Assembly: GCA_035260845.1 (NCBI GenBank)
Contig: DATFUL010000001.1
Coordinates: forward strand, 4,245 to 68,244
Source: Patescibacteria group bacterium
Lineage (GTDB): Bacteria; Patescibacteriota; Microgenomatia; UBA8517
Length of the DNA: 64,000 nucleotides
Direction: 5' to 3'
Shown here: piece by piece, positions 1-64,000 of the stretch
How positions within the stretch are numbered: position 1 is the stretch's first letter
Layout of the letters: the number at the start of each line of letters is the position of its first letter
Program-made: the position numbers and the translations under genes
Notes under the pieces: model-generated
Seen by the model: only the letters and a program-made list of their open reading frames with translations
Databases searched by the model: none
Told to the model about the DNA's origin: nothing

Positions 1-9725: not shown

Positions 9726-10654
9726 TAGATAAGATTAAATTTCTTAAAGAGGAAAAATCCAGTTCCCATTGAGCCTAAAAGTCCTGCCAATATTAAGATG
9801 TCACTTGAACCTGTCTTAGGTAATACTGGTGGTGCTGTTGCACCCAGTACTACTGGTGGTGCAGTTGGTGTTGGAGTTGGTGTTACTCCGCAGCCGCAAG
9901 ATGAATCATTTTGGCAATTTGGATTCCTGCAGTAACCGTTGTAGCAGAAATAGCCTCCTTGACAGTTATTATTGCTGCCACAGGTTCCATTACACCAATT
10001 CGGCGTAGATGTAGGAGTTGGAGTAACAGTAGGTGTTGGAGTTGGTGTCATGGGAGTAGATGTTGGGGTTACAGTTGGTGTAACTACCGGCGTTGCCGTT
10101 ACTGTAGGAGTAGCAGTAGGGGTAACGGTAGGTGTTGATGTGGGCGTCGTTGTGGGGGTGGCGGTTGGCGTTGTTATTGGAACACAGTGTCCAGTTTGGA
10201 AACGATTGTCACCACAGTATGTTTCAGCAACACATTTACCATGATGCTCGTAACTACAAGGATCGTTAATCATGTTACAACAGCCAATTACTTTTTGATT
10301 CCACTGTACTGGTGCTATTCTTCCTGCACATTGACTAGCTGCACCTTCAAAGCTGAGGACTGTTCCGGTAGGACAACTTCCCCCTTCATTCCCGCCACAG
10401 CCTGCTAAGTGACCAACAGCTTCATAATGATTACCACTACTGTCGGTGGTAACGTTTTCAACTACACAACCTTCGGCAACCTGTCCGGCGCCTACTTCGT
10501 GTACAGTAACATCAGGAACTGGGCCGTCCCAAGCTTTAGGGGCTGAAACGTTTACAACTTTGGACGATAATCTTGAAAGAAGAAGCCCGGCAGCAAAGAA
10601 AGAAGCAATTAAAATAATTATTCCTGCCTGGTAAAAACCACTTTTATATTTCAT
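9725..10654 (-). CDS. LPxTG-anchored Cys-rich surface protein with Thr-Pro repeat linker (sortase substrate)
   Basis: N-terminal signal/TM. Many Cys residues. TPTATPTTTPTSTPTVTPT... repeats. C-terminal sorting signal LPKTG followed by a hydrophobic stretch and a KK tail. Directly upstream of and abutting the sortase gene. Confidence 0.7.
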   Translation of the reverse strand: MKYKSGFYQAGIIILIASFFAAGLLLSRLSSKVVNVSAPKAWDGPVPDVTVHEVGAGQVAEGCVVENVTTDSSGNHYEAVGHLAGCGGNEGGSCPTGTVLSFEGAASQCAGRIAPVQWNQKVIGCCNMINDPCSYEHHGKCVAETYCGDNRFQTGHCVPITTPTATPTTTPTSTPTVTPTATPTVTATPVVTPTVTPTSTPMTPTPTPTVTPTPTSTPNWCNGTCGSNNNCQGGYFCYNGYCRNPNCQNDSSCGCGVTPTPTPTAPPVVLGATAPPVLPKTGSSDILILAGLLGSMGTGFFLFKKFNLI

Positions 10655-11385
10655 TTAACGTTAGGCAGTAACACTTGTGAGAATACCAGACGATAAAAAT
10701 TTGTCAAGAAGATTGGAAGCCACAAAAAAAGCGTATCGTAGCTAAACTTGAGGAGCGGGTAGATTTCCTGCCCTAAAATCCACCCGTCCCTCAAACCTAG
10801 ATGACCAATACGCTTTTTTTGCCCGTAAATCAAAGGGGCTTGACAACTTTCCCCAACCGATCTAGTCTAATTACGATTTGTCTTGAATACGTTAGTCGAT
10901 AAAATTAACCTGTCCACAAGACAAATCGAGTGTGCTAAGTATTTTTACGAATACTTGGTTCAATTTTTAAAAGAGCATTTCTATTCGTGGCGAGTCCCAC
11001 TAATAACTTAGAGGAGAACCCAACGATGGCGATGCTCTTTTTTTTGATTAAATCTTTTAAAATATTCTTCAAAAGATTTAAGAAACCCTTCTAAAATCGC
11101 TCCGTGAGCCGTGTACGAACAGTACCTAAAGGCGAACGGCAAGATCAGAATGGGTAAACCCCCTTTATTTTCAAAGTACAAAAAAATCTTAACACCAGTT
11201 ATGTGGTTTGTCAAACCCCATAATTATAATTTACTCAGATTTACCTATCCCTATAGTGGTTTAACTAGCCACAAATGCCGTATTTTCGGCCAAATAATTT
11301 ACTCAGAAATAAATGTGGATAACTTGGGGAAAATTAAAAAATAAGTAAATAAGCGAATATGTAAATAAAAATAAGGCTGAATTAA

Positions 11386-12705
11386 TTATTTGAAGAGTGA
11401 TTTTATTGCTAAATTTACAAATTTAGCTTCTTTTGAAGTAACAGGGATTGTAAATCCCATTCGTTTGGCTTCCTTTATTCTTTTATCTTGAGCTACAACT
11501 TCCCTAACTTCTCCCAAAAGTCCAACTTCCCCAACTGCTATAACTTTACTTGATATTGGTTTATCAAAATATGCAGAAGCAATGCTCAGACAAATAGCAA
11601 GATCTGTTGCCGGCTCTGTAACTTTTAACCCTCCGGCAACATTTATAAAAACGTCATTGTCGTAAAGCGGTAGTCCACAGCGCCTTGTTAGTACTGCAAG
11701 CAACATTTCCAATCGTCTTGAGTCAATTCCTTGTGCAATTCTCCTTGGAATGGCCAATTTTGTGGGAACAACAAGAGCTTGTATTTCTACAAGGAGAGGC
11801 CGAGTGCCTTGCATTACGCTTGTAACTATGCTTCCCGCAACATTTTTGCTGCTTTTTTCTAAGAAAAGTTTTTCGGCATCGTTAACCGGAAGAATTCCCT
11901 GATCCATCATCTGAAACACGCCAACCTCGTCAGTTGGTCCAAATCTATTTTTTACAGCCCTTAAAATGCGAATGGTGAGGGTTTTATCTCCCTCAAACCA
12001 TAAAACAGTATCGACTATGTGGGCTAGGACCGCAGGCCCCGCTACTGTTCCCTCTTTTGTAACATGGCCAACTAAAAATAGTGGAATATTTTTACTTTTA
12101 CAGGCTTGAATTAACCTAAAAGCACATTCCCTAACTTGTCCAACACTTCCCGCCATGCCAGAAAGGTCACTTGTTGTCATTGTTTGGATGGAATCAACTA
12201 TTACCGCTGAAGGTTGAACAGCTTCCCCCGAAATAGTTTCTATAATATTATCGACATCTGTTTCTTCTAGCAAACCAACTTGTGATTTTTTGATTCCCAG
12301 GCGTTCCGCTCTAACTTTAACTTGATTGACTGACTCTTCCCCACAAACATACAAGACGTTTCCCAAATTACTAGCAAGTTGTGTTAAAAGTGTAGACTTG
12401 CCAATTCCAGGCTCGCCTGCAATTAAAATAGCTTGGCCTTGGACTAAACCGCCACCCAAAACACGATCAAGTTCAGAAATTTTTGTTGAGGTACGAACAG
12501 TTGCTGAAGTCTTTATATCCGACAAACTAACAGGTTTTGCTTGCCCCGCAGAGCCTTGGCGACGTGGGGATGCTTTTGATTTCGAATTTGTCGAAACAAC
12601 TGTTTCGACTAAACTGTTCCAAGTTCCACACTCGGGGCACTTGCCCATCCAACCAGTTGACTCATAGCCGCACTGTTGACAAACATATTTGGAATGAAAA
12701 GCCAT
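11386..12705 (-). CDS. radA: DNA repair protein RadA/Sms
   Basis: N-terminal C4 zinc finger (CQQCGYESTGWMGKCPECGTW). RecA-like Walker A GEPGIGKSTLL. KNRFGPT motif. Lon-like C-terminal domain. Confidence 0.85.
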   Translation of the reverse strand: MAFHSKYVCQQCGYESTGWMGKCPECGTWNSLVETVVSTNSKSKASPRRQGSAGQAKPVSLSDIKTSATVRTSTKISELDRVLGGGLVQGQAILIAGEPGIGKSTLLTQLASNLGNVLYVCGEESVNQVKVRAERLGIKKSQVGLLEETDVDNIIETISGEAVQPSAVIVDSIQTMTTSDLSGMAGSVGQVRECAFRLIQACKSKNIPLFLVGHVTKEGTVAGPAVLAHIVDTVLWFEGDKTLTIRILRAVKNRFGPTDEVGVFQMMDQGILPVNDAEKLFLEKSSKNVAGSIVTSVMQGTRPLLVEIQALVVPTKLAIPRRIAQGIDSRRLEMLLAVLTRRCGLPLYDNDVFINVAGGLKVTEPATDLAICLSIASAYFDKPISSKVIAVGEVGLLGEVREVVAQDKRIKEAKRMGFTIPVTSKEAKFVNLAIKSLFK

Positions 12706-12742
12706 TTGGGGAAATTATACACTTTCTAAAAGAAGTTAAAGG

Positions 12743-13093
12743 CTACATGTTTGACTCACGAGTCTCAATTATTTGATCGAAACCTTTAATATTAAATTCT
12801 TCTTTAATTTTTGCATTCATATCAACAATAACAAGCTTGCCGTTTTTATTTTCAAGGTGATTATGAACTTTCACAACAATATGCCATGCATCAATATCTA
12901 TATGATCCACCAACGACAAATCAAGAACTAAATTATTACTTTCTGTTTTATTTAAAGCTGTTAGCATTCCTTGATCAAAATCATCAAGATAAATTTTGGA
13001 ATATATACTTTGAATATGTGGCTTGTAAAAATTAGCATCAGGAAGCCCCAATGCATTTAGAAGATTTGCTCGATTCCCCTCTGTATCTCTCAT
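12743..13093 (-). CDS. STAS-domain protein (anti-sigma-factor antagonist-like)
   Basis: 116 aa with a SpoIIAA/STAS-like layout (LVLDLSLVDHIDIDAWHIVVKVHNHLENKNGKLVIVDMNAKIKEEF). Confidence 0.45.
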   Translation of the reverse strand: MRDTEGNRANLLNALGLPDANFYKPHIQSIYSKIYLDDFDQGMLTALNKTESNNLVLDLSLVDHIDIDAWHIVVKVHNHLENKNGKLVIVDMNAKIKEEFNIKGFDQIIETRESNM

Positions 13094-13151
13094 ACCTGAA
13101 GGATTGTAGCACCAAAAACTATGTAGTCAAATTATTTAGATAGGCACAGCC

Positions 13152-13670
13152 TCATAACCTGACCAGGTGAGAGCAAAGATCTGTTACCATTAATGTTTTA
13201 TTACCAATATCTTTAATATTAATTGCTGCTAAATTTATACCTTCAGAATTAAGTCTAAACTTCAAAAATATACTTGTTTCTTTTAGTTGACTGTCTAAAT
13301 CCCATATAAATCCACGCTGAGTCATTGGGTCGCCTGGAATATAAGGCATTACACCAACGCACACATCGTGCTCTTCGCACTTGTCTACAGAATCATATAT
13401 GTTGACTTTAAGTTTGAATTCCCCTCGTTTTGCAAAATTGATGGTCCAATTTTCCTGTTCAGCAAGAATTGCCGCTAAATTAGTTATCTCTTTATATTTT
13501 TTTACAAGTTCAAGCTCGTCACCAGAAATTAGTGCCAGCTTGTCATAAACTTTAACCACCTTATCACCGCTTTTATAGACAGTGGAGTCGTTTCCCTGGC
13601 CAACCCTTATTAGCCCTTGCCGGTCGTGACAATGACTAGCTAGATTAGATATTTCTCTTTCCGGTGACAT
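13152..13670 (-). CDS. Hypothetical protein (172 aa)
   Basis: ORF of coding-like composition with no recognised motif. Confidence 0.35.
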   Translation of the reverse strand: MSPEREISNLASHCHDRQGLIRVGQGNDSTVYKSGDKVVKVYDKLALISGDELELVKKYKEITNLAAILAEQENWTINFAKRGEFKLKVNIYDSVDKCEEHDVCVGVMPYIPGDPMTQRGFIWDLDSQLKETSIFLKFRLNSEGINLAAINIKDIGNKTLMVTDLCSHLVRL

Positions 13671-13681
13671 ATTAGAGGAAG

Positions 13682-14770
13682 TTATTTGTACCCAAGTGGG
13701 ATTGTGGTAAGAACTAGGTTAAGAGCAATTCTTTTATCTTTTACATTAACATCCTCGATAACACATTTAACTTCTGACCCCATTACAAGTTTGTGAGTTG
13801 GTGGAATTTTGGTTATATGAATCAAGCCTTCTACTCCAGGTTCAATCTCAACAAATACTCCAAAGTCACTGATCCTAACAATTTTGCCCGTAATTTTGTC
13901 ATCAGCTTTATACTTCTTTTCGACCTCAAGCCATGGATCTTTTAATGCCTGCTTCATAGAAAGTGCAAGCTTACCAACATGAGAGGCTAGTACTTTTACA
14001 GAAACTTTATCGTTAACGGCCAAAACATCTGAAGGGAGATTGACTTTTTTGTAGGAAATTTCGGAAACGTGTACTAATCCTTCTAGACTTGTTTTACCAA
14101 CTGAGATTTTAACGAATGCCCCAAAAGGTGCAACGGTTGTTACAACACCGTCATAAATCTCGCCTTCCTTGATCTTTTTCAAAGCTTCTTTTGCTAGCTT
14201 GATATCCCCTGCTTCTGAGACTTCTTTCTCGGAAAGAACAACTTTCTTATTCATCCTATCTACTTCCATTACCTTAGCTTTAAAGTATTTACCTACCAAA
14301 TTTTGGGCTTCGGAAAGTGCAATCTTGCCCATTTGAGAAGTTGGAATAAATCCTTCGATTCCCATGACGTCCACAACAAACCCAGAAACGTTAACACCTT
14401 TACCCAAAACCGGCACTTCTTCGTTATTGTCCTTAGCTTTTGTAAGTTCAACCCAGCTTATGTCACGAATCGCATCTTTTAAGGCCAAAATAATTGTGCC
14501 ATCGCGTGTTTCTGGAACTAAAACTGTGGCCAAAACTTTGTCCCCCACTTTTAGGGTCTCAATAAACTCTTTAGCATCTGTGTAGGCCTTTTCTTTAACC
14601 AAGCCTTCGGACTTGCCGCCGATATCAAAAGTAACTAATGTTGGGGATTTTGTAAGCACAACTGCATCCACTCTTTGACCTTTTGTAAATATATTTACCT
14701 TGGATTTTGCCATGGCCAAAAGCTCGGCCATTGTTGTAGGCGTTTTAGACGAAGTTGATTTTGCAGCCAC
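13682..14770 (-). CDS. rpsA: Ribosomal protein S1-like protein (multiple S1 RNA-binding domains)
   Basis: Four repeated S1-domain units (for example GQRVDAVVL..., GKGVNVSGFVVDV, GEIYDGVVTTVAPFGAFVKI, GKIVRISDFGVFVEIEPGVEGLIHITKI). Confidence 0.7.
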   Translation of the reverse strand: MAAKSTSSKTPTTMAELLAMAKSKVNIFTKGQRVDAVVLTKSPTLVTFDIGGKSEGLVKEKAYTDAKEFIETLKVGDKVLATVLVPETRDGTIILALKDAIRDISWVELTKAKDNNEEVPVLGKGVNVSGFVVDVMGIEGFIPTSQMGKIALSEAQNLVGKYFKAKVMEVDRMNKKVVLSEKEVSEAGDIKLAKEALKKIKEGEIYDGVVTTVAPFGAFVKISVGKTSLEGLVHVSEISYKKVNLPSDVLAVNDKVSVKVLASHVGKLALSMKQALKDPWLEVEKKYKADDKITGKIVRISDFGVFVEIEPGVEGLIHITKIPPTHKLVMGSEVKCVIEDVNVKDKRIALNLVLTTIPLGYK

Positions 14771-14852
14771 TTTTAGTGTTTCCTTTCATTTTGGTAGGAG
14801 TATTTTACCCCAATCTGCATAAATTGACAAGGAGTGGAAGGAAAGATAAACT

Positions 14853-15386
14853 GTGAGCATGGCCGGAGATGGAACATCGACAGGAATAGATAATGAGAGT
14901 GCTGCATCGCATAATACCCCTCCTTTAGAAACAAACCCACAAATAGAAACCTCTCCTGATAGCACAGAGGCTATTAATAATTTTTTTAATCAGCCTTCCG
15001 AGAGAGATTTTAGTGTTCCACCAGATGTCGAGCAAAAACTTCGTGAGGCAGTTACTAAAAAGTATGCAAATATAACAGTGAATAACAGTGCGATACGTGG
15101 AGAACCTTATCTTACTGACATAAATCTTAAACCAGATTTAATTGAAGCCAAGAAAAGGGATATCTTTGAAAAACTTTTCGATGCGCGTGATCTTACCAAA
15201 TCTCTCCAAACATTCGAGGTAGATCTTCAAATAAGGGAAAACCTTTCAGATTTCATAAAAAATAATTTTAATCTAAGAGACAATCTTGAACCACTTGATT
15301 CAAACGCAAAGCGAAGTATGATGGAAAAGTGGTTGGGTACTCCATCTACACCCTCTAACGAGATACCGAACGAGCCAAAGCAATAA
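14853..15386 (+). CDS. Hypothetical acidic protein (177 aa)
   Basis: ORF only, no recognised motif. One of the few plus-strand genes in this region. Confidence 0.35.
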   Translation: MSMAGDGTSTGIDNESAASHNTPPLETNPQIETSPDSTEAINNFFNQPSERDFSVPPDVEQKLREAVTKKYANITVNNSAIRGEPYLTDINLKPDLIEAKKRDIFEKLFDARDLTKSLQTFEVDLQIRENLSDFIKNNFNLRDNLEPLDSNAKRSMMEKWLGTPSTPSNEIPNEPKQ

Positions 15387-15401
15387 TATCCTTCTGATTT
15401 T

Positions 15402-17207
15402 TTATGCTTTGTCTGACAAAAATCTAGAAGTGTTAAATTCTGTTGCCAGACCATTACTCTTCATTATTTCTACAATCTCCTTAAAAATAGGCTGTGCCTT
15501 GTTTACAAAAGACACATCGTGTTTTCCATACTTCTGAGTCAATAGAGACTCAGCAAAAATTTCAGCTAAAAACTCTTCGCTTGCATCATCCTGTACAAAT
15601 GTCTTAAATCGTTTTTGCAGTGTCTTCATATAATTATTCATAATTGCACCATTCTTTGATTCCGGTTTAAGGCCACAGGCCCGACTGAAATCATCAAATC
15701 GGTACAAAATTGCATGAGAAAAAATTAAGGGAAAAAGAAATTTTTCGCTTTTGTAATTTTCTAAAAAGTCACTATTAATATCATCTGCAGCTTCTAATAA
15801 AAGTGATGCCATAAACTTCGTACCTCCTTTGTACCCGGATATTTCGTTTTTAATCCTATCAACCATTCCTTGTATGCTGTCATCTTTTTCTGATATCTGA
15901 ATTGACTCCGACAAGTCCTCTTTTGTTAAAGCCTTCAAAGCTGTACTAAATTCAGCATAGATATCAACTGCAGATTCGGGCATATGCTGATAGTAATCAC
16001 AAACACTCCTTAAAAAATATCTTGTGACAGAAAACTCGTTGTCCTCATAATCTCCATGATTCCGGCCCTTGGCTCCAAAAATTGTTTTAAGACTAGAAAG
16101 CGGGTCAGCGGACTTTAATATTGAAAGTTCTAAATCTCTTACTTTTAATCTATCCTCAGTTGTAAGATACCCCCTACGGGAACTTATGGAGTGCCAAACT
16201 TCATGGACTATTACATGCAAAATTTCGCGCTCACGGCTTAGGTATTCACTTTTAGTTAGGGTGTTACTTTTCGGATAAAATATATTTGTCTTGTCGTTAT
16301 CTTGGTTTGTTGTTGCCCAGAGGTCGTAATCATAAACTAACTGAAGCTCATTGGTAGCACGATCTATCCCCAAAGTTTGTAATTCATCTCTGATTAGCCC
16401 CGATACTTCATTATCAAAATCCACAATATTTACTTCACGAGGGCGCTCTTTAGATGGACCATTTAGGTTATCCCCAATTGGGGGCTTTAAAGATGTCCCA
16501 CTTATATGTCTATCACCAGAAAAAAGATATGGCTCGAGGCCAAAAGCGTCCTCATAAAAAAGTGAGGATGCAATTGGGTTTGATACTTCGTTACCCAAAA
16601 CCATTCCCCGAATATCATAATTCCATACTGCTAAAATTTCTCTGCGTTTAACTGAATCTTCAAATATGGAATCTCTAAAATTAGATAAGTCTTCATCAAC
16701 ATTAGATTCATTCAATTGTTTAATAAATTCCTGATTTCCTATTTTTTCTCTATATTTCTCAAGAGATAAAAGCATATTGGCGTAAGAAGAGAGTTCGTAA
16801 TAACGCACCATTAGTGATTCGGCAATATTATCCATATTTTCAAGCTTTGCAATACTGCATTCGAGTCCCCTGGTAGCCACATTCAGCATAAGTTCTTTGA
16901 CATTGCCTTGGATTCTGTCTTTATTAAATGGAGCACTGCCTTCACTATCCTTTGTAACAAGTGGATAAACTTCACTATATAAATTAAAAATTTTATCCCC
17001 AACAATATTCACCAACTTTTCACCATCTTTACCCTGCCAAACTGTAGGATCGGATAAAAAGTTATCTTCGCCATAAGCTAGCTTTAATCCCTCATCAATA
17101 GATTGAGCTACCTGAACCGCCTTTGGAGCAAGTACTGTAGCGCCACCAATTAGAGTACCGAGCGCTGCAGCTTTTAAAAAATCACGCCTCGACAGTAATT
17201 TATCCAT
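15402..17207 (-). CDS. Tat-signal secreted protein with HExxH zinc-metallopeptidase-like motif
   Basis: N-terminus MDKLLSRRDFLKAAALGTLIGGATVLAPKA is a twin-arginine (S-R-R-x-F-L-K) signal. Internal HEVWHSIS is an HExxH motif. 601 aa. Confidence 0.55.
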   Translation of the reverse strand: MDKLLSRRDFLKAAALGTLIGGATVLAPKAVQVAQSIDEGLKLAYGEDNFLSDPTVWQGKDGEKLVNIVGDKIFNLYSEVYPLVTKDSEGSAPFNKDRIQGNVKELMLNVATRGLECSIAKLENMDNIAESLMVRYYELSSYANMLLSLEKYREKIGNQEFIKQLNESNVDEDLSNFRDSIFEDSVKRREILAVWNYDIRGMVLGNEVSNPIASSLFYEDAFGLEPYLFSGDRHISGTSLKPPIGDNLNGPSKERPREVNIVDFDNEVSGLIRDELQTLGIDRATNELQLVYDYDLWATTNQDNDKTNIFYPKSNTLTKSEYLSREREILHVIVHEVWHSISSRRGYLTTEDRLKVRDLELSILKSADPLSSLKTIFGAKGRNHGDYEDNEFSVTRYFLRSVCDYYQHMPESAVDIYAEFSTALKALTKEDLSESIQISEKDDSIQGMVDRIKNEISGYKGGTKFMASLLLEAADDINSDFLENYKSEKFLFPLIFSHAILYRFDDFSRACGLKPESKNGAIMNNYMKTLQKRFKTFVQDDASEEFLAEIFAESLLTQKYGKHDVSFVNKAQPIFKEIVEIMKSNGLATEFNTSRFLSDKA

Positions 17208-17414
17208 AATCTATTGTTGCATTAGAAGCTAATTTTTACCACTAAAAAATCCCCCAATTTCTTGGAGGATTAAGTCATAAAGAGATAACGCAAAATTTAT
17301 GATAATAAATTTTGTGAAGTTCACAATAGATTTCAAGAGCCACACAATAAGTTGTGTGAGTGATTGAACCTAGTGCCAAGAATTTTAAAAAATTCTTATT
17401 TTTTTAAGAACACT

Positions 17415-17533
17415 GTTCTGGCGATGAGCTATTTTCGCGGTAGGTTGCCCCACAACTATCGTCACCGCTACAGCGTTTCACTTCTAAGTTCGGAAAGGGA
17501 TTAGGTGGTTCCACTGCGCACTGATCACCAGAA
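17415..17533 (-). rRNA. rrf: 5S ribosomal RNA
   Basis: The reverse complement reads TCTGGTGATCAGTGCGCAGTGGAACCACC...CCGAACTTAGAAGTGAAACGCTGTAGCGGTGACGATAGTTGTGGGG...GCCAGAAC, matching the 5S consensus. Flanked by inverted repeats AGAACACTGTTCTGG / CCAGAACAGTGTTCT. Confidence 0.85.
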
Positions 17534-17596
17534 CAGTGTTCTTAAAGTTTTTTGTTTTATATTAAAAGAGAAAGGTCGCGTCCAGAGTGTGTCTGG

Positions 17597-20910
<3,314 letters not shown>

Positions 20911-21128
20911 GACACCATATTCGCACTGAATATGATCGGGACGCGACCTTCCTCTTCTAATTACACGTCAGAATCGTCTGACGTGACAAAAAAACTTAAA
21001 CTTCACAAAATTTATTATTAATAAATTTTGCGTTATTTCTTTATGTTAATGAGCAATTAGCTCTTGTTTACTTAACAGCTAAAGGACAGCTCCGATCAAA
21101 ATCGGAGCTCGCCTCTACCTACTAAGTG

Positions 21129-21201
21129 TGGACCCAGTGGGGGTCGAACCCACTACCTCGTCATTGCAAATGACGCGTTCAGCCAGTTAAACTTTGGGCC
21201 C
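21129..21201 (-). tRNA. tRNA-Ala (anticodon UGC)
   Basis: Reverse complement GGGCCCAAAGTTTAACTGGCTGAACGCGTCATTTGCAATGACGAGGTAGTGGGTTCGACCCCCACTGGGTCCA. The anticodon loop TTTGCAA gives UGC. G3:U70 and the A73 discriminator (Ala identity elements) are present. The T-loop is GGTTCGA. Confidence 0.85.
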
Positions 21202-21408
21202 AAGTTTAGCTTCCAAAGCCGCTATTTCTACTTTTAGGCTTGCTACATAATCTTGCAAAACTTTGAGCTCGCTACTTGCAAGTTCTCCTGATGCTGATTC
21301 ATGTGCAACTCCCCTAAAATGACTGAGTCTAAATTTTACTTTAGCCTCATATTCAGATAATTTTATTAAAAGTGCTTCCAGTTTTTCCTTGTCAGACAGT
21401 AGTTTCAT
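21187..21408 (-). CDS. Small coiled-coil ORF (73 aa) inside the rRNA spacer; possibly spurious
   Basis: ORF only. It overlaps the 5' end of tRNA-Ala by about 14 nt. A terminator-like hairpin lies just 5' of it on the minus strand. Confidence 0.2.
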   Translation of the reverse strand: MKLLSDKEKLEALLIKLSEYEAKVKFRLSHFRGVAHESASGELASSELKVLQDYVASLKVEIAALEAKLGPKV

Positions 21409-21580
21409 GGCAAAAATAAACCAGCTTTTTGAGCTGGTTAAACTTATTTTGAGGTCAAATCAAGATCAATTACGCACGCAAAATTGCGTTTGTTTTAGTT
21501 GAAATTAGATAAGTTCTCATTAAATAGCTTTGTTCCGACTCAAAGACTAGGGGCAAGTATAGCAAAATCAGATATTAGCG

Positions 21581-21883
21581 TCAAGTAGCTGCGGCAACAG
21601 GATCAATTCTGGTATAAATTACCGGATGATTGGCCAATTTGATCTTAACTGGACCACCTTTTAAAGGATTGTCGGCTCTAGTACAAGGCTCAAGAACTAC
21701 CCTTGCAACCATTGCTGAAGATATGCTTTTTCTATACTTAACTTCCTCATGTCCGGCAATACGTTCGGAGATATCAAAATTTCCTATAACGCGATTTTTA
21801 ATTAGTGGGCAACTTGCAACATAGTCGCAAGTAACTCCAGGTACGCACTCTACACGGACAGAAACATCAAATTCAATAGACAT
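21581..21883 (-). CDS. Hypothetical 100-aa protein encoded between tRNA-Ile and tRNA-Ala on the rRNA strand
   Basis: ORF with balanced composition and several Cys (CVPGVTCDYVASCP). No recognised motif. Confidence 0.35.
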   Translation of the reverse strand: MSIEFDVSVRVECVPGVTCDYVASCPLIKNRVIGNFDISERIAGHEEVKYRKSISSAMVARVVLEPCTRADNPLKGGPVKIKLANHPVIYTRIDPVAAAT

Positions 21884-22069
21884 AGGGGGTTATTATATCA
21901 CAAATCTCCCGATTATGAGGGCTTTTTATCTGATTTCAAAAACAGTCTTTCCCACTTTAAGACCAGGTGATCATGATCGTTGTGGATTGGCTATCTGAAT
22001 TTGGGCATTTTCTGCTACCTTATTAAACGCATTTATAAAATTCTCCTCACCCATTAATAAAGAGAGTTT

Positions 22070-22144
22070 TGGTGGGTGCGCATGGGATCGAACCATGGAC
22101 CTCGTTCTTATCAGGAACGCGCTCTACCACTGAGCCACGCACCC
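22070..22144 (-). tRNA. tRNA-Ile (anticodon GAU), 3' CCA encoded
   Basis: Reverse complement GGGTGCGTGGCTCAGTGGTAGAGCGCGTTCCTGATAAGAACGAGGTCCATGGTTCGATCCCATGCGCACCCACCA. The anticodon loop CTGATAA gives GAU. Confidence 0.85.
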
Positions 22145-22265
22145 AAAACGCAAAGCTATTTTACCATTCATTTGATGAATGGCCAAGATCCTCTCTTACC
22201 ACGAGAAATTTAAATCCACATGTACCGAAAGCCTAGATCTTCAATTTGCTATATAATATTCTTGT

Positions 22266-23330
22266 ATGCCTGCTCTCACCACCCTGCTTCTTAAACTTCC
22301 TCGTAATCAAGATATTACCCCTGAGGCTGCAAAAACATTTCTTTCTGCTTTAACTCAAATCAATTCTGTCTCTACTTTTCAGAGACTACTTGGGACCCGT
22401 CCCCACCCTTTGGCTCTTGAGATTGCTGCTATAAATCAGCAAATACAATTTTTAATAACTTGCGATAACGAACTTGTTCCTTTTGTAAAAACTCAGATTC
22501 AAAGCAGTTACCCACTAGTCATTATTGAAAAGGTAGAAGATCCAATCCTTAGTCGGGATATGGAAATTATCGAATTAAAACTTGCAAAAGGTAGTTATTA
22601 CCCTATTGGTACTTACGATAAATTTGCAGATGTTGACCCAATAAGTTCCACCCTCTCCGTATTGTCAAAGGTAGAACCTACAGAGTTTGCCATTATTCAA
22701 ATATCACTTGAGGGAACACGAGGCGTTTGGCAATCTAAAGCCAATCAGTATGCGGACCGCGGCGTTAAAAATGAAGATGGTAGTTATCAGCCAAGATCGG
22801 ATAAAAACATCATAATCGAGAAAACTTCTTACCCAGGTTTTAAAGTTTCCATACGACTAGCTAGCAGTGCAACCAAAACCGCAAAAGAACTTGTTAATGC
22901 TTTTGGTGTCTTTGCTAGAGCCGACGCCAACTTTTTTAAGAAGAATTCTTCCATTTTTAATTCAGTTAAAGCACTTAATAAGAATATAAAAATAAGAAAA
23001 GTTGTGGGGAATCAGGTTTTGAACATTATGGAACTAGCAACTCTTTGGCATTTGCCTTCCGAAAAAATTAAAGTAACAGGAATAGCTTGGGGAACATCAG
23101 TTCTTTCAGAACCTCCCGACAACCTTCCAAATGCAGTTACTGCTACAGAAGAGGAAAAAATCATATCAATTTTTTTGGTAAAACTATTTTCAAAAACCAC
23201 GATACAATTTTTGGAATCAAAGATATTGATCGCCGCCGGCATATTTGGTCAATTGGTAAAACAGGAACAGGAAAAAGCACCCTTATTGCAAACATGGCAA
23301 TTGACGACATTAAAAAAGGCAAGGGTGTAG
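22266..23330 (+). CDS. N-terminal portion of a HerA/FtsK-superfamily (DUF87-like) ATPase, likely joined to the downstream ORF by a -1 frameshift at a T7 tract
   Basis: Sensible protein sequence continues up to ...TATEEEKIISIF at the T TTT TTG heptamer (23171-23177). Downstream of that point this frame loses conserved motifs, while the -1 frame carries the conserved ATPase sequence. Confidence 0.5.
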   Translation: MPALTTLLLKLPRNQDITPEAAKTFLSALTQINSVSTFQRLLGTRPHPLALEIAAINQQIQFLITCDNELVPFVKTQIQSSYPLVIIEKVEDPILSRDMEIIELKLAKGSYYPIGTYDKFADVDPISSTLSVLSKVEPTEFAIIQISLEGTRGVWQSKANQYADRGVKNEDGSYQPRSDKNIIIEKTSYPGFKVSIRLASSATKTAKELVNAFGVFARADANFFKKNSSIFNSVKALNKNIKIRKVVGNQVLNIMELATLWHLPSEKIKVTGIAWGTSVLSEPPDNLPNAVTATEEEKIISIFLVKLFSKTTIQFLESKILIAAGIFGQLVKQEQEKAPLLQTWQLTTLKKARV

Positions 23331-24403
23331 CCATTATCGACCCTCATGGAGACTTGTGCGATGTAATAATGAACTATATTCCAAAGCACAGAATTAACGA
23401 TGTTATTTATTTTAATCCGGCTGACAAAGACTACCCGATAGTTATCAATCCCTTAGAAGTTACGAATAAAGAAGAGGCTGAGCTTGTTGTTTCCGGAATT
23501 GTTTCGATATTTAATAAAATCTTTGGTTTTTCCTGGGGACCCCGCTTGGAATATATTTTACGAAACGCCCTAACAACCCTAGCCGAAGTCCCAAATTCAA
23601 CTCTTAAAGATGTTTCGCTTCTTTTAACCAATCAAACTTTTAGGACCAGGGTGGAAAATAGCATTAAAGACACAACGATGAAACAATTTTGGCGAGATGA
23701 ATTTGACCAAATGACCGACAAATTAAGACAAGAGGCTATTTCGCCGATTTTAAATAAAGTTGGCCAGTTTGTCACTTCCCCACTCATAAGGTCGGTTATA
23801 GGCCAACCAAAAAGCTCAATCAAACTTGACGACATTATGAACGAAGGAAAAATCCTAATTGCTAACCTGTCACAAGGAAAGCTGGGTGAGGATAACGCTG
23901 CCCTTCTTGGAGCAATGTTAATTACCAAACTCCAGCTTGCTGCTATGCATAGAGTCGACATGAAGGAAGAAGATAGACGGGATTTTTATTTATATGTTGA
24001 CGAGTTCCAAAACTTTGCCACAGGAAGCTTTATTAAAATTATGTCTGAGGCCCGCAAATATCATTTGAATATTATGCTTGCTAACCAATATATGGCCCAA
24101 ATTCCTGAGGAAGTCAGAAAATCAATCCTAGGAAACGCCGGGACAATAATGACTTTGGCTGTTGGAGCAAGCGATGCCGAAATACTATACAAAGAACTTG
24201 CAGAGGTTTTTTCACAAAATGACTTAGTTAATCTAGGTAACCACCAAATTGCTGCCAAAATGACGATTGACGGCAAAACAACAAGGCCATTTTTGGGAGT
24301 CACCCTTCCCCTTGGAACTTCCAATAACCAAAACCGGGATACGGTAATCCAGGTAAGCAGGGAGCGCTGGACACAAAAATTAAACCCTCAAAATAACCCA
24401 TAG
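23087..24403 (+). CDS. HerA/FtsK-like P-loop ATPase domain (DUF87-type); the real N-terminus is probably supplied by the upstream ORF, and the TTG start is an ORF-caller artefact
   Basis: Walker A RRRHIWSIGKTGTGKS and DPHGD (IIDPHGDLCDV). Walker B FYLYVDEFQNF. ARKYHLNIMLANQ ... motif typical of HerA/DUF87 and TraG-D-like ATPases. The first 30 aa of this frame look non-protein-like (CSYCYRRGKNH). Confidence 0.65.
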   Translation: MGNISSFRTSRQPSKCSYCYRRGKNHINFFGKTIFKNHDTIFGIKDIDRRRHIWSIGKTGTGKSTLIANMAIDDIKKGKGVAIIDPHGDLCDVIMNYIPKHRINDVIYFNPADKDYPIVINPLEVTNKEEAELVVSGIVSIFNKIFGFSWGPRLEYILRNALTTLAEVPNSTLKDVSLLLTNQTFRTRVENSIKDTTMKQFWRDEFDQMTDKLRQEAISPILNKVGQFVTSPLIRSVIGQPKSSIKLDDIMNEGKILIANLSQGKLGEDNAALLGAMLITKLQLAAMHRVDMKEEDRRDFYLYVDEFQNFATGSFIKIMSEARKYHLNIMLANQYMAQIPEEVRKSILGNAGTIMTLAVGASDAEILYKELAEVFSQNDLVNLGNHQIAAKMTIDGKTTRPFLGVTLPLGTSNNQNRDTVIQVSRERWTQKLNPQNNP

Positions 24404-24439
24404 TTGAAAAATCCCCAATTTTTGGTATAATTCCGCTAG

Positions 24440-24481
24440 TCCCAAAACATCCCACTTTGCGGGAGGACTTTGGGTTTTTTA
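24440..24481 (+). terminator. Putative Rho-independent terminator after the ATPase gene
   Basis: cccaaaac atccc actttgc gggagg actttggg followed by tttttt. Confidence 0.4.
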
Positions 24482-24640
24482 GCACATTTACAAGAGAAGT
24501 AAGAGTTTGTCTCAGAACCTGTGGGCTCAAAAAATAGAGCCTAGAGGCTCTGAGGCAGACAGAGAAAAAAGGAAGGAAATTAGGGAAGAAATAGTAAGTA
24601 TTGTGAAATTTCAAAAACGTTCAAACAAAAGGAGAACGAA

Positions 24641-25495
24641 ATGAAGAAGTTCGTAAGTTTACTCGTAATAGCGGCCGTTGTGTTTGCAGCTGTGGCGGTA
24701 ATTGTACCAGCCCTTGCAAAGCCAGCCGACCCAGGTGGAAGTGTTTGCGATCAAGACCCGTCATGTGATATTGTTCCCCCCTCAGATTCAGGTACGTGGA
24801 CAGCACCAAGTTCAGTGACTGTATTTTGCGGTAAGTTAGGGAACGACAAAACGTGTTGGGGTCAAGGCACAAACAACGTTGTCAGTGGAGTTGATGGTGC
24901 GTGTTGGGACATGTCAGTAAATGGAAGTATTGTAACTTGGAATAGGTTGTCGACGTCGAACGTTTGCCAAGACCCCTCACATTTTGAAGGATCCTACGGC
25001 AGTTCGTCAACATCAACCACAGTTCCAGATACTCAAGTTCCGAATACGGCAACACAAGTTCCGAATACGGCAACCACAGTTCCAGATACTCAAGTTCCGA
25101 ATACGGCAACACTAGAAAATACTGAAGTTGCCAGTACGGGAACACCGATTAATACTGAGGTTGTTGATAATACATCAACTCCAGTACCAGCAGGTACAGG
25201 AACACCAGTTGTGAATACTCCAACTGATCCAGCTCCGACAGAAGAATCTGCTGTTGATCCAACGTATTGCGACCCTAACGACCACACCATTCACAACACT
25301 GTTGGTAGTATTCCGGATGGAATGCTAAAGGCGGATGACCCTGCCTGTAAACCAGCTGTAGTTGTGACCGAAAATTGGTGCACCGTGCATTTCGGTAAAG
25401 GGTCTTTGATATGGTGTCAGTGGGGAAAGGGAGGAACGGAAAGCCTGTGGGATATCTTTGTTACTAAAGTAACAAAGATGTTTCGTTCCCAGTAG
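24641..25495 (+). CDS. Secreted Cys-rich protein with tandem VP(N/D)T(A/Q)T repeats
   Basis: Strong Shine-Dalgarno sequence AAAGGAGAACGAAATG. Signal peptide MKKFVSLLVIAAVVFAAVAVIVPALA. About 16 Cys residues. 21-nt tandem DNA repeats encode TQVPNTATQVPNTATTVPDTQVPNTAT. Confidence 0.65.
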   Translation: MKKFVSLLVIAAVVFAAVAVIVPALAKPADPGGSVCDQDPSCDIVPPSDSGTWTAPSSVTVFCGKLGNDKTCWGQGTNNVVSGVDGACWDMSVNGSIVTWNRLSTSNVCQDPSHFEGSYGSSSTSTTVPDTQVPNTATQVPNTATTVPDTQVPNTATLENTEVASTGTPINTEVVDNTSTPVPAGTGTPVVNTPTDPAPTEESAVDPTYCDPNDHTIHNTVGSIPDGMLKADDPACKPAVVVTENWCTVHFGKGSLIWCQWGKGGTESLWDIFVTKVTKMFRSQ

Positions 25496-25523
25496 CGTAA
25501 AGAGGAAACAGGGATCTGCCCCC

Positions 25524-26594
25524 TTGTTTCTTCTCGGGATGCCGGGAGACTATCGGTATACCGATACTCCCCCCAACCCCCCCCTAACCCACCCTTTAAA
25601 AAAACTCACTTACTTCTCTTGCCATAATTTGACAACTAATTTTTTTGAAATTAATTGTGAAATTATGGATAGAAAAATAATGTATGCATCAGCTATAGCC
25701 ATTGAATTCTGGCTAGCTTCTTGTGCAAAACAACCAAAACCGATCTTAGCATCTGTAACACCAACGATTGCGCCTCCTGCTGAATTTACACCGACTAAAA
25801 CCGAAACCCCAATGCCAACTGCAACTGAAAGAGCCATAATTACAGTCGATGAACGTTTTAAACTTGGCAACTACGATGCGGCAGTCGATCAATTAACAAT
25901 AAAGGTCGGGAAAGAATTAAGAGATTTACTAGGATATTCACTTCTTGATTCCGGAAAGTTTAGTGTTGATATTCCGCTTGCTATTAAAAGTAATTCATTA
26001 GGTACTGAAGACCAATTCAGAATATTTGATGAAGGATCAAGAAATCGTAACAGTGATGTGGTTATGAAGGCGGCCAATGGCCGTGGTGGAAGCCATCCAA
26101 ACCCTGGCTACATAATCGCGCTTGATGCCTACCCTGGCAAAGAGCCAAAGGGTGTTGCAATTTATACCCACGATGTTCAAACTTTTCCATCCCCAGCCCC
26201 GACTGGTGACCTCGGCCTTGATATTTTGCAATGGGTAAGTAAGCATCCCGATAGAAAAGATGAGGTTAAGGGTAAGACGGCTGAGTTTTCCACCGACAAA
26301 GGTATAAGTTTTGAAGGCGAAATTGTTCATGCTGGTTATGTAAGTCAATATTTTTGGACAGGAGGAGATGGAAAAAATAGCCCATTTAGAACGTTCACAA
26401 GCGGTGACAATATTTTATTTGCAGACTCCGAAGCCCTCGGAATTCCACAAGATGTAGTTAAAGGTCTTGCAGAAGATGAATATTTAATAGTGATTGACAG
26501 TTGTTTAGGAGGAGACCCTGGAGAAACAACTGAAAGTATTAACGAAAATTCCAAAAACAGACTTGTTCTTGTCTTTAAAGTCAAAATAAAATAA
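25524..26594 (+). CDS. Hypothetical lipoprotein; probable true start at the internal Met around 25667-25682
   Basis: Internal MDRKIMYASAIAIEFWLASCAKQ carries a lipobox (LASC). No catalytic motif recognised. Confidence 0.45.
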   Translation: MFLLGMPGDYRYTDTPPNPPLTHPLKKLTYFSCHNLTTNFFEINCEIMDRKIMYASAIAIEFWLASCAKQPKPILASVTPTIAPPAEFTPTKTETPMPTATERAIITVDERFKLGNYDAAVDQLTIKVGKELRDLLGYSLLDSGKFSVDIPLAIKSNSLGTEDQFRIFDEGSRNRNSDVVMKAANGRGGSHPNPGYIIALDAYPGKEPKGVAIYTHDVQTFPSPAPTGDLGLDILQWVSKHPDRKDEVKGKTAEFSTDKGISFEGEIVHAGYVSQYFWTGGDGKNSPFRTFTSGDNILFADSEALGIPQDVVKGLAEDEYLIVIDSCLGGDPGETTESINENSKNRLVLVFKVKIK

Positions 26595-27400
26595 TGTCTG
26601 AAATTACTCCAAAAAAGATTGCCCTTTTTACCTTTGCAGCCGCATTGGGTGTAGCGGCTATTGCCCCAGTTGTTGCTAAAGCCATGGAAATAAATAATGA
26701 CAATAAGCCAAAACTTTTGACACAAGTACCGCCACTAACTTTTACACCTAACCCCACCCAAATTCCTAACGTGCACCAAACAGCATTCCCCACTCCATAT
26801 TTACTTGAAATAAAAGCCAAAATTCCAGTAGACATTCCTTTTTTTTCCCAGCTTGAACCCGTCTATAAGCAGATTTATTTCCAAGATGGAACTTCCTGGA
26901 GTAAGGTGGGTTGTGAAATTTTCGCGGGAGCAATGTTAGATAGAACCACTCCTAAAACCTATTATCAGAATTCATTGGATTACTTTGCCAAGCAGAGAAA
27001 AGACGGCACACAAAGATTTTCTAAAGATGGAAGCAGTTACGAAGATCTTATTGCTGTTTTGACAGACAAAGGTCACACATTTATAGAACTTTCCAAAGGA
27101 AATAACACAAAATTTGAAGATGTTAGGGCTTTAATTAAGAAATATACCGATCATGGTATTCCCGTATTGGTAAGGGGGGCTATTTGGCTTGGAAACGGCA
27201 CCCTAGGACATATGTCGGTTATTGTTGATGTCAATGAAAATGGAGGCTTAGTCTCAAATGACTCAATTTGGGGTAAAAATTACGTAATTGATGAATCAAA
27301 ATATCTTGAGGAAATAAAAAGTAGGGAAAGAGATGTAGACTCTACCAATAGCCTCAAGGTTTTCGCTGTTTACCCACCAACTACAGTTCCTACCCCTTAA
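26594..27400 (+). CDS. Secreted C39-like (papain-fold) cysteine peptidase domain protein
   Basis: Signal peptide. The IPFFSQLEPVYKQ...KVGCEIFAGAMLD segment resembles the VPxxxQ...xCGxAxxAM motif of peptidase_C39-like domains. A downstream candidate catalytic His lies in GTLGHMSVIVDV. Confidence 0.5.
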   Translation: MSEITPKKIALFTFAAALGVAAIAPVVAKAMEINNDNKPKLLTQVPPLTFTPNPTQIPNVHQTAFPTPYLLEIKAKIPVDIPFFSQLEPVYKQIYFQDGTSWSKVGCEIFAGAMLDRTTPKTYYQNSLDYFAKQRKDGTQRFSKDGSSYEDLIAVLTDKGHTFIELSKGNNTKFEDVRALIKKYTDHGIPVLVRGAIWLGNGTLGHMSVIVDVNENGGLVSNDSIWGKNYVIDESKYLEEIKSRERDVDSTNSLKVFAVYPPTTVPTP

Positions 27401-27411
27401 TTTTTCCACTA

Positions 27412-27455
27412 AAAAACCACCCCTTCACGAAGTGTGAATATTGAGGTGGTTTTAA
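27412..27455 (+). terminator. Putative Rho-independent terminator ending the plus-strand cassette, just before the 16S 3' end
   Basis: aaaaaaccacc cttcacgaagtg ... ggtggtttt hairpin with a T-tract. Confidence 0.4.
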
Positions 27456-27657
27456 ACTATGCACAGTATGACTGTCAAAGATTGGTTAACCGGTTAGAAT
27501 TCAATACCACTCCGCACAAAGGCGTCGGGTATTTCGTCTAACTACATGTTTTAGGACTCAAAATATGACTGAAAGCGTTTAAACCCGTTTTATTATTTTG
27601 ACAATTCAAAAAAGTCAAAACGGCGTTCTTAAAAACTGGGTGAAATTATCACTCCTT

Positions 27658-29125
<1,468 letters not shown>

Positions 29126-29363
29126 TAGTGCTAAAAATGGCATTTCAGCCATAGCTAGCGATCCTGCTTCCAGTCATATTTTGAATCCCAATACTGCTAG
29201 TATGGGTCGTTCCAAACTTCGCACAGAGGCTTGGAACACTTTGATTAACCTGAATCTTCGAAAGTAAAAGTACCCACAAATGAAGTTTTTACCCTGAAGG
29301 GAAGTTAACCTCCTACTCGAATATTGGTATTATATCACAGTGGAAAACATGGTCAATCCCAGA

Positions 29364-29555
29364 TCAACTATCCAGTCTAGATTTCATCAATTCTAAATCC
29401 TCAATTGTTGGTCTATCTTGCAATATTCTCACTCTGGCCTGACCTATACGTTTTACCTGGGCGTCCTTCGTTTTATTTCCAATTTGAATCAGCCTCATGG
29501 CATCGTGTATTTCTTGGGCATACTCTGCATCGTTAGGCTTTGGATTTTCAGTCAT
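29364..29555 (-). CDS. Small hypothetical protein (63 aa) upstream of 16S
   Basis: ORF only. Confidence 0.25.
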   Translation of the reverse strand: MTENPKPNDAEYAQEIHDAMRLIQIGNKTKDAQVKRIGQARVRILQDRPTIEDLELMKSRLDS

Positions 29556-29612
29556 GTTGGGAATTATATTCTTTTTGTATAGACTTTCAAACTAAGAAGT
29601 TGACGAATTAAT

Positions 29613-30041
29613 CTATCTCTCCCTCTTTCTAGGCTTGGTTAGGCTAAAAACTATGGAATATGAAGTTAGTACAAAAGCTATTCCCCCCACGATTAACATA
29701 GCTATTGGGATGTTGTAAACAGAAATCAGTTTTTTAGACGTTTCCCAAACTGAAATAGTAAAAATGGGAGTTAAAAGCAGAAAAAGTGTCAAGTCCTCAA
29801 TAGCAACTCCCATAACTTTTTTATTAAGAGTGGTCCTTGGGTTATATTCCCAAATGTAAAATTTGTCCTTTTTGCCCTGTCTTACAGCCCAAATTTCCAA
29901 AATTCCACCTACAAAAAATGTGGCAATTGTTACCATTAAAAGAGCTTTAATATCGAATGAGTGATAAACAAACGAAAGCATAATTATGGAAGGAATAGCC
30001 ATTAAAAGAATGTAAACCGAGAGAAACGAAAATCTCTTCAT
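29613..30041 (-). CDS. Small integral membrane protein (4 predicted TM helices)
   Basis: Hydrophobic helices throughout 142 aa. Confidence 0.4.
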   Translation of the reverse strand: MKRFSFLSVYILLMAIPSIIMLSFVYHSFDIKALLMVTIATFFVGGILEIWAVRQGKKDKFYIWEYNPRTTLNKKVMGVAIEDLTLFLLLTPIFTISVWETSKKLISVYNIPIAMLIVGGIAFVLTSYSIVFSLTKPRKRER

Positions 30042-30078
30042 ATACTTATATTAGCAAATAATATTGAATATTCTTAGA

Positions 30079-30435
30079 TTATCTTGTTTGAAGATCTAAT
30101 ACCGCTTTTCTGATTATACCGATTGAGGTGTCAGGGGAATTGCGGAGATTAACATCTCCCCAATCCTGCAATTGACCAGAAAAAGATATTATCTTTATAT
30201 TTGGAAAGTCCTGCCTTAGTTTTTGAGCTATACCTTTCCCCATACCCTCTCTTGGCATTCGGTCATCAACAATTGCAACAGTTGACCCAACTAAAGAACC
30301 ATCTTCCAACTTTTGCTTAAATTCGATTGCGGAGCTTATACTTGCAACAATTTCATGCTCGCGAGACAGTATACGGCTCAAAAGATCTAGCGTTGGCAAA
30401 TTGTCGTTAATCAATAACAATCTCTCATTATTCAT
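30079..30435 (-). CDS. Stand-alone receiver-domain (CheY-like) protein, degenerate
   Basis: LLLINDN ... VAIVDDRMP ... IISFSG ... IRK spacing resembles the receiver DD/D/T/K positions. Confidence 0.4.
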   Translation of the reverse strand: MNNERLLLINDNLPTLDLLSRILSREHEIVASISSAIEFKQKLEDGSLVGSTVAIVDDRMPREGMGKGIAQKLRQDFPNIKIISFSGQLQDWGDVNLRNSPDTSIGIIRKAVLDLQTR

Positions 30436-30474
30436 ATTTACTTAGGCGAATTCTACTCTGCCATAGTTATAAGT

Positions 30475-30993
30475 TCAAGGTAAAAGCTTTGCCATAAGAA
30501 TTCTACCTTCGTTATCTGGTTCTGAAACTTGCTCAAACCCAACTCTTTTATAGGAATTTATGGCCGGAAGATTATCTTTATTAGTTTCAAGCCAAATACA
30601 TTGATTTTTGATTTTTTTAAAATCCTCCGATCTTTTATACAACCTCATTGCTTCTTCAATAAAATTAGCAGAAAGCCCTTTCCCCCGAGCTTCCCCATAA
30701 ATTCTCACAGCAAATGTTATGCCATACTTACTAGAATCAAATTTATAAATAAACTTTTTTTTCGGTATTTCTTTTTCTCCAAACCAAACAATCCCAAAAA
30801 GATCATTAGAATTATCGCTCAAAATATAGACATTTCTCTCTTTTTTCCATTTCTCGTATGAGGACCTGTTTAAAAACCTCTTTGCATCAGAGGTAAATTT
30901 TCGAATAACAGAATCTGTATTTGAATAATAAATCAACTGATCAATTTGAAGATTACTAATACGCGAAGAAACTCCAAATTTGCCTATTCTCAT
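30475..30993 (-). CDS. GNAT-family N-acetyltransferase
   Basis: AVRIYGEARGKGLSANFIEEAM fits the GNAT motif A (R/Q-x-x-G-x-G/A). Confidence 0.55.
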   Translation of the reverse strand: MRIGKFGVSSRISNLQIDQLIYYSNTDSVIRKFTSDAKRFLNRSSYEKWKKERNVYILSDNSNDLFGIVWFGEKEIPKKKFIYKFDSSKYGITFAVRIYGEARGKGLSANFIEEAMRLYKRSEDFKKIKNQCIWLETNKDNLPAINSYKRVGFEQVSEPDNEGRILMAKLLP

Positions 30994-31011
30994 AGCGGTT
31001 TATTAATAATA

Positions 31012-31392
31012 CTAAAAATACCTTTTCGCAAAACCATCTGCTTCTTTTTCTTGTCTTTTAACCTCTGCCTTACTTTGCACTTTACCAATAGAATTTTTGT
31101 GTCCCAAGAGGGTGTGTCCAATCTCATGGGCAATAGTCCATTCTATTTGTTCTTCATCTTCACGTAATAGTTCGTCAGTTAAAAAAATTAAATATTCTCC
31201 CTTTTTAAGTTCGTCCCCTCTTAAAGTAAACGCCCAACCGTCTTCAAAAGAGCTTACAAACCAGGTTGTTTTGGCTACTTTTAAAATAATTTCTGTTGGA
31301 AAAAATTGGAGAGTTTTGGCAACCATTTTCTTCATATGGCTGTTGCCGATTAGTTTGTGTCCAAAGCGTCTTTCTATCTCTAAAATATTCAC
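31012..31392 (-). CDS. Small Zn-metallopeptidase-like protein (ImmA/IrrE-DUF955-type HExxH)
   Basis: Motif IAHEIGHTLLGH. Confidence 0.5.
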   Translation of the reverse strand: MNILEIERRFGHKLIGNSHMKKMVAKTLQFFPTEIILKVAKTTWFVSSFEDGWAFTLRGDELKKGEYLIFLTDELLREDEEQIEWTIAHEIGHTLLGHKNSIGKVQSKAEVKRQEKEADGFAKRYF

Positions 31393-31881
31393 TTACCCAG
31401 TTCTCCTTGTAAAACCAAAGTCGACTTTGTCTTGTTTTCCTGCCATTTTGACTTTAGCATCTTTACTTAAATCATAAACTGTAACTTTTGCATCCCCTAA
31501 AATAATCTTTTTTACCATATGCCCTAATTCTTTTTGATTTTCAATGTTTTGATCTTCTAAATCCCAAACAGTTAACTTATCGCCTAATTTATTTGTCCCC
31601 ATTAACGCATGGCTATTTTCACCTACCGAAATTCTAAGAATGGGCTCGGTTCTATCTGGAGCCATTATAAAAACGGCTCCGCCATACTCTTCCGACTTGG
31701 TAACATAGAATTTTGAGTTTGCAGAAGTTCCGGTCAATGAAATAAGCCTAGTTTGAAAAGATCTATCAAGAATGGGTTTTTCTATCAAACCACGAACTTC
31801 TTTATCTATTTCCTTAAGTGTAGGAACATACTGTACCTTTGATTCCTTATCGTGGGGGTGCTTCCAAAGAAGATCGATCAT
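31393..31881 (-). CDS. Hypothetical protein (162 aa)
   Basis: ORF only. It abuts the peptidase-like gene. Confidence 0.35.
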   Translation of the reverse strand: MIDLLWKHPHDKESKVQYVPTLKEIDKEVRGLIEKPILDRSFQTRLISLTGTSANSKFYVTKSEEYGGAVFIMAPDRTEPILRISVGENSHALMGTNKLGDKLTVWDLEDQNIENQKELGHMVKKIILGDAKVTVYDLSKDAKVKMAGKQDKVDFGFTRRTG

Positions 31882-31949
31882 TAACTTCGAGGTTACTCTA
31901 GCATTTTTACTTTGTCAACAAATTACAGACAAAGTGTATAATTCTAAGC

Positions 31950-32708
31950 ATGAGAAATAAAAGCACCTCTTGGCAAAAGGTTGCACCTTGGTATAACAAA
32001 GTGACCCGCGGTGGTGAAGGTCATTATTATCATCAGCATGTAGTGATTCCTGGAGTTCTTAAACTTCTCGCTTTATCCCCTGATTCAAATCTTTTAGACC
32101 TTGCTTGTGGTAACGGAGTTTTGGCCAAATCCTTACCCAAAAGTGTTAAATATACAGGTATTGATTTGGCCGATAGTTTGATTAAACATGCCAAGAACGA
32201 AGACAAAAATTATAATCATAAATATATCGTTTCAGATATAACTAAGCCACTAAATTTACCCGAAACTTTCACACACGCAGCAATTATCCTGGCATTACAA
32301 AATATAGAAGATCCCGAAGCAGTCCTAAGAAATGCGTCCAAATTATTAATTGGCAATTGTAAATTAATAATTGTGTTGAACCACCCCATGTTTCGTATCC
32401 CTAGGCAATCTTCTTGGGGAATTGATGAAGCCCGTAAAATTCAATACAGAAGAGTTGATAAATATATGTCCCCTATGGATATACCCATTAGAATGAATCC
32501 AAGTGACCCACAGAGCGAGCAAACAACGAGCTACCACTTCCCCCTTTCTGATTACTCAAAGATGCTTAAATCGGCAGGTTTTGTAATTGAATTAATTGAA
32601 GAGTGGACAAGTGATAAAGAAAGTGTGGGCAGGGCCGGAAGAATGGAAAATAGAAGTAGAAACGAAATCCCCTTATTTATGGCAATCAAAGCCTCAAAAA
32701 CAATTTAA
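31950..32708 (+). CDS. Class I SAM-dependent methyltransferase
   Basis: Motif I LLDLACGNGVLA and an acidic motif II (YTGIDLAD). Confidence 0.65.
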   Translation: MRNKSTSWQKVAPWYNKVTRGGEGHYYHQHVVIPGVLKLLALSPDSNLLDLACGNGVLAKSLPKSVKYTGIDLADSLIKHAKNEDKNYNHKYIVSDITKPLNLPETFTHAAIILALQNIEDPEAVLRNASKLLIGNCKLIIVLNHPMFRIPRQSSWGIDEARKIQYRRVDKYMSPMDIPIRMNPSDPQSEQTTSYHFPLSDYSKMLKSAGFVIELIEEWTSDKESVGRAGRMENRSRNEIPLFMAIKASKTI

Positions 32709-32718
32709 TATAGCGACT

Positions 32719-33135
32719 CTATTTTTTTATTGCTAATTTACCAAATGTATGTATTTTACCGGCGTTTCTGGGCAGTGTTTTTCGTTCCCCATCAGCAGTC
32801 CTTACCCTTATCCATTCCTCAAATGGTTTAGTATATTTTGGAGTACCCAGTAAATGTTCGGACAAAATTTTGGCCTCACTGTCCTCAAGTTCAGTTTTAT
32901 TTAATTCTCTAGAAAAAAGTGTCTGACTTAGAGCTCTGTATTTGGTATATGGCGACTCGAGTTTCTCATTAAACCTTTTTGCTTCATTAACCAACTCGCT
33001 TCCATAAATTTCCTCGAACTTTTGCACAATTTTAGGAAGTTCTTCTGCTTCAGTATTTACATGTCCGGATGGGTTAAGTGTTAATTCAAGAGCCATAAAT
33101 ATATTATAGCGGATCTGAGGGTTCGTAGGTTGCAA
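32719..33135 (-). CDS. Hypothetical protein (138 aa)
   Basis: ORF only. Confidence 0.35.
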   Translation of the reverse strand: MQPTNPQIRYNIFMALELTLNPSGHVNTEAEELPKIVQKFEEIYGSELVNEAKRFNEKLESPYTKYRALSQTLFSRELNKTELEDSEAKILSEHLLGTPKYTKPFEEWIRVRTADGERKTLPRNAGKIHTFGKLAIKK

Positions 33136-33700
33136 CGACTACACCTGTTGAAGTAATTTTTGAGTCTACTGGTTTAAAGTGCTGGGGTTGTGTGCCTTCG
33201 GCAAATAATTTTTTGCCAGTACCAATTGTAATGGGATATGTCCAAATGTGCATTCTGTCTATTAGGTTATTTTTAAGAAGTGTTTGTATAAGCTTGCTAC
33301 TTCCCCACACCACCAGCTCTGGCCCATCCGTATTCTTAAGCTTTTTTATTTTGCTAACAACTTCCCCTGTAATAATCTCGGAATTACTCCATGCGGGGTC
33401 AAAAGGCTTATGAGCTACAACATACTTTGTCGCCTTATCAAATGGCTTTCCCCAAACCGGTTCGTCTTTGTGCTGGGGCCAATAACCAGACCAAATATCA
33501 TAAGTGAGCTTTCCTAATAGAAGATCAAAAGGGGCAGCCATAAATTTGGTCATTATACTATCTGCTACTTTGTCTTTTTGTTCCCAGGCCAACTGCCAAC
33601 CTCCGTATTTAAATCCTCCAGAGGTATCTTCTTTGGGGCCACCAGGGGCTTGCATAACGCCGTCAAGGGTGACGAACGTAATTGTAATAATTTTCCTCAT
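33104..33700 (-). CDS. Dihydrofolate reductase-like (RibD C-terminal domain family) protein
   Basis: N-terminus MRKIITITFVTLDGVMQAPGGP...GGW is typical of RibD_C/DHFR-like proteins. Confidence 0.6.
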   Translation of the reverse strand: MRKIITITFVTLDGVMQAPGGPKEDTSGGFKYGGWQLAWEQKDKVADSIMTKFMAAPFDLLLGKLTYDIWSGYWPQHKDEPVWGKPFDKATKYVVAHKPFDPAWSNSEIITGEVVSKIKKLKNTDGPELVVWGSSKLIQTLLKNNLIDRMHIWTYPITIGTGKKLFAEGTQPQHFKPVDSKITSTGVVVATYEPSDPL

Positions 33701-33751
33701 TTAAATAATTCTACCATTTTTATAATGGCTCAAACCAAGCTTGCTGAAGTG

Positions 33752-33822
33752 CTGGGAGACCAGGATTCGAACCTGAATAAACAGCTCCAAAGGCTGTTGT
33801 CCTACCGTTAGACGATCTCCCA
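33752..33822 (-). tRNA. tRNA-Gln (anticodon UUG)
   Basis: Reverse complement TGGGAGATCGTCTAACGGTAGGACAACAGCCTTTGGAGCTGTTTATTCAGGTTCGAATCCTGGTCTCCCAG. Loop CTTTGGA gives UUG. U1:A72 is typical of bacterial tRNA-Gln. Confidence 0.8.
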
Positions 33823-33859
33823 ATATAAACCCATAAATCGATCGAATAACGGCCAAGCT

Positions 33860-33883
33860 ACGCTTACCGTTAGACGATCTCCC
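33860..33883 (-). pseudogene. Duplicated 5' fragment of tRNA-Gln (about 22 nt)
   Basis: cttaccgttagacgatctccca repeats cctaccgttagacgatctccca of tRNA-Gln (21 of 22 nt identical) about 40 nt away. Confidence 0.5.
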
Positions 33884-34013
33884 ATCGTTTTAAAGAAAGA
33901 TACCATAACAAAATTGCAAAGCAATTTTGAGAGGAGCGATCGACGAAAAGCTGAAGTTTCGAGCTTAAATTTATTAAGTGAGAAACAAAAGCAGTCGTCG
34001 CATTCGCGACGAG

Positions 34014-34085
34014 TGAGCCCCCTGGGACTCGAACCCAGAACCATCACCTTAAAAGGGTGTTGCTCTACCATTGAGCTAGGGGCCC
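34014..34085 (-). tRNA. tRNA-Lys (anticodon UUU)
   Basis: Reverse complement GGGCCCCTAGCTCAATGGTAGAGCAACACCCTTTTAAGGTGATGGTTCTGGGTTCGAGTCCCAGGGGGCTCA. Loop CTTTTAA gives UUU. Confidence 0.8.
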
Positions 34086-34100
34086 TAATTCTACGTCTAT

Positions 34101-34176
34101 TGGTGACCCCACTGGGATTCGAACCCAGGTTACAAGGCTGAAAACCTCGTGTCCTAGGCCACTAGACGATAGGGCC
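34101..34176 (-). tRNA. tRNA-Glu (anticodon UUC), CCA encoded
   Basis: Reverse complement GGCCCTATCGTCTAGTGGCCTAGGACACGAGGTTTTCAGCCTTGTAACCTGGGTTCGAATCCCAGTGGGGTCACCA. Loop TTTTCAG gives UUC. Confidence 0.8.
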
Positions 34177-34234
34177 ATCACCAATCGGACAAGGAATTTT
34201 ACCATTTCAGGCTCATGAATGCTAGAATATACAC

Positions 34235-34813
34235 ATGTCTAAAAATGTTACGTACAAACTTGCCGCAAAAGAGTTAAGAAAGACAGGCCCCACTCCTGAA
34301 ACTTTCAAAACCATCAAAAGAAATCCGATTTATTTGATTTTGGATAATGTAATTGATACATACAATATCGGCTCACTTTTCAGGCTGGGAGACGCAATTG
34401 CAGCAGAAAAAATTTATATTTGTGGGGAAACTGAATACCCACCCAATAGTAGAATCCACAAAGCTGCAGTTGGAACCGAAGAATGGGTACCATGGGAGAA
34501 AATCGAAAAGACAAGAGATGTAGTTAAAAAATTGCAAAACCAAGGCGTTCAAGTTGTTGTAGTTGAGCAGGACGAGCGTTCAACCCCCCCCACTCTTTTG
34601 GCAACCAAACTAAATTTTCCGGTAGCAATTGTAGTTGGGAATGAAACAATGGGTGTTTCAAAAGAAGTTTTAGATTTGGCAGATGTCATAGTTGAACTTC
34701 CCATGTTTGGTGTAAATAAATCGTTAAATGTGTGGGGAACTGCGGCAATTATTGCATATAAAGTTGTTGAAGTTTTAATACTTAAGCCTTATTTACCAAA
34801 GAAAAGGGCATAA
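34235..34813 (+). CDS. SpoU/TrmH-family RNA 2'-O-methyltransferase
   Basis: NIGSLFRLGDAIAAEKIYICG and VVGNETMGVS match SpoU_methylase motifs. Confidence 0.65.
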   Translation: MSKNVTYKLAAKELRKTGPTPETFKTIKRNPIYLILDNVIDTYNIGSLFRLGDAIAAEKIYICGETEYPPNSRIHKAAVGTEEWVPWEKIEKTRDVVKKLQNQGVQVVVVEQDERSTPPTLLATKLNFPVAIVVGNETMGVSKEVLDLADVIVELPMFGVNKSLNVWGTAAIIAYKVVEVLILKPYLPKKRA

Positions 34814-34840
34814 AAAAACCGCCTTCCGGCGGCTGAAAAT
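34812..34840. terminator. Bidirectional Rho-independent terminator between convergent genes
   Basis: aaaaaaa-ccgcc-ttcc-ggcgg-ctgaaaat: a GC stem flanked by an A-tract on one side and a T-tract on the complement. Confidence 0.55.
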
Positions 34841-34891
34841 TACCTCACTTATAGATTTTTATAACCTTATAAAAGAAATGTATTTAGATTG

Positions 34892-36523
34892 TTAAGGGTT
34901 ATAAATTTCTGCACTATTCAAGGACGGTCCATTGTAACCTCCAGCAACCAGTACTCTACCACTTTGCAAAAGGTTTGCTGTAGAGGACGATCGCGCCGTA
35001 CTCATAGATGTGGTTGGAGTCCAAGTATTCGAACTCGGGTTGAAGAATTCAACTATAGAGGAGTAAGTGTCTGTATAAAAACCGGTTACCAACACGGTTC
35101 CATTAAGCAACAATGTTTCTGTGTGGTTGTAAACACGAAGATTGTTTCCAAAAGAACTAGTGAAACTCCAGCTTCCAATTCCACTATTTCCTGCTGGATT
35201 AAACAATTCTGCCGTCCAAGGTGCTTGGCCTGTTGACTGACCACCCACAACAAGGACCTCGCCGTTTAATAATAAAGTAGCTGTATGCCAAGCCCGCCCA
35301 TTGTTCATACTTCCAGTGAGTGTCCAACCACCAGCACCCCCGTTAGCACTTGGATCAAAAATCTCAGCAATCACCATGGAGCCTCCATAATAAGAATTCC
35401 ATCCACCTGAAGCCAGAACTCTTCCATTTGATAATGAAGCCAGAACCGGTCCATAACGAGCCGCACTCAAACTGGCGGTAGGTGTCCAACTTCCGGCTCC
35501 GCCATTACCATTCGGGTCAAAGATCTCGGCTGAGGAAAGATAATTATTGCTGCCCGTAGCATGACCTCCTGCGGCAAGCACCTTACCGCCTGGTAGGACG
35601 GCGATTCCCATACCATAATTGGGTTCACTCAAACTGGCGGTAGGTGTCCAACTTCCGGCTCCACCATTACCATTCGGGTCAAAGATCTCGGCGGTCGCCA
35701 AATTATTAGTGCCATCACTACCACCAATGACCAATACCTTCCCGTTTTGTAACGTAGCAGAGTGAGCCCCATTACGAGCGGTCGTCATGTTCGCAGTTGA
35801 ACTCCAACTGTGGGGTATTATACAGAGATTTTGTCCAAAAGTGACCGTTTGAGTTGGAGAAGGGTTCGGCGTGAGAGGTACCGTGAGCGGAATACATGTA
35901 TAGTAATCAGGGCTTGCCAAGGTTGTGTTTGTATCGCTCCACACGTCGGCCTGAGAATTTGCCTTAACGGTCCAATGTAAATGCGTACCTGTTGAGTTAC
36001 CAGATGATCCTTGATAACCAATTAATTGGCCTTTCGTTACCAAAGCACCTTCAGATACTTGCAGGCAGGATGTTCCGGGTTTTCCGTGAATATCTGGCGT
36101 TCCCAAGTGTCCGTAGAGAGTAAACACGTATTTATTATTACTACTCGCAATCATTTTGTGGTCCACAATAACACTCCAACCAAAACCAGTTAAATACTTA
36201 GCAGACATTATGGTACCCGCCTCCGCAGCATAGACCGGATACAATCTCTTTGTACAATCGGTATTCGTACCCGCAGAAATATCTACCCCTGAGTGAAATT
36301 TCTTTCTTGTATTGTTTAACTGATCATTTTGATCGAGGTAATTACCTCCATTTGTGTCCGGAACACTCGTACTTAAAAAGGGCTGAGTCACCGTGCCCGT
36401 TGTGGGTATAACCACGCTGCCTGCCGCATGCGCATCAGAAGTGAAAACCAACATTAAACTAAGAAAAAGGCTGAATATGGAGACGTAATAAATACGTCTT
36501 GAGAAATTAAGTTTTTTTAACAT
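34892..36523 (-). CDS. Secreted M23 peptidase fused to a C-terminal Kelch-repeat beta-propeller
   Basis: Signal peptide. M23 motifs HSGVDISAG and GSSGNSTGTHLHW. C-terminal repeated units (VLVIGGSDGTNNLATAEIFDP, VLAAGGHATGSNNYLSSAEIFDP, VLVAGGYNGPSLNSAEIYNP) are typical of Kelch blades. Confidence 0.65.
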   Translation of the reverse strand: MLKKLNFSRRIYYVSIFSLFLSLMLVFTSDAHAAGSVVIPTTGTVTQPFLSTSVPDTNGGNYLDQNDQLNNTRKKFHSGVDISAGTNTDCTKRLYPVYAAEAGTIMSAKYLTGFGWSVIVDHKMIASSNNKYVFTLYGHLGTPDIHGKPGTSCLQVSEGALVTKGQLIGYQGSSGNSTGTHLHWTVKANSQADVWSDTNTTLASPDYYTCIPLTVPLTPNPSPTQTVTFGQNLCIIPHSWSSTANMTTARNGAHSATLQNGKVLVIGGSDGTNNLATAEIFDPNGNGGAGSWTPTASLSEPNYGMGIAVLPGGKVLAAGGHATGSNNYLSSAEIFDPNGNGGAGSWTPTASLSAARYGPVLASLSNGRVLASGGWNSYYGGSMVIAEIFDPSANGGAGGWTLTGSMNNGRAWHTATLLLNGEVLVVGGQSTGQAPWTAELFNPAGNSGIGSWSFTSSFGNNLRVYNHTETLLLNGTVLVTGFYTDTYSSIVEFFNPSSNTWTPTTSMSTARSSSTANLLQSGRVLVAGGYNGPSLNSAEIYNP

Positions 36524-36555
36524 AAAAATATCACGAATATCCAGACCCCACCCAC

Positions 36556-37230
36556 CTATTTTCTCTGCAATTGCAATGTATTAACCATTTTATCTAAAGT
36601 TTCAATAAAAGATTCTGCTGTCTCTTTATCTGTATTCACTCCTATCGAGGATAGGACGAGAACAAACGGATGATAATCCTTATCATAAATCCACAATTCA
36701 TAAGTGACTGGGGTCTTTGTATCATCGCCTATAAGTGTATAAATTTTACGTATTGCTCTGAACTCGTTTACTTTTGTTTGTGTCGTCGAAATAACTGCAC
36801 GATCCCCAGAGAGGGTTGAAACATCCCGATCTGGTAAGTTGTCGGTAAAAATGACGGTTTTTATGCAACCTGCGGGAAGATCGAAATATATAGAACTTTG
36901 CGGTTTTACACAGTGGTCAAACCCATCACTCCACGTAGAAGGGAATTTTAGACTAAAACCAAGGTTTGATCGAACATCTGAAGCTGTCTTCCATCCCGAG
37001 GTAAAACTTGTATTGCTCGGATCAACCAAATTATTATATTGCAGGGATTGAAAAATCGAATCCGCATTATTCTGCGAGGCATGAACCAGTACTAAAGAGC
37101 CGGCTAAAAGAGAAAGTATTGCAGTTGCAAACAAACTCCGAACAAAGTATTTCCTAAATTTGAAAATATGTCCTAGACCTACATATTCATCCATTGGGGA
37201 AAGTTTACTACTCACGAGGACGAAAAGCAA
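36556..37230 (-). CDS. Hypothetical secreted protein (224 aa)
   Basis: Signal/TM after an internal Met. No catalytic motif. Confidence 0.35.
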   Translation of the reverse strand: MLFVLVSSKLSPMDEYVGLGHIFKFRKYFVRSLFATAILSLLAGSLVLVHASQNNADSIFQSLQYNNLVDPSNTSFTSGWKTASDVRSNLGFSLKFPSTWSDGFDHCVKPQSSIYFDLPAGCIKTVIFTDNLPDRDVSTLSGDRAVISTTQTKVNEFRAIRKIYTLIGDDTKTPVTYELWIYDKDYHPFVLVLSSIGVNTDKETAESFIETLDKMVNTLQLQRK

Positions 37231-37315
37231 ACCAAATTCGAAAATTTATAAGGTTTGAACAAGATAAAAAATCACCTTTCGACAACAAACTATGGTCTTG
37301 AAAGAAATCGAAGCA

Positions 37316-37843
37316 CTATCTTGTTACTGATATTGTCGGGGTCGTACCTCTTACAGATTCTGCGTGCGGTGCCCACACTGTTATTCTACCAGTCGAGTCT
37401 TTAACTGCGTAGTAGCCGGTAAAGTAGCCACCCACTTGAGCACAATTTGCAACTGCTGCCCCGTTAGATGCTCCACTGGCACCAGTTGTATTATCTATGT
37501 CTGGATCTACAGGAAAGAGTGAAACATAGTTAGGTGATAACAAGGCACACATATTTGCTCCAGCTGTACTAACTTCTGCTCCGGATAAGACTGCTCCATT
37601 GGCTGGCATTGTACCGGAAGGAATATTAAGAGCCGTCAAAAGTCCTTTATGATCAGCGCCATACTGGTGGATTGCATTCAAAATTGTATTAACGTCATTT
37701 GTACGAGCTGTATTGTTGGCCTGTGCAAACTGAGCTGCTGGGTTAATAGCGATTAAAACAATTGCAAGAAGAATTCCTAAAATACCAATGACAACCAAAA
37801 GTTCAATTAATGTAAAGCCTTTTTGAAGTTTATTCTTGAGCAT
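37316..37843 (-). CDS. Type IV pilin (probable major pilin)
   Basis: Class III signal MLKNKLQKGFTLIELLVVIGILGIL (cleavage G|FTLIE). Confidence 0.75.
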   Translation of the reverse strand: MLKNKLQKGFTLIELLVVIGILGILLAIVLIAINPAAQFAQANNTARTNDVNTILNAIHQYGADHKGLLTALNIPSGTMPANGAVLSGAEVSTAGANMCALLSPNYVSLFPVDPDIDNTTGASGASNGAAVANCAQVGGYFTGYYAVKDSTGRITVWAPHAESVRGTTPTISVTR

Positions 37844-37899
37844 TAGTTAACATTAAAGAATTATGAAAACCTTGTCAATAGGGTAATTTAGGATCATTT

Positions 37900-38580
37900 T
37901 TATTTCCTTGTAACTAAAACAACTACAAGAATTATTAAAAGTACAGTAAAGCCAATAAGTAAATATGGCAAAAGTTTGCTTTTTGAATCTTTGGAAGTAG
38001 AAGTTGAAATTTCGTTGTGATTTTCCGGCGAAGCTTCCTTCTGCCCCACCATGCTTGACATCTTCATTTTGTCGCGCGTATCTATAATATGTTTAGCAAA
38101 ATCCACAGTAAGTTCTCGGACAGCACCATATTCAGGATAAATATTTGCAGGCACAACGGCTGTCAAACCAAATCCTTTGGCGGTGAAAGCATCAACTATT
38201 GTATCTACCAGATCTAAATTAGTTGCCACAACCCTATAAAATGCTGGAGTTTTATAAATCCTAGAAAGGACTGAATTAAATGGTACCGCGTCAACAAAGC
38301 TCTGTGAGGCTTCATCTACTTTGGATGTGTCATTTGGATCTTTAACAGGAAAATCTTTACTAAAACATGCCACCTCAGAGATAACAAACAAAATTTGGGA
38401 AGGCTCAACTTTGTTAGCCTGAATAAAATTGGTTACAAGATTAAAAAAGGCATCTCTATCTTTAATATCCAGGTCAGAATACATGTTCGGAGGAAAATTT
38501 AAACTCAAAATAAAACCATCAGTATAGAGGTAAAATTTATCTCTCTCTAAAAGTATTACTATGTCTTTTGAATCTGCCAT
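37900..38580 (-). CDS. Hypothetical C-terminally membrane-anchored protein in the pilus cluster
   Basis: 226 aa. C-terminal LLPYLLIGFTVLLIILVVVLVTRK. Sits between pilin genes. Confidence 0.35.
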   Translation of the reverse strand: MADSKDIVILLERDKFYLYTDGFILSLNFPPNMYSDLDIKDRDAFFNLVTNFIQANKVEPSQILFVISEVACFSKDFPVKDPNDTSKVDEASQSFVDAVPFNSVLSRIYKTPAFYRVVATNLDLVDTIVDAFTAKGFGLTAVVPANIYPEYGAVRELTVDFAKHIIDTRDKMKMSSMVGQKEASPENHNEISTSTSKDSKSKLLPYLLIGFTVLLIILVVVLVTRK

Positions 38581-38581
38581 A

Positions 38582-38974
38582 TTAGTTTACTTCCTTCCAA
38601 GATGTTGGGGTCTCTAGAACATTATTACTGTAACTGACCACAACTTCAACCTTTTTAATAAAATTGCCATTTGTTGCGGTTGAATCAATTGTTTTTGTAG
38701 TTGTTCCGGCTACTGTAATTACCACACTTCCCCCATTAAGACTATTAATGGTTTCTCCTGTGTAGTTATTGTTCCCTCGTAAAATTCCAAGCATCGCCGT
38801 TTCAATTCCTGAATCGGCCATCTCTTTAGCTATTATTCCCTCACTCAAAGCCGTTGCAGCATCTGAATTGCTTGAAATAGCAAATATTGCAGCTGTTGTG
38901 ATAATAACTGCAACAACAATAAAAAATAAAAGCATTATAAGTGCCTGCCCTTCTTGGTGTTTATTTGGTTTCAT
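38582..38974 (-). CDS. Minor pilin/pseudopilin-like protein
   Basis: N-terminus MKPNKHQEGQALIMLLFFIVVAVII has a pilin-like hydrophobic helix. Confidence 0.45.
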   Translation of the reverse strand: MKPNKHQEGQALIMLLFFIVVAVIITTAAIFAISSNSDAATALSEGIIAKEMADSGIETAMLGILRGNNNYTGETINSLNGGSVVITVAGTTTKTIDSTATNGNFIKKVEVVVSYSNNVLETPTSWKEVN

Positions 38975-38976
38975 AG

Positions 38977-39420
38977 CTAGTATCTAAGTCCGAGTGTTGC
39001 ATCAATTGACTGGTTTTTTGCCACACCCTGAGTTTCAATTAAAGATTCAAGTGTATAGGAGACTCGAATTGTGGTTCCCACTTTAGTAAAACTGATACTG
39101 TCTACTTTTGTGTTGGCACTATTTAGCTTTACAGAATTTAAAAGTAGATCACCCGATGATAGCTGATAAACCTTTGCTCCCGAATCCAAACTAAGCTGAG
39201 TGGATGAGGCAACCGTAGCTGCACCTGCGTTATAAACGTTGTAATTTAGATTAGCAAGAATTGCCCTGGCATCCTGGTTTAAGGCAGAGGTTGATTCACT
39301 TTGAAGTTTGAAATTTAGAGTTGTCACAAAAATATCAAGAAGAACCAAAATAAATACAGACAGAAGAGCCATATAAATCATGAGTTCGACTATTGTGAAA
39401 CCATTTTGTATTTTCTTCAT
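38977..39420 (-). CDS. Minor pilin-like protein
   Basis: N-terminus MKKIQNGFTIVELMIYMALLSV (G|FTIVE). Confidence 0.6.
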   Translation of the reverse strand: MKKIQNGFTIVELMIYMALLSVFILVLLDIFVTTLNFKLQSESTSALNQDARAILANLNYNVYNAGAATVASSTQLSLDSGAKVYQLSSGDLLLNSVKLNSANTKVDSISFTKVGTTIRVSYTLESLIETQGVAKNQSIDATLGLRY

Positions 39421-41246
39421 GGACTATAGTTTACCGTTACAGTTGTTGATACTGGCCCCGGCGGGCCGCTAAATGTGACTTTATATCTAAAACACCGGCC
39501 AGGATTAATATTCAATGGAATCTGCCCTCCAGCAGTCGTAAAGCCCCCAGTGTAGTTATAAGTTGAGCAATCAGTTGAAACTGCCACTTGGTAGGCTGCA
39601 GTTACCCCGGGCGGAGTCAAGCTACTTACATCCATTCTATTAAATATTACCGAATGCCCCGCATCTAGCGTGGGTGACTCAGCGGTTAACCCCCCACCAC
39701 TTCCGTTTCCACCGGGCCCACCTTCAATAATTTTAAGTTGATTGCTATTTGTATTTGTAATTATGTAAGAAAATGCACGCTGAGCATTAGTAAACAATGT
39801 AGCAACTCCATTAATATCCCCCGCTGAGCTTAATCCTCCACACCTTGAAGGGTTTGTTTCATCGGTTACATCAACAGCCTGATACTGTTCCCCGCCCGCG
39901 CCTACGATAATTACTTTTGGCAAGTTAACAAGAACAATCCCGGTTGGGTTCATTCCATTAGTGTCATAAGACCCCATGGTGTTTCCATAACTTGCTGATG
40001 TTTCATCTATATTAACTACAAACATTTCTTTTAAAGTTCCAGAAGCTGCCGTAGCAAGGTAAACCCTGGTCCCAGTTGAATTAACATAAAGTGACTTTCC
40101 AGAAAGACCGTTAACATGAATTTTTCCGGGTGTAGCCACTGGTTTTGAATAAAAAATTAAATTTGTAGGATCTGTAGTATCTACAACAACAAGTTGATAA
40201 GTTGATGATGTTGTAGAAATATAAAGTCTGGAACCAAATGCAACAATTTTGGTAGCAGGGGCAGGAAGCTGGAGGCCGTCCAAATCTTTTTTAGGACGCG
40301 AACCGCTCTTACTAGTCAAATCAAAATCATAAAGCATGTCGCCAATTGTCATGTAGCCAACATTTCCATTTGTAGTAACTGTTGCCGCATTTGCATTACC
40401 ATTATTGGGCGAGTCAAAATACCCAGCCTCACTATATGCGCCACCAGAAATACTACTTAAATTTATTATATCTACATCCTTTGTGTGACTATCAGTCGCA
40501 ATGTAGGCATAGGTTTGTTCAGTAAATACATCGTTTGTTTTTGTAGGTCCATTAAAAATGGCAGTTGTTGCAGAAGGAGTTGCAGGTGCTGCTGGGTCTG
40601 TTAGCCCCGCGTCCACAAAAGTAAAACCCGCAGCCGCCTGGCCCGTCCCTGTAGTAATATTTACCTGATTGGTGCTACTATTTTGAATCGCGCTAATCGA
40701 TTGCGCCGTAGCGTTTCCTAAGTCAACACTTCCCAGAGTAAGGGAAGGCGCGCACCAGTCGCCGTTTCCTTGGTTAATAAGAGTTCCAGAAGTAGTTAAA
40801 CTCGATGTTAGATTTTTCCACCTACTTAAAATAAAGGTTGAAGTTAAACTACTGGGCAGAATATTATTCCAAGAAACTGTAACAGTAATTTGTTTTTTAG
40901 ATACATCACTAGGAGTTAAATCACTAATAACTACTGTTCTTGTAAAGTCGCCTATTGTCCCGTCAGGGTTTAAACTGCCCCAACTCCATGCACCACTAGA
41001 AACTTTTGGATAGTAAGTCCCATTCGTTGCGACATTTGTCCAATCAGCTTCTCTTATATTTCGTGCTGCTTCTTCTCCTTCTTTTAATAAGCCGATTGCT
41101 TTTAATCTTTGTTCTTGCTGGACTCGCCCAGAGCTGCCCGCAATAAATCCAAAAATAATCGTTGGGATTAAAATTGACGCCAATCCAAATGCAACCAAAA
41201 GTTCTACAATCAACTGGCCTTTTTGAAATTTAGTAGCTTGCTCCAT
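39417..41246 (-). CDS. Large (609 aa) pilin-like protein, possible pilus tip/adhesin subunit
   Basis: N-terminus MEQATKFQKGQLIVELLVAFGLASILIP (prepilin-like with E5) followed by about 580 aa of Thr/Ser/Gly-rich, beta-rich sequence. Confidence 0.55.
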   Translation of the reverse strand: MEQATKFQKGQLIVELLVAFGLASILIPTIIFGFIAGSSGRVQQEQRLKAIGLLKEGEEAARNIREADWTNVATNGTYYPKVSSGAWSWGSLNPDGTIGDFTRTVVISDLTPSDVSKKQITVTVSWNNILPSSLTSTFILSRWKNLTSSLTTSGTLINQGNGDWCAPSLTLGSVDLGNATAQSISAIQNSSTNQVNITTGTGQAAAGFTFVDAGLTDPAAPATPSATTAIFNGPTKTNDVFTEQTYAYIATDSHTKDVDIINLSSISGGAYSEAGYFDSPNNGNANAATVTTNGNVGYMTIGDMLYDFDLTSKSGSRPKKDLDGLQLPAPATKIVAFGSRLYISTTSSTYQLVVVDTTDPTNLIFYSKPVATPGKIHVNGLSGKSLYVNSTGTRVYLATAASGTLKEMFVVNIDETSASYGNTMGSYDTNGMNPTGIVLVNLPKVIIVGAGGEQYQAVDVTDETNPSRCGGLSSAGDINGVATLFTNAQRAFSYIITNTNSNQLKIIEGGPGGNGSGGGLTAESPTLDAGHSVIFNRMDVSSLTPPGVTAAYQVAVSTDCSTYNYTGGFTTAGGQIPLNINPGRCFRYKVTFSGPPGPVSTTVTVNYSP

Positions 41247-41640
41247 ATTTATTTATATTTATTACAGTTGTTTTGTTTACCTGACTATTAATAACAGAGA
41301 ATGTCATCGGCGTAGTTTCCCCACTCCCGGCTGCAAAAGTTAAATTTTGGCCTGAATTATCAAAACTTAAACCTGGGTCAAGGTTAATAACAAAATTTGA
41401 AGGAGTTAACGTATAACTATTTGCGTCAAAGTGAATTCCATAAGCAGTACGCCCAGCCATGGCCTGTGTTTGTTGTCCACGAATATCGCTAATTAAAGTG
41501 TCAATTGCAGCAGATTGTGAGGTAGTTGAAGGAAGCCTGCCTAGATTAATTGTAGTTAATGCAAAAAGGATCGCCAAAATTCCAATCGAAACCATAAGTT
41601 CAATCACTGTAAAACCTTTCAAAGTTTTGTAATTTGGCAT
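41230..41640 (-). CDS. Minor pilin-like protein
   Basis: N-terminus MPNYKTLKGFTVIELMVSIGILAILFAL. Confidence 0.65.
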   Translation of the reverse strand: MPNYKTLKGFTVIELMVSIGILAILFALTTINLGRLPSTTSQSAAIDTLISDIRGQQTQAMAGRTAYGIHFDANSYTLTPSNFVINLDPGLSFDNSGQNLTFAAGSGETTPMTFSVINSQVNKTTVININKYGASY

Positions 41641-41650
41641 TTGGAATTAA

Positions 41651-42703
41651 TTAGTGCGGATTAACTTGACTAATAAGTCCATATATGGGGGCGATAATTG
41701 ATATCATCATTCCACCAACCATTACCCCTATAACGACAAGCATGATTGGTTCCAAAAGAGCTGTTAGAGTCTTTAGAGTATTCGAAACTTGGTAATCAAA
41801 ATATTCAGAAATATCTTGTAAAGATTTATCCAAACTTCCCGTCCTTTCCCCAGTTTCTACAAGTTTTATCATGATTACTGGGATATAACCCTTGGCTATT
41901 CTTAATCCATCAGAAAAAGTCTTTCCACTTAAAATCATTTCTCTCGATTTTATTATTATTTTTTGTGTTTGAGTCCTGACAACAATATCACTTGTAAGAT
42001 CAAGGGCGGCAATAATAGAAATTCCAGACGACAAAAGAAGATGTAAAGATCTGGAAAATCTAGTTAAATCAATAAGCTTCACAAGACCAGAAATTCCCGG
42101 CATTGAATAAAAAATATTTAAAACAAAATTCTTCTTTTTAGTAAATAGGAAAATGAAAAATAAAACTATTGCAGCAAGTGCAAACAGAAAAGTAAGTGTG
42201 TTATGAAGCATAAAATCAGATGCTGCTATTAATATCTTTGTGGGAAGTGGAAGCGGGACTCTTAAATTCTTAAATACCTGGGCAATTTTTGGAATTACAT
42301 AAATAAGTTGAACAAGGAGTACTAAAACGAAAACTGCAACTATAAAAATCGGGTAAACTAAGGCTGAACGCACTTTGTCGTTAAACTCATTTTGCTTTTG
42401 TAAATTTGCTTTTAAATCCTTAAGTGTAATATCAAGGGTGCCAGCTTCTTCACTTGCTTTAATAACGTTAACCGTAACTCGATCAAAAACATTTGAAAAT
42501 TTGGCTAAAGTGAAGTTTACCTGATGCCCCTGAGTCAAATCGTCTCTTAAGGTTTCCAAAACTTTTTTGTTTCCACCTTTACTATCCTCTAGAAGATTGT
42601 TGACAGCATCAAGTATTGGAATTCCGGCAGAGAGCATAGTAGACAAATTGCTTATTAAAGCAATTTTGTCGCCTTGTGATAATTTAACGTCTTTATCCTT
42701 CAT
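41651..42703 (-). CDS. pilC: Type IV pilus assembly platform protein PilC (GspF family)
   Basis: Two T2SSF-like repeats with 3 TM segments. 350 aa. Located immediately after the GspE ATPase gene. Confidence 0.75.
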   Translation of the reverse strand: MKDKDVKLSQGDKIALISNLSTMLSAGIPILDAVNNLLEDSKGGNKKVLETLRDDLTQGHQVNFTLAKFSNVFDRVTVNVIKASEEAGTLDITLKDLKANLQKQNEFNDKVRSALVYPIFIVAVFVLVLLVQLIYVIPKIAQVFKNLRVPLPLPTKILIAASDFMLHNTLTFLFALAAIVLFFIFLFTKKKNFVLNIFYSMPGISGLVKLIDLTRFSRSLHLLLSSGISIIAALDLTSDIVVRTQTQKIIIKSREMILSGKTFSDGLRIAKGYIPVIMIKLVETGERTGSLDKSLQDISEYFDYQVSNTLKTLTALLEPIMLVVIGVMVGGMMISIIAPIYGLISQVNPH

Positions 42704-42715
42704 AGTTTTATGCCG

Positions 42716-42767
42716 ATTCCACCTTCGTGACTCTTATCACGCACTTTCCACCTTCGTGACTCTTATC
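42716..42767. repeat. Tandem duplication of a 24-nt unit at the pilB stop / pilC start junction
   Basis: TTCCACCTTCGTGACTCTTATCAC occurs twice, 28 nt apart. Each copy contains the short hairpin GTGA-CTCTTA-TCAC and an SD-like GGTGGAA on the coding strand. Confidence 0.6.
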
Positions 42768-44425
42768 ACTTCCTCCATTGTGGTTACACCAGAGGCAACC
42801 TTCTCAAGTCCATCATCTAACATAGTTTTCATGCCTTCCGTAATTGCAGCCTGAGCAATAAGATCCGAGTCAGCTCTTTCAGAAATTAATTTCCTAATCC
42901 CCTTCGTTACATCTAGTACTTCAAAAAGACCAACACGACCAGTATAGCCTGTTTGTCTGCAAATTTTACACCCTTTTCCTTTATGGATAGTTAATTCAGG
43001 ATTATTGCCGAAATATTTTACAACCATACTTTGAGGAAAATGCTTTACTACTTCACTTGAAGATATTTTTTCTTCAGATTTACAAGATGGACAAATCTGC
43101 CTCACCAACCTTTGAGCAATAATTACGTTGACTGTTGAAGCTACTAAAAATGGCTCTACCTTCATGTCAGTCAGGCGTGGAATTGCGGTTGCGGCATCGT
43201 TTGTATGAAGAGTCGAAAGAACTAAATGGCCGGTTAGAGCAGCGTTAACAGCAATACCTGCCGTTTCGCTATCCCTAATCTCTCCTACAAAAATTACATT
43301 TGGATCCTGTCTAAGAATCGATCTTAATCCATTGGCAAAAGTTAAATTTGTTTTAGAGTTAACCTGAACCTGATTGGCACCTTGGATTCTATATTCAACA
43401 GGATCCTCGATAGTCATAATATTCTTTTCTCTGGTATTTAAAACCTTAAGAATGGCATAAATTGAGGTTGTTTTACCACTTCCGGTTGGCCCGGTTGATA
43501 AAATCATGCCAAAACTTCTACTAAAGGCTTTTGTGACTTTTTGAAGATCGGATGCATTCATTCCAAGATCGCTTAGTGTATATTCCCGTGAATGAGAAGA
43601 AAGAAGTCTTAAAACTGCTTTTTCTCCTTGAGTAACGGGTAAAATTGAAACACGAATGTCTAGATTTTCTTCTTCTAATTTTGCTGTCATTTTTCCATCC
43701 TGTGCACTCAAATGTTCATCTGTTCTTAAATTTGAAAGAACTTTAATTCTACTTATTATTCTGTCGTGTACTTCACGGGGAACGCGTAAAACATCCTGCA
43801 AAACACCGTCAATACGAAAACGAATCAATGAAGTTTTTTCCTCGGGCTCAATATGAATATCGCTAGCTCTATCGTGATAAGCAGCATTAATAAGCTCATC
43901 CACAACTTTGATAATCGGAAGGTCCCCTTTATATAAGGTCGCCTGTTTTACATATTCCTGTAAAAGTTCATCAATAGTCCTTTGGAGTGCCTTTTCGTAA
44001 AGCTGAATTGTTCCTTCAATTTCACTTTCGCTTGCATAGTACGGGATTACCTTTTGCCCGGTTTTTTTTGTGACCATATTTAGTATGGTTTTATTTGTGG
44101 GATCGTTAAGAGCCACTTTTATGCCTGTTGCATCTCTTGCAAATGCTATGGCTTTCTGACGCCTCGCAACTTTATCTGGAACAATATGCGCAACATCTTC
44201 AGTAATTGACTCTTTGGATAAAGTTATAAATGGAACGTTGTAATAACTGGCAATAACTGTCCCCAATTGATCTTCTGTAAGAACGCCACTTTCAACAAAT
44301 GAATTTACCAAATCCGAAGATCTGGTCTTAACTGCATAATTTTCGGCTTTGGCAATAGTAGCCGCATCAAGCAAGCCGCTTTTTTTGATCAACTCAATTA
44401 CTTTTCCACTAGGCAGTGAAGACAT
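42737..44425 (-). CDS. pilB: Type IV pilus assembly ATPase PilB (GspE family)
   Basis: Walker A LSTGPTGSGKTTS. GspE Asp/His boxes. C-terminal tetra-Cys (CPSCKSE...CKICRQTGYTGRVG). Confidence 0.85.
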   Translation of the reverse strand: MSSLPSGKVIELIKKSGLLDAATIAKAENYAVKTRSSDLVNSFVESGVLTEDQLGTVIASYYNVPFITLSKESITEDVAHIVPDKVARRQKAIAFARDATGIKVALNDPTNKTILNMVTKKTGQKVIPYYASESEIEGTIQLYEKALQRTIDELLQEYVKQATLYKGDLPIIKVVDELINAAYHDRASDIHIEPEEKTSLIRFRIDGVLQDVLRVPREVHDRIISRIKVLSNLRTDEHLSAQDGKMTAKLEEENLDIRVSILPVTQGEKAVLRLLSSHSREYTLSDLGMNASDLQKVTKAFSRSFGMILSTGPTGSGKTTSIYAILKVLNTREKNIMTIEDPVEYRIQGANQVQVNSKTNLTFANGLRSILRQDPNVIFVGEIRDSETAGIAVNAALTGHLVLSTLHTNDAATAIPRLTDMKVEPFLVASTVNVIIAQRLVRQICPSCKSEEKISSSEVVKHFPQSMVVKYFGNNPELTIHKGKGCKICRQTGYTGRVGLFEVLDVTKGIRKLISERADSDLIAQAAITEGMKTMLDDGLEKVASGVTTMEEVIRVTKVESA

Positions 44426-44483
44426 ACATAACTATTGTATAACAATTAAGACAAATTGGAGACTATTTAATTTGGTTTGAAAG

Positions 44484-44993
44484 TTAACTAAATATGGAAA
44501 GAACTTCGCTCTGATAATCGTCAGATATCCAAGATGGATGGCTCTTTAAGTATTTTTTGACTGTTCGAAAATGAATTAATTTAACCTTTTCCACTTCATC
44601 TGCCTCACTTTTTATCTGGTGGGTTTTGACATCCAATTTACAGTAAAAAATTCCACGATACTCACGAGACTTATGGTCTTTGTAAATTTTGATTAGGTTA
44701 AGATCACTTTTTTTAATCTTGAGTCCAGTCTCTTCTTCAACCTCACGTACGGCACCTGAGAAGTAGTCATCTCCCGGGCTCAAATGCCCCGAAACCGCAG
44801 CCTCCCACATTCCTGGAGACATATCCTTTTTAAGAGACCTTTGCTGACAAAGTACCTGATTTTTGGAGTTTATAATCCACACGTGTGCAGTACGCCTCCA
44901 GTGGCCTTTCTTAAAGACTTCGTGCCTGGGACGTGGTTGAATCGGGTTATCGTATTCATCGACAACACACAGTAGTTCGTCACTATTTACCAT
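44484..44993 (-). CDS. NUDIX hydrolase
   Basis: Nudix box GHLSPGDDYFSGAVREVEEETGL. Confidence 0.7.
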   Translation of the reverse strand: MVNSDELLCVVDEYDNPIQPRPRHEVFKKGHWRRTAHVWIINSKNQVLCQQRSLKKDMSPGMWEAAVSGHLSPGDDYFSGAVREVEEETGLKIKKSDLNLIKIYKDHKSREYRGIFYCKLDVKTHQIKSEADEVEKVKLIHFRTVKKYLKSHPSWISDDYQSEVLSIFS

Positions 44994-45146
44994 ATTTATA
45001 TTTATTTTTTGTAAAAATTCGGCAAGAGCCGAGGTTTTATTTAACTAAATCCTAGAGGTTTACTAGAAGAGAATTATCCTTAATTCTTCTTTATTCCTTT
45101 ATTATTTATATAAGGGAATATTACCATTTTTACAGATTTTTGTCAA

Positions 45147-45971
45147 TTATTTGAGGGTAGCGTCCACCGCTGGCTTCATTTGGTCAAAAGGTACAGCTCC
45201 CGGATAGCTAGTCGTATTTAGGAAAAATCCAGGTGTTCCTGAGATGCCTAAAGTTGCTGCCAAAGCTGTATTGTCAGCCAAAACGCTATCATATTTTCCA
45301 CTGTCCAAACAGCTCTTCATATCACTTGGGTTTATTACGCTTTTAAGAAAGTCTGCAATTTTACCTGACTGAGTTTTATCGTTTTTAACAGTGTTATTTA
45401 AGAGATTGTAGCCTGCATTGCTCATAATAAGGTCATGTGCTTCCCAGAACTTACCTTTTTCGTTAGCACAGTACAAAGCTTTTGCTCCCATTTCCCCGTT
45501 TCCGTGTCCAGGATAGTAAATGTAGGCAAAAGATGCCTTCCCTGCATCAACCAATTTCTTAAGTTCAGGGACAGGTGCTACGTAGCTAGCAGCTACTCCC
45601 ATTTGTGCATAAAGTTCTTTGTCGTGTCCCCCTGCAACATGGCACCAAGGGCAAGAAGGGTCTGCAACTTCAACAATAAGTAATTTTCTATTACTGTCAC
45701 CTATTTTAATTATGTTTTTGGTGAACAAATCCTTGATTTGTTCTAGGGTTACGGCTGGAGCAGCTGGAGCAGCTCCTGCAGTTGTAGTTGTTGCAACCCC
45801 TCCTTTTTCGAGTGTTGTAACTTTTTGCCACAAAACCCCAACCATAAATGCAAGCCCAATACTAAGAACCAAAAGAACCGGAACAACTTTTTCTATTAAA
45901 CTTGGTTTTGAAGGTTCCGCAATTAATTTTGCCATGTCAATAATTCTGCCCGAAATTACTTTAAAAGTCAA
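45147..45971 (-). CDS. Membrane-anchored DsbA-like thiol:disulfide oxidoreductase
   Basis: N-terminal TM helix. Thioredoxin-fold CxxC motif PSCPWCHV. Confidence 0.6.
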   Translation of the reverse strand: MTFKVISGRIIDMAKLIAEPSKPSLIEKVVPVLLVLSIGLAFMVGVLWQKVTTLEKGGVATTTTAGAAPAAPAVTLEQIKDLFTKNIIKIGDSNRKLLIVEVADPSCPWCHVAGGHDKELYAQMGVAASYVAPVPELKKLVDAGKASFAYIYYPGHGNGEMGAKALYCANEKGKFWEAHDLIMSNAGYNLLNNTVKNDKTQSGKIADFLKSVINPSDMKSCLDSGKYDSVLADNTALAATLGISGTPGFFLNTTSYPGAVPFDQMKPAVDATLK

Positions 45972-45974
45972 AGG

Positions 45975-46931
45975 CTATTTAGTTTCTTCTAGAAACTTTA
46001 GTGTATCCATCGCGGCCATACAACCAAACCCTGCTGCAGTTATAGCCTGTTTGTAATGAAAGTCTTCCACGTCCCCCGCAACAAAAATTCCTGGAATAGA
46101 AGCTTTAGTTCTGTCGTGTGAAATTACATATCCTTTATCATCGAGGGATATTTTTCCCTGAAAAATCATTGTAGAAGGAGTGTGGCCTATTGCTATAAAA
46201 AGTCCGTCAGCTGCAAAGTCTGAAGTTTCATTTGTACTATTATTTTTGAGTGTAATGGATTCAAGTCTAGCCTCACCCTTAACACCTACTACTTCAGTGT
46301 TCCAAAGAATTTTTATTTTGGGATTAGTCTTGACCTTTTCCTGCATAACAGCTGAAGCCTTAAATGCATCTCTTCTATGAATGATGGTTACTTCAGATGC
46401 ATATTTAGAAAGAACCAACGCTTCCTCCATTGCGCTATCCCCACCACCCACGACAGCGACTTTTTTATCTTTAAAAAATGGAGCGTCACAAGGAGCGCAT
46501 GAAGAAATACCGCGGCCAATCAATTCTTTGATTCCTGGTGCGTCAAGCCATCTTGTTTCGGCACCGGTTGCAACAATAATTGATTTTGCCGTATAGACTT
46601 CACCTGCAACTGTTATTTCGAAGGGGGTTTTAGAAGTGTCAATTGATTCAACGTTCTTTTGCAGAAATTCTGTTCCAAACATCCCCGCATGTTCGCGCAT
46701 TTTTGCCATCAAATCCGGTCCCAAAATCCCGGGATGGGCCGGAAAGTTGTCTACATTTGTAGTTAACATTAATTGGCCTCCCCAAACTTCACCGCCAAAA
46801 ACAATGGTTGAAGCAGCTCCTCGAGTCATATATATAGAAGCCGTAAGTCCTGCCGGCCCCGAGCCAATAATAGCAACATCCCAAGTCCCTTTAGGATTGT
46901 CTGGTCGCGGTGCAAAAATTTGTTGATCCAT
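45975..46931 (-). CDS. trxB: Thioredoxin-disulfide reductase
   Basis: FAD motif IIGSGPAGLTA. Redox-active CAPCDAPFF. NADPH motif VVGGGDSAMEEA. 318 aa. Confidence 0.85.
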   Translation of the reverse strand: MDQQIFAPRPDNPKGTWDVAIIGSGPAGLTASIYMTRGAASTIVFGGEVWGGQLMLTTNVDNFPAHPGILGPDLMAKMREHAGMFGTEFLQKNVESIDTSKTPFEITVAGEVYTAKSIIVATGAETRWLDAPGIKELIGRGISSCAPCDAPFFKDKKVAVVGGGDSAMEEALVLSKYASEVTIIHRRDAFKASAVMQEKVKTNPKIKILWNTEVVGVKGEARLESITLKNNSTNETSDFAADGLFIAIGHTPSTMIFQGKISLDDKGYVISHDRTKASIPGIFVAGDVEDFHYKQAITAAGFGCMAAMDTLKFLEETK

Positions 46932-47018
46932 GTTTATATTTATTTATACCTTATGGCAAAAGAAGAAAGAATTCTGACTAGGTCAGAACTCTTCTCCCTT
47001 ATCTAAATTCACACCTAA

Positions 47019-47264
47019 TTAAACAGTCGGTGCTGGTGGAGGTGTTGATCCTCCTGGCATATCTGTTCCTTCTGTTGGAGTCGGTGTTGCCATTGGCTGT
47101 TCGGTAGCAACTGGCATCTCAACCGGAGCGGATGGCTCTGGATTTACTTGTGCCGGTTCTTGAACTGGTGCTTGTGCCGGAGGTGTTGCAACGGGTGCTC
47201 CACCCATGGCTGTCGGATCAGTTACTTGTCCTGGATTTTGGTTATTTGTATCGTCTACTGGCAT
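47019..47264 (-). CDS. Pro/Ala/Thr-rich acidic small ORF starting at the ATG that immediately follows the thioredoxin stop codon (same frame)
   Basis: The coding strand reads ...KKGVI-TAA-ATG-PVDDTNNQNPGQVTDP.... 81 aa, low complexity. Confidence 0.3.
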   Translation of the reverse strand: MPVDDTNNQNPGQVTDPTAMGGAPVATPPAQAPVQEPAQVNPEPSAPVEMPVATEQPMATPTPTEGTDMPGGSTPPPAPTV

Positions 47265-47594
47265 TTAAATCACCCCCTTTTTGATTAACTCTTCAAAATT
47301 TTGTTTTCCTGCAAAGCCTACTTGGCGTCCTAGTTCCTTACCATCTTTAAAAAGGATTGTTGTGGGAATAGACATCACGCCATATTTTTGTGAATTTACA
47401 GGGTTTTGATCGACGTCAAGCTTGGCGATCAAAACTTTATCTTTATATTCATCAGAGAGTTCTTCAAGAACCGGTTCAGCAAGTTTGCAGGGTCCGCACC
47501 ATGTAGCCCAAAAATCAACCAAAATCGGAGTCTTACTCTGAAGAACTTGCGTATCAAAATCCTTATCTGAAATATTTATAGTTGCCATATGCAA
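47265..47594 (-). CDS. trxA: Thioredoxin
   Basis: WCGPCK active site. 109 aa. Confidence 0.85.
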   Translation of the reverse strand: MHMATINISDKDFDTQVLQSKTPILVDFWATWCGPCKLAEPVLEELSDEYKDKVLIAKLDVDQNPVNSQKYGVMSIPTTILFKDGKELGRQVGFAGKQNFEELIKKGVI

Positions 47595-47636
47595 AACTCA
47601 ATATACCTATCAACGAATTTTTAATCAAGAACTAAA

Positions 47637-48185
47637 TTAGTTTCCACAACTTTCACTCATACTTTCCGTGTTTTTAATATGATCAACTGTTACAGCTTGC
47701 AACAATAAGTTTTTACCAGGGTCCTGACTGGCCAAGCTTCGCTTATCTACTGTTCCTATAAAAATAACCAGGCTATCGTATGGCTTTATAGTTATATTTT
47801 GAATATCTGCTACTTCCTGATTATTAATAAATGCTGTTACTTTAGAATAATCGATCGGGTACTTGATATTTGTAAACAAATCTCCCCATTTAGAGTCTAA
47901 TCTATGAACATGAACAACATCCCCCACTCCGTCATGCAAATGTGCTTTTTCTAGTTGATTGTGCTCCGGAGTTTCTTCTTCCTTTTTACCGGGAACGGTA
48001 CACGGCTCTACATTCATATATTTAAGGTCACTAAAATCCACTTTCTTTCCATTGTCAAAAACGACAAAACCCGCATGGTAATGAATTTCTTCAGAAACAA
48101 CGGTTTTCTTAGATTTAAAATAGGCAAAGATTCCAATTGTTGCAATAATTATTATTAGAACTATATAAATAATTTTTTTCTTCAT
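47637..48185 (-). CDS. Hypothetical N-terminally anchored protein (182 aa)
   Basis: N-terminal TM. His-rich HLHDGVGDVVHVHRL. Confidence 0.35.
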   Translation of the reverse strand: MKKKIIYIVLIIIIATIGIFAYFKSKKTVVSEEIHYHAGFVVFDNGKKVDFSDLKYMNVEPCTVPGKKEEETPEHNQLEKAHLHDGVGDVVHVHRLDSKWGDLFTNIKYPIDYSKVTAFINNQEVADIQNITIKPYDSLVIFIGTVDKRSLASQDPGKNLLLQAVTVDHIKNTESMSESCGN

Positions 48186-48230
48186 TTTAGTTTTTAGTTA
48201 ACAACATTATATTTTAACATTGTGAGAGTA

Positions 48231-48764
48231 TTACACAAAAAGCCCAATTAAAACAACAATCGCCATCGAAACTATCCAATAAGTTTTACTTTGCTTAAAA
48301 TCCCATTTAAAAGGTAGGTTGGTAAACCAACTATCTATATTTTTTAGATTATCTAAATCAAGTAATTGGTCAACTGATAAATGAAATAAGAAAGAAAGAG
48401 CAAGTCCCATGCCAAAATAAGATCCTGATGAAGAAAGTATCCAAAAAGTTAACACAAAAAATATCGCCTGAAAAAGAATGGTATGGAATATAAGGCCATT
48501 CCTCTCTGCCCTTGTCTCATAAAGCAGATCGATACTCCTCATAAGTTCTTTTTTATTTAGTAAATAATTAATTCTCTGAGAAGACAGGTCTGTTGGTTTA
48601 ATAAAATAAACATAAATAAGGTGGTCCAGGTCAGGAAGAACTACACCTAGTAATCCCCCTAGCCAAAACAAAGTGTAGTTTAAAGCAAAATAATGTTTTA
48701 CGACCGCAACAAAAACAAATAAGGCAAACCAAAAACTAAAATGAAGAAATAATTCCCGCCGCAT
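48231..48764 (-). CDS. Integral membrane protein (possible membrane metal-dependent hydrolase family)
   Basis: 4-5 TM helices. GVVLPDLDHLIYVY motif. Confidence 0.35.
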   Translation of the reverse strand: MRRELFLHFSFWFALFVFVAVVKHYFALNYTLFWLGGLLGVVLPDLDHLIYVYFIKPTDLSSQRINYLLNKKELMRSIDLLYETRAERNGLIFHTILFQAIFFVLTFWILSSSGSYFGMGLALSFLFHLSVDQLLDLDNLKNIDSWFTNLPFKWDFKQSKTYWIVSMAIVVLIGLFV

Positions 48765-48767
48765 GCT

Positions 48768-49079
48768 TCATTGTACCCACAAACTACGATCTAAATCCAC
48801 ATGATTATCGTCCAAAAAGATAACCCCCTCTGCTTTGAGTCTCATTTTTTGCTCGTTGGGACCACCAAAAGCATAGCCAGGAGCCAATCTACCATCTTTA
48901 TTTACAACACGGTGGCATGGAACCTTTGATGAATCTGGGTTTGCATGCAGTGCAAATCCAACTTTTCTGGCATCTTTTGTACCCAGCGCTGCGGCGATAC
49001 CGCCGTAAGTCATAACCTTCCCCTCAGGGATTTTTTTAACCACTTCGTAGACTTGTTCAAATAAATTACTTTTTGGCAT
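48768..49079 (-). CDS. MGMT-family (O6-alkylguanine-DNA alkyltransferase C-terminal domain) protein
   Basis: Active-site-like PCHRVV motif and an HTH-like segment. The domain stands alone in 103 aa. Confidence 0.65.
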   Translation of the reverse strand: MPKSNLFEQVYEVVKKIPEGKVMTYGGIAAALGTKDARKVGFALHANPDSSKVPCHRVVNKDGRLAPGYAFGGPNEQKMRLKAEGVIFLDDNHVDLDRSLWVQ

Positions 49080-49350
49080 TCTTAAGTTCTTTTAACTTCC
49101 ACATGAATAGACGACCTTTAGATCTGGCATTCTCGGCATCTTTTACAAAACTGCGGGCTTTTTCGAGTAAAACTCTTGGAGTAGTTTTGGCTAACCTCAT
49201 ATAAAGCGATTTATGAGCCATGTCACCTAGTTCAACAGCCAAGTCGTAAGCGTAAAGTTGAAACTCACGGGAAACAGTTTTGTTTTTGTCGTCAAGTTTG
49301 TATTTATCTAAAATATTTCCAACTGAAGTTAATGTTTTTTTTGATTGCAT
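49066..49350 (-). CDS. Hypothetical protein (94 aa)
   Basis: ORF only. Overlaps the MGMT gene start by 14 nt. Confidence 0.3.
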   Translation of the reverse strand: MQSKKTLTSVGNILDKYKLDDKNKTVSREFQLYAYDLAVELGDMAHKSLYMRLAKTTPRVLLEKARSFVKDAENARSKGRLFMWKLKELKNAKK

Positions 49351-49649
49351 TTCTTGGCTGATTTTAGTCCAATTTGACGATCAGAAATAGTGGTAGTAAA
49401 CTTCAGGCATGCCAAGATTAATATATAGCGCAAACCCAAAACCAATTGTAATTGTTGAGTATGACCAAGAACCAAGGGGTTTGCGTGGATATATTTGGCC
49501 TAAAGGTGAATCACTTGAAGATCTTCGTTTTAATTCGACAATTAGACAAGTAGCAGAACAAAATAATTTAGAACCTGTTGAGGTAATTAAAAAGTTAGTT
49601 GAGGGCACCCCATTAAATTTTGATCCAAGTATTAGACTTAGAGTTTGAT

Positions 49650-50120
49650 CTATAAAACCTGCAATCTTCTAGAAATCTCCTTTATTACTTTTTCTAAAAT
49701 TTGCTTTTCTTCATCTGTGAAATTTTCCAAAGTATAAACCTCCCCCATTGGTTTAAAGTCCCTCGGCCTGTTATCTATTCCAATCCTAACTCGCCAGAAA
49801 TCTTTTGTTCCTAATTTATTTTCAATATCAAGAATTCCATTATGGTCTTTGGGCCCACGACCGAACTGAATTTTAAAACTCCCTAACGGAATGTCTAAGT
49901 CGTCGTGAATTATATATAAATCGGCCAAATCAACTTTTTGTTGATCCACCAACTTTTTAACAAAAGTTCCAGAATCATTCATAAATGTATCGGGCTTTTT
50001 TAAAACTAAGTCCTTTGGAAGTTTCTGATCGTGAAGTGCATCAATAACCATATAGCCAGCACTATGACGAGTCATTTCATACTCTTTACCTGGGTTTCCC
50101 AAGCCAACAAGAAATTTCAT
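49650..50120 (-). CDS. pth: Peptidyl-tRNA hydrolase
   Basis: N-terminus MKFLVGLGNPGKEYEMTRHSAGYMVID matches the Pth signature. A short 156-aa form. Confidence 0.75.
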   Translation of the reverse strand: MKFLVGLGNPGKEYEMTRHSAGYMVIDALHDQKLPKDLVLKKPDTFMNDSGTFVKKLVDQQKVDLADLYIIHDDLDIPLGSFKIQFGRGPKDHNGILDIENKLGTKDFWRVRIGIDNRPRDFKPMGEVYTLENFTDEEKQILEKVIKEISRRLQVL

Positions 50121-50180
50121 TGAAGTAATTCTAACACAGCCAACAAAAGAAAATAGTCATTATCAACTAGTTTCTAATGC

Positions 50181-50543
50181 TTACTTAACTTTCTTGAGTA
50201 AATTTTGAGCTATATTGCCAACAATTGGCACGCTCCACCTCTCTCCTTGCCAAGATTTATAAACATAAATTAGCCAGAGAACAAATCCCAAAAGCATTAA
50301 AAGACCGTTTATAAAAGCTACAAGTGGGGCGAGAACTATTGTGAATGCAAAAATCCCAATCCCCCAAAGAACCACAAAAAGTAGTGCTGAGGTAACAATG
50401 GATTGCATTGCCCAAAATCTAACAAACTCATCTTTTTCAATTAAGAGAAAAAGAACCGGAACAACCACTGTTGGTCCAAAAAGTGTGGCTATTGCAGCTG
50501 CTGTTTCCTTTTTAAGTCCTGTACCGTTTTTCATTACAATCAC
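50181..50543 (-). CDS. Small membrane protein (120 aa)
   Basis: Three predicted TM helices. Confidence 0.35.
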   Translation of the reverse strand: MIVMKNGTGLKKETAAAIATLFGPTVVVPVLFLLIEKDEFVRFWAMQSIVTSALLFVVLWGIGIFAFTIVLAPLVAFINGLLMLLGFVLWLIYVYKSWQGERWSVPIVGNIAQNLLKKVK

Positions 50544-50589
50544 CCGTCTTTCTTTTATAATCTTTTCATAAACAAGGTGTTAAGGTCAA

Positions 50590-52299
50590 CTAGGAAGATT
50601 TTTGTAAACCAAACATAGACTCAAGTTCTTTTATTGTGGTTGCCTCTTTGGGAGATTTGTCATCACGGAAATTGACAAGGCGTGGAAACCTGAGAGCTAG
50701 GCCTGCAGTATGTTTTGGACTTTTGGTGATTTCGTCGGCGGCAAGTTCAACCACCAGACTTGGGGTCACCCAAAAATCAGGAGTTAAATCTTTATGAACA
50801 TCATATTCTTTGGGTTTATTTTTTGTTGACAATCTTTTAAGACGCGAGTTTAATTCTTTAAACTGCGCATCAGTCAAACCCGTTCCCACTTTAGTAACTG
50901 ACTTGATTGTATCTCCATCTTTAACACCTACTAAAAATTGCCCAATTCCAAAACCGCTTCTTTTCCCCTTCCCTTGGGTATAACCCATTACAATACAGTC
51001 AACGGTATCCGAAAGCCTGCCTGATTGACCTTCTTCTTCCTTCATTTTTACCCAATTCCAGCCAGTGCGTCCTGATACATAAAACCCATTCGCCTTTTTG
51101 ACAACAACCCCCTCAAGACCCATTTTTAGATACTTTTCGTGGAGTTTTTTAATTACTTCTGCATCTTTTGTAATTGTGTTTTCATCAATCCTAAGAAGAT
51201 GGCTGTTTATAACCACTTTTTGAAGTTCTTTTCTTCTTTCAAGATAGGGGGTATTTATTAAACTTTTTCCGTTAAGAAGTACCATATCAAAAACCTGAAA
51301 CTGAAGAGGGATTTCAGACACATTTTTTTCGATATCGTGTTTTCGTCTCCTTTGAATGGTTTTTTGAAAATCCAAAAACATTTCCCTTTTGGCATCAATT
51401 CCAACAGCCTCAGTATCCAAGATTACCTCATCTGCCTTTATATATTCACCAACTCCCAAAAGTTCCGGGAAAGTATTTATATCAATTGCATTCATATTTC
51501 TGGTAAAAATTCGCACAAAGTTGTCATGCTTTCTATAGTGGATAAAAATCCTAAGACCATCATATTTAGGTTCAACTGATACCTCTCCCATTTTTTTAAT
51601 CATTTCAGTTGTAGAATTAAGCCTTTGAGCTAGCATTGGGACAACAGGAACACCAATTGTGGGCGTTGCCTTTTTTAGATTTCCCTCTTTGACGAGCCGT
51701 GCAATATAACCAATATCAGGCCTAATGTTGTAGGCTTCTTCAATTTCTTCGCTTGAAAGTTTACCCTGAGCTTGTCGAAGGGCATCGATCACTGTTTTTT
51801 CAGAAAAACCCAAACGGAGTTTACCAATTGGAATTCTTGTAACAAATCTTGCAGAGAGTGGATCAAGTTGTTTTAGAAGATTAGACATACTTGTTACTTT
51901 TCTGTCCTGACTCCCCTCGCCATTATCTTTAGCAATTAAAACTAATTTATCGTAAACATCACTAACAGATAGATCGCCCGTACTTTTTTTTGCGAGTTCC
52001 TGGGCAACATTTCCCAGGTCTCCCTTTTCTTTATAAAGTTTAGTTACCCCGGAAGCATCTTTACCATAGGCGAGTGCCAAAACCCTAATCATCATTTTTT
52101 CAGCAATATTAATAATTATGCTTTCATAGTTTGGGGCTAGGGTACCAAGAGATAGGTAAACCACTTTATCGATCTCAGAGGCATTACTTTTTTCAAAAAG
52201 TTCGGAAAGGATTCTTGTAATCTCAAGACGAGAAGAAGTCTTTTCTAATTTTTCGAGGTAACCCGCAAGTTCGCTAAATTGCATAACCGAATTATACAC
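50590..52299 (-). CDS. ATP-dependent DNA ligase
   Basis: Motif I VEPKYDGLR (KxDG). Adenylation and OB domains of appropriate length (569 aa). Confidence 0.8.
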   Translation of the reverse strand: MYNSVMQFSELAGYLEKLEKTSSRLEITRILSELFEKSNASEIDKVVYLSLGTLAPNYESIIINIAEKMMIRVLALAYGKDASGVTKLYKEKGDLGNVAQELAKKSTGDLSVSDVYDKLVLIAKDNGEGSQDRKVTSMSNLLKQLDPLSARFVTRIPIGKLRLGFSEKTVIDALRQAQGKLSSEEIEEAYNIRPDIGYIARLVKEGNLKKATPTIGVPVVPMLAQRLNSTTEMIKKMGEVSVEPKYDGLRIFIHYRKHDNFVRIFTRNMNAIDINTFPELLGVGEYIKADEVILDTEAVGIDAKREMFLDFQKTIQRRRKHDIEKNVSEIPLQFQVFDMVLLNGKSLINTPYLERRKELQKVVINSHLLRIDENTITKDAEVIKKLHEKYLKMGLEGVVVKKANGFYVSGRTGWNWVKMKEEEGQSGRLSDTVDCIVMGYTQGKGKRSGFGIGQFLVGVKDGDTIKSVTKVGTGLTDAQFKELNSRLKRLSTKNKPKEYDVHKDLTPDFWVTPSLVVELAADEITKSPKHTAGLALRFPRLVNFRDDKSPKEATTIKELESMFGLQKSS

Positions 52300-52497
52300 C
52301 GTGATGGGTGGCTAAATAGCTTGAGAAGAATAAGTAAGCAAAAATAACAACAGCTAAAAACATAAATCCAAAAACTATAGATATTATTCCTCCATCTTCC
52401 TCATGAATAACTTTATTTATTCCCTCCCCAAGTAAGGTTAACCCGAACAAACTGGGTAGTACCAGAATCATATATAAAAATTGTGGATCAGTTGGTG

Positions 52498-53562
52498 TCA
52501 TTTGTTTGCAACTACATATTTACTTGCCTTTGTTGTCCCGGTTTTCTTTAAAATTCCTTTCCCGAGCAAATCTTTGAGCTCGCGAAGAATAGTATCCTCC
52601 GAAACCATAGGTAGTACCTTTTTAAGTTCGCTCATTCCTCCACTCCCCTGGTCAGAAATAAATTCAATCAAACGCATTTGGCGTTCACCGAGGGCAATTT
52701 GTTCTCCAAATTTGACCTTAAGTCGGGTGTCAACTGAAAGTTTTCTAACTTTATCTTTAATTTTTGTGAGCTCCACCGCCACAACATGAGTAAAATATTC
52801 AAGCCAGGGAGTAATATCGCGTGAGCCGATGTTTGGAGACTGTCTATCTACTTGAGCAATTGCCTCATAATAGTCACCGGGGTCAGTGTCAAAATGTTCT
52901 TCAAGTGAGAAGAATTTTTTAACATTGTAACCCTCCTTCATCAAAATCAAGGTTGAAAAAGCACGAACAGTTCTACCATTTCCTTCAACAAATGGATGGA
53001 TTGCAACTAAAATATAGTGTGCGATTCCGGCCCTAATAATAGGGTGAGTCTCACGGGCTTCAGGATTATTAAGCCAGGCAAAAAAATCTTCCAAGAGATA
53101 CGGAACTTCAATATGTGGAGGCGGAGAAAAAATAACTTTACCGGTTCCTTCTTCTTTAATGACAACTTCTGTGGTTCTAAAAACCCCAACTTTATCTGGT
53201 GCAATGATTCTATCCACAGTAAGCCTATGAATATCCCGTAGCATATCTAGGTCATAATCTCCCCGTTTAGCCGAAAGTTCGTCTAATAGTTCCGTAACGT
53301 TTCTGTAATTAATTACTTCCTGAATATCCCGAGCCCTTGCGTAAACTTCTTGTCCTTCTAAGATTTTTTTTGTTTGGTACAAAGTTAAATCATTCCCCTC
53401 TATATGGGTGCCATGATGGATTGTTCTTAAATTAGCGTCACTTTGAAACTGTTTTTCGAATGATGGAACCAGTGGGGCGTTTTCTATCACCTCACGGCTA
53501 GCCTCAATGGAACCAATGTTTTTAAGAACTTTATTAGAAACTAAGAATTTTGGAGAATACAT
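52498..53562 (-). CDS. Fic/DOC-family protein (putative AMPylator) with C-terminal winged-helix domain
   Basis: Fic motif HPFVEGNGRTVR. Confidence 0.8.
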   Translation of the reverse strand: MYSPKFLVSNKVLKNIGSIEASREVIENAPLVPSFEKQFQSDANLRTIHHGTHIEGNDLTLYQTKKILEGQEVYARARDIQEVINYRNVTELLDELSAKRGDYDLDMLRDIHRLTVDRIIAPDKVGVFRTTEVVIKEEGTGKVIFSPPPHIEVPYLLEDFFAWLNNPEARETHPIIRAGIAHYILVAIHPFVEGNGRTVRAFSTLILMKEGYNVKKFFSLEEHFDTDPGDYYEAIAQVDRQSPNIGSRDITPWLEYFTHVVAVELTKIKDKVRKLSVDTRLKVKFGEQIALGERQMRLIEFISDQGSGGMSELKKVLPMVSEDTILRELKDLLGKGILKKTGTTKASKYVVANK

Positions 53563-53613
53563 TCATTTATATTAACGCAACTCCTGCGGTAAATACAGTG
53601 GTATAATGACTTC

Positions 53614-53883
53614 ATGGTAAAGCTTGGACGGCATGTTAAAAAACATTTTAGTGCGCTCCAAAAAGACATATTTAAACAAATGCTAACACTCGCAACTAGT
53701 GGATTTGGGCTCGTTGCCGCACTTGCTTGGAACGAACTTATTAAAGAGATTGTGACTAAATATATTCAACCCGTGGCAGGGGTAAACTCCGGATTAATTT
53801 CCTTACTTGTCTATGCAGTAATCGTTACACTTCTTGCTGTTTTTGTGACCTACAGTTTGACTAAATTAGTGAAGAAAAATTAA
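53614..53883 (+). CDS. Small membrane protein (89 aa)
   Basis: Two TM helices. Confidence 0.35.
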   Translation: MVKLGRHVKKHFSALQKDIFKQMLTLATSGFGLVAALAWNELIKEIVTKYIQPVAGVNSGLISLLVYAVIVTLLAVFVTYSLTKLVKKN

Positions 53884-54109
53884 TCGTCCCGCACAACAAC
53901 ATCAGGTAAATGATTCACACCAGTCGGGTGTTGTGCATTTGGTGGCCTTTCCGTCAAAAGAGGAGTACCGTCTGGAAGTGTTGGTGGAATCTCGTCAGCA
54001 TCATTTTTTCTTGTTTTAGTAACAATTCTTCCGGTAACCTGGTGTTCCTTCCACGGATTTCCATGAACTTTTGTTTTTCTTTCTATTATCTTTCCCTCTT
54101 TGCTCATAA

Positions 54110-55126
54110 TTATAAGTTTATTATACCTCCCGATTTCAACCCTTTCAAAAAATGTTCGTCAGCTGTCGTAATCACAGTTTGCTGTCTTTTAGCAAGTTCT
54201 ACAACAATGTCCCTGTGTTCGTGATCAAGTTCCGAGAATATGTCATCAAGGAGTAGGGTCGGCCGCTCAGAAGTTTTTTCCTCTATAAAATTTAGTTCCG
54301 CCATCTTAAGCCAAAGAACTCCCATTCTCTGCTCCCCACGACTTCCGTAACTTGCCAGATTTCTTTTACCATCAAAAAATATAAAATCATCTCTGTGCGG
54401 ACCAACAAGAGTTGTTGCTGCCGAAACCTCTTCCTGTTTATATTGCTCTAACCTGCCATCGGAAATTACAGATCTATCGTATTCCAAACGATAGTTAGTA
54501 TTAGATGGGGGTTCTTGAGAATTAACAAAATCAATAAATTCCTGCCGTCTAATACTTATGTAATCCCCATTTTTAATTAGAAGTTGATTCCAAAACAAAA
54601 GCTGGGATCTTGGGACACCCTCTTCTCGGATTCTAAATAGAAGTTTATTTCTCTGTCTTAAACCCTTTTCATAGGAGAGAATATTACGTCGGTACTCCCT
54701 ATCAATTTGACAAAGAACATTATCTAAAAATTTACGGCGAATAGATGGCGACTCTGTAACAAGATCCATGTCCTGTGGTGCAAAAAGAACGGTTTTAAAG
54801 TTGCCAGCAAAATCAATTGTCCTTTTGGCAACTCCATTTACTAGTACTCTTTTTTTGGGCCAGCCATTGTCTCCTCTTGTGATTTTGACTTCAAGGCTTG
54901 TACCATCTGTAACTCCTAAAATACTTGCAATATCTTCATCGTATTTTATAATTTCCGCTTCTAATTTTGCTTTAAAACTTTTTGCGGTTGAGAGCAAAAA
55001 AAGTGACTCCAAGATGTTGGTTTTACCTGAGGCATTTGGACCAACAATAGTTGTTATTTTGTCAGAAAATTCCAAAGCTTTAGTTTTAAAATTTCTAAAG
55101 CCTTTTAGTTTTAGATTTTTGATCAT
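54110..55126 (-). CDS. recF: DNA replication/repair protein RecF (short form)
   Basis: Walker A GPNASGKTNILE. SMC-like signature. Walker B LLLDDIFSELD. Confidence 0.8.
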   Translation of the reverse strand: MIKNLKLKGFRNFKTKALEFSDKITTIVGPNASGKTNILESLFLLSTAKSFKAKLEAEIIKYDEDIASILGVTDGTSLEVKITRGDNGWPKKRVLVNGVAKRTIDFAGNFKTVLFAPQDMDLVTESPSIRRKFLDNVLCQIDREYRRNILSYEKGLRQRNKLLFRIREEGVPRSQLLFWNQLLIKNGDYISIRRQEFIDFVNSQEPPSNTNYRLEYDRSVISDGRLEQYKQEEVSAATTLVGPHRDDFIFFDGKRNLASYGSRGEQRMGVLWLKMAELNFIEEKTSERPTLLLDDIFSELDHEHRDIVVELAKRQQTVITTADEHFLKGLKSGGIINL

Positions 55127-55152
55127 TTAATAAGAAGTATAATACAACAACT

Positions 55153-56304
55153 ATGCGTATTTTGTTCGTAACAGCAACATATTTGCCCACCATAAACGGC
55201 ATATCTTTGTCAATTAAGCTTCAAAAGGATGAATTGATTGCCAGAGGTCACAAAGTAACAATAATCGCCCCAAAACACCATGATCAAAGAAAGGAAAGTG
55301 GCGTTATAAGATTACCTTCTTTACCAAATCCAAGATATCCTGATTACCCTATTATTGTTCCCATCCCATATGAGGATTCCCATTTTAAAGTATTGGGTAA
55401 AAAGTTTGATGTTGTATATTTCCACCATCCATTTTATTTAGGCGAAACAGCAATTCTTTTAGCAAAATATTTCAAATGCCCTTCAGTATTTTTTTATCAT
55501 ACTCAATATGACGAATATCCAAAAACAATTTTGCCAAAAGAAATATCTTATAAACCAGTAAGAAAATATATCATTAACCATATAAAAGAGCTTGGCTCGA
55601 AAGTTGACCATATTGTGGTTGAGACACCAACTTTGAAAAATAAATTAAGATTATTTGGCGTCAAAAATGCGATATCGGTTGTAACTTCTGGTCGCCAGTC
55701 AATGAAAATCATGGAAATTTCAAAAACTAAACTGAGAACGATGTACGGCTTACCAATAAACAATACAATTATTCTTTGTGTATCAAGACTTTCCAAAGAA
55801 AAAAATCTGGAAACTCTTATTAAGATAATGAAAGACCTCAAAACTAAGAAAAAGGTCACACTAGTTATTGCCGGAGATGGCCCTGAAAGATCTAATTTTG
55901 AAAAGCTTGTAGCAAAGTTTAATTTGATCAACATAATATTCTTAGGGAATATTGATTACAACAAATTACCGGAAATTTATTCTCTTGCCGATATATTTGC
56001 TTACCCGTCTAAAACAGATACGCAGGCAATAGTTCTTATAGAGGCGATGTCAGCGGGACTACCATTAGTTGGTTTTAATTCACCAGGACCAAAAGATTTT
56101 ATAATTAACAATAAAAACGGCATTCTTTGCGCAAATATTGGAGACTTTAAAAAATCCTTAAATAAATTAATTATTGATTCAAAATTAAGGGAAAAGATGG
56201 GACGGACATCAACTCTATATGCTAAAGACTATTCGTTTTCTGTATCCATGGATAAAATAGAACAAACTTTGGAAAAGGTTATATCTGAATATAGATCTAA
56301 ATGA
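55153..56304 (+). CDS. Glycosyltransferase family 4
   Basis: GT-B fold. EAMSAGLPLVGFN (EX7E-like) motif. Confidence 0.7.
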   Translation: MRILFVTATYLPTINGISLSIKLQKDELIARGHKVTIIAPKHHDQRKESGVIRLPSLPNPRYPDYPIIVPIPYEDSHFKVLGKKFDVVYFHHPFYLGETAILLAKYFKCPSVFFYHTQYDEYPKTILPKEISYKPVRKYIINHIKELGSKVDHIVVETPTLKNKLRLFGVKNAISVVTSGRQSMKIMEISKTKLRTMYGLPINNTIILCVSRLSKEKNLETLIKIMKDLKTKKKVTLVIAGDGPERSNFEKLVAKFNLINIIFLGNIDYNKLPEIYSLADIFAYPSKTDTQAIVLIEAMSAGLPLVGFNSPGPKDFIINNKNGILCANIGDFKKSLNKLIIDSKLREKMGRTSTLYAKDYSFSVSMDKIEQTLEKVISEYRSK

Positions 56305-57365
56305 AAAAATATAATATTCCGGGCTGGCAATCATGGAGTCCGTATAAAACTCCTTTTTTTAAATTTCCATCATATCTTTACTCACCACATGGAGTAGACC
56401 ATTGGTTAATTGAAAAGAAAAATAATCAAAAACAATCCATTAAAGGATGGTGTTCTTGGTATGCGTATGGGGAAAATATCAATGAAGAAAAAATATTACA
56501 AAACGCAATTAAAATAAAGGATTTTTTTTCTAATAGTAATGAAAAATATGTACTTATAGATGACGGCTGGACAAAGTGTGGCGATTGGAAAATTTCTTCC
56601 GCAACAAAACTCCCAAAAGGGATGAAAAATTTATCTCAAAAAATAAAAAATATGGGTTTAAAGCCTGGTTTGTGGATAGCACCTTTCTGGGTAGACCCAA
56701 AGTCGAACTTTGCCAACAAACATCCTGAGTGGATCGTAAAAACAAAAAGGTTTGTAGAAGGCTTCCCCATTCTTCCTTTTTCTATTCCATTTTTTAAATT
56801 CAGATACATTGTGGACATGGAAAACCCAAAAGTTATTTCATATTTAAAAAGTTGTATAAAAGTTATTGTCGAAGATTGGGGTTTCGAACTTATCAAATTA
56901 GATTTCTTAAATTCCATATACTTTAACCCCAAATATAAAAGCCCTGAAGTGCCAGATAAAATTCTTAATGAATTTTTAACATGGATAAGAAAAACATATC
57001 CTAGTGTTTATACAATTGGCTGCGGTTGCCCATTGGGGCCTGCTGCTGGTGCGGTTGATGCAATGAGAATTAGTGCAGACATTGTAAATCCATATTTGCA
57101 AAACATTTGGCCGATAAATATTTTTTTTAACTCCCGAAGATTATCTCTACTTGAAAGAAACTTAAAATATAGAAAACATTTTTCAAAAATATGGCATATA
57201 GACCCTGATGTTTTAGTGTCTTCAAAGTCAAACGGATTTAGTATGAAACAGGTGGATAAACTTTATAAATTAATCACGCGTGCAAAAGGGGTATTTTTTT
57301 TGGGAGACGATTTAACCAAAATCGGCTTTGATGATTGGAATAAGCATAAATTCCAAATGCCATAA
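56301..57365 (+). CDS. Clan GH-D (GH27/GH36-like) glycoside hydrolase, alpha-galactosidase-like
   Basis: GWCSWYAY and VLIDDGW motifs, plus a KLDF segment (candidate nucleophile). Confidence 0.55.
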   Translation: MKKYNIPGWQSWSPYKTPFFKFPSYLYSPHGVDHWLIEKKNNQKQSIKGWCSWYAYGENINEEKILQNAIKIKDFFSNSNEKYVLIDDGWTKCGDWKISSATKLPKGMKNLSQKIKNMGLKPGLWIAPFWVDPKSNFANKHPEWIVKTKRFVEGFPILPFSIPFFKFRYIVDMENPKVISYLKSCIKVIVEDWGFELIKLDFLNSIYFNPKYKSPEVPDKILNEFLTWIRKTYPSVYTIGCGCPLGPAAGAVDAMRISADIVNPYLQNIWPINIFFNSRRLSLLERNLKYRKHFSKIWHIDPDVLVSSKSNGFSMKQVDKLYKLITRAKGVFFLGDDLTKIGFDDWNKHKFQMP

Positions 57366-57401
57366 GAGAGAACTTCCAAATTGAAGTCTGATATATTTTT
57401 A

Positions 57402-58010
57402 CTACTTCTCTAGCTTATTAATGAATCTATCCGACAAATAACTGACTCCAAAATACAAACCGATTAAAATAATTGTTAATACAAAAAGCCCTAAAACAGT
57501 AAAGTTTAAAGCCCTATTAAAATTGCTCACGGTGCTGCCGAAATAATAACCAACTGCAATTAGTATTAATGATTTAGGTAGAGTTCCCCAAAAATTAAAC
57601 CATAAAAATTCACGAACCGGAATCATTGCGGACCCAGATGCAAAGAGAACTAACCCCCCTATTGCATGTGACAACTTCCCAAAAAAAAGAAAAGGCCCTT
57701 TATTCTTCTTAATAGCAGATTCAAGTTTATAAAATAAGTTAAGGTTAATTCTTAAAAACTTAAAAACTCTTTTATAGGTTTTGTTTAGCCACCATCTTCC
57801 TGCCGAGTAGTACAGCATATCCCCAGCCAAATCTCCAACAACAATTGTCATATAGGCAAGAGTAAAATCCATGAATCCTAAGGAAACCAAAAATCCGGCA
57901 ATAATTGTAACAACAGGCCCCTCAACAACAACTAATGGGAAGAGTACAAGATAACTATAACTATATAAAAGTCCGAAAATGTGATTAATTTGGTTTGCTT
58001 GATTTAACAT
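57402..58010 (-). CDS. DedA/VTT-domain membrane protein
   Basis: IVVGDLAGDMLYYSAGRW... motif and multiple TM helices. Confidence 0.55.
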   Translation of the reverse strand: MLNQANQINHIFGLLYSYSYLVLFPLVVVEGPVVTIIAGFLVSLGFMDFTLAYMTIVVGDLAGDMLYYSAGRWWLNKTYKRVFKFLRINLNLFYKLESAIKKNKGPFLFFGKLSHAIGGLVLFASGSAMIPVREFLWFNFWGTLPKSLILIAVGYYFGSTVSNFNRALNFTVLGLFVLTIILIGLYFGVSYLSDRFINKLEK

Positions 58011-58016
58011 ATAAAT

Positions 58017-58916
58017 TTATTTTTGACAGTTCGGACACCAATAAGTTCCACGTCCACCTAAGAAATATTTTTCAAATTTTGCCTTGTGGCATCTGTCGCA
58101 AGGCTCACCTGTATGGCCATATGCTAAGGTGTGATTTTGGTATTCTCCTTCTTTACCATCTGGTGTAACAAAAGCGAGTTCCGATGCTCCCCCATATTTA
58201 AGCCCGGCTTTAAGAACAGTGATTATTGCATCATATAATTCTTTTGCTTGCGCGGAAGTTAACTCATTAGATGGCTTTTTGGGATTAATTCTACTTAGCC
58301 ACAAGGCATCTGTTGCATAAATGTTCCCCACTCCACCCATTTTTTCTTGGTCCATTATTACAATTTTTATTGGCCGTTTAGTTTTACTTAAGATTTGTCT
58401 GAAGTAATCAAGAGTAAGGGCCTGCCCTGCAAAGCCTTTGGCGACGTGGGGTTCCGGACCAAGTTTGACTATAAATTTTTCGTGCTCTACGTCGGTTGTT
58501 TTTTCTATTCTTATCCAGCCAAAACGCCTTACATCGTTGTAATAGAGAACTCCACCACGGTCTAATTTAAAGATAACTAGAGTATGTGGTCCAGGAACTC
58601 CCCCAGTTACTTTACTTGATAATTTCCCTGAATCTTTCAAATTTGGTCCTCTGTAAATAAATTGGCCAGTAAGCTTTACATGTGTAAGAACTGAATAATT
58701 ATTAGAGAGATCGATTACAGAAACTTTACCAAACCTCCTTGTTCCAATTACTTTTGCGCCTATGATTTTATTTTCATCACCAGGAAAAATGTGGCGATTT
58801 CTGACTTCGACTGAAACAATTTTATGTCCAGCCAAAAACTTACCCAACTGCAATTTCATTGTTTCTACTTCCGGTAATTCTGGCATATTAGAAAAAACTA
58901 AAAACTCCCTTTGCAA
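58017..58916 (-). CDS. mutM: Formamidopyrimidine-DNA glycosylase (Fpg/MutM)
   Basis: N-terminal MPELPEVE. H2TH region. C-terminal zinc finger CDRCH...CPNCQ. Confidence 0.85.
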   Translation of the reverse strand: MQREFLVFSNMPELPEVETMKLQLGKFLAGHKIVSVEVRNRHIFPGDENKIIGAKVIGTRRFGKVSVIDLSNNYSVLTHVKLTGQFIYRGPNLKDSGKLSSKVTGGVPGPHTLVIFKLDRGGVLYYNDVRRFGWIRIEKTTDVEHEKFIVKLGPEPHVAKGFAGQALTLDYFRQILSKTKRPIKIVIMDQEKMGGVGNIYATDALWLSRINPKKPSNELTSAQAKELYDAIITVLKAGLKYGGASELAFVTPDGKEGEYQNHTLAYGHTGEPCDRCHKAKFEKYFLGGRGTYWCPNCQK

Positions 58917-59403
58917 ATGCTACCACAAAGATTGTTGAAATTAATGTCGAAATAAAAACAATTAAATATCTGTTTTCAGATTCTAGAAAAAGAAACCTTA
59001 CAGTTAATGCCAAGAATATTGGACCAGCAATGGCACCAACTAAAATACTAGCAGCAAGCCTTCCATACTTGCTAAATTTATCTAAGTATTTTTTCTCTTT
59101 ATCCTTTTCTTCTAATTCAAACTTTCCCATAAAACTAAAAAAATCTTTGTGATTAAATAAATATAAGAAAATAAAACCAAATACTGTTCCAAAGGTTAAC
59201 GCTCCAAAGAAAGATGTATATATGTTCGGATTAAGAAGAAGGTTTACAACTAAGGCGTTTGAGACAATAAAAAAGACAACTAAAAACAATACTGTTTGAA
59301 GATGGACGAGATTCAAAGATGGTTTTGTTTTTAGTTCAGACATTTTTTGCAATAAAATCTGCCATTTCTTTTTTAAATTTTTCTTTGGAAAATTTTTTGG
59401 CAT
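58888..59403 (-). CDS. Small membrane protein (171 aa)
   Basis: Four predicted TM helices. Confidence 0.35.
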   Translation of the reverse strand: MPKNFPKKNLKKKWQILLQKMSELKTKPSLNLVHLQTVLFLVVFFIVSNALVVNLLLNPNIYTSFFGALTFGTVFGFIFLYLFNHKDFFSFMGKFELEEKDKEKKYLDKFSKYGRLAASILVGAIAGPIFLALTVRFLFLESENRYLIVFISTLISTIFVVAFAKGVFSFF

Positions 59404-60430
59404 TAGAAATTAATTTCTCTTTATCCCACGTTGTATTTCTAATTTTCTTTATTGCCTCAGAAAAAGATTTTTCTGTAACCTCGTTTATAAGAACTCCGGT
59501 TACGCGATCGATAACTGTTTCTTTAAACCCTCCGCCATTAAAAGCAATAACAGGCGTTCCTGCAGCTTGGGATTCAACAGCCGTCATTCCAAAATCTTCA
59601 TCTTGGGCTAAGGTAATCAAAGCTTTCGCTTTGGCGTAGGTTTTGTAAAGTTCTACGTCGCCTAGGCGACCCAAAAAATCAATATTATTTTTGTTGTTTC
59701 TTTCGATACTAGAATACCCAGATGATTCACCAACTATTTTTAATTTGAAACCAAGACCTTTAGAAAACTCAATCGCCTTTTCAATTCCTTTCGCTCCTGT
59801 AAGACGAGATGCGATTAAATAAAAATCTTCTTTTTTAACCTCTTTTGTGTCCGTAATTATTTTTTCAACGTCTACAGGCGGGTAAATTACAACAGACTTT
59901 CTTCCATAAAAAGTTTCAATCCGTCCTGCGACATTCTTGGAGTTGGCTATAAAAAAATCAACTTTTTGTGAAGTCTTTAGGTCATACCGGCGTATATAAT
60001 TGCCAACAATTTTGGCATAAAGTTTGACTGGCCAATATTTTATAAATCCAACCGAAGTTTCAAAGCCATAAAGCCATCTTGGTGGAGTGTGGCAATAGTT
60101 AATCACCTTTGTTTTTTGGCCAACCTTAAAACCACGCGTCACATACCAACTAGACGAAGTTATTACTAGGTCATATTTAGATAAATCAAAACTACTCCAA
60201 ATAACAGGAATCAAAAATCTTAGAGGCGAATACAAATTACCAGTTTTAAGGATAGGGCTAAGCCAACTTTCAATTATCTTTTTTCCGGTAAATTCTTTAT
60301 CGGCAGTTGAACCACGAACTCTAAAGGCAGTATAAATTGGCGCTTCCGGAAACATTTCTGTTAGAGTTTTTAGAACTCTTTCTGCCCCTCCAAATTCTTT
60401 TATATAATCATGAACAATTGCAATTTTCAT
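59336..60430 (-). CDS. Glycosyltransferase family 4
   Basis: EDFGMTAVESQAAGTPVIAFNGGG (EX7E) motif. Confidence 0.7.
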   Translation of the reverse strand: MKIAIVHDYIKEFGGAERVLKTLTEMFPEAPIYTAFRVRGSTADKEFTGKKIIESWLSPILKTGNLYSPLRFLIPVIWSSFDLSKYDLVITSSSWYVTRGFKVGQKTKVINYCHTPPRWLYGFETSVGFIKYWPVKLYAKIVGNYIRRYDLKTSQKVDFFIANSKNVAGRIETFYGRKSVVIYPPVDVEKIITDTKEVKKEDFYLIASRLTGAKGIEKAIEFSKGLGFKLKIVGESSGYSSIERNNKNNIDFLGRLGDVELYKTYAKAKALITLAQDEDFGMTAVESQAAGTPVIAFNGGGFKETVIDRVTGVLINEVTEKSFSEAIKKIRNTTWDKEKLISNAKKFSKEKFKKEMADFIAKNV

Positions 60431-60435
60431 ATAAA

Positions 60436-61338
60436 TTAAAATAAATTTCCCTGTTTTTCTTTTTCTATATCTTCCCCTATTTTTTTAATTCTTACAGTCA
60501 AAGTTTTAAATCCAAATTCTTCTTCAAATAAATTTATTACTTTTGAACTTCCAAGATCCCATTTATCCATTTTGTTAAAGTCTATTTCGATCGGAACATC
60601 CCGTACAATTGTCGCTAACATAAAAGACTGCTCAGCCGACTTCTTCCCCGATATTAATTTTTCTTTAACCTTACCGGATATTTCATCTAAATTTTTATAT
60701 ATTTCTTTTAAAGTTTTATATTTTGAAAGTAAGGTTTCAGCAGTTTTAGGCCCAATTCCAGGGACTCCAAAATAATTATCTGATGCGTCACCAGTTAAGG
60801 CTTTAAGGTCGACTATTTGTGTTGCCGGAACTCCCATTCTCTCTATTACATCACTTTCTCCGTAGAGCTTGGCATTAATTAGACCCGCAACAGGCATGTA
60901 GAGTTTAATATCTGACTTATCGTCAACAAGCTGCAATTGGTCTCGGTCACCAGTAACTATCACTACATCCTTTTTAGCTTTTTTAGAAATTGTTCCAATA
61001 ACGTCATCTGCTTCGTAGCCAGCCTTTGAGTAAACCGGAATATTGGCCGCATCTAAAAATTCTCTTACTTTTTCAAATTGTGAGGAAAGTTCTACCATCA
61101 TCTCTGGGCGCTGGGCTTGATAACTTGGTAACTCTTTTTGACGAAACGTTTTTTCTTTACGATCAAAAGCTACGGCGAGGTGTGTGGGCTTAACTTCCTG
61201 AATAACTTTTAAAAGCATGGAAACGAATCCGTGAACTGCATTAATAGGTTCGCCTTTAGTCGTCGTGAGAGGTGGCATGGCATGAAACGCCCGGTGCATA
61301 ACCGCATTCCCATCAATAATAACTAATTTACCTATCAT
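60436..61338 (-). CDS. Stand-alone 5'-3' exonuclease / FEN (Pol I N-terminal domain homolog)
   Basis: MIGKLVIIDGNAVMHRAFHAMP ... metal-binding Asp clusters. H3TH motif (LTGDASDNYFGVPGIGPKTA). Confidence 0.8.
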   Translation of the reverse strand: MIGKLVIIDGNAVMHRAFHAMPPLTTTKGEPINAVHGFVSMLLKVIQEVKPTHLAVAFDRKEKTFRQKELPSYQAQRPEMMVELSSQFEKVREFLDAANIPVYSKAGYEADDVIGTISKKAKKDVVIVTGDRDQLQLVDDKSDIKLYMPVAGLINAKLYGESDVIERMGVPATQIVDLKALTGDASDNYFGVPGIGPKTAETLLSKYKTLKEIYKNLDEISGKVKEKLISGKKSAEQSFMLATIVRDVPIEIDFNKMDKWDLGSSKVINLFEEEFGFKTLTVRIKKIGEDIEKEKQGNLF

Positions 61339-61379
61339 GAAGCTATTTTATCATGAGGCTTAGCAAAAAAGGAGCTTAT

Positions 61380-64000: not shown

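Follow-up and report, generated by a model that had tools for sequence, protein, structure and literature searches.

Gene content of the rRNA locus

The window, a 64,000-nt stretch of DNA, comes from a member of the Patescibacteria (CPR) of the Microgenomates/Woesebacteria type, whose cells are ultra-small. Its rRNA and tRNA genes all lie on the minus strand in the canonical order 16S, tRNA-Ile, tRNA-Ala, 23S and 5S (Rfam, ARAGORN), as an earlier note on this DNA had stated. The note had also described a 5.5-kb gap of plus-strand coding sequence between tRNA-Ile and 16S, and this gap is present at 22145-27659 (Table 1). The 3' end of 16S and the 5' end of 23S are 6753 nt apart (Rfam). Five plus-strand genes had been counted in the gap; the ORFs are as listed there, but they amount to four genes, the first two being a single frameshifted gene. 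Three kinds of signal noted earlier were found again: a -10-like TATAAT (at 22252-22257), terminator hairpins (at about 24441-24481, with a T-run, and at 27410-27453) and a strong Shine-Dalgarno sequence before 24641 (AAGGAG, ahead of the ATG).

Table 1. Features of the rRNA locus and of the intervening genes, numbered from the first nucleotide of the window.
Feature	Position	Strand	Basis or remark
Terminator-like hairpin after 5S	17271-17248	-	Terminator scan
5S rRNA	17416-17532	-	Rfam RF00001, 82.7 bits
23S rRNA, 3311 nt	17596-20906	-	Rfam RF02541, full model covered
5' arm of local 23S processing stem	20937-20960	-	Pairs with about 17563-17585, between 23S and 5S
tRNA-Ala(UGC)	21128-21201	-	ARAGORN and Rfam
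73-aa coiled-coil-like ORF	21187-21408	-	Between 23S-unit leader and tRNA-Ala; overlaps tRNA-Ala by 15 nt
Terminator-like hairpin with T-run	21419-21439	-	Closes conserved ~140-nt leader module; terminator scan
Promoter-like site of tRNA-Ala/23S/5S unit	21556-21584	-	TTGACG-17-TG-TATACT
100-aa ORF	21581-21883	-	Between tRNA-Ile and 23S-unit promoter-like site
tRNA-Ile(GAU)	22070-22144	-	Rfam and ARAGORN
Weak promoter-like site of tRNA-Ile	22158-22186	-	Promoter scan
-10 element TATATAAT	22250-22257	+	Ends 8 nt before ATPase ATG at 22266; read from sequence
DUF8128 + VirB4/VirD4-like P-loop ATPase gene	22266-24403	+	712 aa after frameshift repair
Frameshift site	23155-23160	+	A6 run; A7 would keep frame (EEEK/NHINFFGK)
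Secreted or surface protein	24641-25495	+	Signal peptide, Thr/Pro-rich repeat linker; variable slot
Putative lipoprotein	25524-26594	+	Variable slot; true start probably near 25665 (motif LASC)
Protein with N-terminal signal or anchor segment	26594-27400	+	Variable slot
Bidirectional-terminator-like hairpin, A-tract and T-tract flanks	27410-27453	both	About 210-250 nt past 16S 3' end
3' arm of local 16S processing stem	27541-27576	-	Partner arm 29166-29201; duplex calculation
16S rRNA	27660-29128	-	Rfam RF00177, 1372 bits
Promoter-like site of 16S unit	29329-29356	-	TTGACC-16-TG-TATAAT, 200 nt upstream of 16S

The 23S gene carries an insertion of ~363 nt at about 17880-18242 with a group I intron inside (RF00028, 17927-18168), and 23S positions 2665-3027 are missing from the relatives L005, L014 and L015. 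Both large rRNA genes are flanked by arms that could pair as local processing stems. For 23S, the duplex energy was -50.2 kcal/mol (RNAduplex) compared to -25.0 ± 3.6 kcal/mol for shuffled sequences; for 16S, the arms form an inverted repeat, I1, of 36 nt with 81% complementarity. The spacer between tRNA-Ile and tRNA-Ala measures 868 nt and also holds minus-strand ORFs and a promoter-like site. The 73-aa ORF matched no family in a Pfam search; by tblastn, 14 related loci have a copy with 56-85% amino-acid identity, each directly upstream of tRNA-Ala. The 100-aa ORF had no homologue in the related loci and no family match.

A canonical linked rrn operon fits the locus poorly. Linkage is defined as 16S and 23S on the same strand less than about 1.5-2 kb apart (Brewer et al., Lui et al.), a threshold that the 6753-nt distance exceeds, and the spacer is not limited to tRNAs and same-strand elements, having four plus-strand genes inside. 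The locus is 'unlinked by distance' as defined by Lui et al. (2021, Fig 3D).

The ATPase gene

As assembled, the ATPase gene consists of two ORFs (22266-23330 and 23087-24403). Comparison with an intact homologue by tblastn, together with three-frame translation, attributed the break to a 1-nt deletion in an A-run, and the sequence of this site was identical in the ENA, JGI and Logan assemblies. Because this gene copy is frameshifted, the ATPase may be non-functional in this genome.

Homologues of 700-790 aa were found at 77-86% identity, and the more than 8000 matches were all from Patescibacteria. Pfam families in the protein are TrwB_AAD_bind, DUF87 and TraG-D_C, with DUF8128 as the N-terminal part; PF10412 (39.7 bits, cut-off 20.5) and PF12696 (32.2 bits, cut-off 22) scored above their curated cut-offs. 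Walker A and Walker B motifs of a P-loop NTPase are present (GKTGTGKS and YVDEFQNF). A structure model of moderate quality (pLDDT 66.5, with the ATPase half at low confidence) gave TrwK/VirB4 (E = 2e-7) and TrwB (E = 1e-4) as top Foldseek matches, at TM-scores of only 0.3-0.55; in this model the match to TrwK/VirB4 would span the full protein, and that to TrwB its C-terminal half.

The protein resembles VirB4 (TrwK) and VirD4 (TrwB) in its P-loop ATPase domain with TrwB_AAD_bind and TraG-D_C, and VirB4 in its two-domain layout, an N-terminal alpha/beta domain followed by the C-terminal ATPase. It differs from both in sequence (9-14% identity) and in having DUF8128 as N-terminal domain, and from VirD4 in carrying no transmembrane segment. 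Neither an N-terminal hydrophobic segment nor a VirD4-type transmembrane anchor was found in the protein, and the Kyte-Doolittle maximum over 19 residues (1.39) fell within the ATPase domain. No other type IV secretion genes (VirB3, B6, B8 etc.) were detected within 21.2-27.4 kb. Judged only by domain and fold similarity, the protein may translocate nucleic acids or proteins in the cell, like the ATPases of type IV secretion. PADLOC matched the protein to mad8 (E = 3e-18), covering the ATPase domain alone; a MADS anti-phage defence system was rejected, as the neighbouring ORFs gave no PADLOC match and partner mad genes, among which a methyltransferase belongs, were absent.

The variable slot downstream of the ATPase

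Variable cargo within the gap is confined to the stretch 24641-27400, with its three genes. The length of this slot ranged from 0 to about 6.6 kb among 34 related loci, and in relatives it carries recurrent secreted-protein families, F1 and F2. The product of 24641-25495 has a hydrophobic N-terminus and tandem repeats (25014-25148) and gave a weak match to F1 (E = 3.6e-7). For the other two genes, L031 alone among the loci had homologues: one of 25524-26594 in the equivalent position (24% identity) and one of 26594-27400 (35% identity). Since the slot of relatives holds the F1 and F2 families and 24641-25495 is weakly F1-like, fast divergence in place fits these data. G+C content rises slightly, to 0.45-0.46, over 24500-25500, coinciding with the Thr/Pro-rich repeat coding.

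Conservation of the layout in related genomes

The locus was compared with 34 related GTDB species genomes, including the complete chromosomes CP066686, CP066693 and OY970314. The ATPase gene stood tail-to-tail with 16S in 26 of the 34, the opposite-strand 16S lying 104-6642 nt beyond the ATPase stop. Eight loci had no 16S next to the ATPase, and in five of these less than 2.8 kb of contig remained on that side. Upstream of the ATPase, tRNA-Ile was found in 29 loci and tRNA-Ala/23S in 22, a head-to-head arrangement with tRNA-Ile/tRNA-Ala/23S being the usual one; in 17 of the 29, tRNA-Ile lay on the strand opposite to its orientation in the window.

A deeper sample of 80 more distant metagenome loci was grouped by identity of the C-terminal half of the ATPase. 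At identities of at least about 62%, linkage to rRNA or tRNA-Ile was seen in 9 of 12 loci; below about 62%, it was seen in 0 of 68. Some linked loci had a 16S gene only 74-80% identical to that of the window. The arrangement had been thought very unusual, which the comparison did not confirm: unlinked rRNA is the norm of the lineage, and the same ATPase occupies the same site and orientation in the 26 related genomes and in nine of the distant metagenome loci, a layout common to this phylogenetic neighbourhood.

Promoter- and terminator-like signals

We infer the promoters, terminators and leader of the locus from sequence. The ATPase promoter would be of the leaderless type, because the -10 element ends 8 nt before the ATG and a Shine-Dalgarno sequence is missing. 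In 26 of 32 loci, TATAAT ended 5-10 nt ahead of the ATPase start codon, and none of the 32 had a Shine-Dalgarno sequence before this gene.

Of 24 loci, 23 had an equivalent of the promoter-like site of the tRNA-Ala/23S/5S unit (TTGAC[GCT]-17/18-TATAAT, 10-11 of 12 matches), at a distance of 145-545 nt upstream of tRNA-Ala. Twenty loci keep the hairpin that closes the leader, and two of its five pairs show compensatory changes. Synthesis of 23S from the site upstream of tRNA-Ala would need read-through of this hairpin (21439-21419). Sites of the type preceding 16S recurred about 200 nt upstream of the gene in L021 and L034 and 362 nt upstream in L016; of the 13 loci with enough sequence ahead of 16S, only 4 had a promoter there with 10 or more of 12 positions matched.

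The putative bidirectional terminator has a fold energy of -19.6 kcal/mol, and its minus-strand scan match lies at 27434-27418. In 18 of 27 loci, a terminator-like hairpin, defined by a stem of at least 7 pairs, occurred in the 450 nt following 16S, compared to 91 of 600 control windows (15%). In six minimal-gap loci (L016, L017, L029, L030, L046 and L050), the interval from the ATPase stop to 16S is only 95-148 nt and showed no canonical terminator; convergent read-through may take place there.

Inherited layout and proposed transcription units

Gene order and conservation at the locus are direct observations. The reading we favour, with a probability of roughly 0.85, is that the rRNA genes are 'unlinked by distance' as an inherited, clade-wide trait, with an antisense core ATPase between them and several independent transcription units. 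Uncoupling of the 16S and 23S-5S units had been one of two alternatives in the earlier note; the terminator, promoter and leader signals read from the sequence, with the inverted tRNA-Ile of relatives, point to this one. The soluble DUF8128 + VirB4/VirD4-like ATPase would already have occupied its antisense place, with 16S on one side and tRNA-Ile/tRNA-Ala/23S on the other, in the common ancestor of a large clade. One unit would lead from the promoter at 29356-29329 through a leader to 16S, enclosed in its own processing stem, and stop at the terminator at 27453-27410. tRNA-Ile would be transcribed by itself. A third unit would run from the promoter at 21584-21556 through the conserved leader and the small ORF to tRNA-Ala, 23S in its own stem, 5S and a terminator. 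On the plus strand, the leaderless-type promoter would serve the ATPase and the variable secreted/surface slot, ending at the shared bidirectional terminator. The 16S and 23S processing stems do not discriminate between readings because linked operons have local stems too.

Co-transcription is improbable; in that case a single long pre-rRNA, started at the 16S promoter, would extend antisense through the cassette as far as tRNA-Ile, tRNA-Ala, 23S and 5S before being processed. The canonical order on a single strand would suit such a precursor, as would the minimal-gap loci with no obvious terminator after 16S, and the site upstream of tRNA-Ala is not proven as a 23S promoter because a terminator-like hairpin comes next. 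However, the precursor would have to traverse 5.5 kb of convergently transcribed genes, and downstream of 16S the window and 18 of 27 loci have a U-tract hairpin. The near-consensus promoter kept before tRNA-Ala in 23 of 24 loci also argues for separate units, and in 17 relatives tRNA-Ile could not derive from a long precursor because it is encoded on the other strand. The literature classes this layout as unlinked (PMC8172020).

The suggestion that the cassette was recently inserted, meaning that a 5.5-kb accessory or mobile segment entered a formerly compact 16S-23S spacer, was not borne out and appears highly improbable. The ATPase accounts for 2.1 of the 5.5 kb; it is a core gene whose site and orientation are identical throughout the clade. 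Patchy presence does not extend to the whole segment, because the ATPase is found clade-wide at the site and only the three downstream genes are patchy. Those genes have no homologue or one distant homologue (L031) among the 34 loci, in a slot of 0-6.6 kb, as might be expected of acquired DNA, yet the slot of relatives holds recurrent F1/F2 families that 24641-25495 weakly resembles. The slight rise in G+C (0.45-0.46 across 24500-25500) matches the Thr/Pro-rich repeat coding, and the mad8 match (E = 3e-18), which could also speak for an accessory element, is limited to the ATPase domain, with partner genes absent. Direct repeats were sought at the cassette flanks; the interval 20900-29400 gave short chance-level pairs, none bracketing 22145-27659, and neither direct nor inverted repeats bound the segment. 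No integrase, transposase, recombinase or other mobile-element family was found in any ORF of 21187-27400 (Pfam, NCBIfam, PADLOC), and there was no strong compositional break. An assembly chimera, in which a 16S contig was joined to a 23S contig via unrelated DNA, is scarcely credible. The earlier note had raised this for 22.2 kb or 27.5 kb; metagenome assemblies often break or misjoin at rRNA genes, and other assemblies of this population break in repeats at about 25050. The ENA, JGI and Logan assemblies are nevertheless 100% identical over 17294-25055, the tRNA-Ile/ATPase junction included. The 16S-side junction lies outside those contigs, yet the same order, with 16S tail-to-tail, occurs in 26 independent genomes, three complete chromosomes among them.

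Comparison with known systems

The inherited, unlinked layout has precedents. Unlinked rRNA genes are common in Patescibacteria (Brewer et al., 10.1101/705046), and published 16S-23S distances in Microgenomatia are 2872-8985 bp. In CPR and Microgenomatia unlinked rRNA is a clade-specific trait (Lui et al. 2021, PMC8172020; Brewer et al., 10.1101/705046), as it is here, and the 6753 bp of the window fall within the published range. Both studies give distances and categories without the identity of intervening genes. Set against published unlinked rRNA, the clade of the window has a constant DUF8128 + VirB4/VirD4-like ATPase, a putative leaderless-type promoter and a variable secreted slot; what the intervening gene is, and that it is conserved across the clade, appears undescribed.

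Microgenomates Ch65 (Kadnikov et al. 2020, PMC7143001), of a different order, UBA1400, has one rRNA cluster in which, as here, trnI-GAU and trnA-UGC lie between 16S and 23S. Its cluster is likewise interrupted by protein-coding genes, and its 23S has an intron. It differs in having two protein genes between the tRNA genes, and no ATPase between 16S and tRNA-Ile was reported. In Borrelia (PMC4370689, Fig 1), 16S lies apart from 23S-5S with tRNA-Ala after 16S, and tRNA-Ile runs in the opposite direction ahead of 23S-5S, much as tRNA-Ile is inverted in about half of the relatives compared here; in the window, tRNA-Ile keeps the rRNA orientation. Borrelia differs further in its duplicated 23S-5S cassettes and other intervening genes, and is an unrelated organism with another chromosome type.

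A conserved protein gene next to unlinked rRNA is also known from Rickettsia, where fmt adjoins the unlinked 23S. In Helicobacter pylori, 16S is transcribed and matured apart from 23S-5S (PMC6582327). The rRNA units of Helicobacter pylori and Rickettsia are far apart on the chromosome, whereas those of the window lie within 7 kb of each other, in their original order and with one conserved gene between them.

Organization of the split rRNA locus

Rfam and ARAGORN confirmed the split rRNA locus that the earlier note had described: all rRNA and tRNA genes lie on the minus strand, with a 5.5-kb gap between tRNA-Ile and 16S, and the plus-strand ORFs in this gap have exactly the coordinates it had reported. 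A TATAAT -10 element, a Shine-Dalgarno sequence (AAGGAG) before the ATG of the gene at 24641, a hairpin with T-run and a hairpin with A-tract and T-tract were likewise found as claimed. The gap had been said to carry five separate genes; ORFs 22266-23330 and 23087-24403 are instead a single gene, encoding an ATPase with a DUF8128 domain. The flanks (11386-17207 and 29364-34813) carry ordinary housekeeping genes, among them a RadA-like ATPase, an S1-domain protein, a SpoU methylase and a RibD_C protein, and a 601-aa protein with a TAT signal and no family match is encoded at 15402-17207. The tRNA-Gln/Lys/Glu cluster of the flanks also adjoins 16S in relatives L005, L016, L030 and L053.

Features of the split rRNA locus (window positions)
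Feature	Position	Strand	Basis or remark
5S	17416-17532	minus	Rfam
23S	17596-20906	minus	Rfam
23S insertion, ~363 nt	17880-18242	minus	group I intron, Rfam 17927-18168, 58.5 bits
tRNA-Ala(UGC)	21128-21201	minus	Rfam and ARAGORN
73-aa coiled-coil-like ORF	21187-21408	minus	56-85% aa identity in 14 loci
Leader module	~21410-21550	minus	equivalents in 20 related loci
Promoter-like site upstream of tRNA-Ala	21584-21556	minus	TTGAC[GCT]-17/18-TATAAT
tRNA-Ile(GAU)	22070-22144	minus	Rfam and ARAGORN
TATAAT element	22252-22257		-10 element
ATPase gene	22266-24403	plus	split by 1-nt deletion
Promoter-like site after ATPase stop	24404-24431	plus	11/12 matches
Compound hairpin and T6	24441-24481		
Three slot genes	24641-27400	plus	
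Hairpin with A-tract and T-tract	27410-27453		
16S	27660-29128	minus	Rfam
16S leader/trailer stem, 36 nt	29166-29201 with 27541-27576	minus	encloses 16S
16S promoter-like site, near-consensus extended -10	29356-29329	minus	200 nt upstream of 16S

Conservation of the layout

One genome per GTDB species was scanned with the C-terminal half of the ATPase, which yielded 34 related loci (68-82% identity). The rRNA and tRNA genes of the window were compared with these loci by blastn; ARAGORN was used to call tRNAs. The ATPase and 16S are tail-to-tail on opposite strands in 26 of the 34 loci, with 16S 104-6642 nt past the ATPase stop codon. Upstream of the ATPase, tRNA-Ile was found in 29/34 loci, and tRNA-Ala and 23S, on the rRNA strand, in 22/34. 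Of the eight loci lacking 16S, five end within 2.8 kb on the side where 16S would lie, and three of the 34 are complete chromosomes. The arrangement is shared, and so is not peculiar to this genome. The suggestion of a recently inserted accessory cassette does not agree with an ATPase at the equivalent place in these relatives; no direct or inverted repeats were found to bound the segment when its flanks were searched, and mobility genes are also absent.

In a wider scan, metagenome contigs were searched with an alignment of 33-54%-identical ATPase relatives (A1), which gave 80 loci. Linkage to rRNA or tRNA-Ile was seen in 9 of the 12 loci whose ATPase C-terminal half was at least ~62% identical to that of the window and in 0 of the 68 below that identity, and linkage is therefore not a property of the whole ATPase family. 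The 16S identity of linked loci to the window falls as low as 74-80%, indicating that linkage is old and clade-specific. The smallest version, for example metagenome locus L046, consists of 16S, 95 nt, ATPase, 70 nt, tRNA-Ile and tRNA-Ala; its span of ~2.9 kb agrees with the shortest published 16S-23S distance in Microgenomatia, 2872 bp. The split layout is a real feature, and ordinary for its lineage. The order 16S, ATPase, tRNA-Ile/tRNA-Ala/23S is a very stable synteny marker for a deep Microgenomatia clade. In annotating genomes of this large CPR clade, 16S and 23S must not be taken for a single operon; amplicons meant to span the full operon (16S-ITS-23S) would either exceed their expected length by 3-10 kb or fail.

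Identity of the ATPase gene

Intact homologues of the ATPase are 700-790 aa long. The N-terminal part is the DUF8128 domain and the C-terminal part a P-loop ATPase matching TrwB_AAD_bind, DUF87/HerA and TraG-D_C; no hydrophobic segment was found in the protein. The AlphaFold model is of moderate quality (pLDDT 66.5), with a well-predicted N-terminal domain, and in fold comparison its best match was full-length TrwK/VirB4, followed by TrwB/VirD4. A PDB sequence search gave a match confined to the Walker A region of TrwB. By domain and predicted fold similarity we call the protein a putative type IV secretion-type ATPase. PADLOC returned a match to mad8 of the MADS defence system; this reading was rejected because the match is limited to the ATPase domain and partner genes are missing.

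Clustering at 50% identity divides this very large family into 22105 clusters; more than 8000 homologues share 77-86% identity with the ATPase half. Homologues that carry names are assigned to Patescibacteria, Microgenomates or Woesebacteria, except for a few MAGs that seem to be mislabelled. The locus points to one of the most conserved uncharacterized proteins of these bacteria.

TATAAT ends 5-10 nt before the ATPase start codon in 26 of 32 loci, and a Shine-Dalgarno sequence precedes the gene in none of the 32. Such spacing without a Shine-Dalgarno sequence is the signature of a leaderless mRNA, as predicted here for the ATPase.

Frameshift in the window copy

The ATPase gene is intact in 33/33 full-length relatives and split by a 1-nt deletion in the window. 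A tblastn alignment placed the frame change at an A6 run (23155-23160); A7 would read EEEK-NHINFFGK. Assemblies from ENA, JGI and Logan carry the same A6 sequence and match the window at 100% identity along 3-7.8 kb. Samples JGI 3300026320, SRR10360641 and ERZ27286494 contain the population of the window. The three assemblies exclude an assembler artefact as the source of the frameshift, and likewise a chimera at the tRNA-Ile/ATPase junction, which the earlier note had considered. They possibly derive from the same population or reads, and are therefore no proof that the frameshift is old.

Identity to relative L001 is 59% for the N-terminal half and 83% for the C-terminal half, with no extra stop codons and no further decay seen in either half. 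The frameshift may be a recent inactivation yielding a pseudogene. A homopolymer error in the reads is also possible, as is rescue of the split gene by slippage. Programmed -1 frameshifting at the A-run was considered and set aside; read in the zero frame, the site does not form a canonical X XXY YYZ heptamer.

Variable slot between the ATPase and 16S

The stretch between the ATPase stop codon and 16S, here termed the slot, ranges from empty to ~6.6 kb. Homologues of the three slot genes of the window were absent from the 34 loci, save two distant ones at the same position in L031. In many relatives the slot encodes secreted proteins of two recurring families with Thr/Pro-rich linkers, family F1 in 11 loci and family F2 in 6. 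The first slot protein of the window weakly matched the F1 profile (E = 3.6e-7), and all three have N-terminal signal, anchor or lipobox-like segments. Outside the ATPase, no family was found for the other cassette ORFs or the small spacer ORFs at E <= 1 (Pfam, NCBIfam, PADLOC). We read the slot as a fast-evolving place for surface proteins beside a fixed core gene, not a mobile cassette.

In the first slot protein, the Thr/Pro-rich linker is encoded by imperfect 45-nt tandem repeats (25014-25148), and three other assemblies of the population break off at these repeats or shortly before them (24765-25055). On the plus strand, the promoter-like site that adjoins the ATPase stop codon is followed within 10 nt by the compound hairpin and T6, then by a 160-nt purine-rich leader before the next gene. 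Site and hairpin may form a regulatory leader or be a chance match.

Predicted transcription signals and tRNA-Ile orientation

The type of promoter site found upstream of the window 16S was also seen in L021, L034 and L016. Because RNAduplex on 200-260-nt flanks inflates a whole-length "structure", we used only core helices and z-scores against shuffles. A hairpin of -19.6 kcal/mol followed by U6 lies ~210-250 nt past the 16S 3' end. Comparable hairpins (stem of at least 7 pairs) occur <=450 nt after 16S in 18/27 loci, versus 91/600 random windows taken from the same loci. No canonical terminator was found in loci with 95-148 nt between the ATPase stop and 16S. Of 24 loci, 23 carry a TTGAC[GCT]-17/18-TATAAT site (10-11/12 matches) upstream of tRNA-Ala. 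A separate stem for 23S is formed by its 5' flank and the 23S-5S spacer, and a terminator-like hairpin follows 5S.

Of the 29 related loci with tRNA-Ile upstream of the ATPase, 17 have it on the ATPase strand and 12 on the rRNA strand. Candidate losses of tRNA-Ile are L020, L027, L033, L056 and L080. ATPase-strand copies are listed for L002, L003, L005-L007, L010, L012, L013, L018, L019, L021-L026, L031 and L032, and rRNA-strand copies for the window, L004, L009, L011, L014-L017, L028-L030 and L034. The most divergent linked loci (L028-L030, L034, L046, L051, L058 and L060) keep the rRNA orientation, and the inversion therefore looks derived.

In this clade, transcription as one precursor from 16S to 5S cannot be the general rule. 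Judged from sequence, the signals at the locus favour at least four separate transcription units, without proving them; these would be 16S, tRNA-Ile, tRNA-Ala/23S/5S and the ATPase strand. For unculturable organisms, the locus supplies a clean, naturally occurring collection of independent signals from promoters, leaders and terminators.

Insertions in the rRNA genes

The group I intron in the window 23S is too short to encode a homing endonuclease, and in the intron-less L005, L014 and L015, 23S positions 2664 and 3028 are joined directly. Relatives also have various other 23S insertions. In 16S, insertions of 700-900 nt were observed near window-16S positions 1340-1345 and 1426 in L002, L003, L007, L008, L013, L018, L030 and L034; the window 16S has none.

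A conserved leader before tRNA-Ala

Between its promoter and tRNA-Ala, the 23S unit carries a conserved leader module of ~120-170 nt. It comprises a near-invariant cTTAATGA(G/A)AA motif, a GCGC...TGCGTGG hairpin and a TAACGGAAATTAG motif, and ends in a terminator-like hairpin (21439-21419 in the window) with a T-run and compensatory changes at 2/5 pairs. RNAalifold on 20 leader sequences recovered only this terminal hairpin, and an Rfam search of 20900-22300 (E <= 1) gave no family for the leader. In one subclade, which includes the window, the module is followed by the 73-aa ORF, which overlaps tRNA-Ala by ~12-15 nt. This ORF, without a known family, is also present in L002, L003, L006, L007, L010, L012-L019 and L024, and would be a protein gene, apparently co-transcribed with tRNA-Ala-23S-5S.

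The motifs appear to resemble the boxB/boxA/boxC layout of rRNA antitermination leaders; if the likeness holds, the hairpin would need to be read through to make 23S. Alternatively, the module could be a separate small RNA. It could also encode a leader peptide, as a 16-17-codon ORF begins at the ATG in TTAATGA; this is the weaker of the two alternatives, because the nucleotides after the ORF stop (TAACGGAAATTAG) are conserved whether inside or outside the ORF. A search of 16S leaders for the boxA-like motif of the module found a different conserved element there, AGGTTAATACAA. Upstream of 16S in L005, L016, L022 and L025, a promoter, ATGAGAAAGTGACCAGATG and a hairpin with T-run precede the 16S leader, an arrangement that echoes the module before tRNA-Ala.

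Wider reading and comparison with known systems

The leaderless-type ATPase promoter is arranged back-to-back with those of the tRNA and 23S, and this could couple expression of the ATPase to rRNA synthesis. That the ATPase is kept in the rRNA locus for a functional reason, and that the leader module, now that 16S and 23S are unlinked, is an attenuator adjusting 23S/5S output without regard to 16S, are linked ideas that we consider unlikely (a probability of about 0.15). Candidate parts of such an attenuator would be the promoter, the boxA-like TTAATGAGAA motif, the terminator-like hairpin and, in one subclade, the 73-aa ORF. If true, the attenuator would be a kind of control over rRNA synthesis that has not been described before in CPR bacteria. 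The alternative to a functional reason is that frozen synteny may hold the ATPase in place. Nothing in the locus amounts to a genetic element of a new kind. New here are a few details, namely that the intervening gene is this ATPase, at a fixed position and with a leaderless-type promoter, that tRNA-Ile changes strand among loci, and that a leader before tRNA-Ala is conserved.

In the literature searched, neither a name for the intervening gene nor its conservation was found. Unlinked rRNA genes are common in Patescibacteria (Brewer et al., 10.1101/705046), and Kadnikov et al. (PMC7143001) described an rRNA cluster of Microgenomates in which protein genes lie between the two tRNAs. The split rRNA locus of Borrelia likewise has an inverted tRNA-Ile (PMC4370689).

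Follow-up and report, generated by a model that had tools for sequence, protein, structure and literature searches.

A conserved structured leader with an upstream open reading frame ahead of the tRNA-Ala-23S-5S unit of Woesebacteria-like Patescibacteria: a candidate ribosome-dependent attenuator

Ribosome-mediated (leader-peptide) attenuators are known from the trp, his and leu operons, and the leaders and spacers of rRNA operons in E. coli and other bacteria carry the antitermination signals boxA, boxB and boxC, which act with Nus factors; the boxA consensus is CTCTTTAACAA/CTTTGA. Proteins encoded within rRNA genes or operons are known as well, namely the 23S intervening-sequence (IVS) proteins (Pfam PF05635) and the homing endonucleases of CPR rRNA introns. 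Short upstream open reading frames (uORFs) that sense translation stress are described for an attenuator ahead of the resistance gene msrD (10.1101/2021.11.29.470318) and for topAI-yjhQ (PMC12121999). [quoted passage not shown] A literature search found no described protein gene or attenuator in the rRNA spacers of these bacteria, and the arrangement presented here was not found described. Its leader is a new structured RNA, absent from Rfam at both gathering and permissive thresholds. On the sequence evidence, we consider it somewhat probable that this leader is a ribosome-dependent transcription attenuator gating a small protein gene (ORF73), tRNA-Ala and 23S/5S rRNA.

The locus was analyzed in a 64,000-nt stretch of a Patescibacteria contig (the window). 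Here the 16S rRNA (27660-29128) has its own terminator-like hairpin (27434-27418), and the 5.5 kb between it and tRNA-Ile(GAU) (22070-22144, minus strand) are filled with plus-strand genes. An earlier note on this DNA had presumed a contiguous 16S-ITS-23S operon. That premise was wrong, as the 16S lies 5.5 kb off behind the plus-strand genes and the window lacks a canonical 16S-tRNAIle-tRNAAla-23S-5S operon, that is, one contiguous, on one strand and with one promoter region. The spacing of about 870 nt that the note gave for tRNA-Ile and tRNA-Ala(UGC) (21128-21201, minus strand) was borne out, both tRNAs being located by ARAGORN and Infernal with a gap of 868 nt. The order tRNA-Ala-23S-5S is that seen in relatives, with the 23S rRNA at 17596-20906 (minus strand; group I intron at 17927-18168) and the 5S rRNA at 17416-17532 (minus strand), together the downstream product of the ORF73 unit (17416-20906). 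Separate promoter-like sites precede the 16S, tRNA-Ile, a 100-aa ORF and the 23S unit. That of tRNA-Ile, an independent transcription unit, lies at 22158-22186 (minus strand; TTGGCC, 17-nt spacer, TAAAAT, TG extension), and the extended -10 CATGTTAAAAT also precedes tRNA-Ile in relatives irrespective of the direction of the tRNA; 39 loci have it on the opposite strand and 19 on the same strand. The minus strand here carries three separate transcription units: tRNA-Ile, the 100-aa gene, and a third that runs from a consensus promoter (21584-21556) through a leader of ~140 nt to ORF73, tRNA-Ala, 23S and 5S. As in the unlinked rRNA genes of Brewer et al. (10.1101/705046), 16S and 23S are apart (5.5 kb) and transcribed separately; unlike the present analysis, that work deals with distances only and not with a 23S-unit promoter, leader, uORF or conserved protein gene.

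The 100-aa gene (21581-21883, minus strand) encodes four conserved Cys residues, and the -35 of the promoter that follows shares nucleotides with its stop codon. An extended -10 promoter, TGATATAAT (21892-21900, minus strand), sits 8 nt before its ATG in a leaderless-type arrangement that is also found in L075/L017 and L016; TGnTATAAT just 5' of an ATG is common in this genome. Only two homologues were found, P0122/L075 (61% identity) and P0124/L016 (37%), and both occupy the same position, with tRNA-Ile (or its remnant) on one side and the leader on the other. The frame is intact in the three lineages, with the four Cys invariant down to 37% identity, and its pN/pS against L075 is 0.53. By these comparisons, the Cys-containing ORF to which the note had drawn attention is a real gene, rarer than ORF73 and in the same position in three lineages. 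The note had also proposed structure prediction for this protein together with conservation in relatives; the latter was found, while the AlphaFold model (pLDDT 52) was unusable.

The first gene of the third unit, ORF73 (21187-21408, minus strand), encodes a 73-aa helical-hairpin protein with the invariant core FRGVAHESASGELASSELKV. The overlap with the tRNA-Ala 5' end that had been noted for it is present and amounts to 15 nt: the stop codon TAA is at 21187-21189 and the 5' end of the tRNA at 21201, such that the first 15 nt of the tRNA are the last four codons and stop of ORF73. RNase P cleavage would take off these last codons and the stop codon, and the overlap looks opportunistic rather than functional. 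A single-sequence query returned 278 homologues and a profile query at least 489 protein clusters, all of 65-129 aa and without Pfam domains; the 99-129-aa "homologues" were set aside as mis-called starts or read-through into the tRNA. An alignment of 27 diverse members has 26 invariant columns. Third codon positions differ at 0.49 versus 0.20-0.23 at the other positions, and a median pN of 0.18 against a median pS of 0.69 (median dN/dS 0.14) indicates purifying selection. ORF73 lies directly 5' of tRNA-Ala-23S-5S in 93/93 informative loci of Woesebacteria-like Patescibacteria, often with the 15-nt tRNA overlap. The loci stem from contigs of groundwater, peat and sediment samples, among them Hainich and Rifle. 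Every locus with enough downstream DNA has tRNA-Ala(UGC) next on the same strand; the eight loci searched for 23S all have it after that, and 5S comes next wherever the sequence extends that far. Conservation in relatives, named beforehand as a check on the 73-aa ORF, thus speaks for a real gene (at least 489 clusters, dN/dS ~0.14). Judged by its conservation, ORF73 is a genuine small protein under strong constraint in a Woesebacteria-type lineage, and its gene is in every case the first long cistron in the 23S unit. That the spacer is non-coding and its two ORFs open by chance is hardly credible. Neither matches Pfam, NCBIfam, PHROGs or PADLOC, and for the 100-aa ORF one could add the small number of homologues and the poor model. 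However, chance is already refuted for ORF73, which is intact in 96/96 loci under the constraint given above, and it sits badly with a 100-aa frame that is intact in three lineages with invariant Cys and a conserved leaderless-type promoter.

The function of ORF73 is less evident from its sequence. The AF2 model is a two-helix hairpin (pLDDT 81), and a sequence-profile search of the PDB and Foldseek against the PDB returned generic helical hairpins only, all at E > 0.1. Weak Pfam matches to the ABC-F C-terminal coiled-coil (PF16326, ABC_tran_CTD) in 74 of 120 members were regarded as coiled-coil noise and rejected because they span only ~20 residues of helix 1 and stay below threshold, with a best score of 19 bits among members checked individually versus a cut-off of 32 and a best E among the 120 of 3e-4. 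A Gre/DksA-type secondary-channel factor (hhalign probability 0.1% against E. coli GreA) and ribosomal protein uL29 (1.2% over 23 residues only) were rejected as well, neither being backed by a Pfam match. Names found in JGI annotation, such as UbiJ, ferritin-like and CarD-like, are supported by no domain match. We would guess that ORF73 is a 50S-associated or translation-associated factor made in step with 23S. Like IVS proteins and the homing endonucleases of CPR rRNA introns, ORF73 has its coding sequence on an rRNA precursor transcript; unlike them, it lies outside any IVS or intron, is non-mobile and keeps one fixed position across the clade, and it has no similarity to either group.

The promoter of the third unit (21556-21584, minus strand) consists of TTGACG, a 17-nt spacer and TATACT with a TG extension. 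In 56/56 aligned leaders the elements TTGAC and TAnAnT occur unchanged at this position, and a promoter regular expression matched 57 of 64 unique leaders; no conserved internal promoter was found in the 23S unit, and none inside ORF73. About 110 nt downstream of the promoter lies an intrinsic-terminator-like hairpin (21411-21439, minus strand) with a stem-loop at 21439-21419 and a U-run at 21418-21411. Its stem is AACCAGCT/AGCTGGTT, its loop CAAAA and its tail TATTTTTG; by shape (8 pairs, four of them G-C, a 5-nt loop and the tail UAUUUUUG) it resembles an intrinsic terminator. The folding energy is -10.6 kcal/mol in the window and -7.6 to -14.2 among leaders. A hairpin with a U-run stands 0-50 nt before the ORF73 ATG in 56/64 unique leaders by automatic scan and in ~58/64 after inspection, and 91% of the cells of its stem are paired (slid controls, 17-54%), some G-C pairs being exchanged for A-U. 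The perfect hairpin that the note had placed between the two ORFs (21412-21441) therefore exists, at 21439-21419 plus the U-run; it has the canonical form of an intrinsic terminator on the rRNA strand and is conserved in ~90% of leaders. In two lineages (L003/L010/L011 and L021/L054/L058) no terminator stands near the ORF73 start and both uORF and ORF73 are kept, indicating that the terminator is dispensable and that ORF73 does not depend on it.

The note had taken this hairpin to act on transcription coming from the 16S side, with 23S-5S running from a promoter of its own. The first part fails: the 16S is 5.5 kb off, has its own terminator-like hairpin and is separated from this site by convergent plus-strand genes. 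The second part stands with regard to the promoter and fails with regard to its placement, since the promoter (21584-21556) is upstream of the hairpin and not downstream, so that 23S transcripts must read through it. The same geometry bears on a plain insulator, that is, a terminator that would halt upstream transcription (16S, tRNA-Ile, 100-aa ORF) and leave 23S-5S on its own promoter only. Such an insulator would fit the canonical shape on the rRNA strand, the lack of any other terminator on the way from tRNA-Ile or the 100-aa ORF to the leader, and the compact relatives, in which the 16S is co-directional and only ~0.5 kb upstream. Yet the unit's own transcripts meet the hairpin too, the 0-50 nt between hairpin and ORF73 leave no room for a promoter, the window's 16S has its own hairpin and then convergent genes, and there would be no explanation for the uORF, for the 5' motif with its complementarity or for the conservation of the loop sequence; we consider an insulator quite unlikely. 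The hairpin may, as a side effect, halt transcription that runs on from the tRNA-Ile and 100-aa-ORF units. We regard it instead as the likely terminator limb of an attenuator and not a simple insulator, because the leader has a conserved 5' end that matches the hairpin's 5' arm and loop by complementarity, with a conserved uORF in between.

That uORF (21470-21520, minus strand) has 16 codons, encodes MRTYLISTKTNAILRA* and starts at an ATG within the invariant TTAATGAGAA. Frame 0 is open in 58/58 leaders, the other frames in 1/58 and 21/58, and composition predicts 31%. The ATG is invariant behind a 5'UTR of ~20-40 nt, the length is 16-17 codons in 53/58 leaders, and the stop falls at the same site while its type varies (TAA 31, TGA 14, TAG 13). 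The peptides vary, having in common only pairs of Lys AAA codons and a C-terminal L-R-G/A. The peptide shows no third-position excess, and the uORF contains no run of codons for a sensed amino acid, as an amino-acid-sensing attenuator would. Because pairing constrains the nucleotides of the uORF as well, its open frame might in principle have arisen as a by-product.

The pairing in question forms a long antiterminator rod (21427-21550, minus strand) that comprises the leader RNA up to the terminator loop. Its 5' antiterminator strand, TCTTTGAGTCGG (21535-21546, minus strand; consensus CTTTTGAGTTCGG), is complementary to the 5' arm and loop of the terminator. The rod also includes pairings of the 5' half of the uORF with the spacer, the 5' half and the AUG lying in the 5' strand of the rod, and it is capped by an apical hairpin (ACGCA...TGCGT; 21472-21489, minus strand) over the last uORF codons. 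RNAalifold on a gappy MAFFT alignment of the leaders predicted no structure, and the rod was derived in its place from truncated single-sequence folds and a covariance-model alignment. When transcripts are cut before the 3' arm, the 5'UTR is the pairing partner of terminator arm and loop in 45/45 leaders (mean 10.3 pairs versus 3.9 and 4.8 after shuffling), with lineage-specific co-changes in the 5' motif pairing (GAG/CTC versus GAAG/CTTC and GAGG/CCTC). Helix P1 is 85% paired versus 23-58% in slid controls, and the apical hairpin (helix 7) is 88% paired with 5/8 pairs changed on both sides. Over the whole rod 21/35 pairs changed on both sides, versus 11.9 +/- 1.9 in shuffles (0/500 reach 21) and 6-9 in slid controls, a count taken from a model-fitted alignment, i.e., one fitted to the structure. 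The fold z-score is -2.62 in the window, and ten diverse leaders give the same rod (z -2.1 to -6.1). The leader is single copy: each locus has one, as does the window, where the covariance model R2 has the rod as its only match (20.7 bits, E=0.029) and the nhmmer leader profile scores E=1.3e-26. The uORF/spacer helix received moderate support only in an own-versus-cross duplex test. Masking the uORF raised the mean predicted terminator probability from 0.59 to 0.72-0.77 across leaders, not in the window. The window's own antiterminator is weak, with a C x A mismatch, a terminator probability of 0.92-0.94 in all three modelled states and own-versus-cross duplex energies no better than chance.

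These pairings also bear on processive antitermination of the rrn type, in which CTTTTGAGTTCGG and/or CTTAATGAGAA would be a boxA that loads Nus factors, the uORF would be incidental, and the leader hairpin, resisted by the modified polymerase, would serve as a checkpoint for unmodified polymerase. As in rrn leaders, a conserved leader lies between a strong promoter and rRNA genes; it holds AT-rich motifs loosely like the boxA consensus and a G/T-rich TGCGTGG block, and the 16S leader has a vaguely similar motif pair. Unlike in rrn leaders, the leader contains a uORF and an intrinsic-terminator-like hairpin, and the motif is complementary to, and covaries with, the arm and loop of the terminator. 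Ahead of the 16S the motifs do not recur above chance, and conservation of the uORF frame is left unexplained. The 5' motif, which is not common to the 16S leader and can pair with the terminator arm, is probably not a boxA, and we judge processive antitermination improbable.

The leader more closely resembles ribosome-mediated attenuators. Its sequence predicts a short promoter-proximal ORF, a competing antiterminator and an intrinsic-terminator-like hairpin before the first gene, in the order promoter, uORF, mutually exclusive antiterminator and terminator, U-run and first gene. As in such attenuators, one strand of the alternative structure includes the uORF, and the hairpin over its last codons could serve as a pause hairpin. 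In contrast to them, what would be controlled is 23S, 5S, a tRNA and a small protein and not biosynthetic or resistance genes; there is no regulatory codon run except Lys AAA; the strand that completes the antiterminator is found at the very start of the transcript, ahead of the uORF; and a single nested rod takes the place of the 1:2/2:3/3:4 scheme. Inspection of the leader sequences found no trp-type 2:3 pairing of the uORF 3' end with the terminator arm.

The rod might also be a protein-binding or processing element, either an RNase III stem that releases ORF73 mRNA or an autoregulatory operator for ORF73 or a ribosomal protein, with the uORF not acting as a sensor. A long irregular duplex of ~35 pairs is typical of RNase III substrates, and the rod is kept in the lineages without terminator. 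A precedent is B. subtilis rplJL, which is under protein-dependent attenuation (PMC4538822). In such ribosomal-protein leaders too, a structured leader with a terminator precedes a small protein gene of the translation apparatus; ORF73 differs in having no established ribosomal-protein identity, in its uORF and in the rRNA genes downstream. A protein-binding or processing role does not account for a uORF whose start, length and stop site are conserved among 58 leaders. ORF73 is equally conserved where the hairpin is absent, and the protein is near-neutral (pI 8) with no sign of RNA binding. We consider such a role unlikely.

While the anatomy of the leader can be read from the alignments, the ribosome-dependent attenuation that we favor is proposed from it. 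With no ribosome on the uORF, the rod would zip up during transcription and sequester the 5' arm of the terminator, and RNA polymerase would go on into ORF73-tRNA-Ala-23S-5S. A ribosome translating the uORF would block the rod; the local terminator would then fold and transcription would stop. Output of 23S/5S, tRNA-Ala and ORF73 would consequently fall with excess translation-initiation capacity and rise when capacity is short. It is from the geometry alone that we infer this direction of the switch, with translation causing termination. All transcription of ORF73, tRNA-Ala and 23S/5S in this group of ultra-small bacteria must pass the conserved leader. A bolder reading, which we put forward only tentatively, is a hard-wired ribosome feedback loop in which the only route to 23S/5S passes an attenuator that senses ribosomes free to initiate, with ORF73 as a clade-specific 50S or translation factor made in step. 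Synthesis of large-subunit rRNA would then be set directly by the translation capacity of the cell, and ORF73 would be translated from the pre-rRNA transcript itself.

How rRNA synthesis is matched to translational need is a long-standing question, and the known controls act at rRNA promoters (ppGpp/DksA, initiating NTPs). To our knowledge, Nomura's "ribosome feedback" has never been given a direct molecular sensor. The locus defines a family of small proteins that is widespread (at least 489 clusters), under strong constraint and encoded at a fixed point of the pre-rRNA transcript, as well as a case in which the last codons and stop codon of an mRNA lie inside a tRNA. A leader-peptide attenuator ahead of 23S/5S would, if true, be such a sensor of ribosome feedback, in organisms whose rRNA is single-copy, with 16S and 23S unlinked, and whose cells contain very few ribosomes.

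The spacer between tRNA-Ile(GAU) (22070-22144, minus strand) and tRNA-Ala(UGC) (21128-21201, minus strand) does not lie in a classical rRNA operon. ARAGORN and Infernal coordinates place the two tRNA genes 868 nt apart, so the long gap reported in the earlier note is real, and the 100-aa ORF (21581-21883) and the 73-aa ORF (ORF73; 21187-21408, reaching into tRNA-Ala) both lie within it on the minus strand, as described there. Both are in GenBank, annotated as hypothetical proteins from a Patescibacteria MAG. The 23S (17596-20906) and 5S (17416-17532) rRNA genes lie downstream of tRNA-Ala, also on the minus strand. The 16S rRNA gene (27660-29128, minus strand) is a unit of its own away from the spacer, with a consensus-like promoter at about 29352-29325 and a terminator-like hairpin (CACTTCGTGAAGGGGTG followed by GTTTTTTAGT; 27434-27418, minus strand) about 225 nt downstream. 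Between 16S and tRNA-Ile there are 5.5 kb of plus-strand genes, among them a TrwB/HerA-type ATPase, and an extended -10 promoter of its own (22186-22158) precedes tRNA-Ile. Given these opposing genes and separate signals, no transcription from the 16S side is expected in the spacer, and the earlier suggestion that the spacer hairpin stops such transcription is not upheld. Separation of 16S and 23S is reported to be common among Patescibacteria (10.1101/705046).

The rRNA genes have peculiarities of their own. The window's 23S holds a group I intron (17927-18168, minus strand; Rfam RF00028, 58.5 bits), two relatives (L012 and L015) carry one too, and several 16S and 23S genes of relatives are longer through insertions. 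The 16S 3' end, CACCTCCTTTCT, runs straight into AAGGAG (27640-27670, minus strand), which could pair with the anti-Shine-Dalgarno sequence in the precursor. About 100 nt past 16S, ATTTTGAGTCCTAAAAC (27547-27565, minus strand) is similar to CTTTTGAGTTCGGAAAAC, the 5' motif in the leader of the 23S unit, and could be left over from an ancestral spacer. The terminator-like hairpin behind 16S faces the end of a convergent gene (26594-27400). The ATPase beside tRNA-Ile (DUF8128/TrwB-HerA-type) occupies two overlapping plus-strand frames (22266-23330 and 23087-24403) matching consecutive stretches of phrog_5156, and its L017 homologue is a single 648-aa protein; the split points to a frameshift, pseudogene or assembly error.

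Judged by its conservation, ORF73 is a real and widespread gene, under selection as a protein and not as an RNA. A single-sequence search returned 278 proteins (65-88% identity), and a profile of divergent members 489 clusters. All homologues are 65-129 aa long and free of Pfam domains, and those with a name are called hypothetical or Woesebacteria/Patescibacteria proteins. An alignment of 27 diverse members has 26 invariant columns, centred on FRGVAHESASGELASSELKV. In 16 genomic copies, differences at codon positions 1, 2 and 3 are 0.23, 0.20 and 0.49, with median pN 0.18 vs. pS 0.69 and median dN/dS 0.14; the conservation on which the earlier note had made the reading of this ORF depend is thus borne out. 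An AlphaFold2 model (120 homologues, pLDDT 81) predicts a two-helix hairpin (helices 6-31 and 39-69, loop 32-38) with the invariant residues located at its tip and where helix 2 begins, and the pI is about 8. No informative match was found in the family libraries searched or among solved structures, and confidence in any specific function is low.

The position of ORF73 was surveyed in 15 loci of species-representative genomes and 80 metagenome loci. tRNA-Ala(UGC) follows on the same strand in all 93 loci with enough downstream sequence, 23S follows tRNA-Ala in 8 of 8 loci searched, and 5S comes next wherever the sequence extends that far. The overlap with the tRNA-Ala 5' end seen earlier amounts to 15 nt in the window, within which lie the last four ORF73 codons and the TAA stop (21187-21189). 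The same distance from stop to tRNA (-15 nt) occurs in 30 loci including the window, -23 nt in 6 and +5 nt in 11, over a full range of -50 to +237 nt. Because the tRNA-Ala sequence is identical with or without the overlap and overlapping ORFs use two different frames, the overlap represents extreme compaction and not a selected C-terminal tail. In overlapping lineages, RNase P cleavage would strip the last codons and stop from the ORF73 message. The clade's tRNA-Ala is itself odd, in the window and most related loci, with A instead of U at position 8 and a GTTT/GAAC D-stem; it scores 51-59 Infernal bits vs. 60-71 for tRNA-Ile genes of the same loci. This form is seen with and without the overlap, and a canonical version (GGGCCGTTGGCTCAG...) occurs in a minority of lineages.

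The other spacer ORF is far less common. The 100-aa ORF has two true relatives in an exhaustive HMMER scan, whose remaining matches are repeat proteins, and both relatives sit at the same position: L075 (same organism as L017) has tRNA-Ile, the ORF at 61% identity, the leader and ORF73 in that order, and L016 has a tRNA-Ile 3' remnant, the ORF at 37% identity, the leader and ORF73. Four Cys and a C-terminal PVIY motif are conserved, and pN/pS against L075 is 0.53. Its presence in only 3 of about 96 loci marks it as an accessory insertion at the site; structure prediction gave no usable model. TGnTAnAAT lies 7-8 nt ahead of ATG in all three copies, a leaderless-type arrangement common in the window's genome, and in the window the stop codon overlaps the -35 element of the 23S-unit promoter. 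Many window genes have TGnTATAAT 6-9 nt ahead of ATG (e.g., 55153, 31950, 52284, 12705, and 63248), and a Shine-Dalgarno motif precedes only 2 of 34 long ORFs despite a canonical anti-Shine-Dalgarno at the 16S end (CACCUCCUUUCU), which suggests that leaderless mRNAs are widespread.

Among relatives, 39 loci carry the upstream tRNA-Ile on the opposite strand and 19 carry it on the same strand, which fits a separate unit. Across the related loci (L001-L097), about two thirds of lineages have the tRNA-Ile that lies between 16S and the 23S unit turned against the rRNA genes, and insertions of 0.2 to >3 kb occur on either side of it, indicating a rearrangement hotspot. In L017 (2385-2580), and with the same sequence in L075 (about 2270-2460), a window-like tRNA-Ile gene apparently breaks off about 11 nt in, where roughly 130 nt are inserted; the insert carries a second, complete tRNA-Ile(GAU), and the old 3' half follows. 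In L016 (900-930), only a tRNA-Ile 3' end (GATCCTATGCGCACCCACCA) is left upstream of the 100-aa ORF homologue, and ARAGORN finds no tRNA there.

The hairpin between the two ORFs, AACCAGCT-CAAAA-AGCTGGTT (21439-21419, minus strand; -10.6 kcal/mol) followed by TATTTTTG, is present as the earlier note described it, and is read as the terminator limb of a conserved, probably translation-sensing switch heading the ORF73-tRNA-Ala-23S-5S unit. The 230 nt upstream of ORF73 can be aligned over 56 unique leaders and contain, in order, invariant TTGAC and TAnAnT elements set 17-18 nt apart (TTGACG-17-TATACT in the window, 21584-21556), CTTTTGAGTTCGG, CTTAATGAGAA, an A-rich block, a small hairpin with TGCGTGG at its end, and a hairpin, ACCGGC-loop-GCCGGT plus T6-8, ending 0-50 nt ahead of the ORF73 ATG. 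A profile of this leader has one match per locus and one in the window (E=1.3e-26), and Rfam has no such family. The terminator-like hairpin was detected automatically in 56 of 64 unique leaders (about 58 after inspection); its cells pair at 91% vs. 17-54% in slid controls, with G-C to A-U exchanges that include the window's own. Since no conserved promoter was found inside ORF73 or downstream of the hairpin, transcription of tRNA-Ala, 23S and 5S must cross it. Of the earlier model, the part giving 23S-5S its own promoter stands, and the part making the hairpin a barrier against 16S transcription falls. Near the ORF73 start codon the hairpin is missing in two lineages (L003, L010, L011 and L021, L054, L058), which retain the 5' motif, uORF and ORF73 and either have lost the 3' arm of the terminator with the U-run or carry a longer, different leader end; a recognizable promoter occurs only in the first three. 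They form a natural "terminator-less" control group.

Within the leader, an invariant ATG in TTAATGAGAA starts a frame (uORF) that, over 58 unique leaders, runs for 16-17 codons in 53 and for 18-22 in the others; in the window it spans 21520-21470 (minus strand) and encodes MRTYLISTKTNAILRA. This frame is open across 16 codons in 58/58 leaders, the other two in 1/58 and 21/58, against a composition expectation of 31%. The stop lies at the same site as TAA (31 leaders), TGA (14) or TAG (13), behind a peptide ending in L/F-R-G/A. No third-position excess was seen in the peptide. What appears to be conserved is the act of translation, the length and perhaps the C-terminus, atop RNA-level constraints.

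The 5' motif is complementary to the hairpin's 5' arm and loop (CTTTTGAG-T-TCGG vs. CCGG-C-TCAAAAG), which accounts for the conservation of the loop sequence. When each leader was cut just ahead of the hairpin 3' arm, the minimum-energy fold paired arm and loop with the 5'UTR in 45/45, with a mean of 10.3 pairs vs. 3.9 (shuffled 5'UTR) and 4.8 (shuffled arm), and at least six pairs in 100% vs. 33% and 49%, respectively. Side lineages show co-changes, GAAG/CTTC (L064, L096, L097) and GAGG/CCTC (L015), and on a MAFFT alignment the pairing reaches 85% vs. 23-58% in slid controls. Within this closing helix, the uORF 5' half, AUG included, pairs with the spacer past the uORF stop, in different lineages as CAAATCTA/TAGATTTG, AAAACCAAT/ATTGGTTTT, AGCGTAA/TTACGCT, and ACAACT/AGTTGT, and the small hairpin forms the tip of the resulting rod. 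Ten diverse cut leaders give the same rod (z-scores -2.1 to -6.1); that of the window has a z-score of -2.62, and 2/200 shuffles fold equally well. With one subclass as its seed, a covariance model picked up 31 leaders, and on the resulting alignment, which is fitted to the structure, 21 of 35 rod pairs have changed on both sides vs. 11.9 +/- 1.9 in shuffles (0/500 reach 21) and 6-9 in slid controls. A second-round model found 55 of 71 sources at E <= 0.01, and its sole match in the window is at 21550-21427 (20.7 bits, E=0.029).

The layout, that of a ribosome-dependent attenuator, runs from a promoter through a short uORF and a rod and terminator that exclude each other to a U-run right ahead of the first gene. 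With no ribosome on the uORF, the rod would close progressively from its tip, first with the emerging spacer and then with the terminator 5' arm, leaving the 3' arm without a partner, so that polymerase would go on into ORF73, tRNA-Ala, 23S and 5S. Left unpaired, this arm and the U-run would also keep the stretch leading to the ORF73 start open and U-rich, suiting a genome with scarce Shine-Dalgarno sites. A ribosome on the uORF would occupy the rod's 5' strand, allowing the local hairpin to form and stop transcription; the tip hairpin is a putative pause site, and the conserved L-R-G/A-stop ending has a putative role. When the uORF is masked in thermodynamic folding, the predicted terminator probability rises from 0.59 to 0.72-0.77 on average, strongly in some leaders (0.05 to 0.9) and with no effect in the window, whose antiterminator has a C x A mismatch. 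The anatomy of the leader and 23S unit is described here with high confidence; that the leader is a ribosome-dependent attenuator is an even call, and the direction of the switch, from uORF translation to termination, is a tentative assignment.

Leader-peptide attenuation is a classical mechanism class, as are rRNA leaders with antitermination signals and r-protein leaders that attenuate (PMC4538822). The leader has four structural features of the attenuator class. boxA-type antitermination, Gre/DksA, uL29 and an ABC-F domain were also compared: the leader motifs resemble boxA loosely and do not recur ahead of 16S above chance, and the last three were tested and rejected as identities of ORF73. 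uORFs that sense translation stress are known ahead of other genes (PMC12121999; 10.1101/2021.11.29.470318). In the literature searched, no description was found of an attenuator of this kind ahead of rRNA genes, of the 23S-unit leader RNA, of the ORF73 protein family, or of a conserved protein cistron between a promoter and tRNA-Ala-23S. If the proposed switch is correct, large-subunit rRNA output in these bacteria would be inversely tied to free translation capacity.

Follow-up and report, generated by a model that had tools for sequence, protein, structure and literature searches.

An ATPase gene that is conserved among Woesebacteria-like Patescibacteria is divided between two reading frames in the window (the whole 64-kb stretch of DNA analysed here), which derives from an uncultivated soil member of that lineage with a reduced genome of 39% GC. 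We attribute the division, with a probability of roughly two in three, to a plain and recent one-base deletion that either inactivated the gene or left it leaky.

The gene is single-copy and chromosomal. Its parts are two overlapping ORFs on the forward strand (all features below lie on this strand): an upstream ORF of 354 aa in frame 0 (22266-23330) and an ORF of 438 aa in the -1 frame that contains the ATPase half (23087-24403). The ORFs have 244 nt in common, and one -1 correction yields a protein of 712 aa. A first-pass annotation of the sequence had described the 244-nt overlap, a fusion of about 712 aa by a single -1 slip and a T TTT TTG heptamer (23171-23177) after an A6 tract. All three were recovered; the heptamer, located in a T7 run (23170-23176) that encodes N-F-F, is in phase with frame 0. 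The accompanying proposal that one ATPase gene had been split by a -1 frameshift is borne out by the homologues, which are single proteins (~700-840 aa) that cover 99-100% of the conceptual fusion; all 240 listed are single proteins (~700-900 aa).

The public record already holds two CDSs for this gene, HKB88039.1 and HKB88040.1. The latter (369 aa, 23294-24403) begins at ATG 23294, after the Walker A motif GKTGTGKS (23255-23278), and the P-loop is therefore absent from the CDS as annotated. The annotation would be better if the two CDSs were merged or flagged as a frameshifted gene.

Position of the frame break

One base was restored at each position, and the resulting versions were scored against an HMM of 120 homologues. 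The score reached its maximum (1385.3 bits) when the base was restored within the A6 run at 23155-23160, whereas restoration anywhere in the T7 run gave 1373.7 bits, 11.6 below the A6 site. The first-pass annotation had placed the switch of frame exactly at the heptamer; the homology switches at the A6 run, 12-15 nt further upstream. Removal of two nucleotides scored at best 1378.9 bits, and a 2-nt insertion was rejected as the lesion, being 6.4 bits worse than a 1-nt deletion. The sequence at the junction is ...TATEEEKIISIF in frame 0 and ...FGKTIFKNHDTIFGIKDIDRRRHIWSIGKTGTGKS in the -1 frame. The -1 frame already encodes K-N-H-I-N-F-F-G from 23156, as in the family consensus EE[DE]K-x-H-I-N-F-F-G-K, and the ancestral reading is ...TATEEEK-N-HINFFGK.

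Most simply, the lesion is a one-base deletion from A7 to A6 that converted GAA AAA AAT CAT to GAA AAA ATC AT... Seven of 131 relatives, L084 (GAGAAAAAAAATATT) among them, have an in-frame A7 or A8 here, and T runs of 6-7 stand at the position of the heptamer in 59 of 131 intact relatives. The heptamer is possibly a secondary slippage point and not the switch of homology. The direction of the deletion from A7, its recency and the loss of function are all inferred. The break separates an N-terminal module in frame 0 (residues 1-298 of the ancestral gene, DUF8128 and a flexible linker; 22266-23159) from a C-terminal module (23156-24403), whose residues 298-712 are read in the -1 frame and correspond by Pfam and Foldseek to a P-loop ATPase of the TrwB/VirD4 type.

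The frameshift in independent assemblies

The frameshift is a true feature of the genome of this strain and no assembly error. At least five contigs (ERZ27286494, assembled with MEGAHIT; JGI 3300026320; JGI 3300002907; Logan SRR10360641) encode precisely this truncated product of 354 aa. Four of them, drawn from four sample accessions, match the window across the site at 100.000% identity over 2.9-5.8 kb. This establishes independent assembly and not independent sampling, as physical samples or read sets may be common to several accessions. In a fifth data set (SRR5258706) there is a 354-aa variant, P0242, on record as protein only, with the same tail and four substitutions (L51F, Y162H, P190Q and F213L), all at columns that are 92.5-100% conserved in the family. 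These changes are a hint of decay, and they could also be errors of low coverage or protein assembly.

The first-pass annotation had listed a homopolymer sequencing error among its options, and we consider it very unlikely that the genome truly carries A7 (or T8) with an intact gene. The break does sit in a homopolymer, and the sample accessions might come from overlapping read sets, but the MEGAHIT k141, JGI and Logan pipelines and the protein-level assembly of another run all agree. In short-read consensus sequence a 6-nt run is not error-prone, and other homopolymers in the 64 kb break no gene: of the 45 with at least 7 nt, 28 lie within long ORFs whose frame is unbroken. The split gene is the only long same-strand ORF overlap in the window. 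The run might vary in length between A6 and A7, through phase variation or a minority intact allele.

Intact relatives and the search for an intact allele

A single continuous tblastn HSP spans the whole protein at 78 of 81 genome loci; of the remaining three, two stop at the end of a contig and one, from a SAG, changes frame at about residue 631. Among 80 metagenome loci, 68 have a single HSP across the junction, ten are cut by contig ends, one is an ATPase-only homologue (L158) and one (L155) has a different deletion near the junction. The junction and Walker A are in one frame at 131 loci, and the frameshift at 23155-23160 is absent from the loci of all ~146 junction-spanning relatives. It is sporadic and lineage-specific, probably recent in evolution, and is not conserved recoding. 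Homologues encoded as two separate complete genes, which the first-pass annotation would have counted against a split gene, are absent from close relatives. A natural two-gene architecture was rejected, N-domain-sized cluster representatives being either truncated by contigs (L166 stops at a contig end) or unrelated (the gene that comes after DUF8128 in L167 has no relation to it); representatives of 300-345 aa show no excess.

The restored 712-aa sequence, in both versions, was absent from the collections on exact look-up. An exact 28-mer scan of metagenome_contigs gave no match, so the strain is absent from that collection, and a protein-guided metagenome scan retrieved nothing nearer than 76-80% identity. 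The nearest intact relative is 76.7% identical. A search with the junction peptide found nothing above 76% identity and is a weak negative, since the candidates were short proteins only. The junction peptides of a rescued full-length product would be EEEKNHINFFGK or EEEKIISIFFGK. As an intact allele of the lineage is absent from the collections, every observation of the lineage is frameshifted, which would also match a frameshift that is tolerated or bypassed.

A recent origin is suggested by the state of the two halves, neither of which contains further stop codons or frameshifts. Of 355 columns with at least 97% conservation, the restored protein matches 346 (97.5%), and all nine deviations are conservative; their number matches its isolated position, a sequence at 79% identity having eight. 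In a test for relaxed constraint no other sequence had as many private deviations at conserved columns as the window protein (9/355); since none is as isolated either, the count is not interpretable as decay. The tail of 56 codons that follows the break in frame 0 is long genome-wide (P ~0.012), whereas at least 50 open codons occur at the equivalent position in 9% of relatives, and a two-frame overlap as long in both directions at 3% of the relatives' equivalent positions. The overlap is therefore unusual genome-wide and only mildly so at this position. The retained conserved residues and the long overlap would also be expected if both halves were still under selection.

Domain architecture of the intact protein

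The intact protein is soluble and is composed of a DUF8128 domain, a flexible linker and a TrwB/VirD4-like hexameric-type P-loop ATPase. The N-terminal 300 aa, initially regarded as unannotated, are Pfam DUF8128 (PF26449), with a model that resembles the VirB4 N-domain; PF26449 is a precomputed match in nearly all homologues, as it is in the window's own product of 354 aa. The AF2 model of the N-domain (pLDDT 85.1, pTM 0.85) is a folded alpha/beta domain, with low confidence in the linker (276-290). Its best fold match in the PDB is VirB4/TrwK of R388 (7o42_A, E 2.7e-5, TMq 0.51), and the top 12 matches are all TrwK/VirB4 (E 2.7e-5 to 2.8e-3, TMq 0.44-0.51), at an rmsd of ~7 Å and 7-10% identity. 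The top matches of the full-length model are also VirB4 chains (rmsd ~17 Å). The Pfam VirB4 family was not matched, and NCBIfam VirB4/TrbE fell far below cut-off.

The ATPase half matches TrwB_AAD_bind (1.6e-9; 37.6 bits, cut-off 20.5), DUF87 (5.4e-8) and TraG-D_C (2.8e-7; 30.9 bits, cut-off 22) in Pfam, and Foldseek retrieves TrwB (1e9r/1gki, TMt 0.62-0.67, rmsd 4.2-4.6). It superimposes on TrwB of R388 over ~400 columns and shares Walker A, Walker B (YLYVDE) and the all-alpha domain inserted in TrwB. Identity, however, is 16%, and sequence similarity is limited to the P-loop region (E 1.3e-4). Unlike TrwB, the protein has no N-terminal transmembrane segment and no nearby conjugation genes: the maximum 19-residue Kyte-Doolittle mean is 1.39, below the 1.6 of a transmembrane anchor, and neither a relaxase nor VirB4 was found in the flanks or among the ten largest ORFs of the window, which include Rho, RadA-like, FtsH, DNA ligase and PilB-like proteins. 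NCBIfam matches to the TraD subfamilies were below cut-off (SXT_TraD 40 bits against 366; conj_TOL_TraD 20.6 against 647).

The HerA and anti-phage framing of the first-pass annotation did not hold, as the best Pfam and fold matches are to the T4SS coupling protein TrwB and the gene has rRNA and tRNA genes beside it in place of effectors; no adjacent Sir2 or DUF4297 effector gene is present at the locus. PADLOC HerA models matched short stretches only (56-66 residues, E 4e-8 and 5e-8), the best PADLOC match being mad8 (9.6e-18) over the ATPase region. A defence-type HerA was rejected on these partial matches, on the fold matches of the N-domain model, which are to VirB4 and not to HerA, and on the lack of partner genes.

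A survey of Patescibacteria reports 5,713 T4CP homologues from 2,918 genomes, of which no more than 148 lie near virB4; it adds that t4cp did not prove essential in Ca. S. epibionticum ML1 and that it may have been exapted (Microb Genom 2025, PMC12102498). The split-gene protein resembles these orphan VirD4-type T4CPs in its TrwB_AAD_bind and TraG-D_C matches and in its location away from virB4 and relaxase genes. It differs from them in lacking a membrane anchor and in having a DUF8128 N-domain with a predicted VirB4-N-like fold. No literature on DUF8128 or on the sample accessions was found. The more useful by-product of the analysis is the family itself, a soluble DUF8128 joined to a TrwB-like ATPase on a VirB4-like domain plan.

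Consequences of the frameshift and alternative explanations

In the model we favour, a 712-aa gene would have lost one A from an A-rich run of Glu and Lys codons (23155-23160), in the linker between DUF8128 and the ATPase. Translation from ATG 22266 would then yield DUF8128 followed by a 56-residue nonsense tail (...IISIFLVKLFSK...KKARV; 23160-23330, stop TAG 23328-23330). The ATPase half would be left without a proper start of its own, and full-length protein would arise at most as a small fraction, through unprogrammed slippage at A6 or T7. Most likely, then, the gene no longer functions or its expression is strongly reduced. Among the three options of the first-pass annotation, recent pseudogenisation fits best. 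Like homopolymer-indel pseudogenes, the gene carries a one-base change in the length of an A run and is otherwise intact and conserved; its run derives from A-rich Lys and Glu codons in a low-GC reduced genome, and low-level rescue by slippage is conceivable. In the endosymbionts Buchnera and Blochmannia, frameshifts in poly(A) tracts are partly rescued by polymerase slippage; the rescued tracts are typically 9-10 nt or longer, and in Blochmannia the frameshift is conserved across related species. Here, by contrast, the run is 6 nt only and no relative shares the frameshift.

The first-pass annotation had also offered programmed frameshifting. The split gene resembles dnaX and IS3 sites in its A-/U-rich slippery run and in the downstream domain borne by the -1 frame, and an in-phase heptamer within a 244-nt overlap agrees with a conserved programmed -1 ribosomal frameshift of this type at U UUU UUG. 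Such recoding is nevertheless extremely improbable, because the homology switches upstream of the heptamer and the ~146 junction-spanning relatives have an uninterrupted ORF, many carrying AAT TTT TTT G in frame. Neither a stimulatory structure nor an Rfam match was found at the site: where the first-pass annotation had advised a search for a stem-loop 5-9 nt 3' of the heptamer, MFE z-scores (-1.69 for 23161-23230, +0.33 for 23177-23250 and +0.50 for 23140-23260) indicate weak AU helices only. At the true break, moreover, the in-phase heptamers (G GAA AAA and A AAA ATC) are non-canonical, and the full-length product is the ancestral single-frame protein of the DUF8128-ATPase family, unlike the dnaX and IS3 cases. 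The heptamer is no more frequent than chance; in-phase X XXY YYZ (Y = A/T) occurs 122 times in 47.5 kb of long ORFs (~1/390 nt), six of these being T TTT TTG, and A/T runs of at least 6 nt occur at ~1/379 nt, or 0.68 expected in a 259-nt overlap. A programmed frameshift at U UUU UUG was rejected on the position of the homology, non-conservation, lack of structure and chance frequency.

More broadly, the frameshift might be tolerated, with functional protein still made by slippage at A6/T7 (as recoding or an ON/OFF switch) or as separate polypeptides. We regard this as unlikely; if true, it would be the first documented case in a Patescibacterium of a highly conserved orphan VirB4/T4CP-like ATPase that is rescued or switched at the level of expression. 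Maintenance by transcriptional or -1 ribosomal slippage at A6, the heptamer or both, for instance by P-site Lys AAA re-pairing on A AAA, is in itself a rather poor prospect, whether as lineage-specific recoding or as a phase-variable contingency site. Continued full-length expression would mean that selection still acts on both halves, which is in keeping with the lack of further lesions and the 97.5% of conserved columns retained, with a frame overlap in the upper tail and with the presence of the frameshift in every copy sampled from the lineage. The linker, which should tolerate changes in structure (low confidence at 276-290 in AF2, with the ATPase domain beginning at junction residues 295-309), contains two runs prone to slippage at a distance of 10 nt; the heptamer T TTT TTG is in phase, and a weak SD-like GAGGA (23151-23155) stands 15 nt upstream of it, the 16S 3' end having a standard anti-SD (CACCUCCUUUCU). 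Yet the GAGGA corresponds to conserved Glu codons and is also found in intact relatives, no relative has the frameshift, and neither a canonical phase at the homology-supported site nor a downstream stem-loop or pseudoknot is present. Heptamers of this kind are common, at ~1/390 nt. Efficient transcriptional slippage in bacteria, as in dnaX, IS elements and endosymbiont poly(A) tracts, takes place at runs of ~9 nt or more, a length that A6 and T7 do not reach. Doubtful to a greater degree is a functional split into DUF8128 with its new tail and an ATPase started at TTG 23087-23089, by which the frameshift would effectively have fissioned the gene. The break falls at a domain boundary, ATPase-only (L158) and DUF8128-only (L167) relatives occur naturally, the -1 frame is open from 23072, and AGGA stands 5 nt upstream of the TTG. 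The -1 frame has, however, no ATG, GTG or TTG before Walker A other than this one, which makes it the sole route to a separate complete ATPase half, and its use would add 24 nonsense residues. Its AGGA derives from conserved T-G codons and is thus no evidence of a real start; gene callers choose ATG 23294, which excludes Walker A. No close relative has a two-gene arrangement, and the gene downstream of L167 is unrelated.

The one-base deletion itself matters little, being one more homopolymer indel allele. It does show that disruption can befall a gene whose identity is 72-77% among many genomes of Woesebacteria-like organisms, and in a strain that several metagenome assemblies have recovered, in agreement with the orphan T4CP homologue not found essential in a cultured Saccharibacterium (PMC12102498).

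Genomic neighbourhood

The gene is flanked by rRNA and tRNA genes, with tRNA-Ile upstream, and by ORFs devoid of Pfam matches, among them the three downstream ORFs. In several relatives it is flanked directly by tRNA-Ile and 16S, and it occupies the slot between 16S and tRNA-Ile/23S in 57 of 81 related loci. This fixed position in the Woesebacteria-like clade, unlike that of the orphan T4CPs (PMC12102498), marks a conserved splitting of the rRNA operon. The slot is more curious than the frameshift, and offers a lead to the function of a widespread uncharacterised protein.

Position of the frame break

The split ATPase gene consists of an upstream ORF (22266..23330, + strand, 354 aa; frame 0) and a downstream ORF (23087..24403, + strand, 438 aa; −1 frame) that overlap by 244 nt. 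The overlap contains an A6 run (23155-23160), a T7 run (23170-23176) and a T TTT TTG heptamer (23171-23177) in phase with frame 0; the first-pass annotation had described these ORFs, their overlap and the heptamer accurately. Correcting the frame by −1 gives a protein of 712 aa, hereafter the restored protein. Because the downstream CDS is annotated from ATG 23294, 3′ of the Walker A motif GKTGTGKS (23255-23278), its product would be ATPase-dead; TTG 23087 is the sole start codon upstream in the ATPase frame. At 56 codons, the nonsense tail of frame 0 is longer than usual in this genome (P about 0.012). Off-frames are often open at the equivalent position in relatives, 3% of them equally long in both directions, and we would not read much into the length of the tail or of the overlap.

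Alignment with 15 homologues gave the junction consensus ...TATEE[DE]K-x-HINFFGKTIFKN..., and the −1 frame of the window reads K-N-H-I-N-F-F-G-K already from 23156, indicating that similarity to the family shifts out of frame 0 in the A6 run, 12-15 nt upstream of the heptamer. Every possible one-base restoration was scored with an HMM of the 120 best homologues. A single plateau of 1385.3 bits was observed at 23155-23160 and 1373.7 bits throughout the T7 run, while the best two-base removal reached 1378.9 bits. The proposed switch at the heptamer was thus not borne out. The simplest history would be GAA AAA AAT CAT (A7; E-K-N-H) shortened to A6. Seven of 131 relatives have an in-frame A7 or A8 run at this position (L084, for instance, reads GAG AAA AAA AAT ATT AAT TTT TTT GC), and T runs of 6-7 lie within the N-F-F codons of 59/131. 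Slippery-looking sequence at this site simply follows from Glu/Lys/Asn/Phe codons at a genomic GC content of 39%, and in-phase X XXY YYZ heptamers turn up roughly every 390 nt in the window's coding sequence.

Origin of the split

At least five contigs encode exactly the 354-aa product with its nonsense tail. They come from four accessions (ENA ERZ27286494, assembled with MEGAHIT; JGI 3300026320; JGI 3300002907; Logan SRR10360641) that may have physical samples in common. Four retrieved contigs with differing ends were 100.000% identical to the window across 2.9-5.8 kb covering the break, and a further protein, from SRR5258706 (P0242; equivalent to window 22266-23330), is a 354-aa variant with the identical tail and four substitutions. 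At NCBI the two pieces are HKB88039.1 (hypothetical protein VKC53_00130) and HKB88040.1 (type IV secretory system conjugative DNA transfer family protein), both from a Patescibacteria MAG. Of the window's 45 homopolymers of at least 7 nt, 28 lie inside long ORFs and leave the frame unbroken, and no long same-strand ORFs other than these two overlap. A random assembly error or homopolymer miscall is unlikely given the contigs from four accessions, the SRR5258706 variant, the unbroken homopolymers and the sole long overlap.

A programmed frameshift, one of three options in the first-pass annotation, which advised a search for a downstream stem-loop, was rejected, since relatives do not share it and neither RNA structure nor an Rfam element was detected. 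The 240 listed protein homologues, from Woesebacteria-like and Shapirobacteria-like clades, are without exception single polypeptides of about 700-900 aa that combine DUF8128 with TrwB_AAD_bind (plus DUF87 and TraG-D_C). One uninterrupted tblastn HSP spanned the protein in 78/81 genome loci, the others being cut by contig ends (two) or shifted in a single-cell assembly (one). The junction lay within one HSP in 68 of 80 metagenome loci, with ten more cut by contig ends. Comparative support for programmed frameshifting was therefore found in none of these 240 proteins, 81 genome and 80 metagenome loci. Folding downstream of the A6 or T7 run was no better than in shuffled controls (z = −1.69, +0.33, +0.50), and Rfam gave no match around the split site. 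The Shine-Dalgarno-like GAGGA (23151-23155) encodes conserved Glu codons and is present in intact relatives too.

Other broken or partial loci were seen. L155 (3340-3470) carries an independent lesion some 10 residues past the break seen in the window, with the KTIFKNRDT segment deleted and the frame changed, and L158 (1314-2777) encodes an ATPase-only homologue starting at the junction. At L167 (15-959) a hairpin and then an unrelated gene come after a DUF8128-only ORF. The shifted single-cell assembly, L055, has its frameshift near residue 631 (about 7871-7884).

Neither half of the split gene contains further stop codons or frameshifts, and the restored protein keeps 346 of 355 columns of at least 97% conservation (120 homologues); the lesion would on these grounds be young relative to lineage divergence, or else the gene is still under selection. 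The nine deviations are all conservative and match those of similarly isolated sequences (the nearest neighbour here is 76.7% identical; a sequence at 79% has eight). The substitutions in the SRR5258706 variant (L51F, Y162H, P190Q, F213L) all fall at columns 92.5-100% conserved, which hints at relaxed constraint; they could reflect early pseudogene decay or errors of low-coverage protein-level assembly.

Taken together, sequence comparison indicates that the split is real and located in the A6 run. It is best explained by a recent, lineage-specific one-base deletion within that run, which would leave this conserved DUF8128/TrwB-like ATPase gene either as a pseudogene or with strongly reduced expression. 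Even jointly, leaky slippage, phase variation and a functional division into two polypeptides are rather unlikely.

Identity of the encoded protein

Residues 324-653 matched Pfam TrwB_AAD_bind (1.6e-9), DUF87 (5.4e-8) and TraG-D_C (2.8e-7); NCBIfam TraD, CedD and VirB4-type models matched far below their cut-offs. In a PDB sequence search TrwB was the sole match, confined to the P-loop region. Modelled with AF2 (pLDDT 84.7), the restored protein matched TrwB (TMt 0.62-0.67, rmsd 4.2-4.6) as well as HerA, DotL and Cag-beta; no transmembrane segment was found in this protein.

The N-terminal 300 aa, previously considered unannotated, correspond over 298 residues to Pfam DUF8128 (22266-23159). 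The stand-alone AF2 model of this domain (pLDDT 85.1, pTM 0.85) resembles the N-terminal domain of VirB4/TrwK. Because only VirB4/TrwK chains were matched at E ≤2.8e-3 (top 12 PDB matches, TMq 0.44-0.51), the domain plan appears VirB4-like, though the similarity is modest. The family is annotated as T4CP/DUF87 but may in fact represent soluble ATPases with a VirB4-like two-domain build, and the frame break lies in the flexible linker joining the two modules. A defence HerA, as the suggested link to anti-phage systems implied, was rejected: PADLOC returned only fragmentary HerA matches (and a mad8 match over the ATPase region), and no effector gene adjoins the split gene. Orphan VirD4-type T4CP homologues number in the thousands in Patescibacteria, mostly distant from virB4, and that of Ca. 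S. epibionticum ML1 was not found essential, with exaptation possible (PMC12102498).

Genomic context

The split gene sits among rRNA genes running on the opposite strand (17416-29128), in the order 5S, 23S (with a group I intron), tRNA-Ala, tRNA-Ile, split gene with three Pfam-less ORFs, and 16S (27660-29128, −); 5.5 kb of + strand protein genes thus part 16S from the other − strand RNA genes. The same order and orientation were found in 57/81 related loci (noted for L005-L059; Rfam confirmation in five), where the DUF8128-ATPase gene diverges from tRNA-Ile and converges on 16S. Almost every relative of ≥58% identity has the gene in this slot. rRNA genes are commonly unlinked in Patescibacteria (bioRxiv 10.1101/705046); no description of a conserved DUF8128-ATPase tenant between 16S and tRNA-Ile/23S was found in the literature searched. 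The remaining window is ordinary chromosome, with Rho, RadA-like, FtsH, DNA ligase and PilB-like genes.

No Shine-Dalgarno sequence precedes ATG 22266 (22240-22266), and the 16S anti-SD in the window is standard. TATAAT lies about 9 nt upstream of this ATG, and the mRNA may accordingly be leaderless. Facing tRNA-Ile is a promoter-like site (22186-22158, −), consistent with divergent promoters within the 120-nt gap.

The 23S intron (17927-18168, −; Rfam RF00028, 58.5 bits) lies in a 23S span of 3311 nt, versus 2925 nt for the model; the 23S genes of two related loci, L005 and L055, have similar introns. Between tRNA-Ala and tRNA-Ile, two rRNA-strand (−) ORFs of 73 and 100 aa (21187-21408 and 21581-21883) lack Pfam matches and are called as genes on two public contigs (L001, L002). 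The three ORFs between the ATPase gene and 16S (24641-27400, +; 284, 356 and 268 aa) likewise have no Pfam match; the 284-aa ORF encodes a hydrophobic N-terminal segment and, with its TQVPNTAT repeats, a repetitive stretch rich in Thr, Pro and Val. In several relatives these ORFs are missing and the ATPase gene lies directly next to 16S.

Follow-up and report, generated by a model that had tools for sequence, protein, structure and literature searches.

Two adjacent genes in the spacer of a split rRNA operon of a Patescibacteria group bacterium, ORF2 and ORF3, appear to form a conserved unit of a tethered lipoprotein and a C39-like peptidase, and the peptidase may cut cell-wall peptidoglycan. 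We give this reading a probability of about 0.5. The two genes lie in a 64,000-nucleotide stretch of DNA (the window) and follow a third gene, ORF1; the three genes are here together referred to as the cassette.

All three genes run in one direction on the + strand with little space between them, in the order that an earlier sequence-only reading had described. ORF calling placed ORF1, which encodes a 284-aa secreted protein at what we call position 1 of the cassette, at 24641–25495 (mechanical ORF list), ORF2, whose translation is a 309-aa lipoprotein, at 25665–26594, and ORF3, for a predicted 268-aa secreted or membrane-tethered papain-fold peptidase, at 26594–27400. The mechanical ORF of ORF2 starts at 25524, and the ATG at 25665 was taken as the start of the lipoprotein. 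The stop codon of ORF2 overlaps the start of ORF3 (ATAATG); the two would be translationally coupled and would constitute the core two-gene unit. The location of the cassette inside an rRNA spacer was also borne out. The rRNA gene scan puts the 16S gene (27660–29128, − strand) on one side, downstream of ORF3, and on the other side are 5S, the 23S gene (17596–20906) and the tRNA-Ile and tRNA-Ala genes that adjoin it. The gap between 16S and 23S is 6.75 kb and that between 16S and tRNA-Ile is 5.5 kb, with five protein genes in the latter, all on the strand opposite to the rRNA. The operon thus counts as unlinked, which is defined by a 16S–23S gap of more than 1.5 kb with intervening genes. It resembles other split or intron-bearing CPR rRNA operons in its unlinked 16S and 23S genes, in the group I intron of the 23S gene of the window and in the interrupted 16S genes of relatives, which contain insertions or LAGLIDADG genes. 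Unlike other unlinked CPR operons, it holds conserved opposite-strand protein genes in the spacer, and tRNA-Ile and tRNA-Ala stay by 23S. A consensus scan placed a promoter-like site before tRNA-Ile and a terminator-like site after 16S (27434–27418, − strand). The latter is within a hairpin with flanking A and T runs (27408–27455) in the gap from the ORF3 stop to the 3' end of 16S; this hairpin looks like a terminator for 16S on the − strand and possibly acts in both directions.

Upstream of the cassette is a gene for a T4CP-like ATPase (22266–24403, + strand), with a DUF8128 N-terminal domain and a P-loop domain of the VirD4/TraD/HerA type. It is broken into two overlapping frames (22266–23330 and 23087–24403), and from the sequence read the break is a 1-nt deficit in the A6 run at 23155–23160. 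Both halves match one 824-position profile, phrog_5156, and the Pfam matches are TrwB_AAD_bind (3.7e-10), DUF87 and TraG-D_C. Moreover, the ATPase is 81% identical to an intact 800-aa gene of locus L002, whose product carries PF26449 (DUF8128). ORF1 begins 238 nt after the ATPase stop. Directly after this stop is a promoter-like site (24404–24431, + strand; TTGAAA-16-TG-TATAAT, 11/12 consensus match, by pattern only), from which transcription of the cassette could start independently, and the leader upstream of ORF1 also contains a long stem-loop (24505–24560, + strand) with an MFE of −38.4 kcal/mol and z = −7.35. A similar hairpin with a different inner-stem sequence is present in the equivalent spacer of L002 (z = −6.37); the ORF1-leader hairpin has no Rfam match.

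Five other loci (L002, L004, L091, L098 and L105) have the cassette beside the 3' end of 16S, and in L092 it lies 4.8 kb away; the arrangement is whole in L002, L092 and L098 and partial in L004, L091 and L105. The cassette recurs, and is thus a real conserved cassette for extracytoplasmic proteins, as the sequence-only reading implied. The 16S identity between the window and the cassette loci is about 81–94%, or 88–90% over long alignments, while peptidase identity to ORF3 is about 26–38% where measured. The earlier reading also suggested horizontal acquisition, and the strongest form of this, a recently acquired genomic island inserted in the 16S–23S spacer, would fit the five opposite-strand protein genes between 16S and tRNA-Ile and the GC of ORF1, 0.47 against a genome mean of 0.38. 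Such an island is extremely unlikely, in view of the arrangement shared with the above loci and their low peptidase identity to ORF3. GC and GC3 of the cassette genes, proposed as a check for foreign origin, are within the genome's range (GC3 of all three within about 1.7 SD of the mean), and no integrase, transposase or flanking repeat was found at the cassette. Searches of a plasmid collection with ORF3 and of a phage collection with the P0015 domain gave no homologues. Horizontal acquisition is therefore unsupported, because the same cassette stands at 16S in five other loci with 16S identities of 88–90% and its composition is native; conservation at the same locus in relatives is what the earlier reading itself had named as speaking against acquisition. 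Most likely, the cassette was inherited vertically in the split rRNA operon of a Microgenomates-type CPR clade.

ORF3 begins with a signal peptide (residues 1–30, ending AKA), followed by a Pro/Thr linker and a catalytic domain at about residues 76–262. The protein is predicted to be a clan CA papain-fold cysteine peptidase of C39-like/C70-like type, which agrees with the assignment made from sequence. The catalytic residues named there, Cys107 in KVGCEIF (nt 26912–26914) and His206 in GHMSVIV (nt 27209–27211), are invariant together with Gln86 and Asp223 among 28 aligned domains, and also between ORF3 and P0002. The AlphaFold comparison that had been recommended gave the same picture: the AF2 model of the domain has a pLDDT of 91.8 and a pTM of 0.88, with Cys32 at the N-terminus of helix 32–41, His131 in strand 128–138 and the Asp on the adjacent strand 144–148 (domain numbering), and Gln86 would be the oxyanion-hole residue. 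The top Foldseek matches in the PDB are all papain-like cysteine proteases, including a Cpe1-type toxin (9l5u), BpJOS, CdiA-CT, staphopain and the C39 domain of ComA (ComA PEP, 3k8u; TM 0.68 normalised to the target, rmsd 4.0). TM-scores to the PDB are moderate (0.4–0.5 on the query), since in the ORF3 family a helical insert of some 60 residues separates Cys from His. The family profile matched the PDB sequences of a Cpe1-type toxin (5.5e-5), PeiR (2.3e-4), CdiA-CT (9e-4) and AvrRpt2 (0.011). Peptidase_C39_2 (PF13529) was matched at E ≤ 0.01 by 13 of 30 sequences scanned and Peptidase_C70 by 7 of the 30; P0021 (46.8 bits), P0031 (25.5) and P0028 (24.2) are above the 24-bit PF13529 cut-off. 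ORF3 itself has no match at E ≤ 1 to any Pfam or NCBIfam model, so its membership in a PF13529-type family rests on transitive homology. With PF13529 and PF12385 (AvrRpt2) of clan CA the family shares the order Gln...Cys...His...Asp, the Cys at a helix N-terminus, the papain-like alpha+beta fold and the motifs pYfsQ, GCG..A..M and GHh.vvvG....i..nDP; it differs from them in the helical insert, in its consistent tethering on the outside of the membrane and in a dedicated upstream lipoprotein partner. ORF3 and P0002 deviate from the family consensus beside the catalytic residues (GCEIF vs GCGIM, GHMS vs GHHT, SNDS vs FNDP), so that specificity, and even activity, may differ.

An exhaustive phmmer search for relatives of ORF3 gave 29 hits, 27 of them true, and sequence relatives were recovered only from CPR-type metagenome and MAG contigs. 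All members of the family carry export signals (lipoboxes, RRDFL TAT motifs, Sec signals or N-terminal TM anchors), and the whole family is predicted to be extracytoplasmic. In some relatives the domain is at the C-terminus of giant proteins of 1700–2250 aa, which otherwise show only an N-terminal TM anchor and segments of the SLT, GGDEF, PP2C or beta-lactamase-like kind, and which have no ORF2-family neighbour. SLT is fused to the peptidase domain in P0010 and P0023, a Beta-lactamase2-like segment is beside it in P0019, and one family member has a CHAP match. As for the neighbours of the cassette, a Peptidase_M23 lipoprotein is inserted in L098, Beta-lactamase2 is found in L092 and a YkuD L,D-transpeptidase in L105, each in a single locus only. 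Among viral proteins, the best fold matches are to a wall-hydrolase protein of phi29 type, to tape-measure proteins and to a lysozyme.

ORF2 carries the lipobox expected from the earlier reading (L-A-S-C, residues 17–20, with Cys20), and His169 and Cys280 are invariant in the family alignment. By hmmsearch, the gene directly before the peptidase gene belongs to this family in 10 loci, namely the window, L002, L004, L005 (partial), L086, L088, L091, L092, L098 and L105. The family has no Pfam or PDB-sequence match and no detectable homologue of known function. We regard it as a newly defined lipoprotein family whose gene is, from its genomic context, a putative obligate upstream partner of the peptidase gene. 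A sortase was also considered for ORF2 and rejected, as hhalign against the window's own sortase gave a probability of 0.2 and six members had no Pfam Sortase match at E ≤ 10.

The first protein, ORF1, has the Sec-type signal peptide attributed to it (MKKFVSLLVIAAVVFAAVAVIVPALA/KP), followed by an N-terminal 6-Cys domain, a Thr/Pro-rich linker, a C-terminal 4-Cys domain and an aromatic amphipathic tail. Its Cys count is 10, not about 16 as had been stated. Likewise, the 21-nt repeat in the linker (25014–25115) is not a perfect array: it has only 2.4 copies with 93% matches, encodes three TQVPNTA heptads and is nested in a 57-nt duplication (25014–25058 and 25071–25115). Its copy number is uncertain because the second assembly of the same genome starts exactly at 25071, inside the repeat region. 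The only homologue of ORF1 is P0004, with 50% identity over the N-terminal domain, and there is no Pfam, NCBIfam or PHROG match. Proteins in the same slot of L002, L092, L098 and L105 have a Sec signal and are Cys-rich, with no BLAST similarity to it, and position 1 appears to be a hypervariable slot that differs between genomes. The search for a double-Gly leader in the neighbouring proteins found none: PGG follows the signal peptide of ORF1 and GG is also present in P0004, but an N-terminal Gly-Gly motif is absent from the position-1 proteins of L002, L092 and L098.

In the explanation we prefer, ORF3 would be tethered to the outer side of the cytoplasmic membrane and would cleave peptide or isopeptide bonds in peptidoglycan, either of its own wall or of the host cell. 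ORF2 would partner it as regulator, inhibitor or second enzyme, ORF1, expressed along with both, would serve at the surface or in contact with the host as a lineage-specific component, and the ATPase would be a conserved neighbour of the pair rather than a demonstrated partner. We infer a cell-wall substrate from the relatives fused to SLT, beta-lactamase-like or CHAP segments or placed beside M23 and YkuD genes. The match of the family profile to PeiR, a pseudomurein endoisopeptidase, also counts for a wall role, as do the viral fold matches, and Peptidase_C39_2 is a listed enzymatically active domain of phage lysins (PMC8223927). Against it count the lack of a glycosidase or wall-binding domain in ORF3 and the activity of the solved proteins nearest to it in sequence (Cpe1, CdiA-CT, AvrRpt2 and ComA), which cut proteins, not peptidoglycan (PMC12136450).

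The substrate might instead be ORF1. ORF3, ORF2 or both would then act on a signal at its C-terminus, by cleavage or transfer, like a sortase or leader peptidase, and the variable surface protein would be released or anchored. C39 and Cpe1-type enzymes cut after Gly-Gly or x-Gly (PMC12136450), the three genes are close together in one direction, ORF2 has its invariant His and Cys, and the position-1 proteins of 5/5 full cassettes end in a disulfide-type Cys pair, [A/N/G]-G and an aromatic amphipathic tail of 12–18 residues (window, CQWGKGG-TESLWDIFV...; L002, CLPANG-VGELLANFLVWYY; L092, CPPEAG-VREWIQLIL; L098, CDPSAG-ENSFWAWFYSWW; L105, ...NSAG-TSYFEAFRLIV). The regular expression for this ending matches 5 of 6936 reading frames, although it was set post hoc and the window and L105 copies fit a loosened version only. 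However, ORF2 has no homology to sortases or to any Pfam or PDB family, the giant family members carry the peptidase domain without such a neighbour, and co-occurrence with position 1 is known for 5 loci only, because several short contigs do not show the gene. We keep maturation of ORF1 as a less likely possibility, and consider it improbable that the cassette is a new CPR surface-protein maturation system, in which two tethered Cys/His enzymes, the C39-like peptidase and the ORF2 lipoprotein, could process a hypervariable disulfide-rich protein at a Cys...Cys-x-[A/N/G]-G signal with an aromatic amphipathic tail. It is also unlikely that ORF3 is a contact-dependent papain-like toxin against a host or competitor cell and ORF2 an immunity lipoprotein that protects the producer. 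The Cpe1 and CdiA-CT toxins (9l5u, a toxin-immunity pair, and 8ssm) are among the best profile and fold matches, with the domain at the C-terminus of large proteins, as in the 1700–2250 aa relatives and in polymorphic toxins, and with a linked partner gene. The linkage of ORF2 and ORF3 is strict, and both diverge fast (24–38% identity) while the adjacent ATPase remains at 81–83%. But those toxins act in the target cytoplasm on GyrB and ParE after T6SS or CDI delivery and have the immunity gene downstream (PMC12136450), whereas ORF3 is a stand-alone protein with an upstream partner of about 300 aa, larger than the enzyme domain, and both are anchored to the producer's membrane, the short forms by lipid. 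ORF3 and the giants showed no delivery domain such as PAAR, VgrG, Rhs, CdiA or LXG, the giants have no ORF2-family neighbour, and the 16S gene, not a small immunity gene, is immediately downstream of ORF3. Moreover, the invariant His and Cys of ORF2 are more typical of an enzyme.

The view of the ATPase and the cassette as one module found no support. The ATPase is CPR-wide, with at least 599 matches among CPR genomes, the peptidase is within 10 kb of it in 0 of the 80 other loci fetched, and a promoter-like site and a hairpin intervene, so that a functional unit with the cassette is doubtful and the ATPase is better taken as a conserved neighbour. The missing peptidase in those 80 loci and the intervening site and hairpin also argue against a T4SS accessory role, in which ORF3 would be a VirB1-like wall-opening enzyme working with the coupling-protein ATPase in DNA or protein export, and which we rate as very unlikely. 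The ATPase and the cassette do adjoin in the window, L002, L092 and L098, and the relatives with SLT and Cys-peptidase domains resemble PrgK/TraG-type VirB1 proteins of monoderm T4SS (PMC12102498). VirB1-like hydrolases (PrgK, TraG of pIP501, CwlT) and phage virion-associated lysins combine SLT or lysozyme with a Cys/His peptidase, as P0010 and P0023 do, and the viral fold matches are of similar kind; in contrast to them, the peptidase domain is here C39-like rather than CHAP or NlpC/P60, and ORF3 has no glycosidase domain and is outside any virB4 cluster, with only the T4CP-like ATPase adjacent. Furthermore, ATPase-flanking genes of L008, L013 and L021 have no homologue in the 64-kb window, no ATPase follows the L086 pair within 10 kb downstream (the contig begins only 1.2 kb upstream of the pair), and in L006 the ATPase is directly beside 16S with the cassette absent. 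In Patescibacteria the T4CP gene is mostly distant from virB4, and in S. epibionticum the T4CP was non-essential (PMC12102498). The earlier proposal of a processing/export module is not indicated in the form of a C39-type bacteriocin system. The canonical C39 domains of ComA and LahT share fold and triad with ORF3, but they sit in the cytoplasm as part of an ABC exporter and cleave double-Gly leaders. ORF3, by contrast, has a Sec signal, lipoboxes, TAT signals or TM anchors are found in its relatives, and the enzyme would lie on the outer side of the membrane. Among the spacer genes and the flanking genes scanned none codes for an ABC transporter, and a search for a substrate with a double-Gly leader gave none.

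CPR bacteria (Patescibacteria) grow attached to other microbes. Their surface enzymes are the first place to look for the means by which they hold and feed on the host; most such proteins are unannotated. The papain-like fold and the C39-like class are already known; what appears new is the family variant and its lipoprotein partner. A fold and an active site can now be assigned to an unannotated extracytoplasmic C39-like family, which occurs as short lipoproteins and as C-terminal domains of 1700–2250 aa proteins, together with a lipoprotein family that is its obligate partner and has an invariant His and Cys, and with a fast-evolving Cys-rich slot beside the pair. The split rRNA operon with its stable spacer of protein genes is also a caution against reading genes in rRNA spacers as horizontal transfer. 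If the maturation system were real, it would offer a rapidly diversifying host-recognition or attachment molecule, with sortase/exosortase-like logic built from unrelated parts. If, as we prefer, ORF3 cuts host or self peptidoglycan, it would be a concrete target for studies of epibiont attachment.

The three open reading frames of the cassette are real, and their N-termini are as the sequence-only reading described. The Cys-rich protein ORF1 (24641-25495, + strand) is secreted with a Sec signal, ORF2 (25665-26594, +) is a lipoprotein with the lipobox LASC, given the ATG start at 25665, and the C39-like peptidase ORF3 (26594-27400, +) is secreted with a signal peptide ending in AKA. ORF1 and ORF3 are designated as hypothetical proteins at NCBI (VKC53_00140 and VKC53_00150), and direct scans of all three against Pfam, NCBIfam and PHROGs found no matching family. 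Two details of ORF1 were corrected: we counted 10 Cys instead of about 16, and the 21-nt tandem array, previously called perfect, consists of 2.4 copies with 93% matches within a 57-nt duplication. Window 25071, precisely where the second 57-nt copy starts, is position 1 of contig L001 in an independent ENA assembly of the same genome; short-read assembly is thus interrupted by the repeat, and the number of copies in the MAG is not secure. The 170-nt spacer that separates ORF1 from ORF2 holds a C-rich tract (CCCCCCAACCCCCCCCTAACCCACCC, 25560-25600) ahead of the ORF2 start.

The ORF3 family was revealed by an exhaustive phmmer search against 1.84 billion representatives, which gave 29 matches, two of them (P0026 and P0032) repeat-driven false positives that were removed. 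A word-indexed homologue search yielded one relative for ORF3 and one for ORF1, and nothing further when repeated with the 28-sequence alignment; phmmer of ORF3 against PDB sequences gave chance matches only, and a profile search of genome contigs with the peptidase alignment gave no confirmed relative. When 30 sequences were scanned individually, Peptidase_C39_2 was found in 13 of them (best 5.9e-12), Peptidase_C70 in seven, SLT in two and CHAP in one. Five residues are invariant in the 28-sequence domain alignment, namely Gln86, Cys107, Pro120, His206 and Asp223 (ORF3 numbering). AlphaFold2 required this alignment (pLDDT 91.8 and pTM 0.88, against a pLDDT of only 38.7 with two sequences), and in the model the Cys begins a helix while the His and Asp lie on consecutive strands. 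The top Foldseek matches in PDB are all papain-like cysteine proteases, including the Cpe1-type toxin 9l5u, BpJOS, CdiA-CT 8ssm, staphopains, the ComA C39 domain 3k8u and GtgE. Moreover, the family profile matched the PDB sequences of 9l5u (5.5e-5), the pseudomurein endoisopeptidase PeiR (2.3e-4), CdiA-CT (9e-4) and AvrRpt2 (0.011). Alignment, model and both kinds of match therefore show that the earlier call of a papain-fold, C39-like peptidase was correct, including the Cys and His it named; a structure lacking a papain-like dyad, the outcome named beforehand as contrary, was not what we obtained.

Short members of the family carry lipoboxes, Sec signals or RRDFL twin-arginine signals. In members of 430-2250 aa whose N-terminus is intact, a single membrane anchor stands at that end and the C39-like domain occupies the extreme C-terminus. 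From these signals and anchors the peptidase family is predicted to be extracytoplasmic. The single Cys of ORF3 is the catalytic one, so ORF3 is no lipoprotein, unlike most of its relatives. In canonical C39 peptidases the domain is cytoplasmic and joined to an ABC exporter, whereas the ORF3 family stands outside. A bacteriocin-type processing and export system was rejected because neither an ABC exporter nor a leader peptide is present and the enzyme is extracellular. The window's first ORF (14-4129, +), at least 1371 aa long, is followed by LysM-M23 and Rho genes (4212-5303 and 5536-6804, both -), the gene order also seen for P0023, a 2254-aa protein with the C39-like domain at its end (L089 and L090); no C39-like domain was found by HMM in the window's own giant.

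The neighbours of the peptidase gene were analyzed in loci obtained by contig look-up of relatives and by metagenome scans. In nine loci (L002, L004, L005 (partial), L086, L088, L091, L092, L098 and L105) an ORF2-family gene lies immediately upstream of it, either overlapping or separated by no more than about 80 nt; the window is the tenth, and hmmsearch E-values range from 1e-129 to 8e-10. L003 was uninformative for this pairing, L087 has a partial upstream ORF below the hmmsearch threshold, and the giants carrying the C39-like domain have no ORF2-family neighbour. His169 and Cys280 are invariant in the ORF2 family, for which neither Pfam nor the PDB sequences gave a match. A sortase-like enzyme was ruled out for ORF2 by comparison with sortase, Pfam and PDB sequences, and nothing supported a caspase-like protein, considered from its H...C motifs.

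The gene before ORF2 encodes a Sec-signal, Cys-rich protein in all five loci that show it (the window, L002, L092, L098 and L105). These first-gene proteins have no BLAST similarity to one another, and the N-terminal 6-Cys domain of ORF1 has one relative, P0004. Their C-termini are alike, with a Cys pair, [A/N/G]-G and an aromatic amphipathic tail. A regular expression for this tail, written after seeing four of the sequences, matched 5 of 6936 reading frames; since the window and L105 copies fit it loosely, the shared pattern is a lead and not an established result. The genome also encodes a sortase and a protein whose C-terminus consists of LPKTG, a TM helix and a basic tail (9027-9725 and 53347-54276, both -); the sorting signals VPSAG, LPQSG and LPVTG occur in related genomes and resemble the x-P-x-x-G element of the first-gene tails.

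The window is part of a chromosomal contig in a Patescibacteria (CPR) MAG, and housekeeping genes (Rho, RadA-like, S1, sortase, MFS and LysM-M23) flank the locus. On the - strand are 16S rRNA (27660-29128), tRNA-Ile (22070-22144), tRNA-Ala (21128-21201), 23S rRNA (17596-20906), interrupted by a group I intron (17927-18168, -; Rfam RF00028, 58.5 bits), and 5S rRNA, while the + strand between 16S and tRNA-Ile holds a T4CP-like ATPase gene (22266-24403) and then ORF1, ORF2 and ORF3. A promoter-like site directly upstream of tRNA-Ile (22158-22186, -) and a terminator-like hairpin (27418-27434, -) some 230 nt past the 16S 3' end fit separate 16S and tRNA-Ile-tRNA-Ala-23S-5S transcription units. Between the two tRNAs is a 73-aa coiled-coil-like ORF (21187-21408, -), whose 3' end overlaps tRNA-Ala; it has a clear 78-aa homologue at the same place in L092 (551-787, -) and resembles a protein gene lying within the tRNA-23S transcription unit. 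Relatives have insertions in their 16S genes: in L004, a LAGLIDADG gene and a group II intron D1-D4 match (1722-2249) lie just inside the 16S 3' region, and the 16S of L006 (2601-4954) has about 850 extra nt, including an ORF with a LAGLIDADG-like start.

The sequence-only reading took the place of the cassette in an rRNA spacer as a sign of horizontal acquisition. In fact, the convergent 16S 3' end lies just downstream of the peptidase gene in four other loci: L002 (where the contig ends after 44 nt of 16S), L004 (131 nt, 81% identity), L091 (164 nt, 94.5%) and L098 (full 16S, 90%). In L092 and L105, 16S stands a few genes beyond the peptidase gene; the order in L092 is 23S, tRNA-Ala, tRNA-Ile, ATPase, cassette, 4.8 kb of other genes and 16S, and in L105 the contig ends 23 nt into 16S. 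Across these genomes identity is 81-83% for the ATPase, 26-38% for ORF3 and 24-29% for ORF2. GC and GC3 of the three ORFs are within the genome's spread except for the total GC of ORF1 (0.47 vs 0.38 ± 0.04), a value in keeping with its content of Thr, Pro, Gly and Cys. No relatives were found by tblastn of ORF3 against a plasmid collection or of P0015, a consensus-like family domain, against a phage collection. The same rRNA-side synteny in relatives, which that reading had itself named as contrary evidence, and the native composition argue against acquisition, and a recently transferred island was rejected on these grounds.

The same reading joined the ATPase to the cassette as resembling a processing/export or contact-dependent effector module. 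The ATPase has DUF8128 and VirD4/TraD-type domains and at least 599 matches across CPR lineages. It is read in two overlapping frames, both halves matching one 824-position PHROG profile, and L002 has an intact orthologue of 800 aa with 81% identity. The frames part at an A6 run (23155-23160) that is one base short, while the orthologues in L002, L092 and L098 are uninterrupted; the break may reflect misassembly, a pseudogene or slippage. Neither the peptidase nor the ORF2 family was present within 10 kb of the ATPase in any of 80 other loci fetched (ATPase at most 65% identical), and in L006 the ATPase is directly followed by 16S. The cassette is not obviously tied to the ATPase, and ATPase-coupled export is not supported. 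A published survey counted 5,713 T4CP homologues in 2,918 Patescibacteria genomes, most of them distant from virB4, and notes that epibiotic growth of S. epibionticum did not require the T4CP (PMC12102498). The spacer that parts the ATPase from ORF1 contains a near-consensus promoter-like site (24404-24431) and a strong hairpin of about 25 bp (24505-24560; dG -38.4 kcal/mol, z = -7.35), kept in L002 (about 8312-8369) with a different inner-stem sequence; the hairpin has no T-tail on the + strand and no Rfam match, and an Rfam scan of the cassette spacers found no known RNA. In some Microgenomates (L008, L013 and L021) a conserved gene pair divergently flanks the ATPase upstream, the first of 372-488 aa and containing 'MEQHPVPQNVTTFQFRLIGDMT', the second of 218-233 aa (L008 and L021); they may be T4SS membrane components, and neither is present in the window.

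As to function, the family recurs in the company of peptidoglycan enzymes. SLT is fused to the C39-like domain in P0010 and P0023, a beta-lactamase-like segment adjoins it in P0019, and one member matches CHAP. In L098 a Peptidase_M23 lipoprotein (2.4e-18) separates ORF2 from the peptidase, in L092 the peptidase gene directly borders a Beta-lactamase2 gene, and in L105 it is followed by a YkuD L,D-transpeptidase gene. Among viral proteins, virion wall-hydrolase, tape-measure and lysozyme proteins match the fold best, and Peptidase_C39_2 is catalogued as a lysin catalytic domain (PMC8223927). Judged by these associations, the substrate of ORF3 is most likely a cell-wall peptide, of the cell itself or of a host. 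The nearest solved relatives by sequence cut proteins after Gly-Gly (PMC12136450), and on this account maturation of the adjacent Cys-rich protein by the peptidase, or a toxin-immunity relation between ORF3 and ORF2, is a less probable alternative.

The ORF3 family, for which a cell-wall peptide is the favoured substrate, represents a divergent branch of the C39-like papain clan that is restricted to CPR. Its genetic arrangement is new: the lipoprotein partner is obligate, the first gene is hypervariable and Cys-rich, and the position within a split rRNA operon is stable. The family's value is moderate and lies mainly in CPR surface biology.
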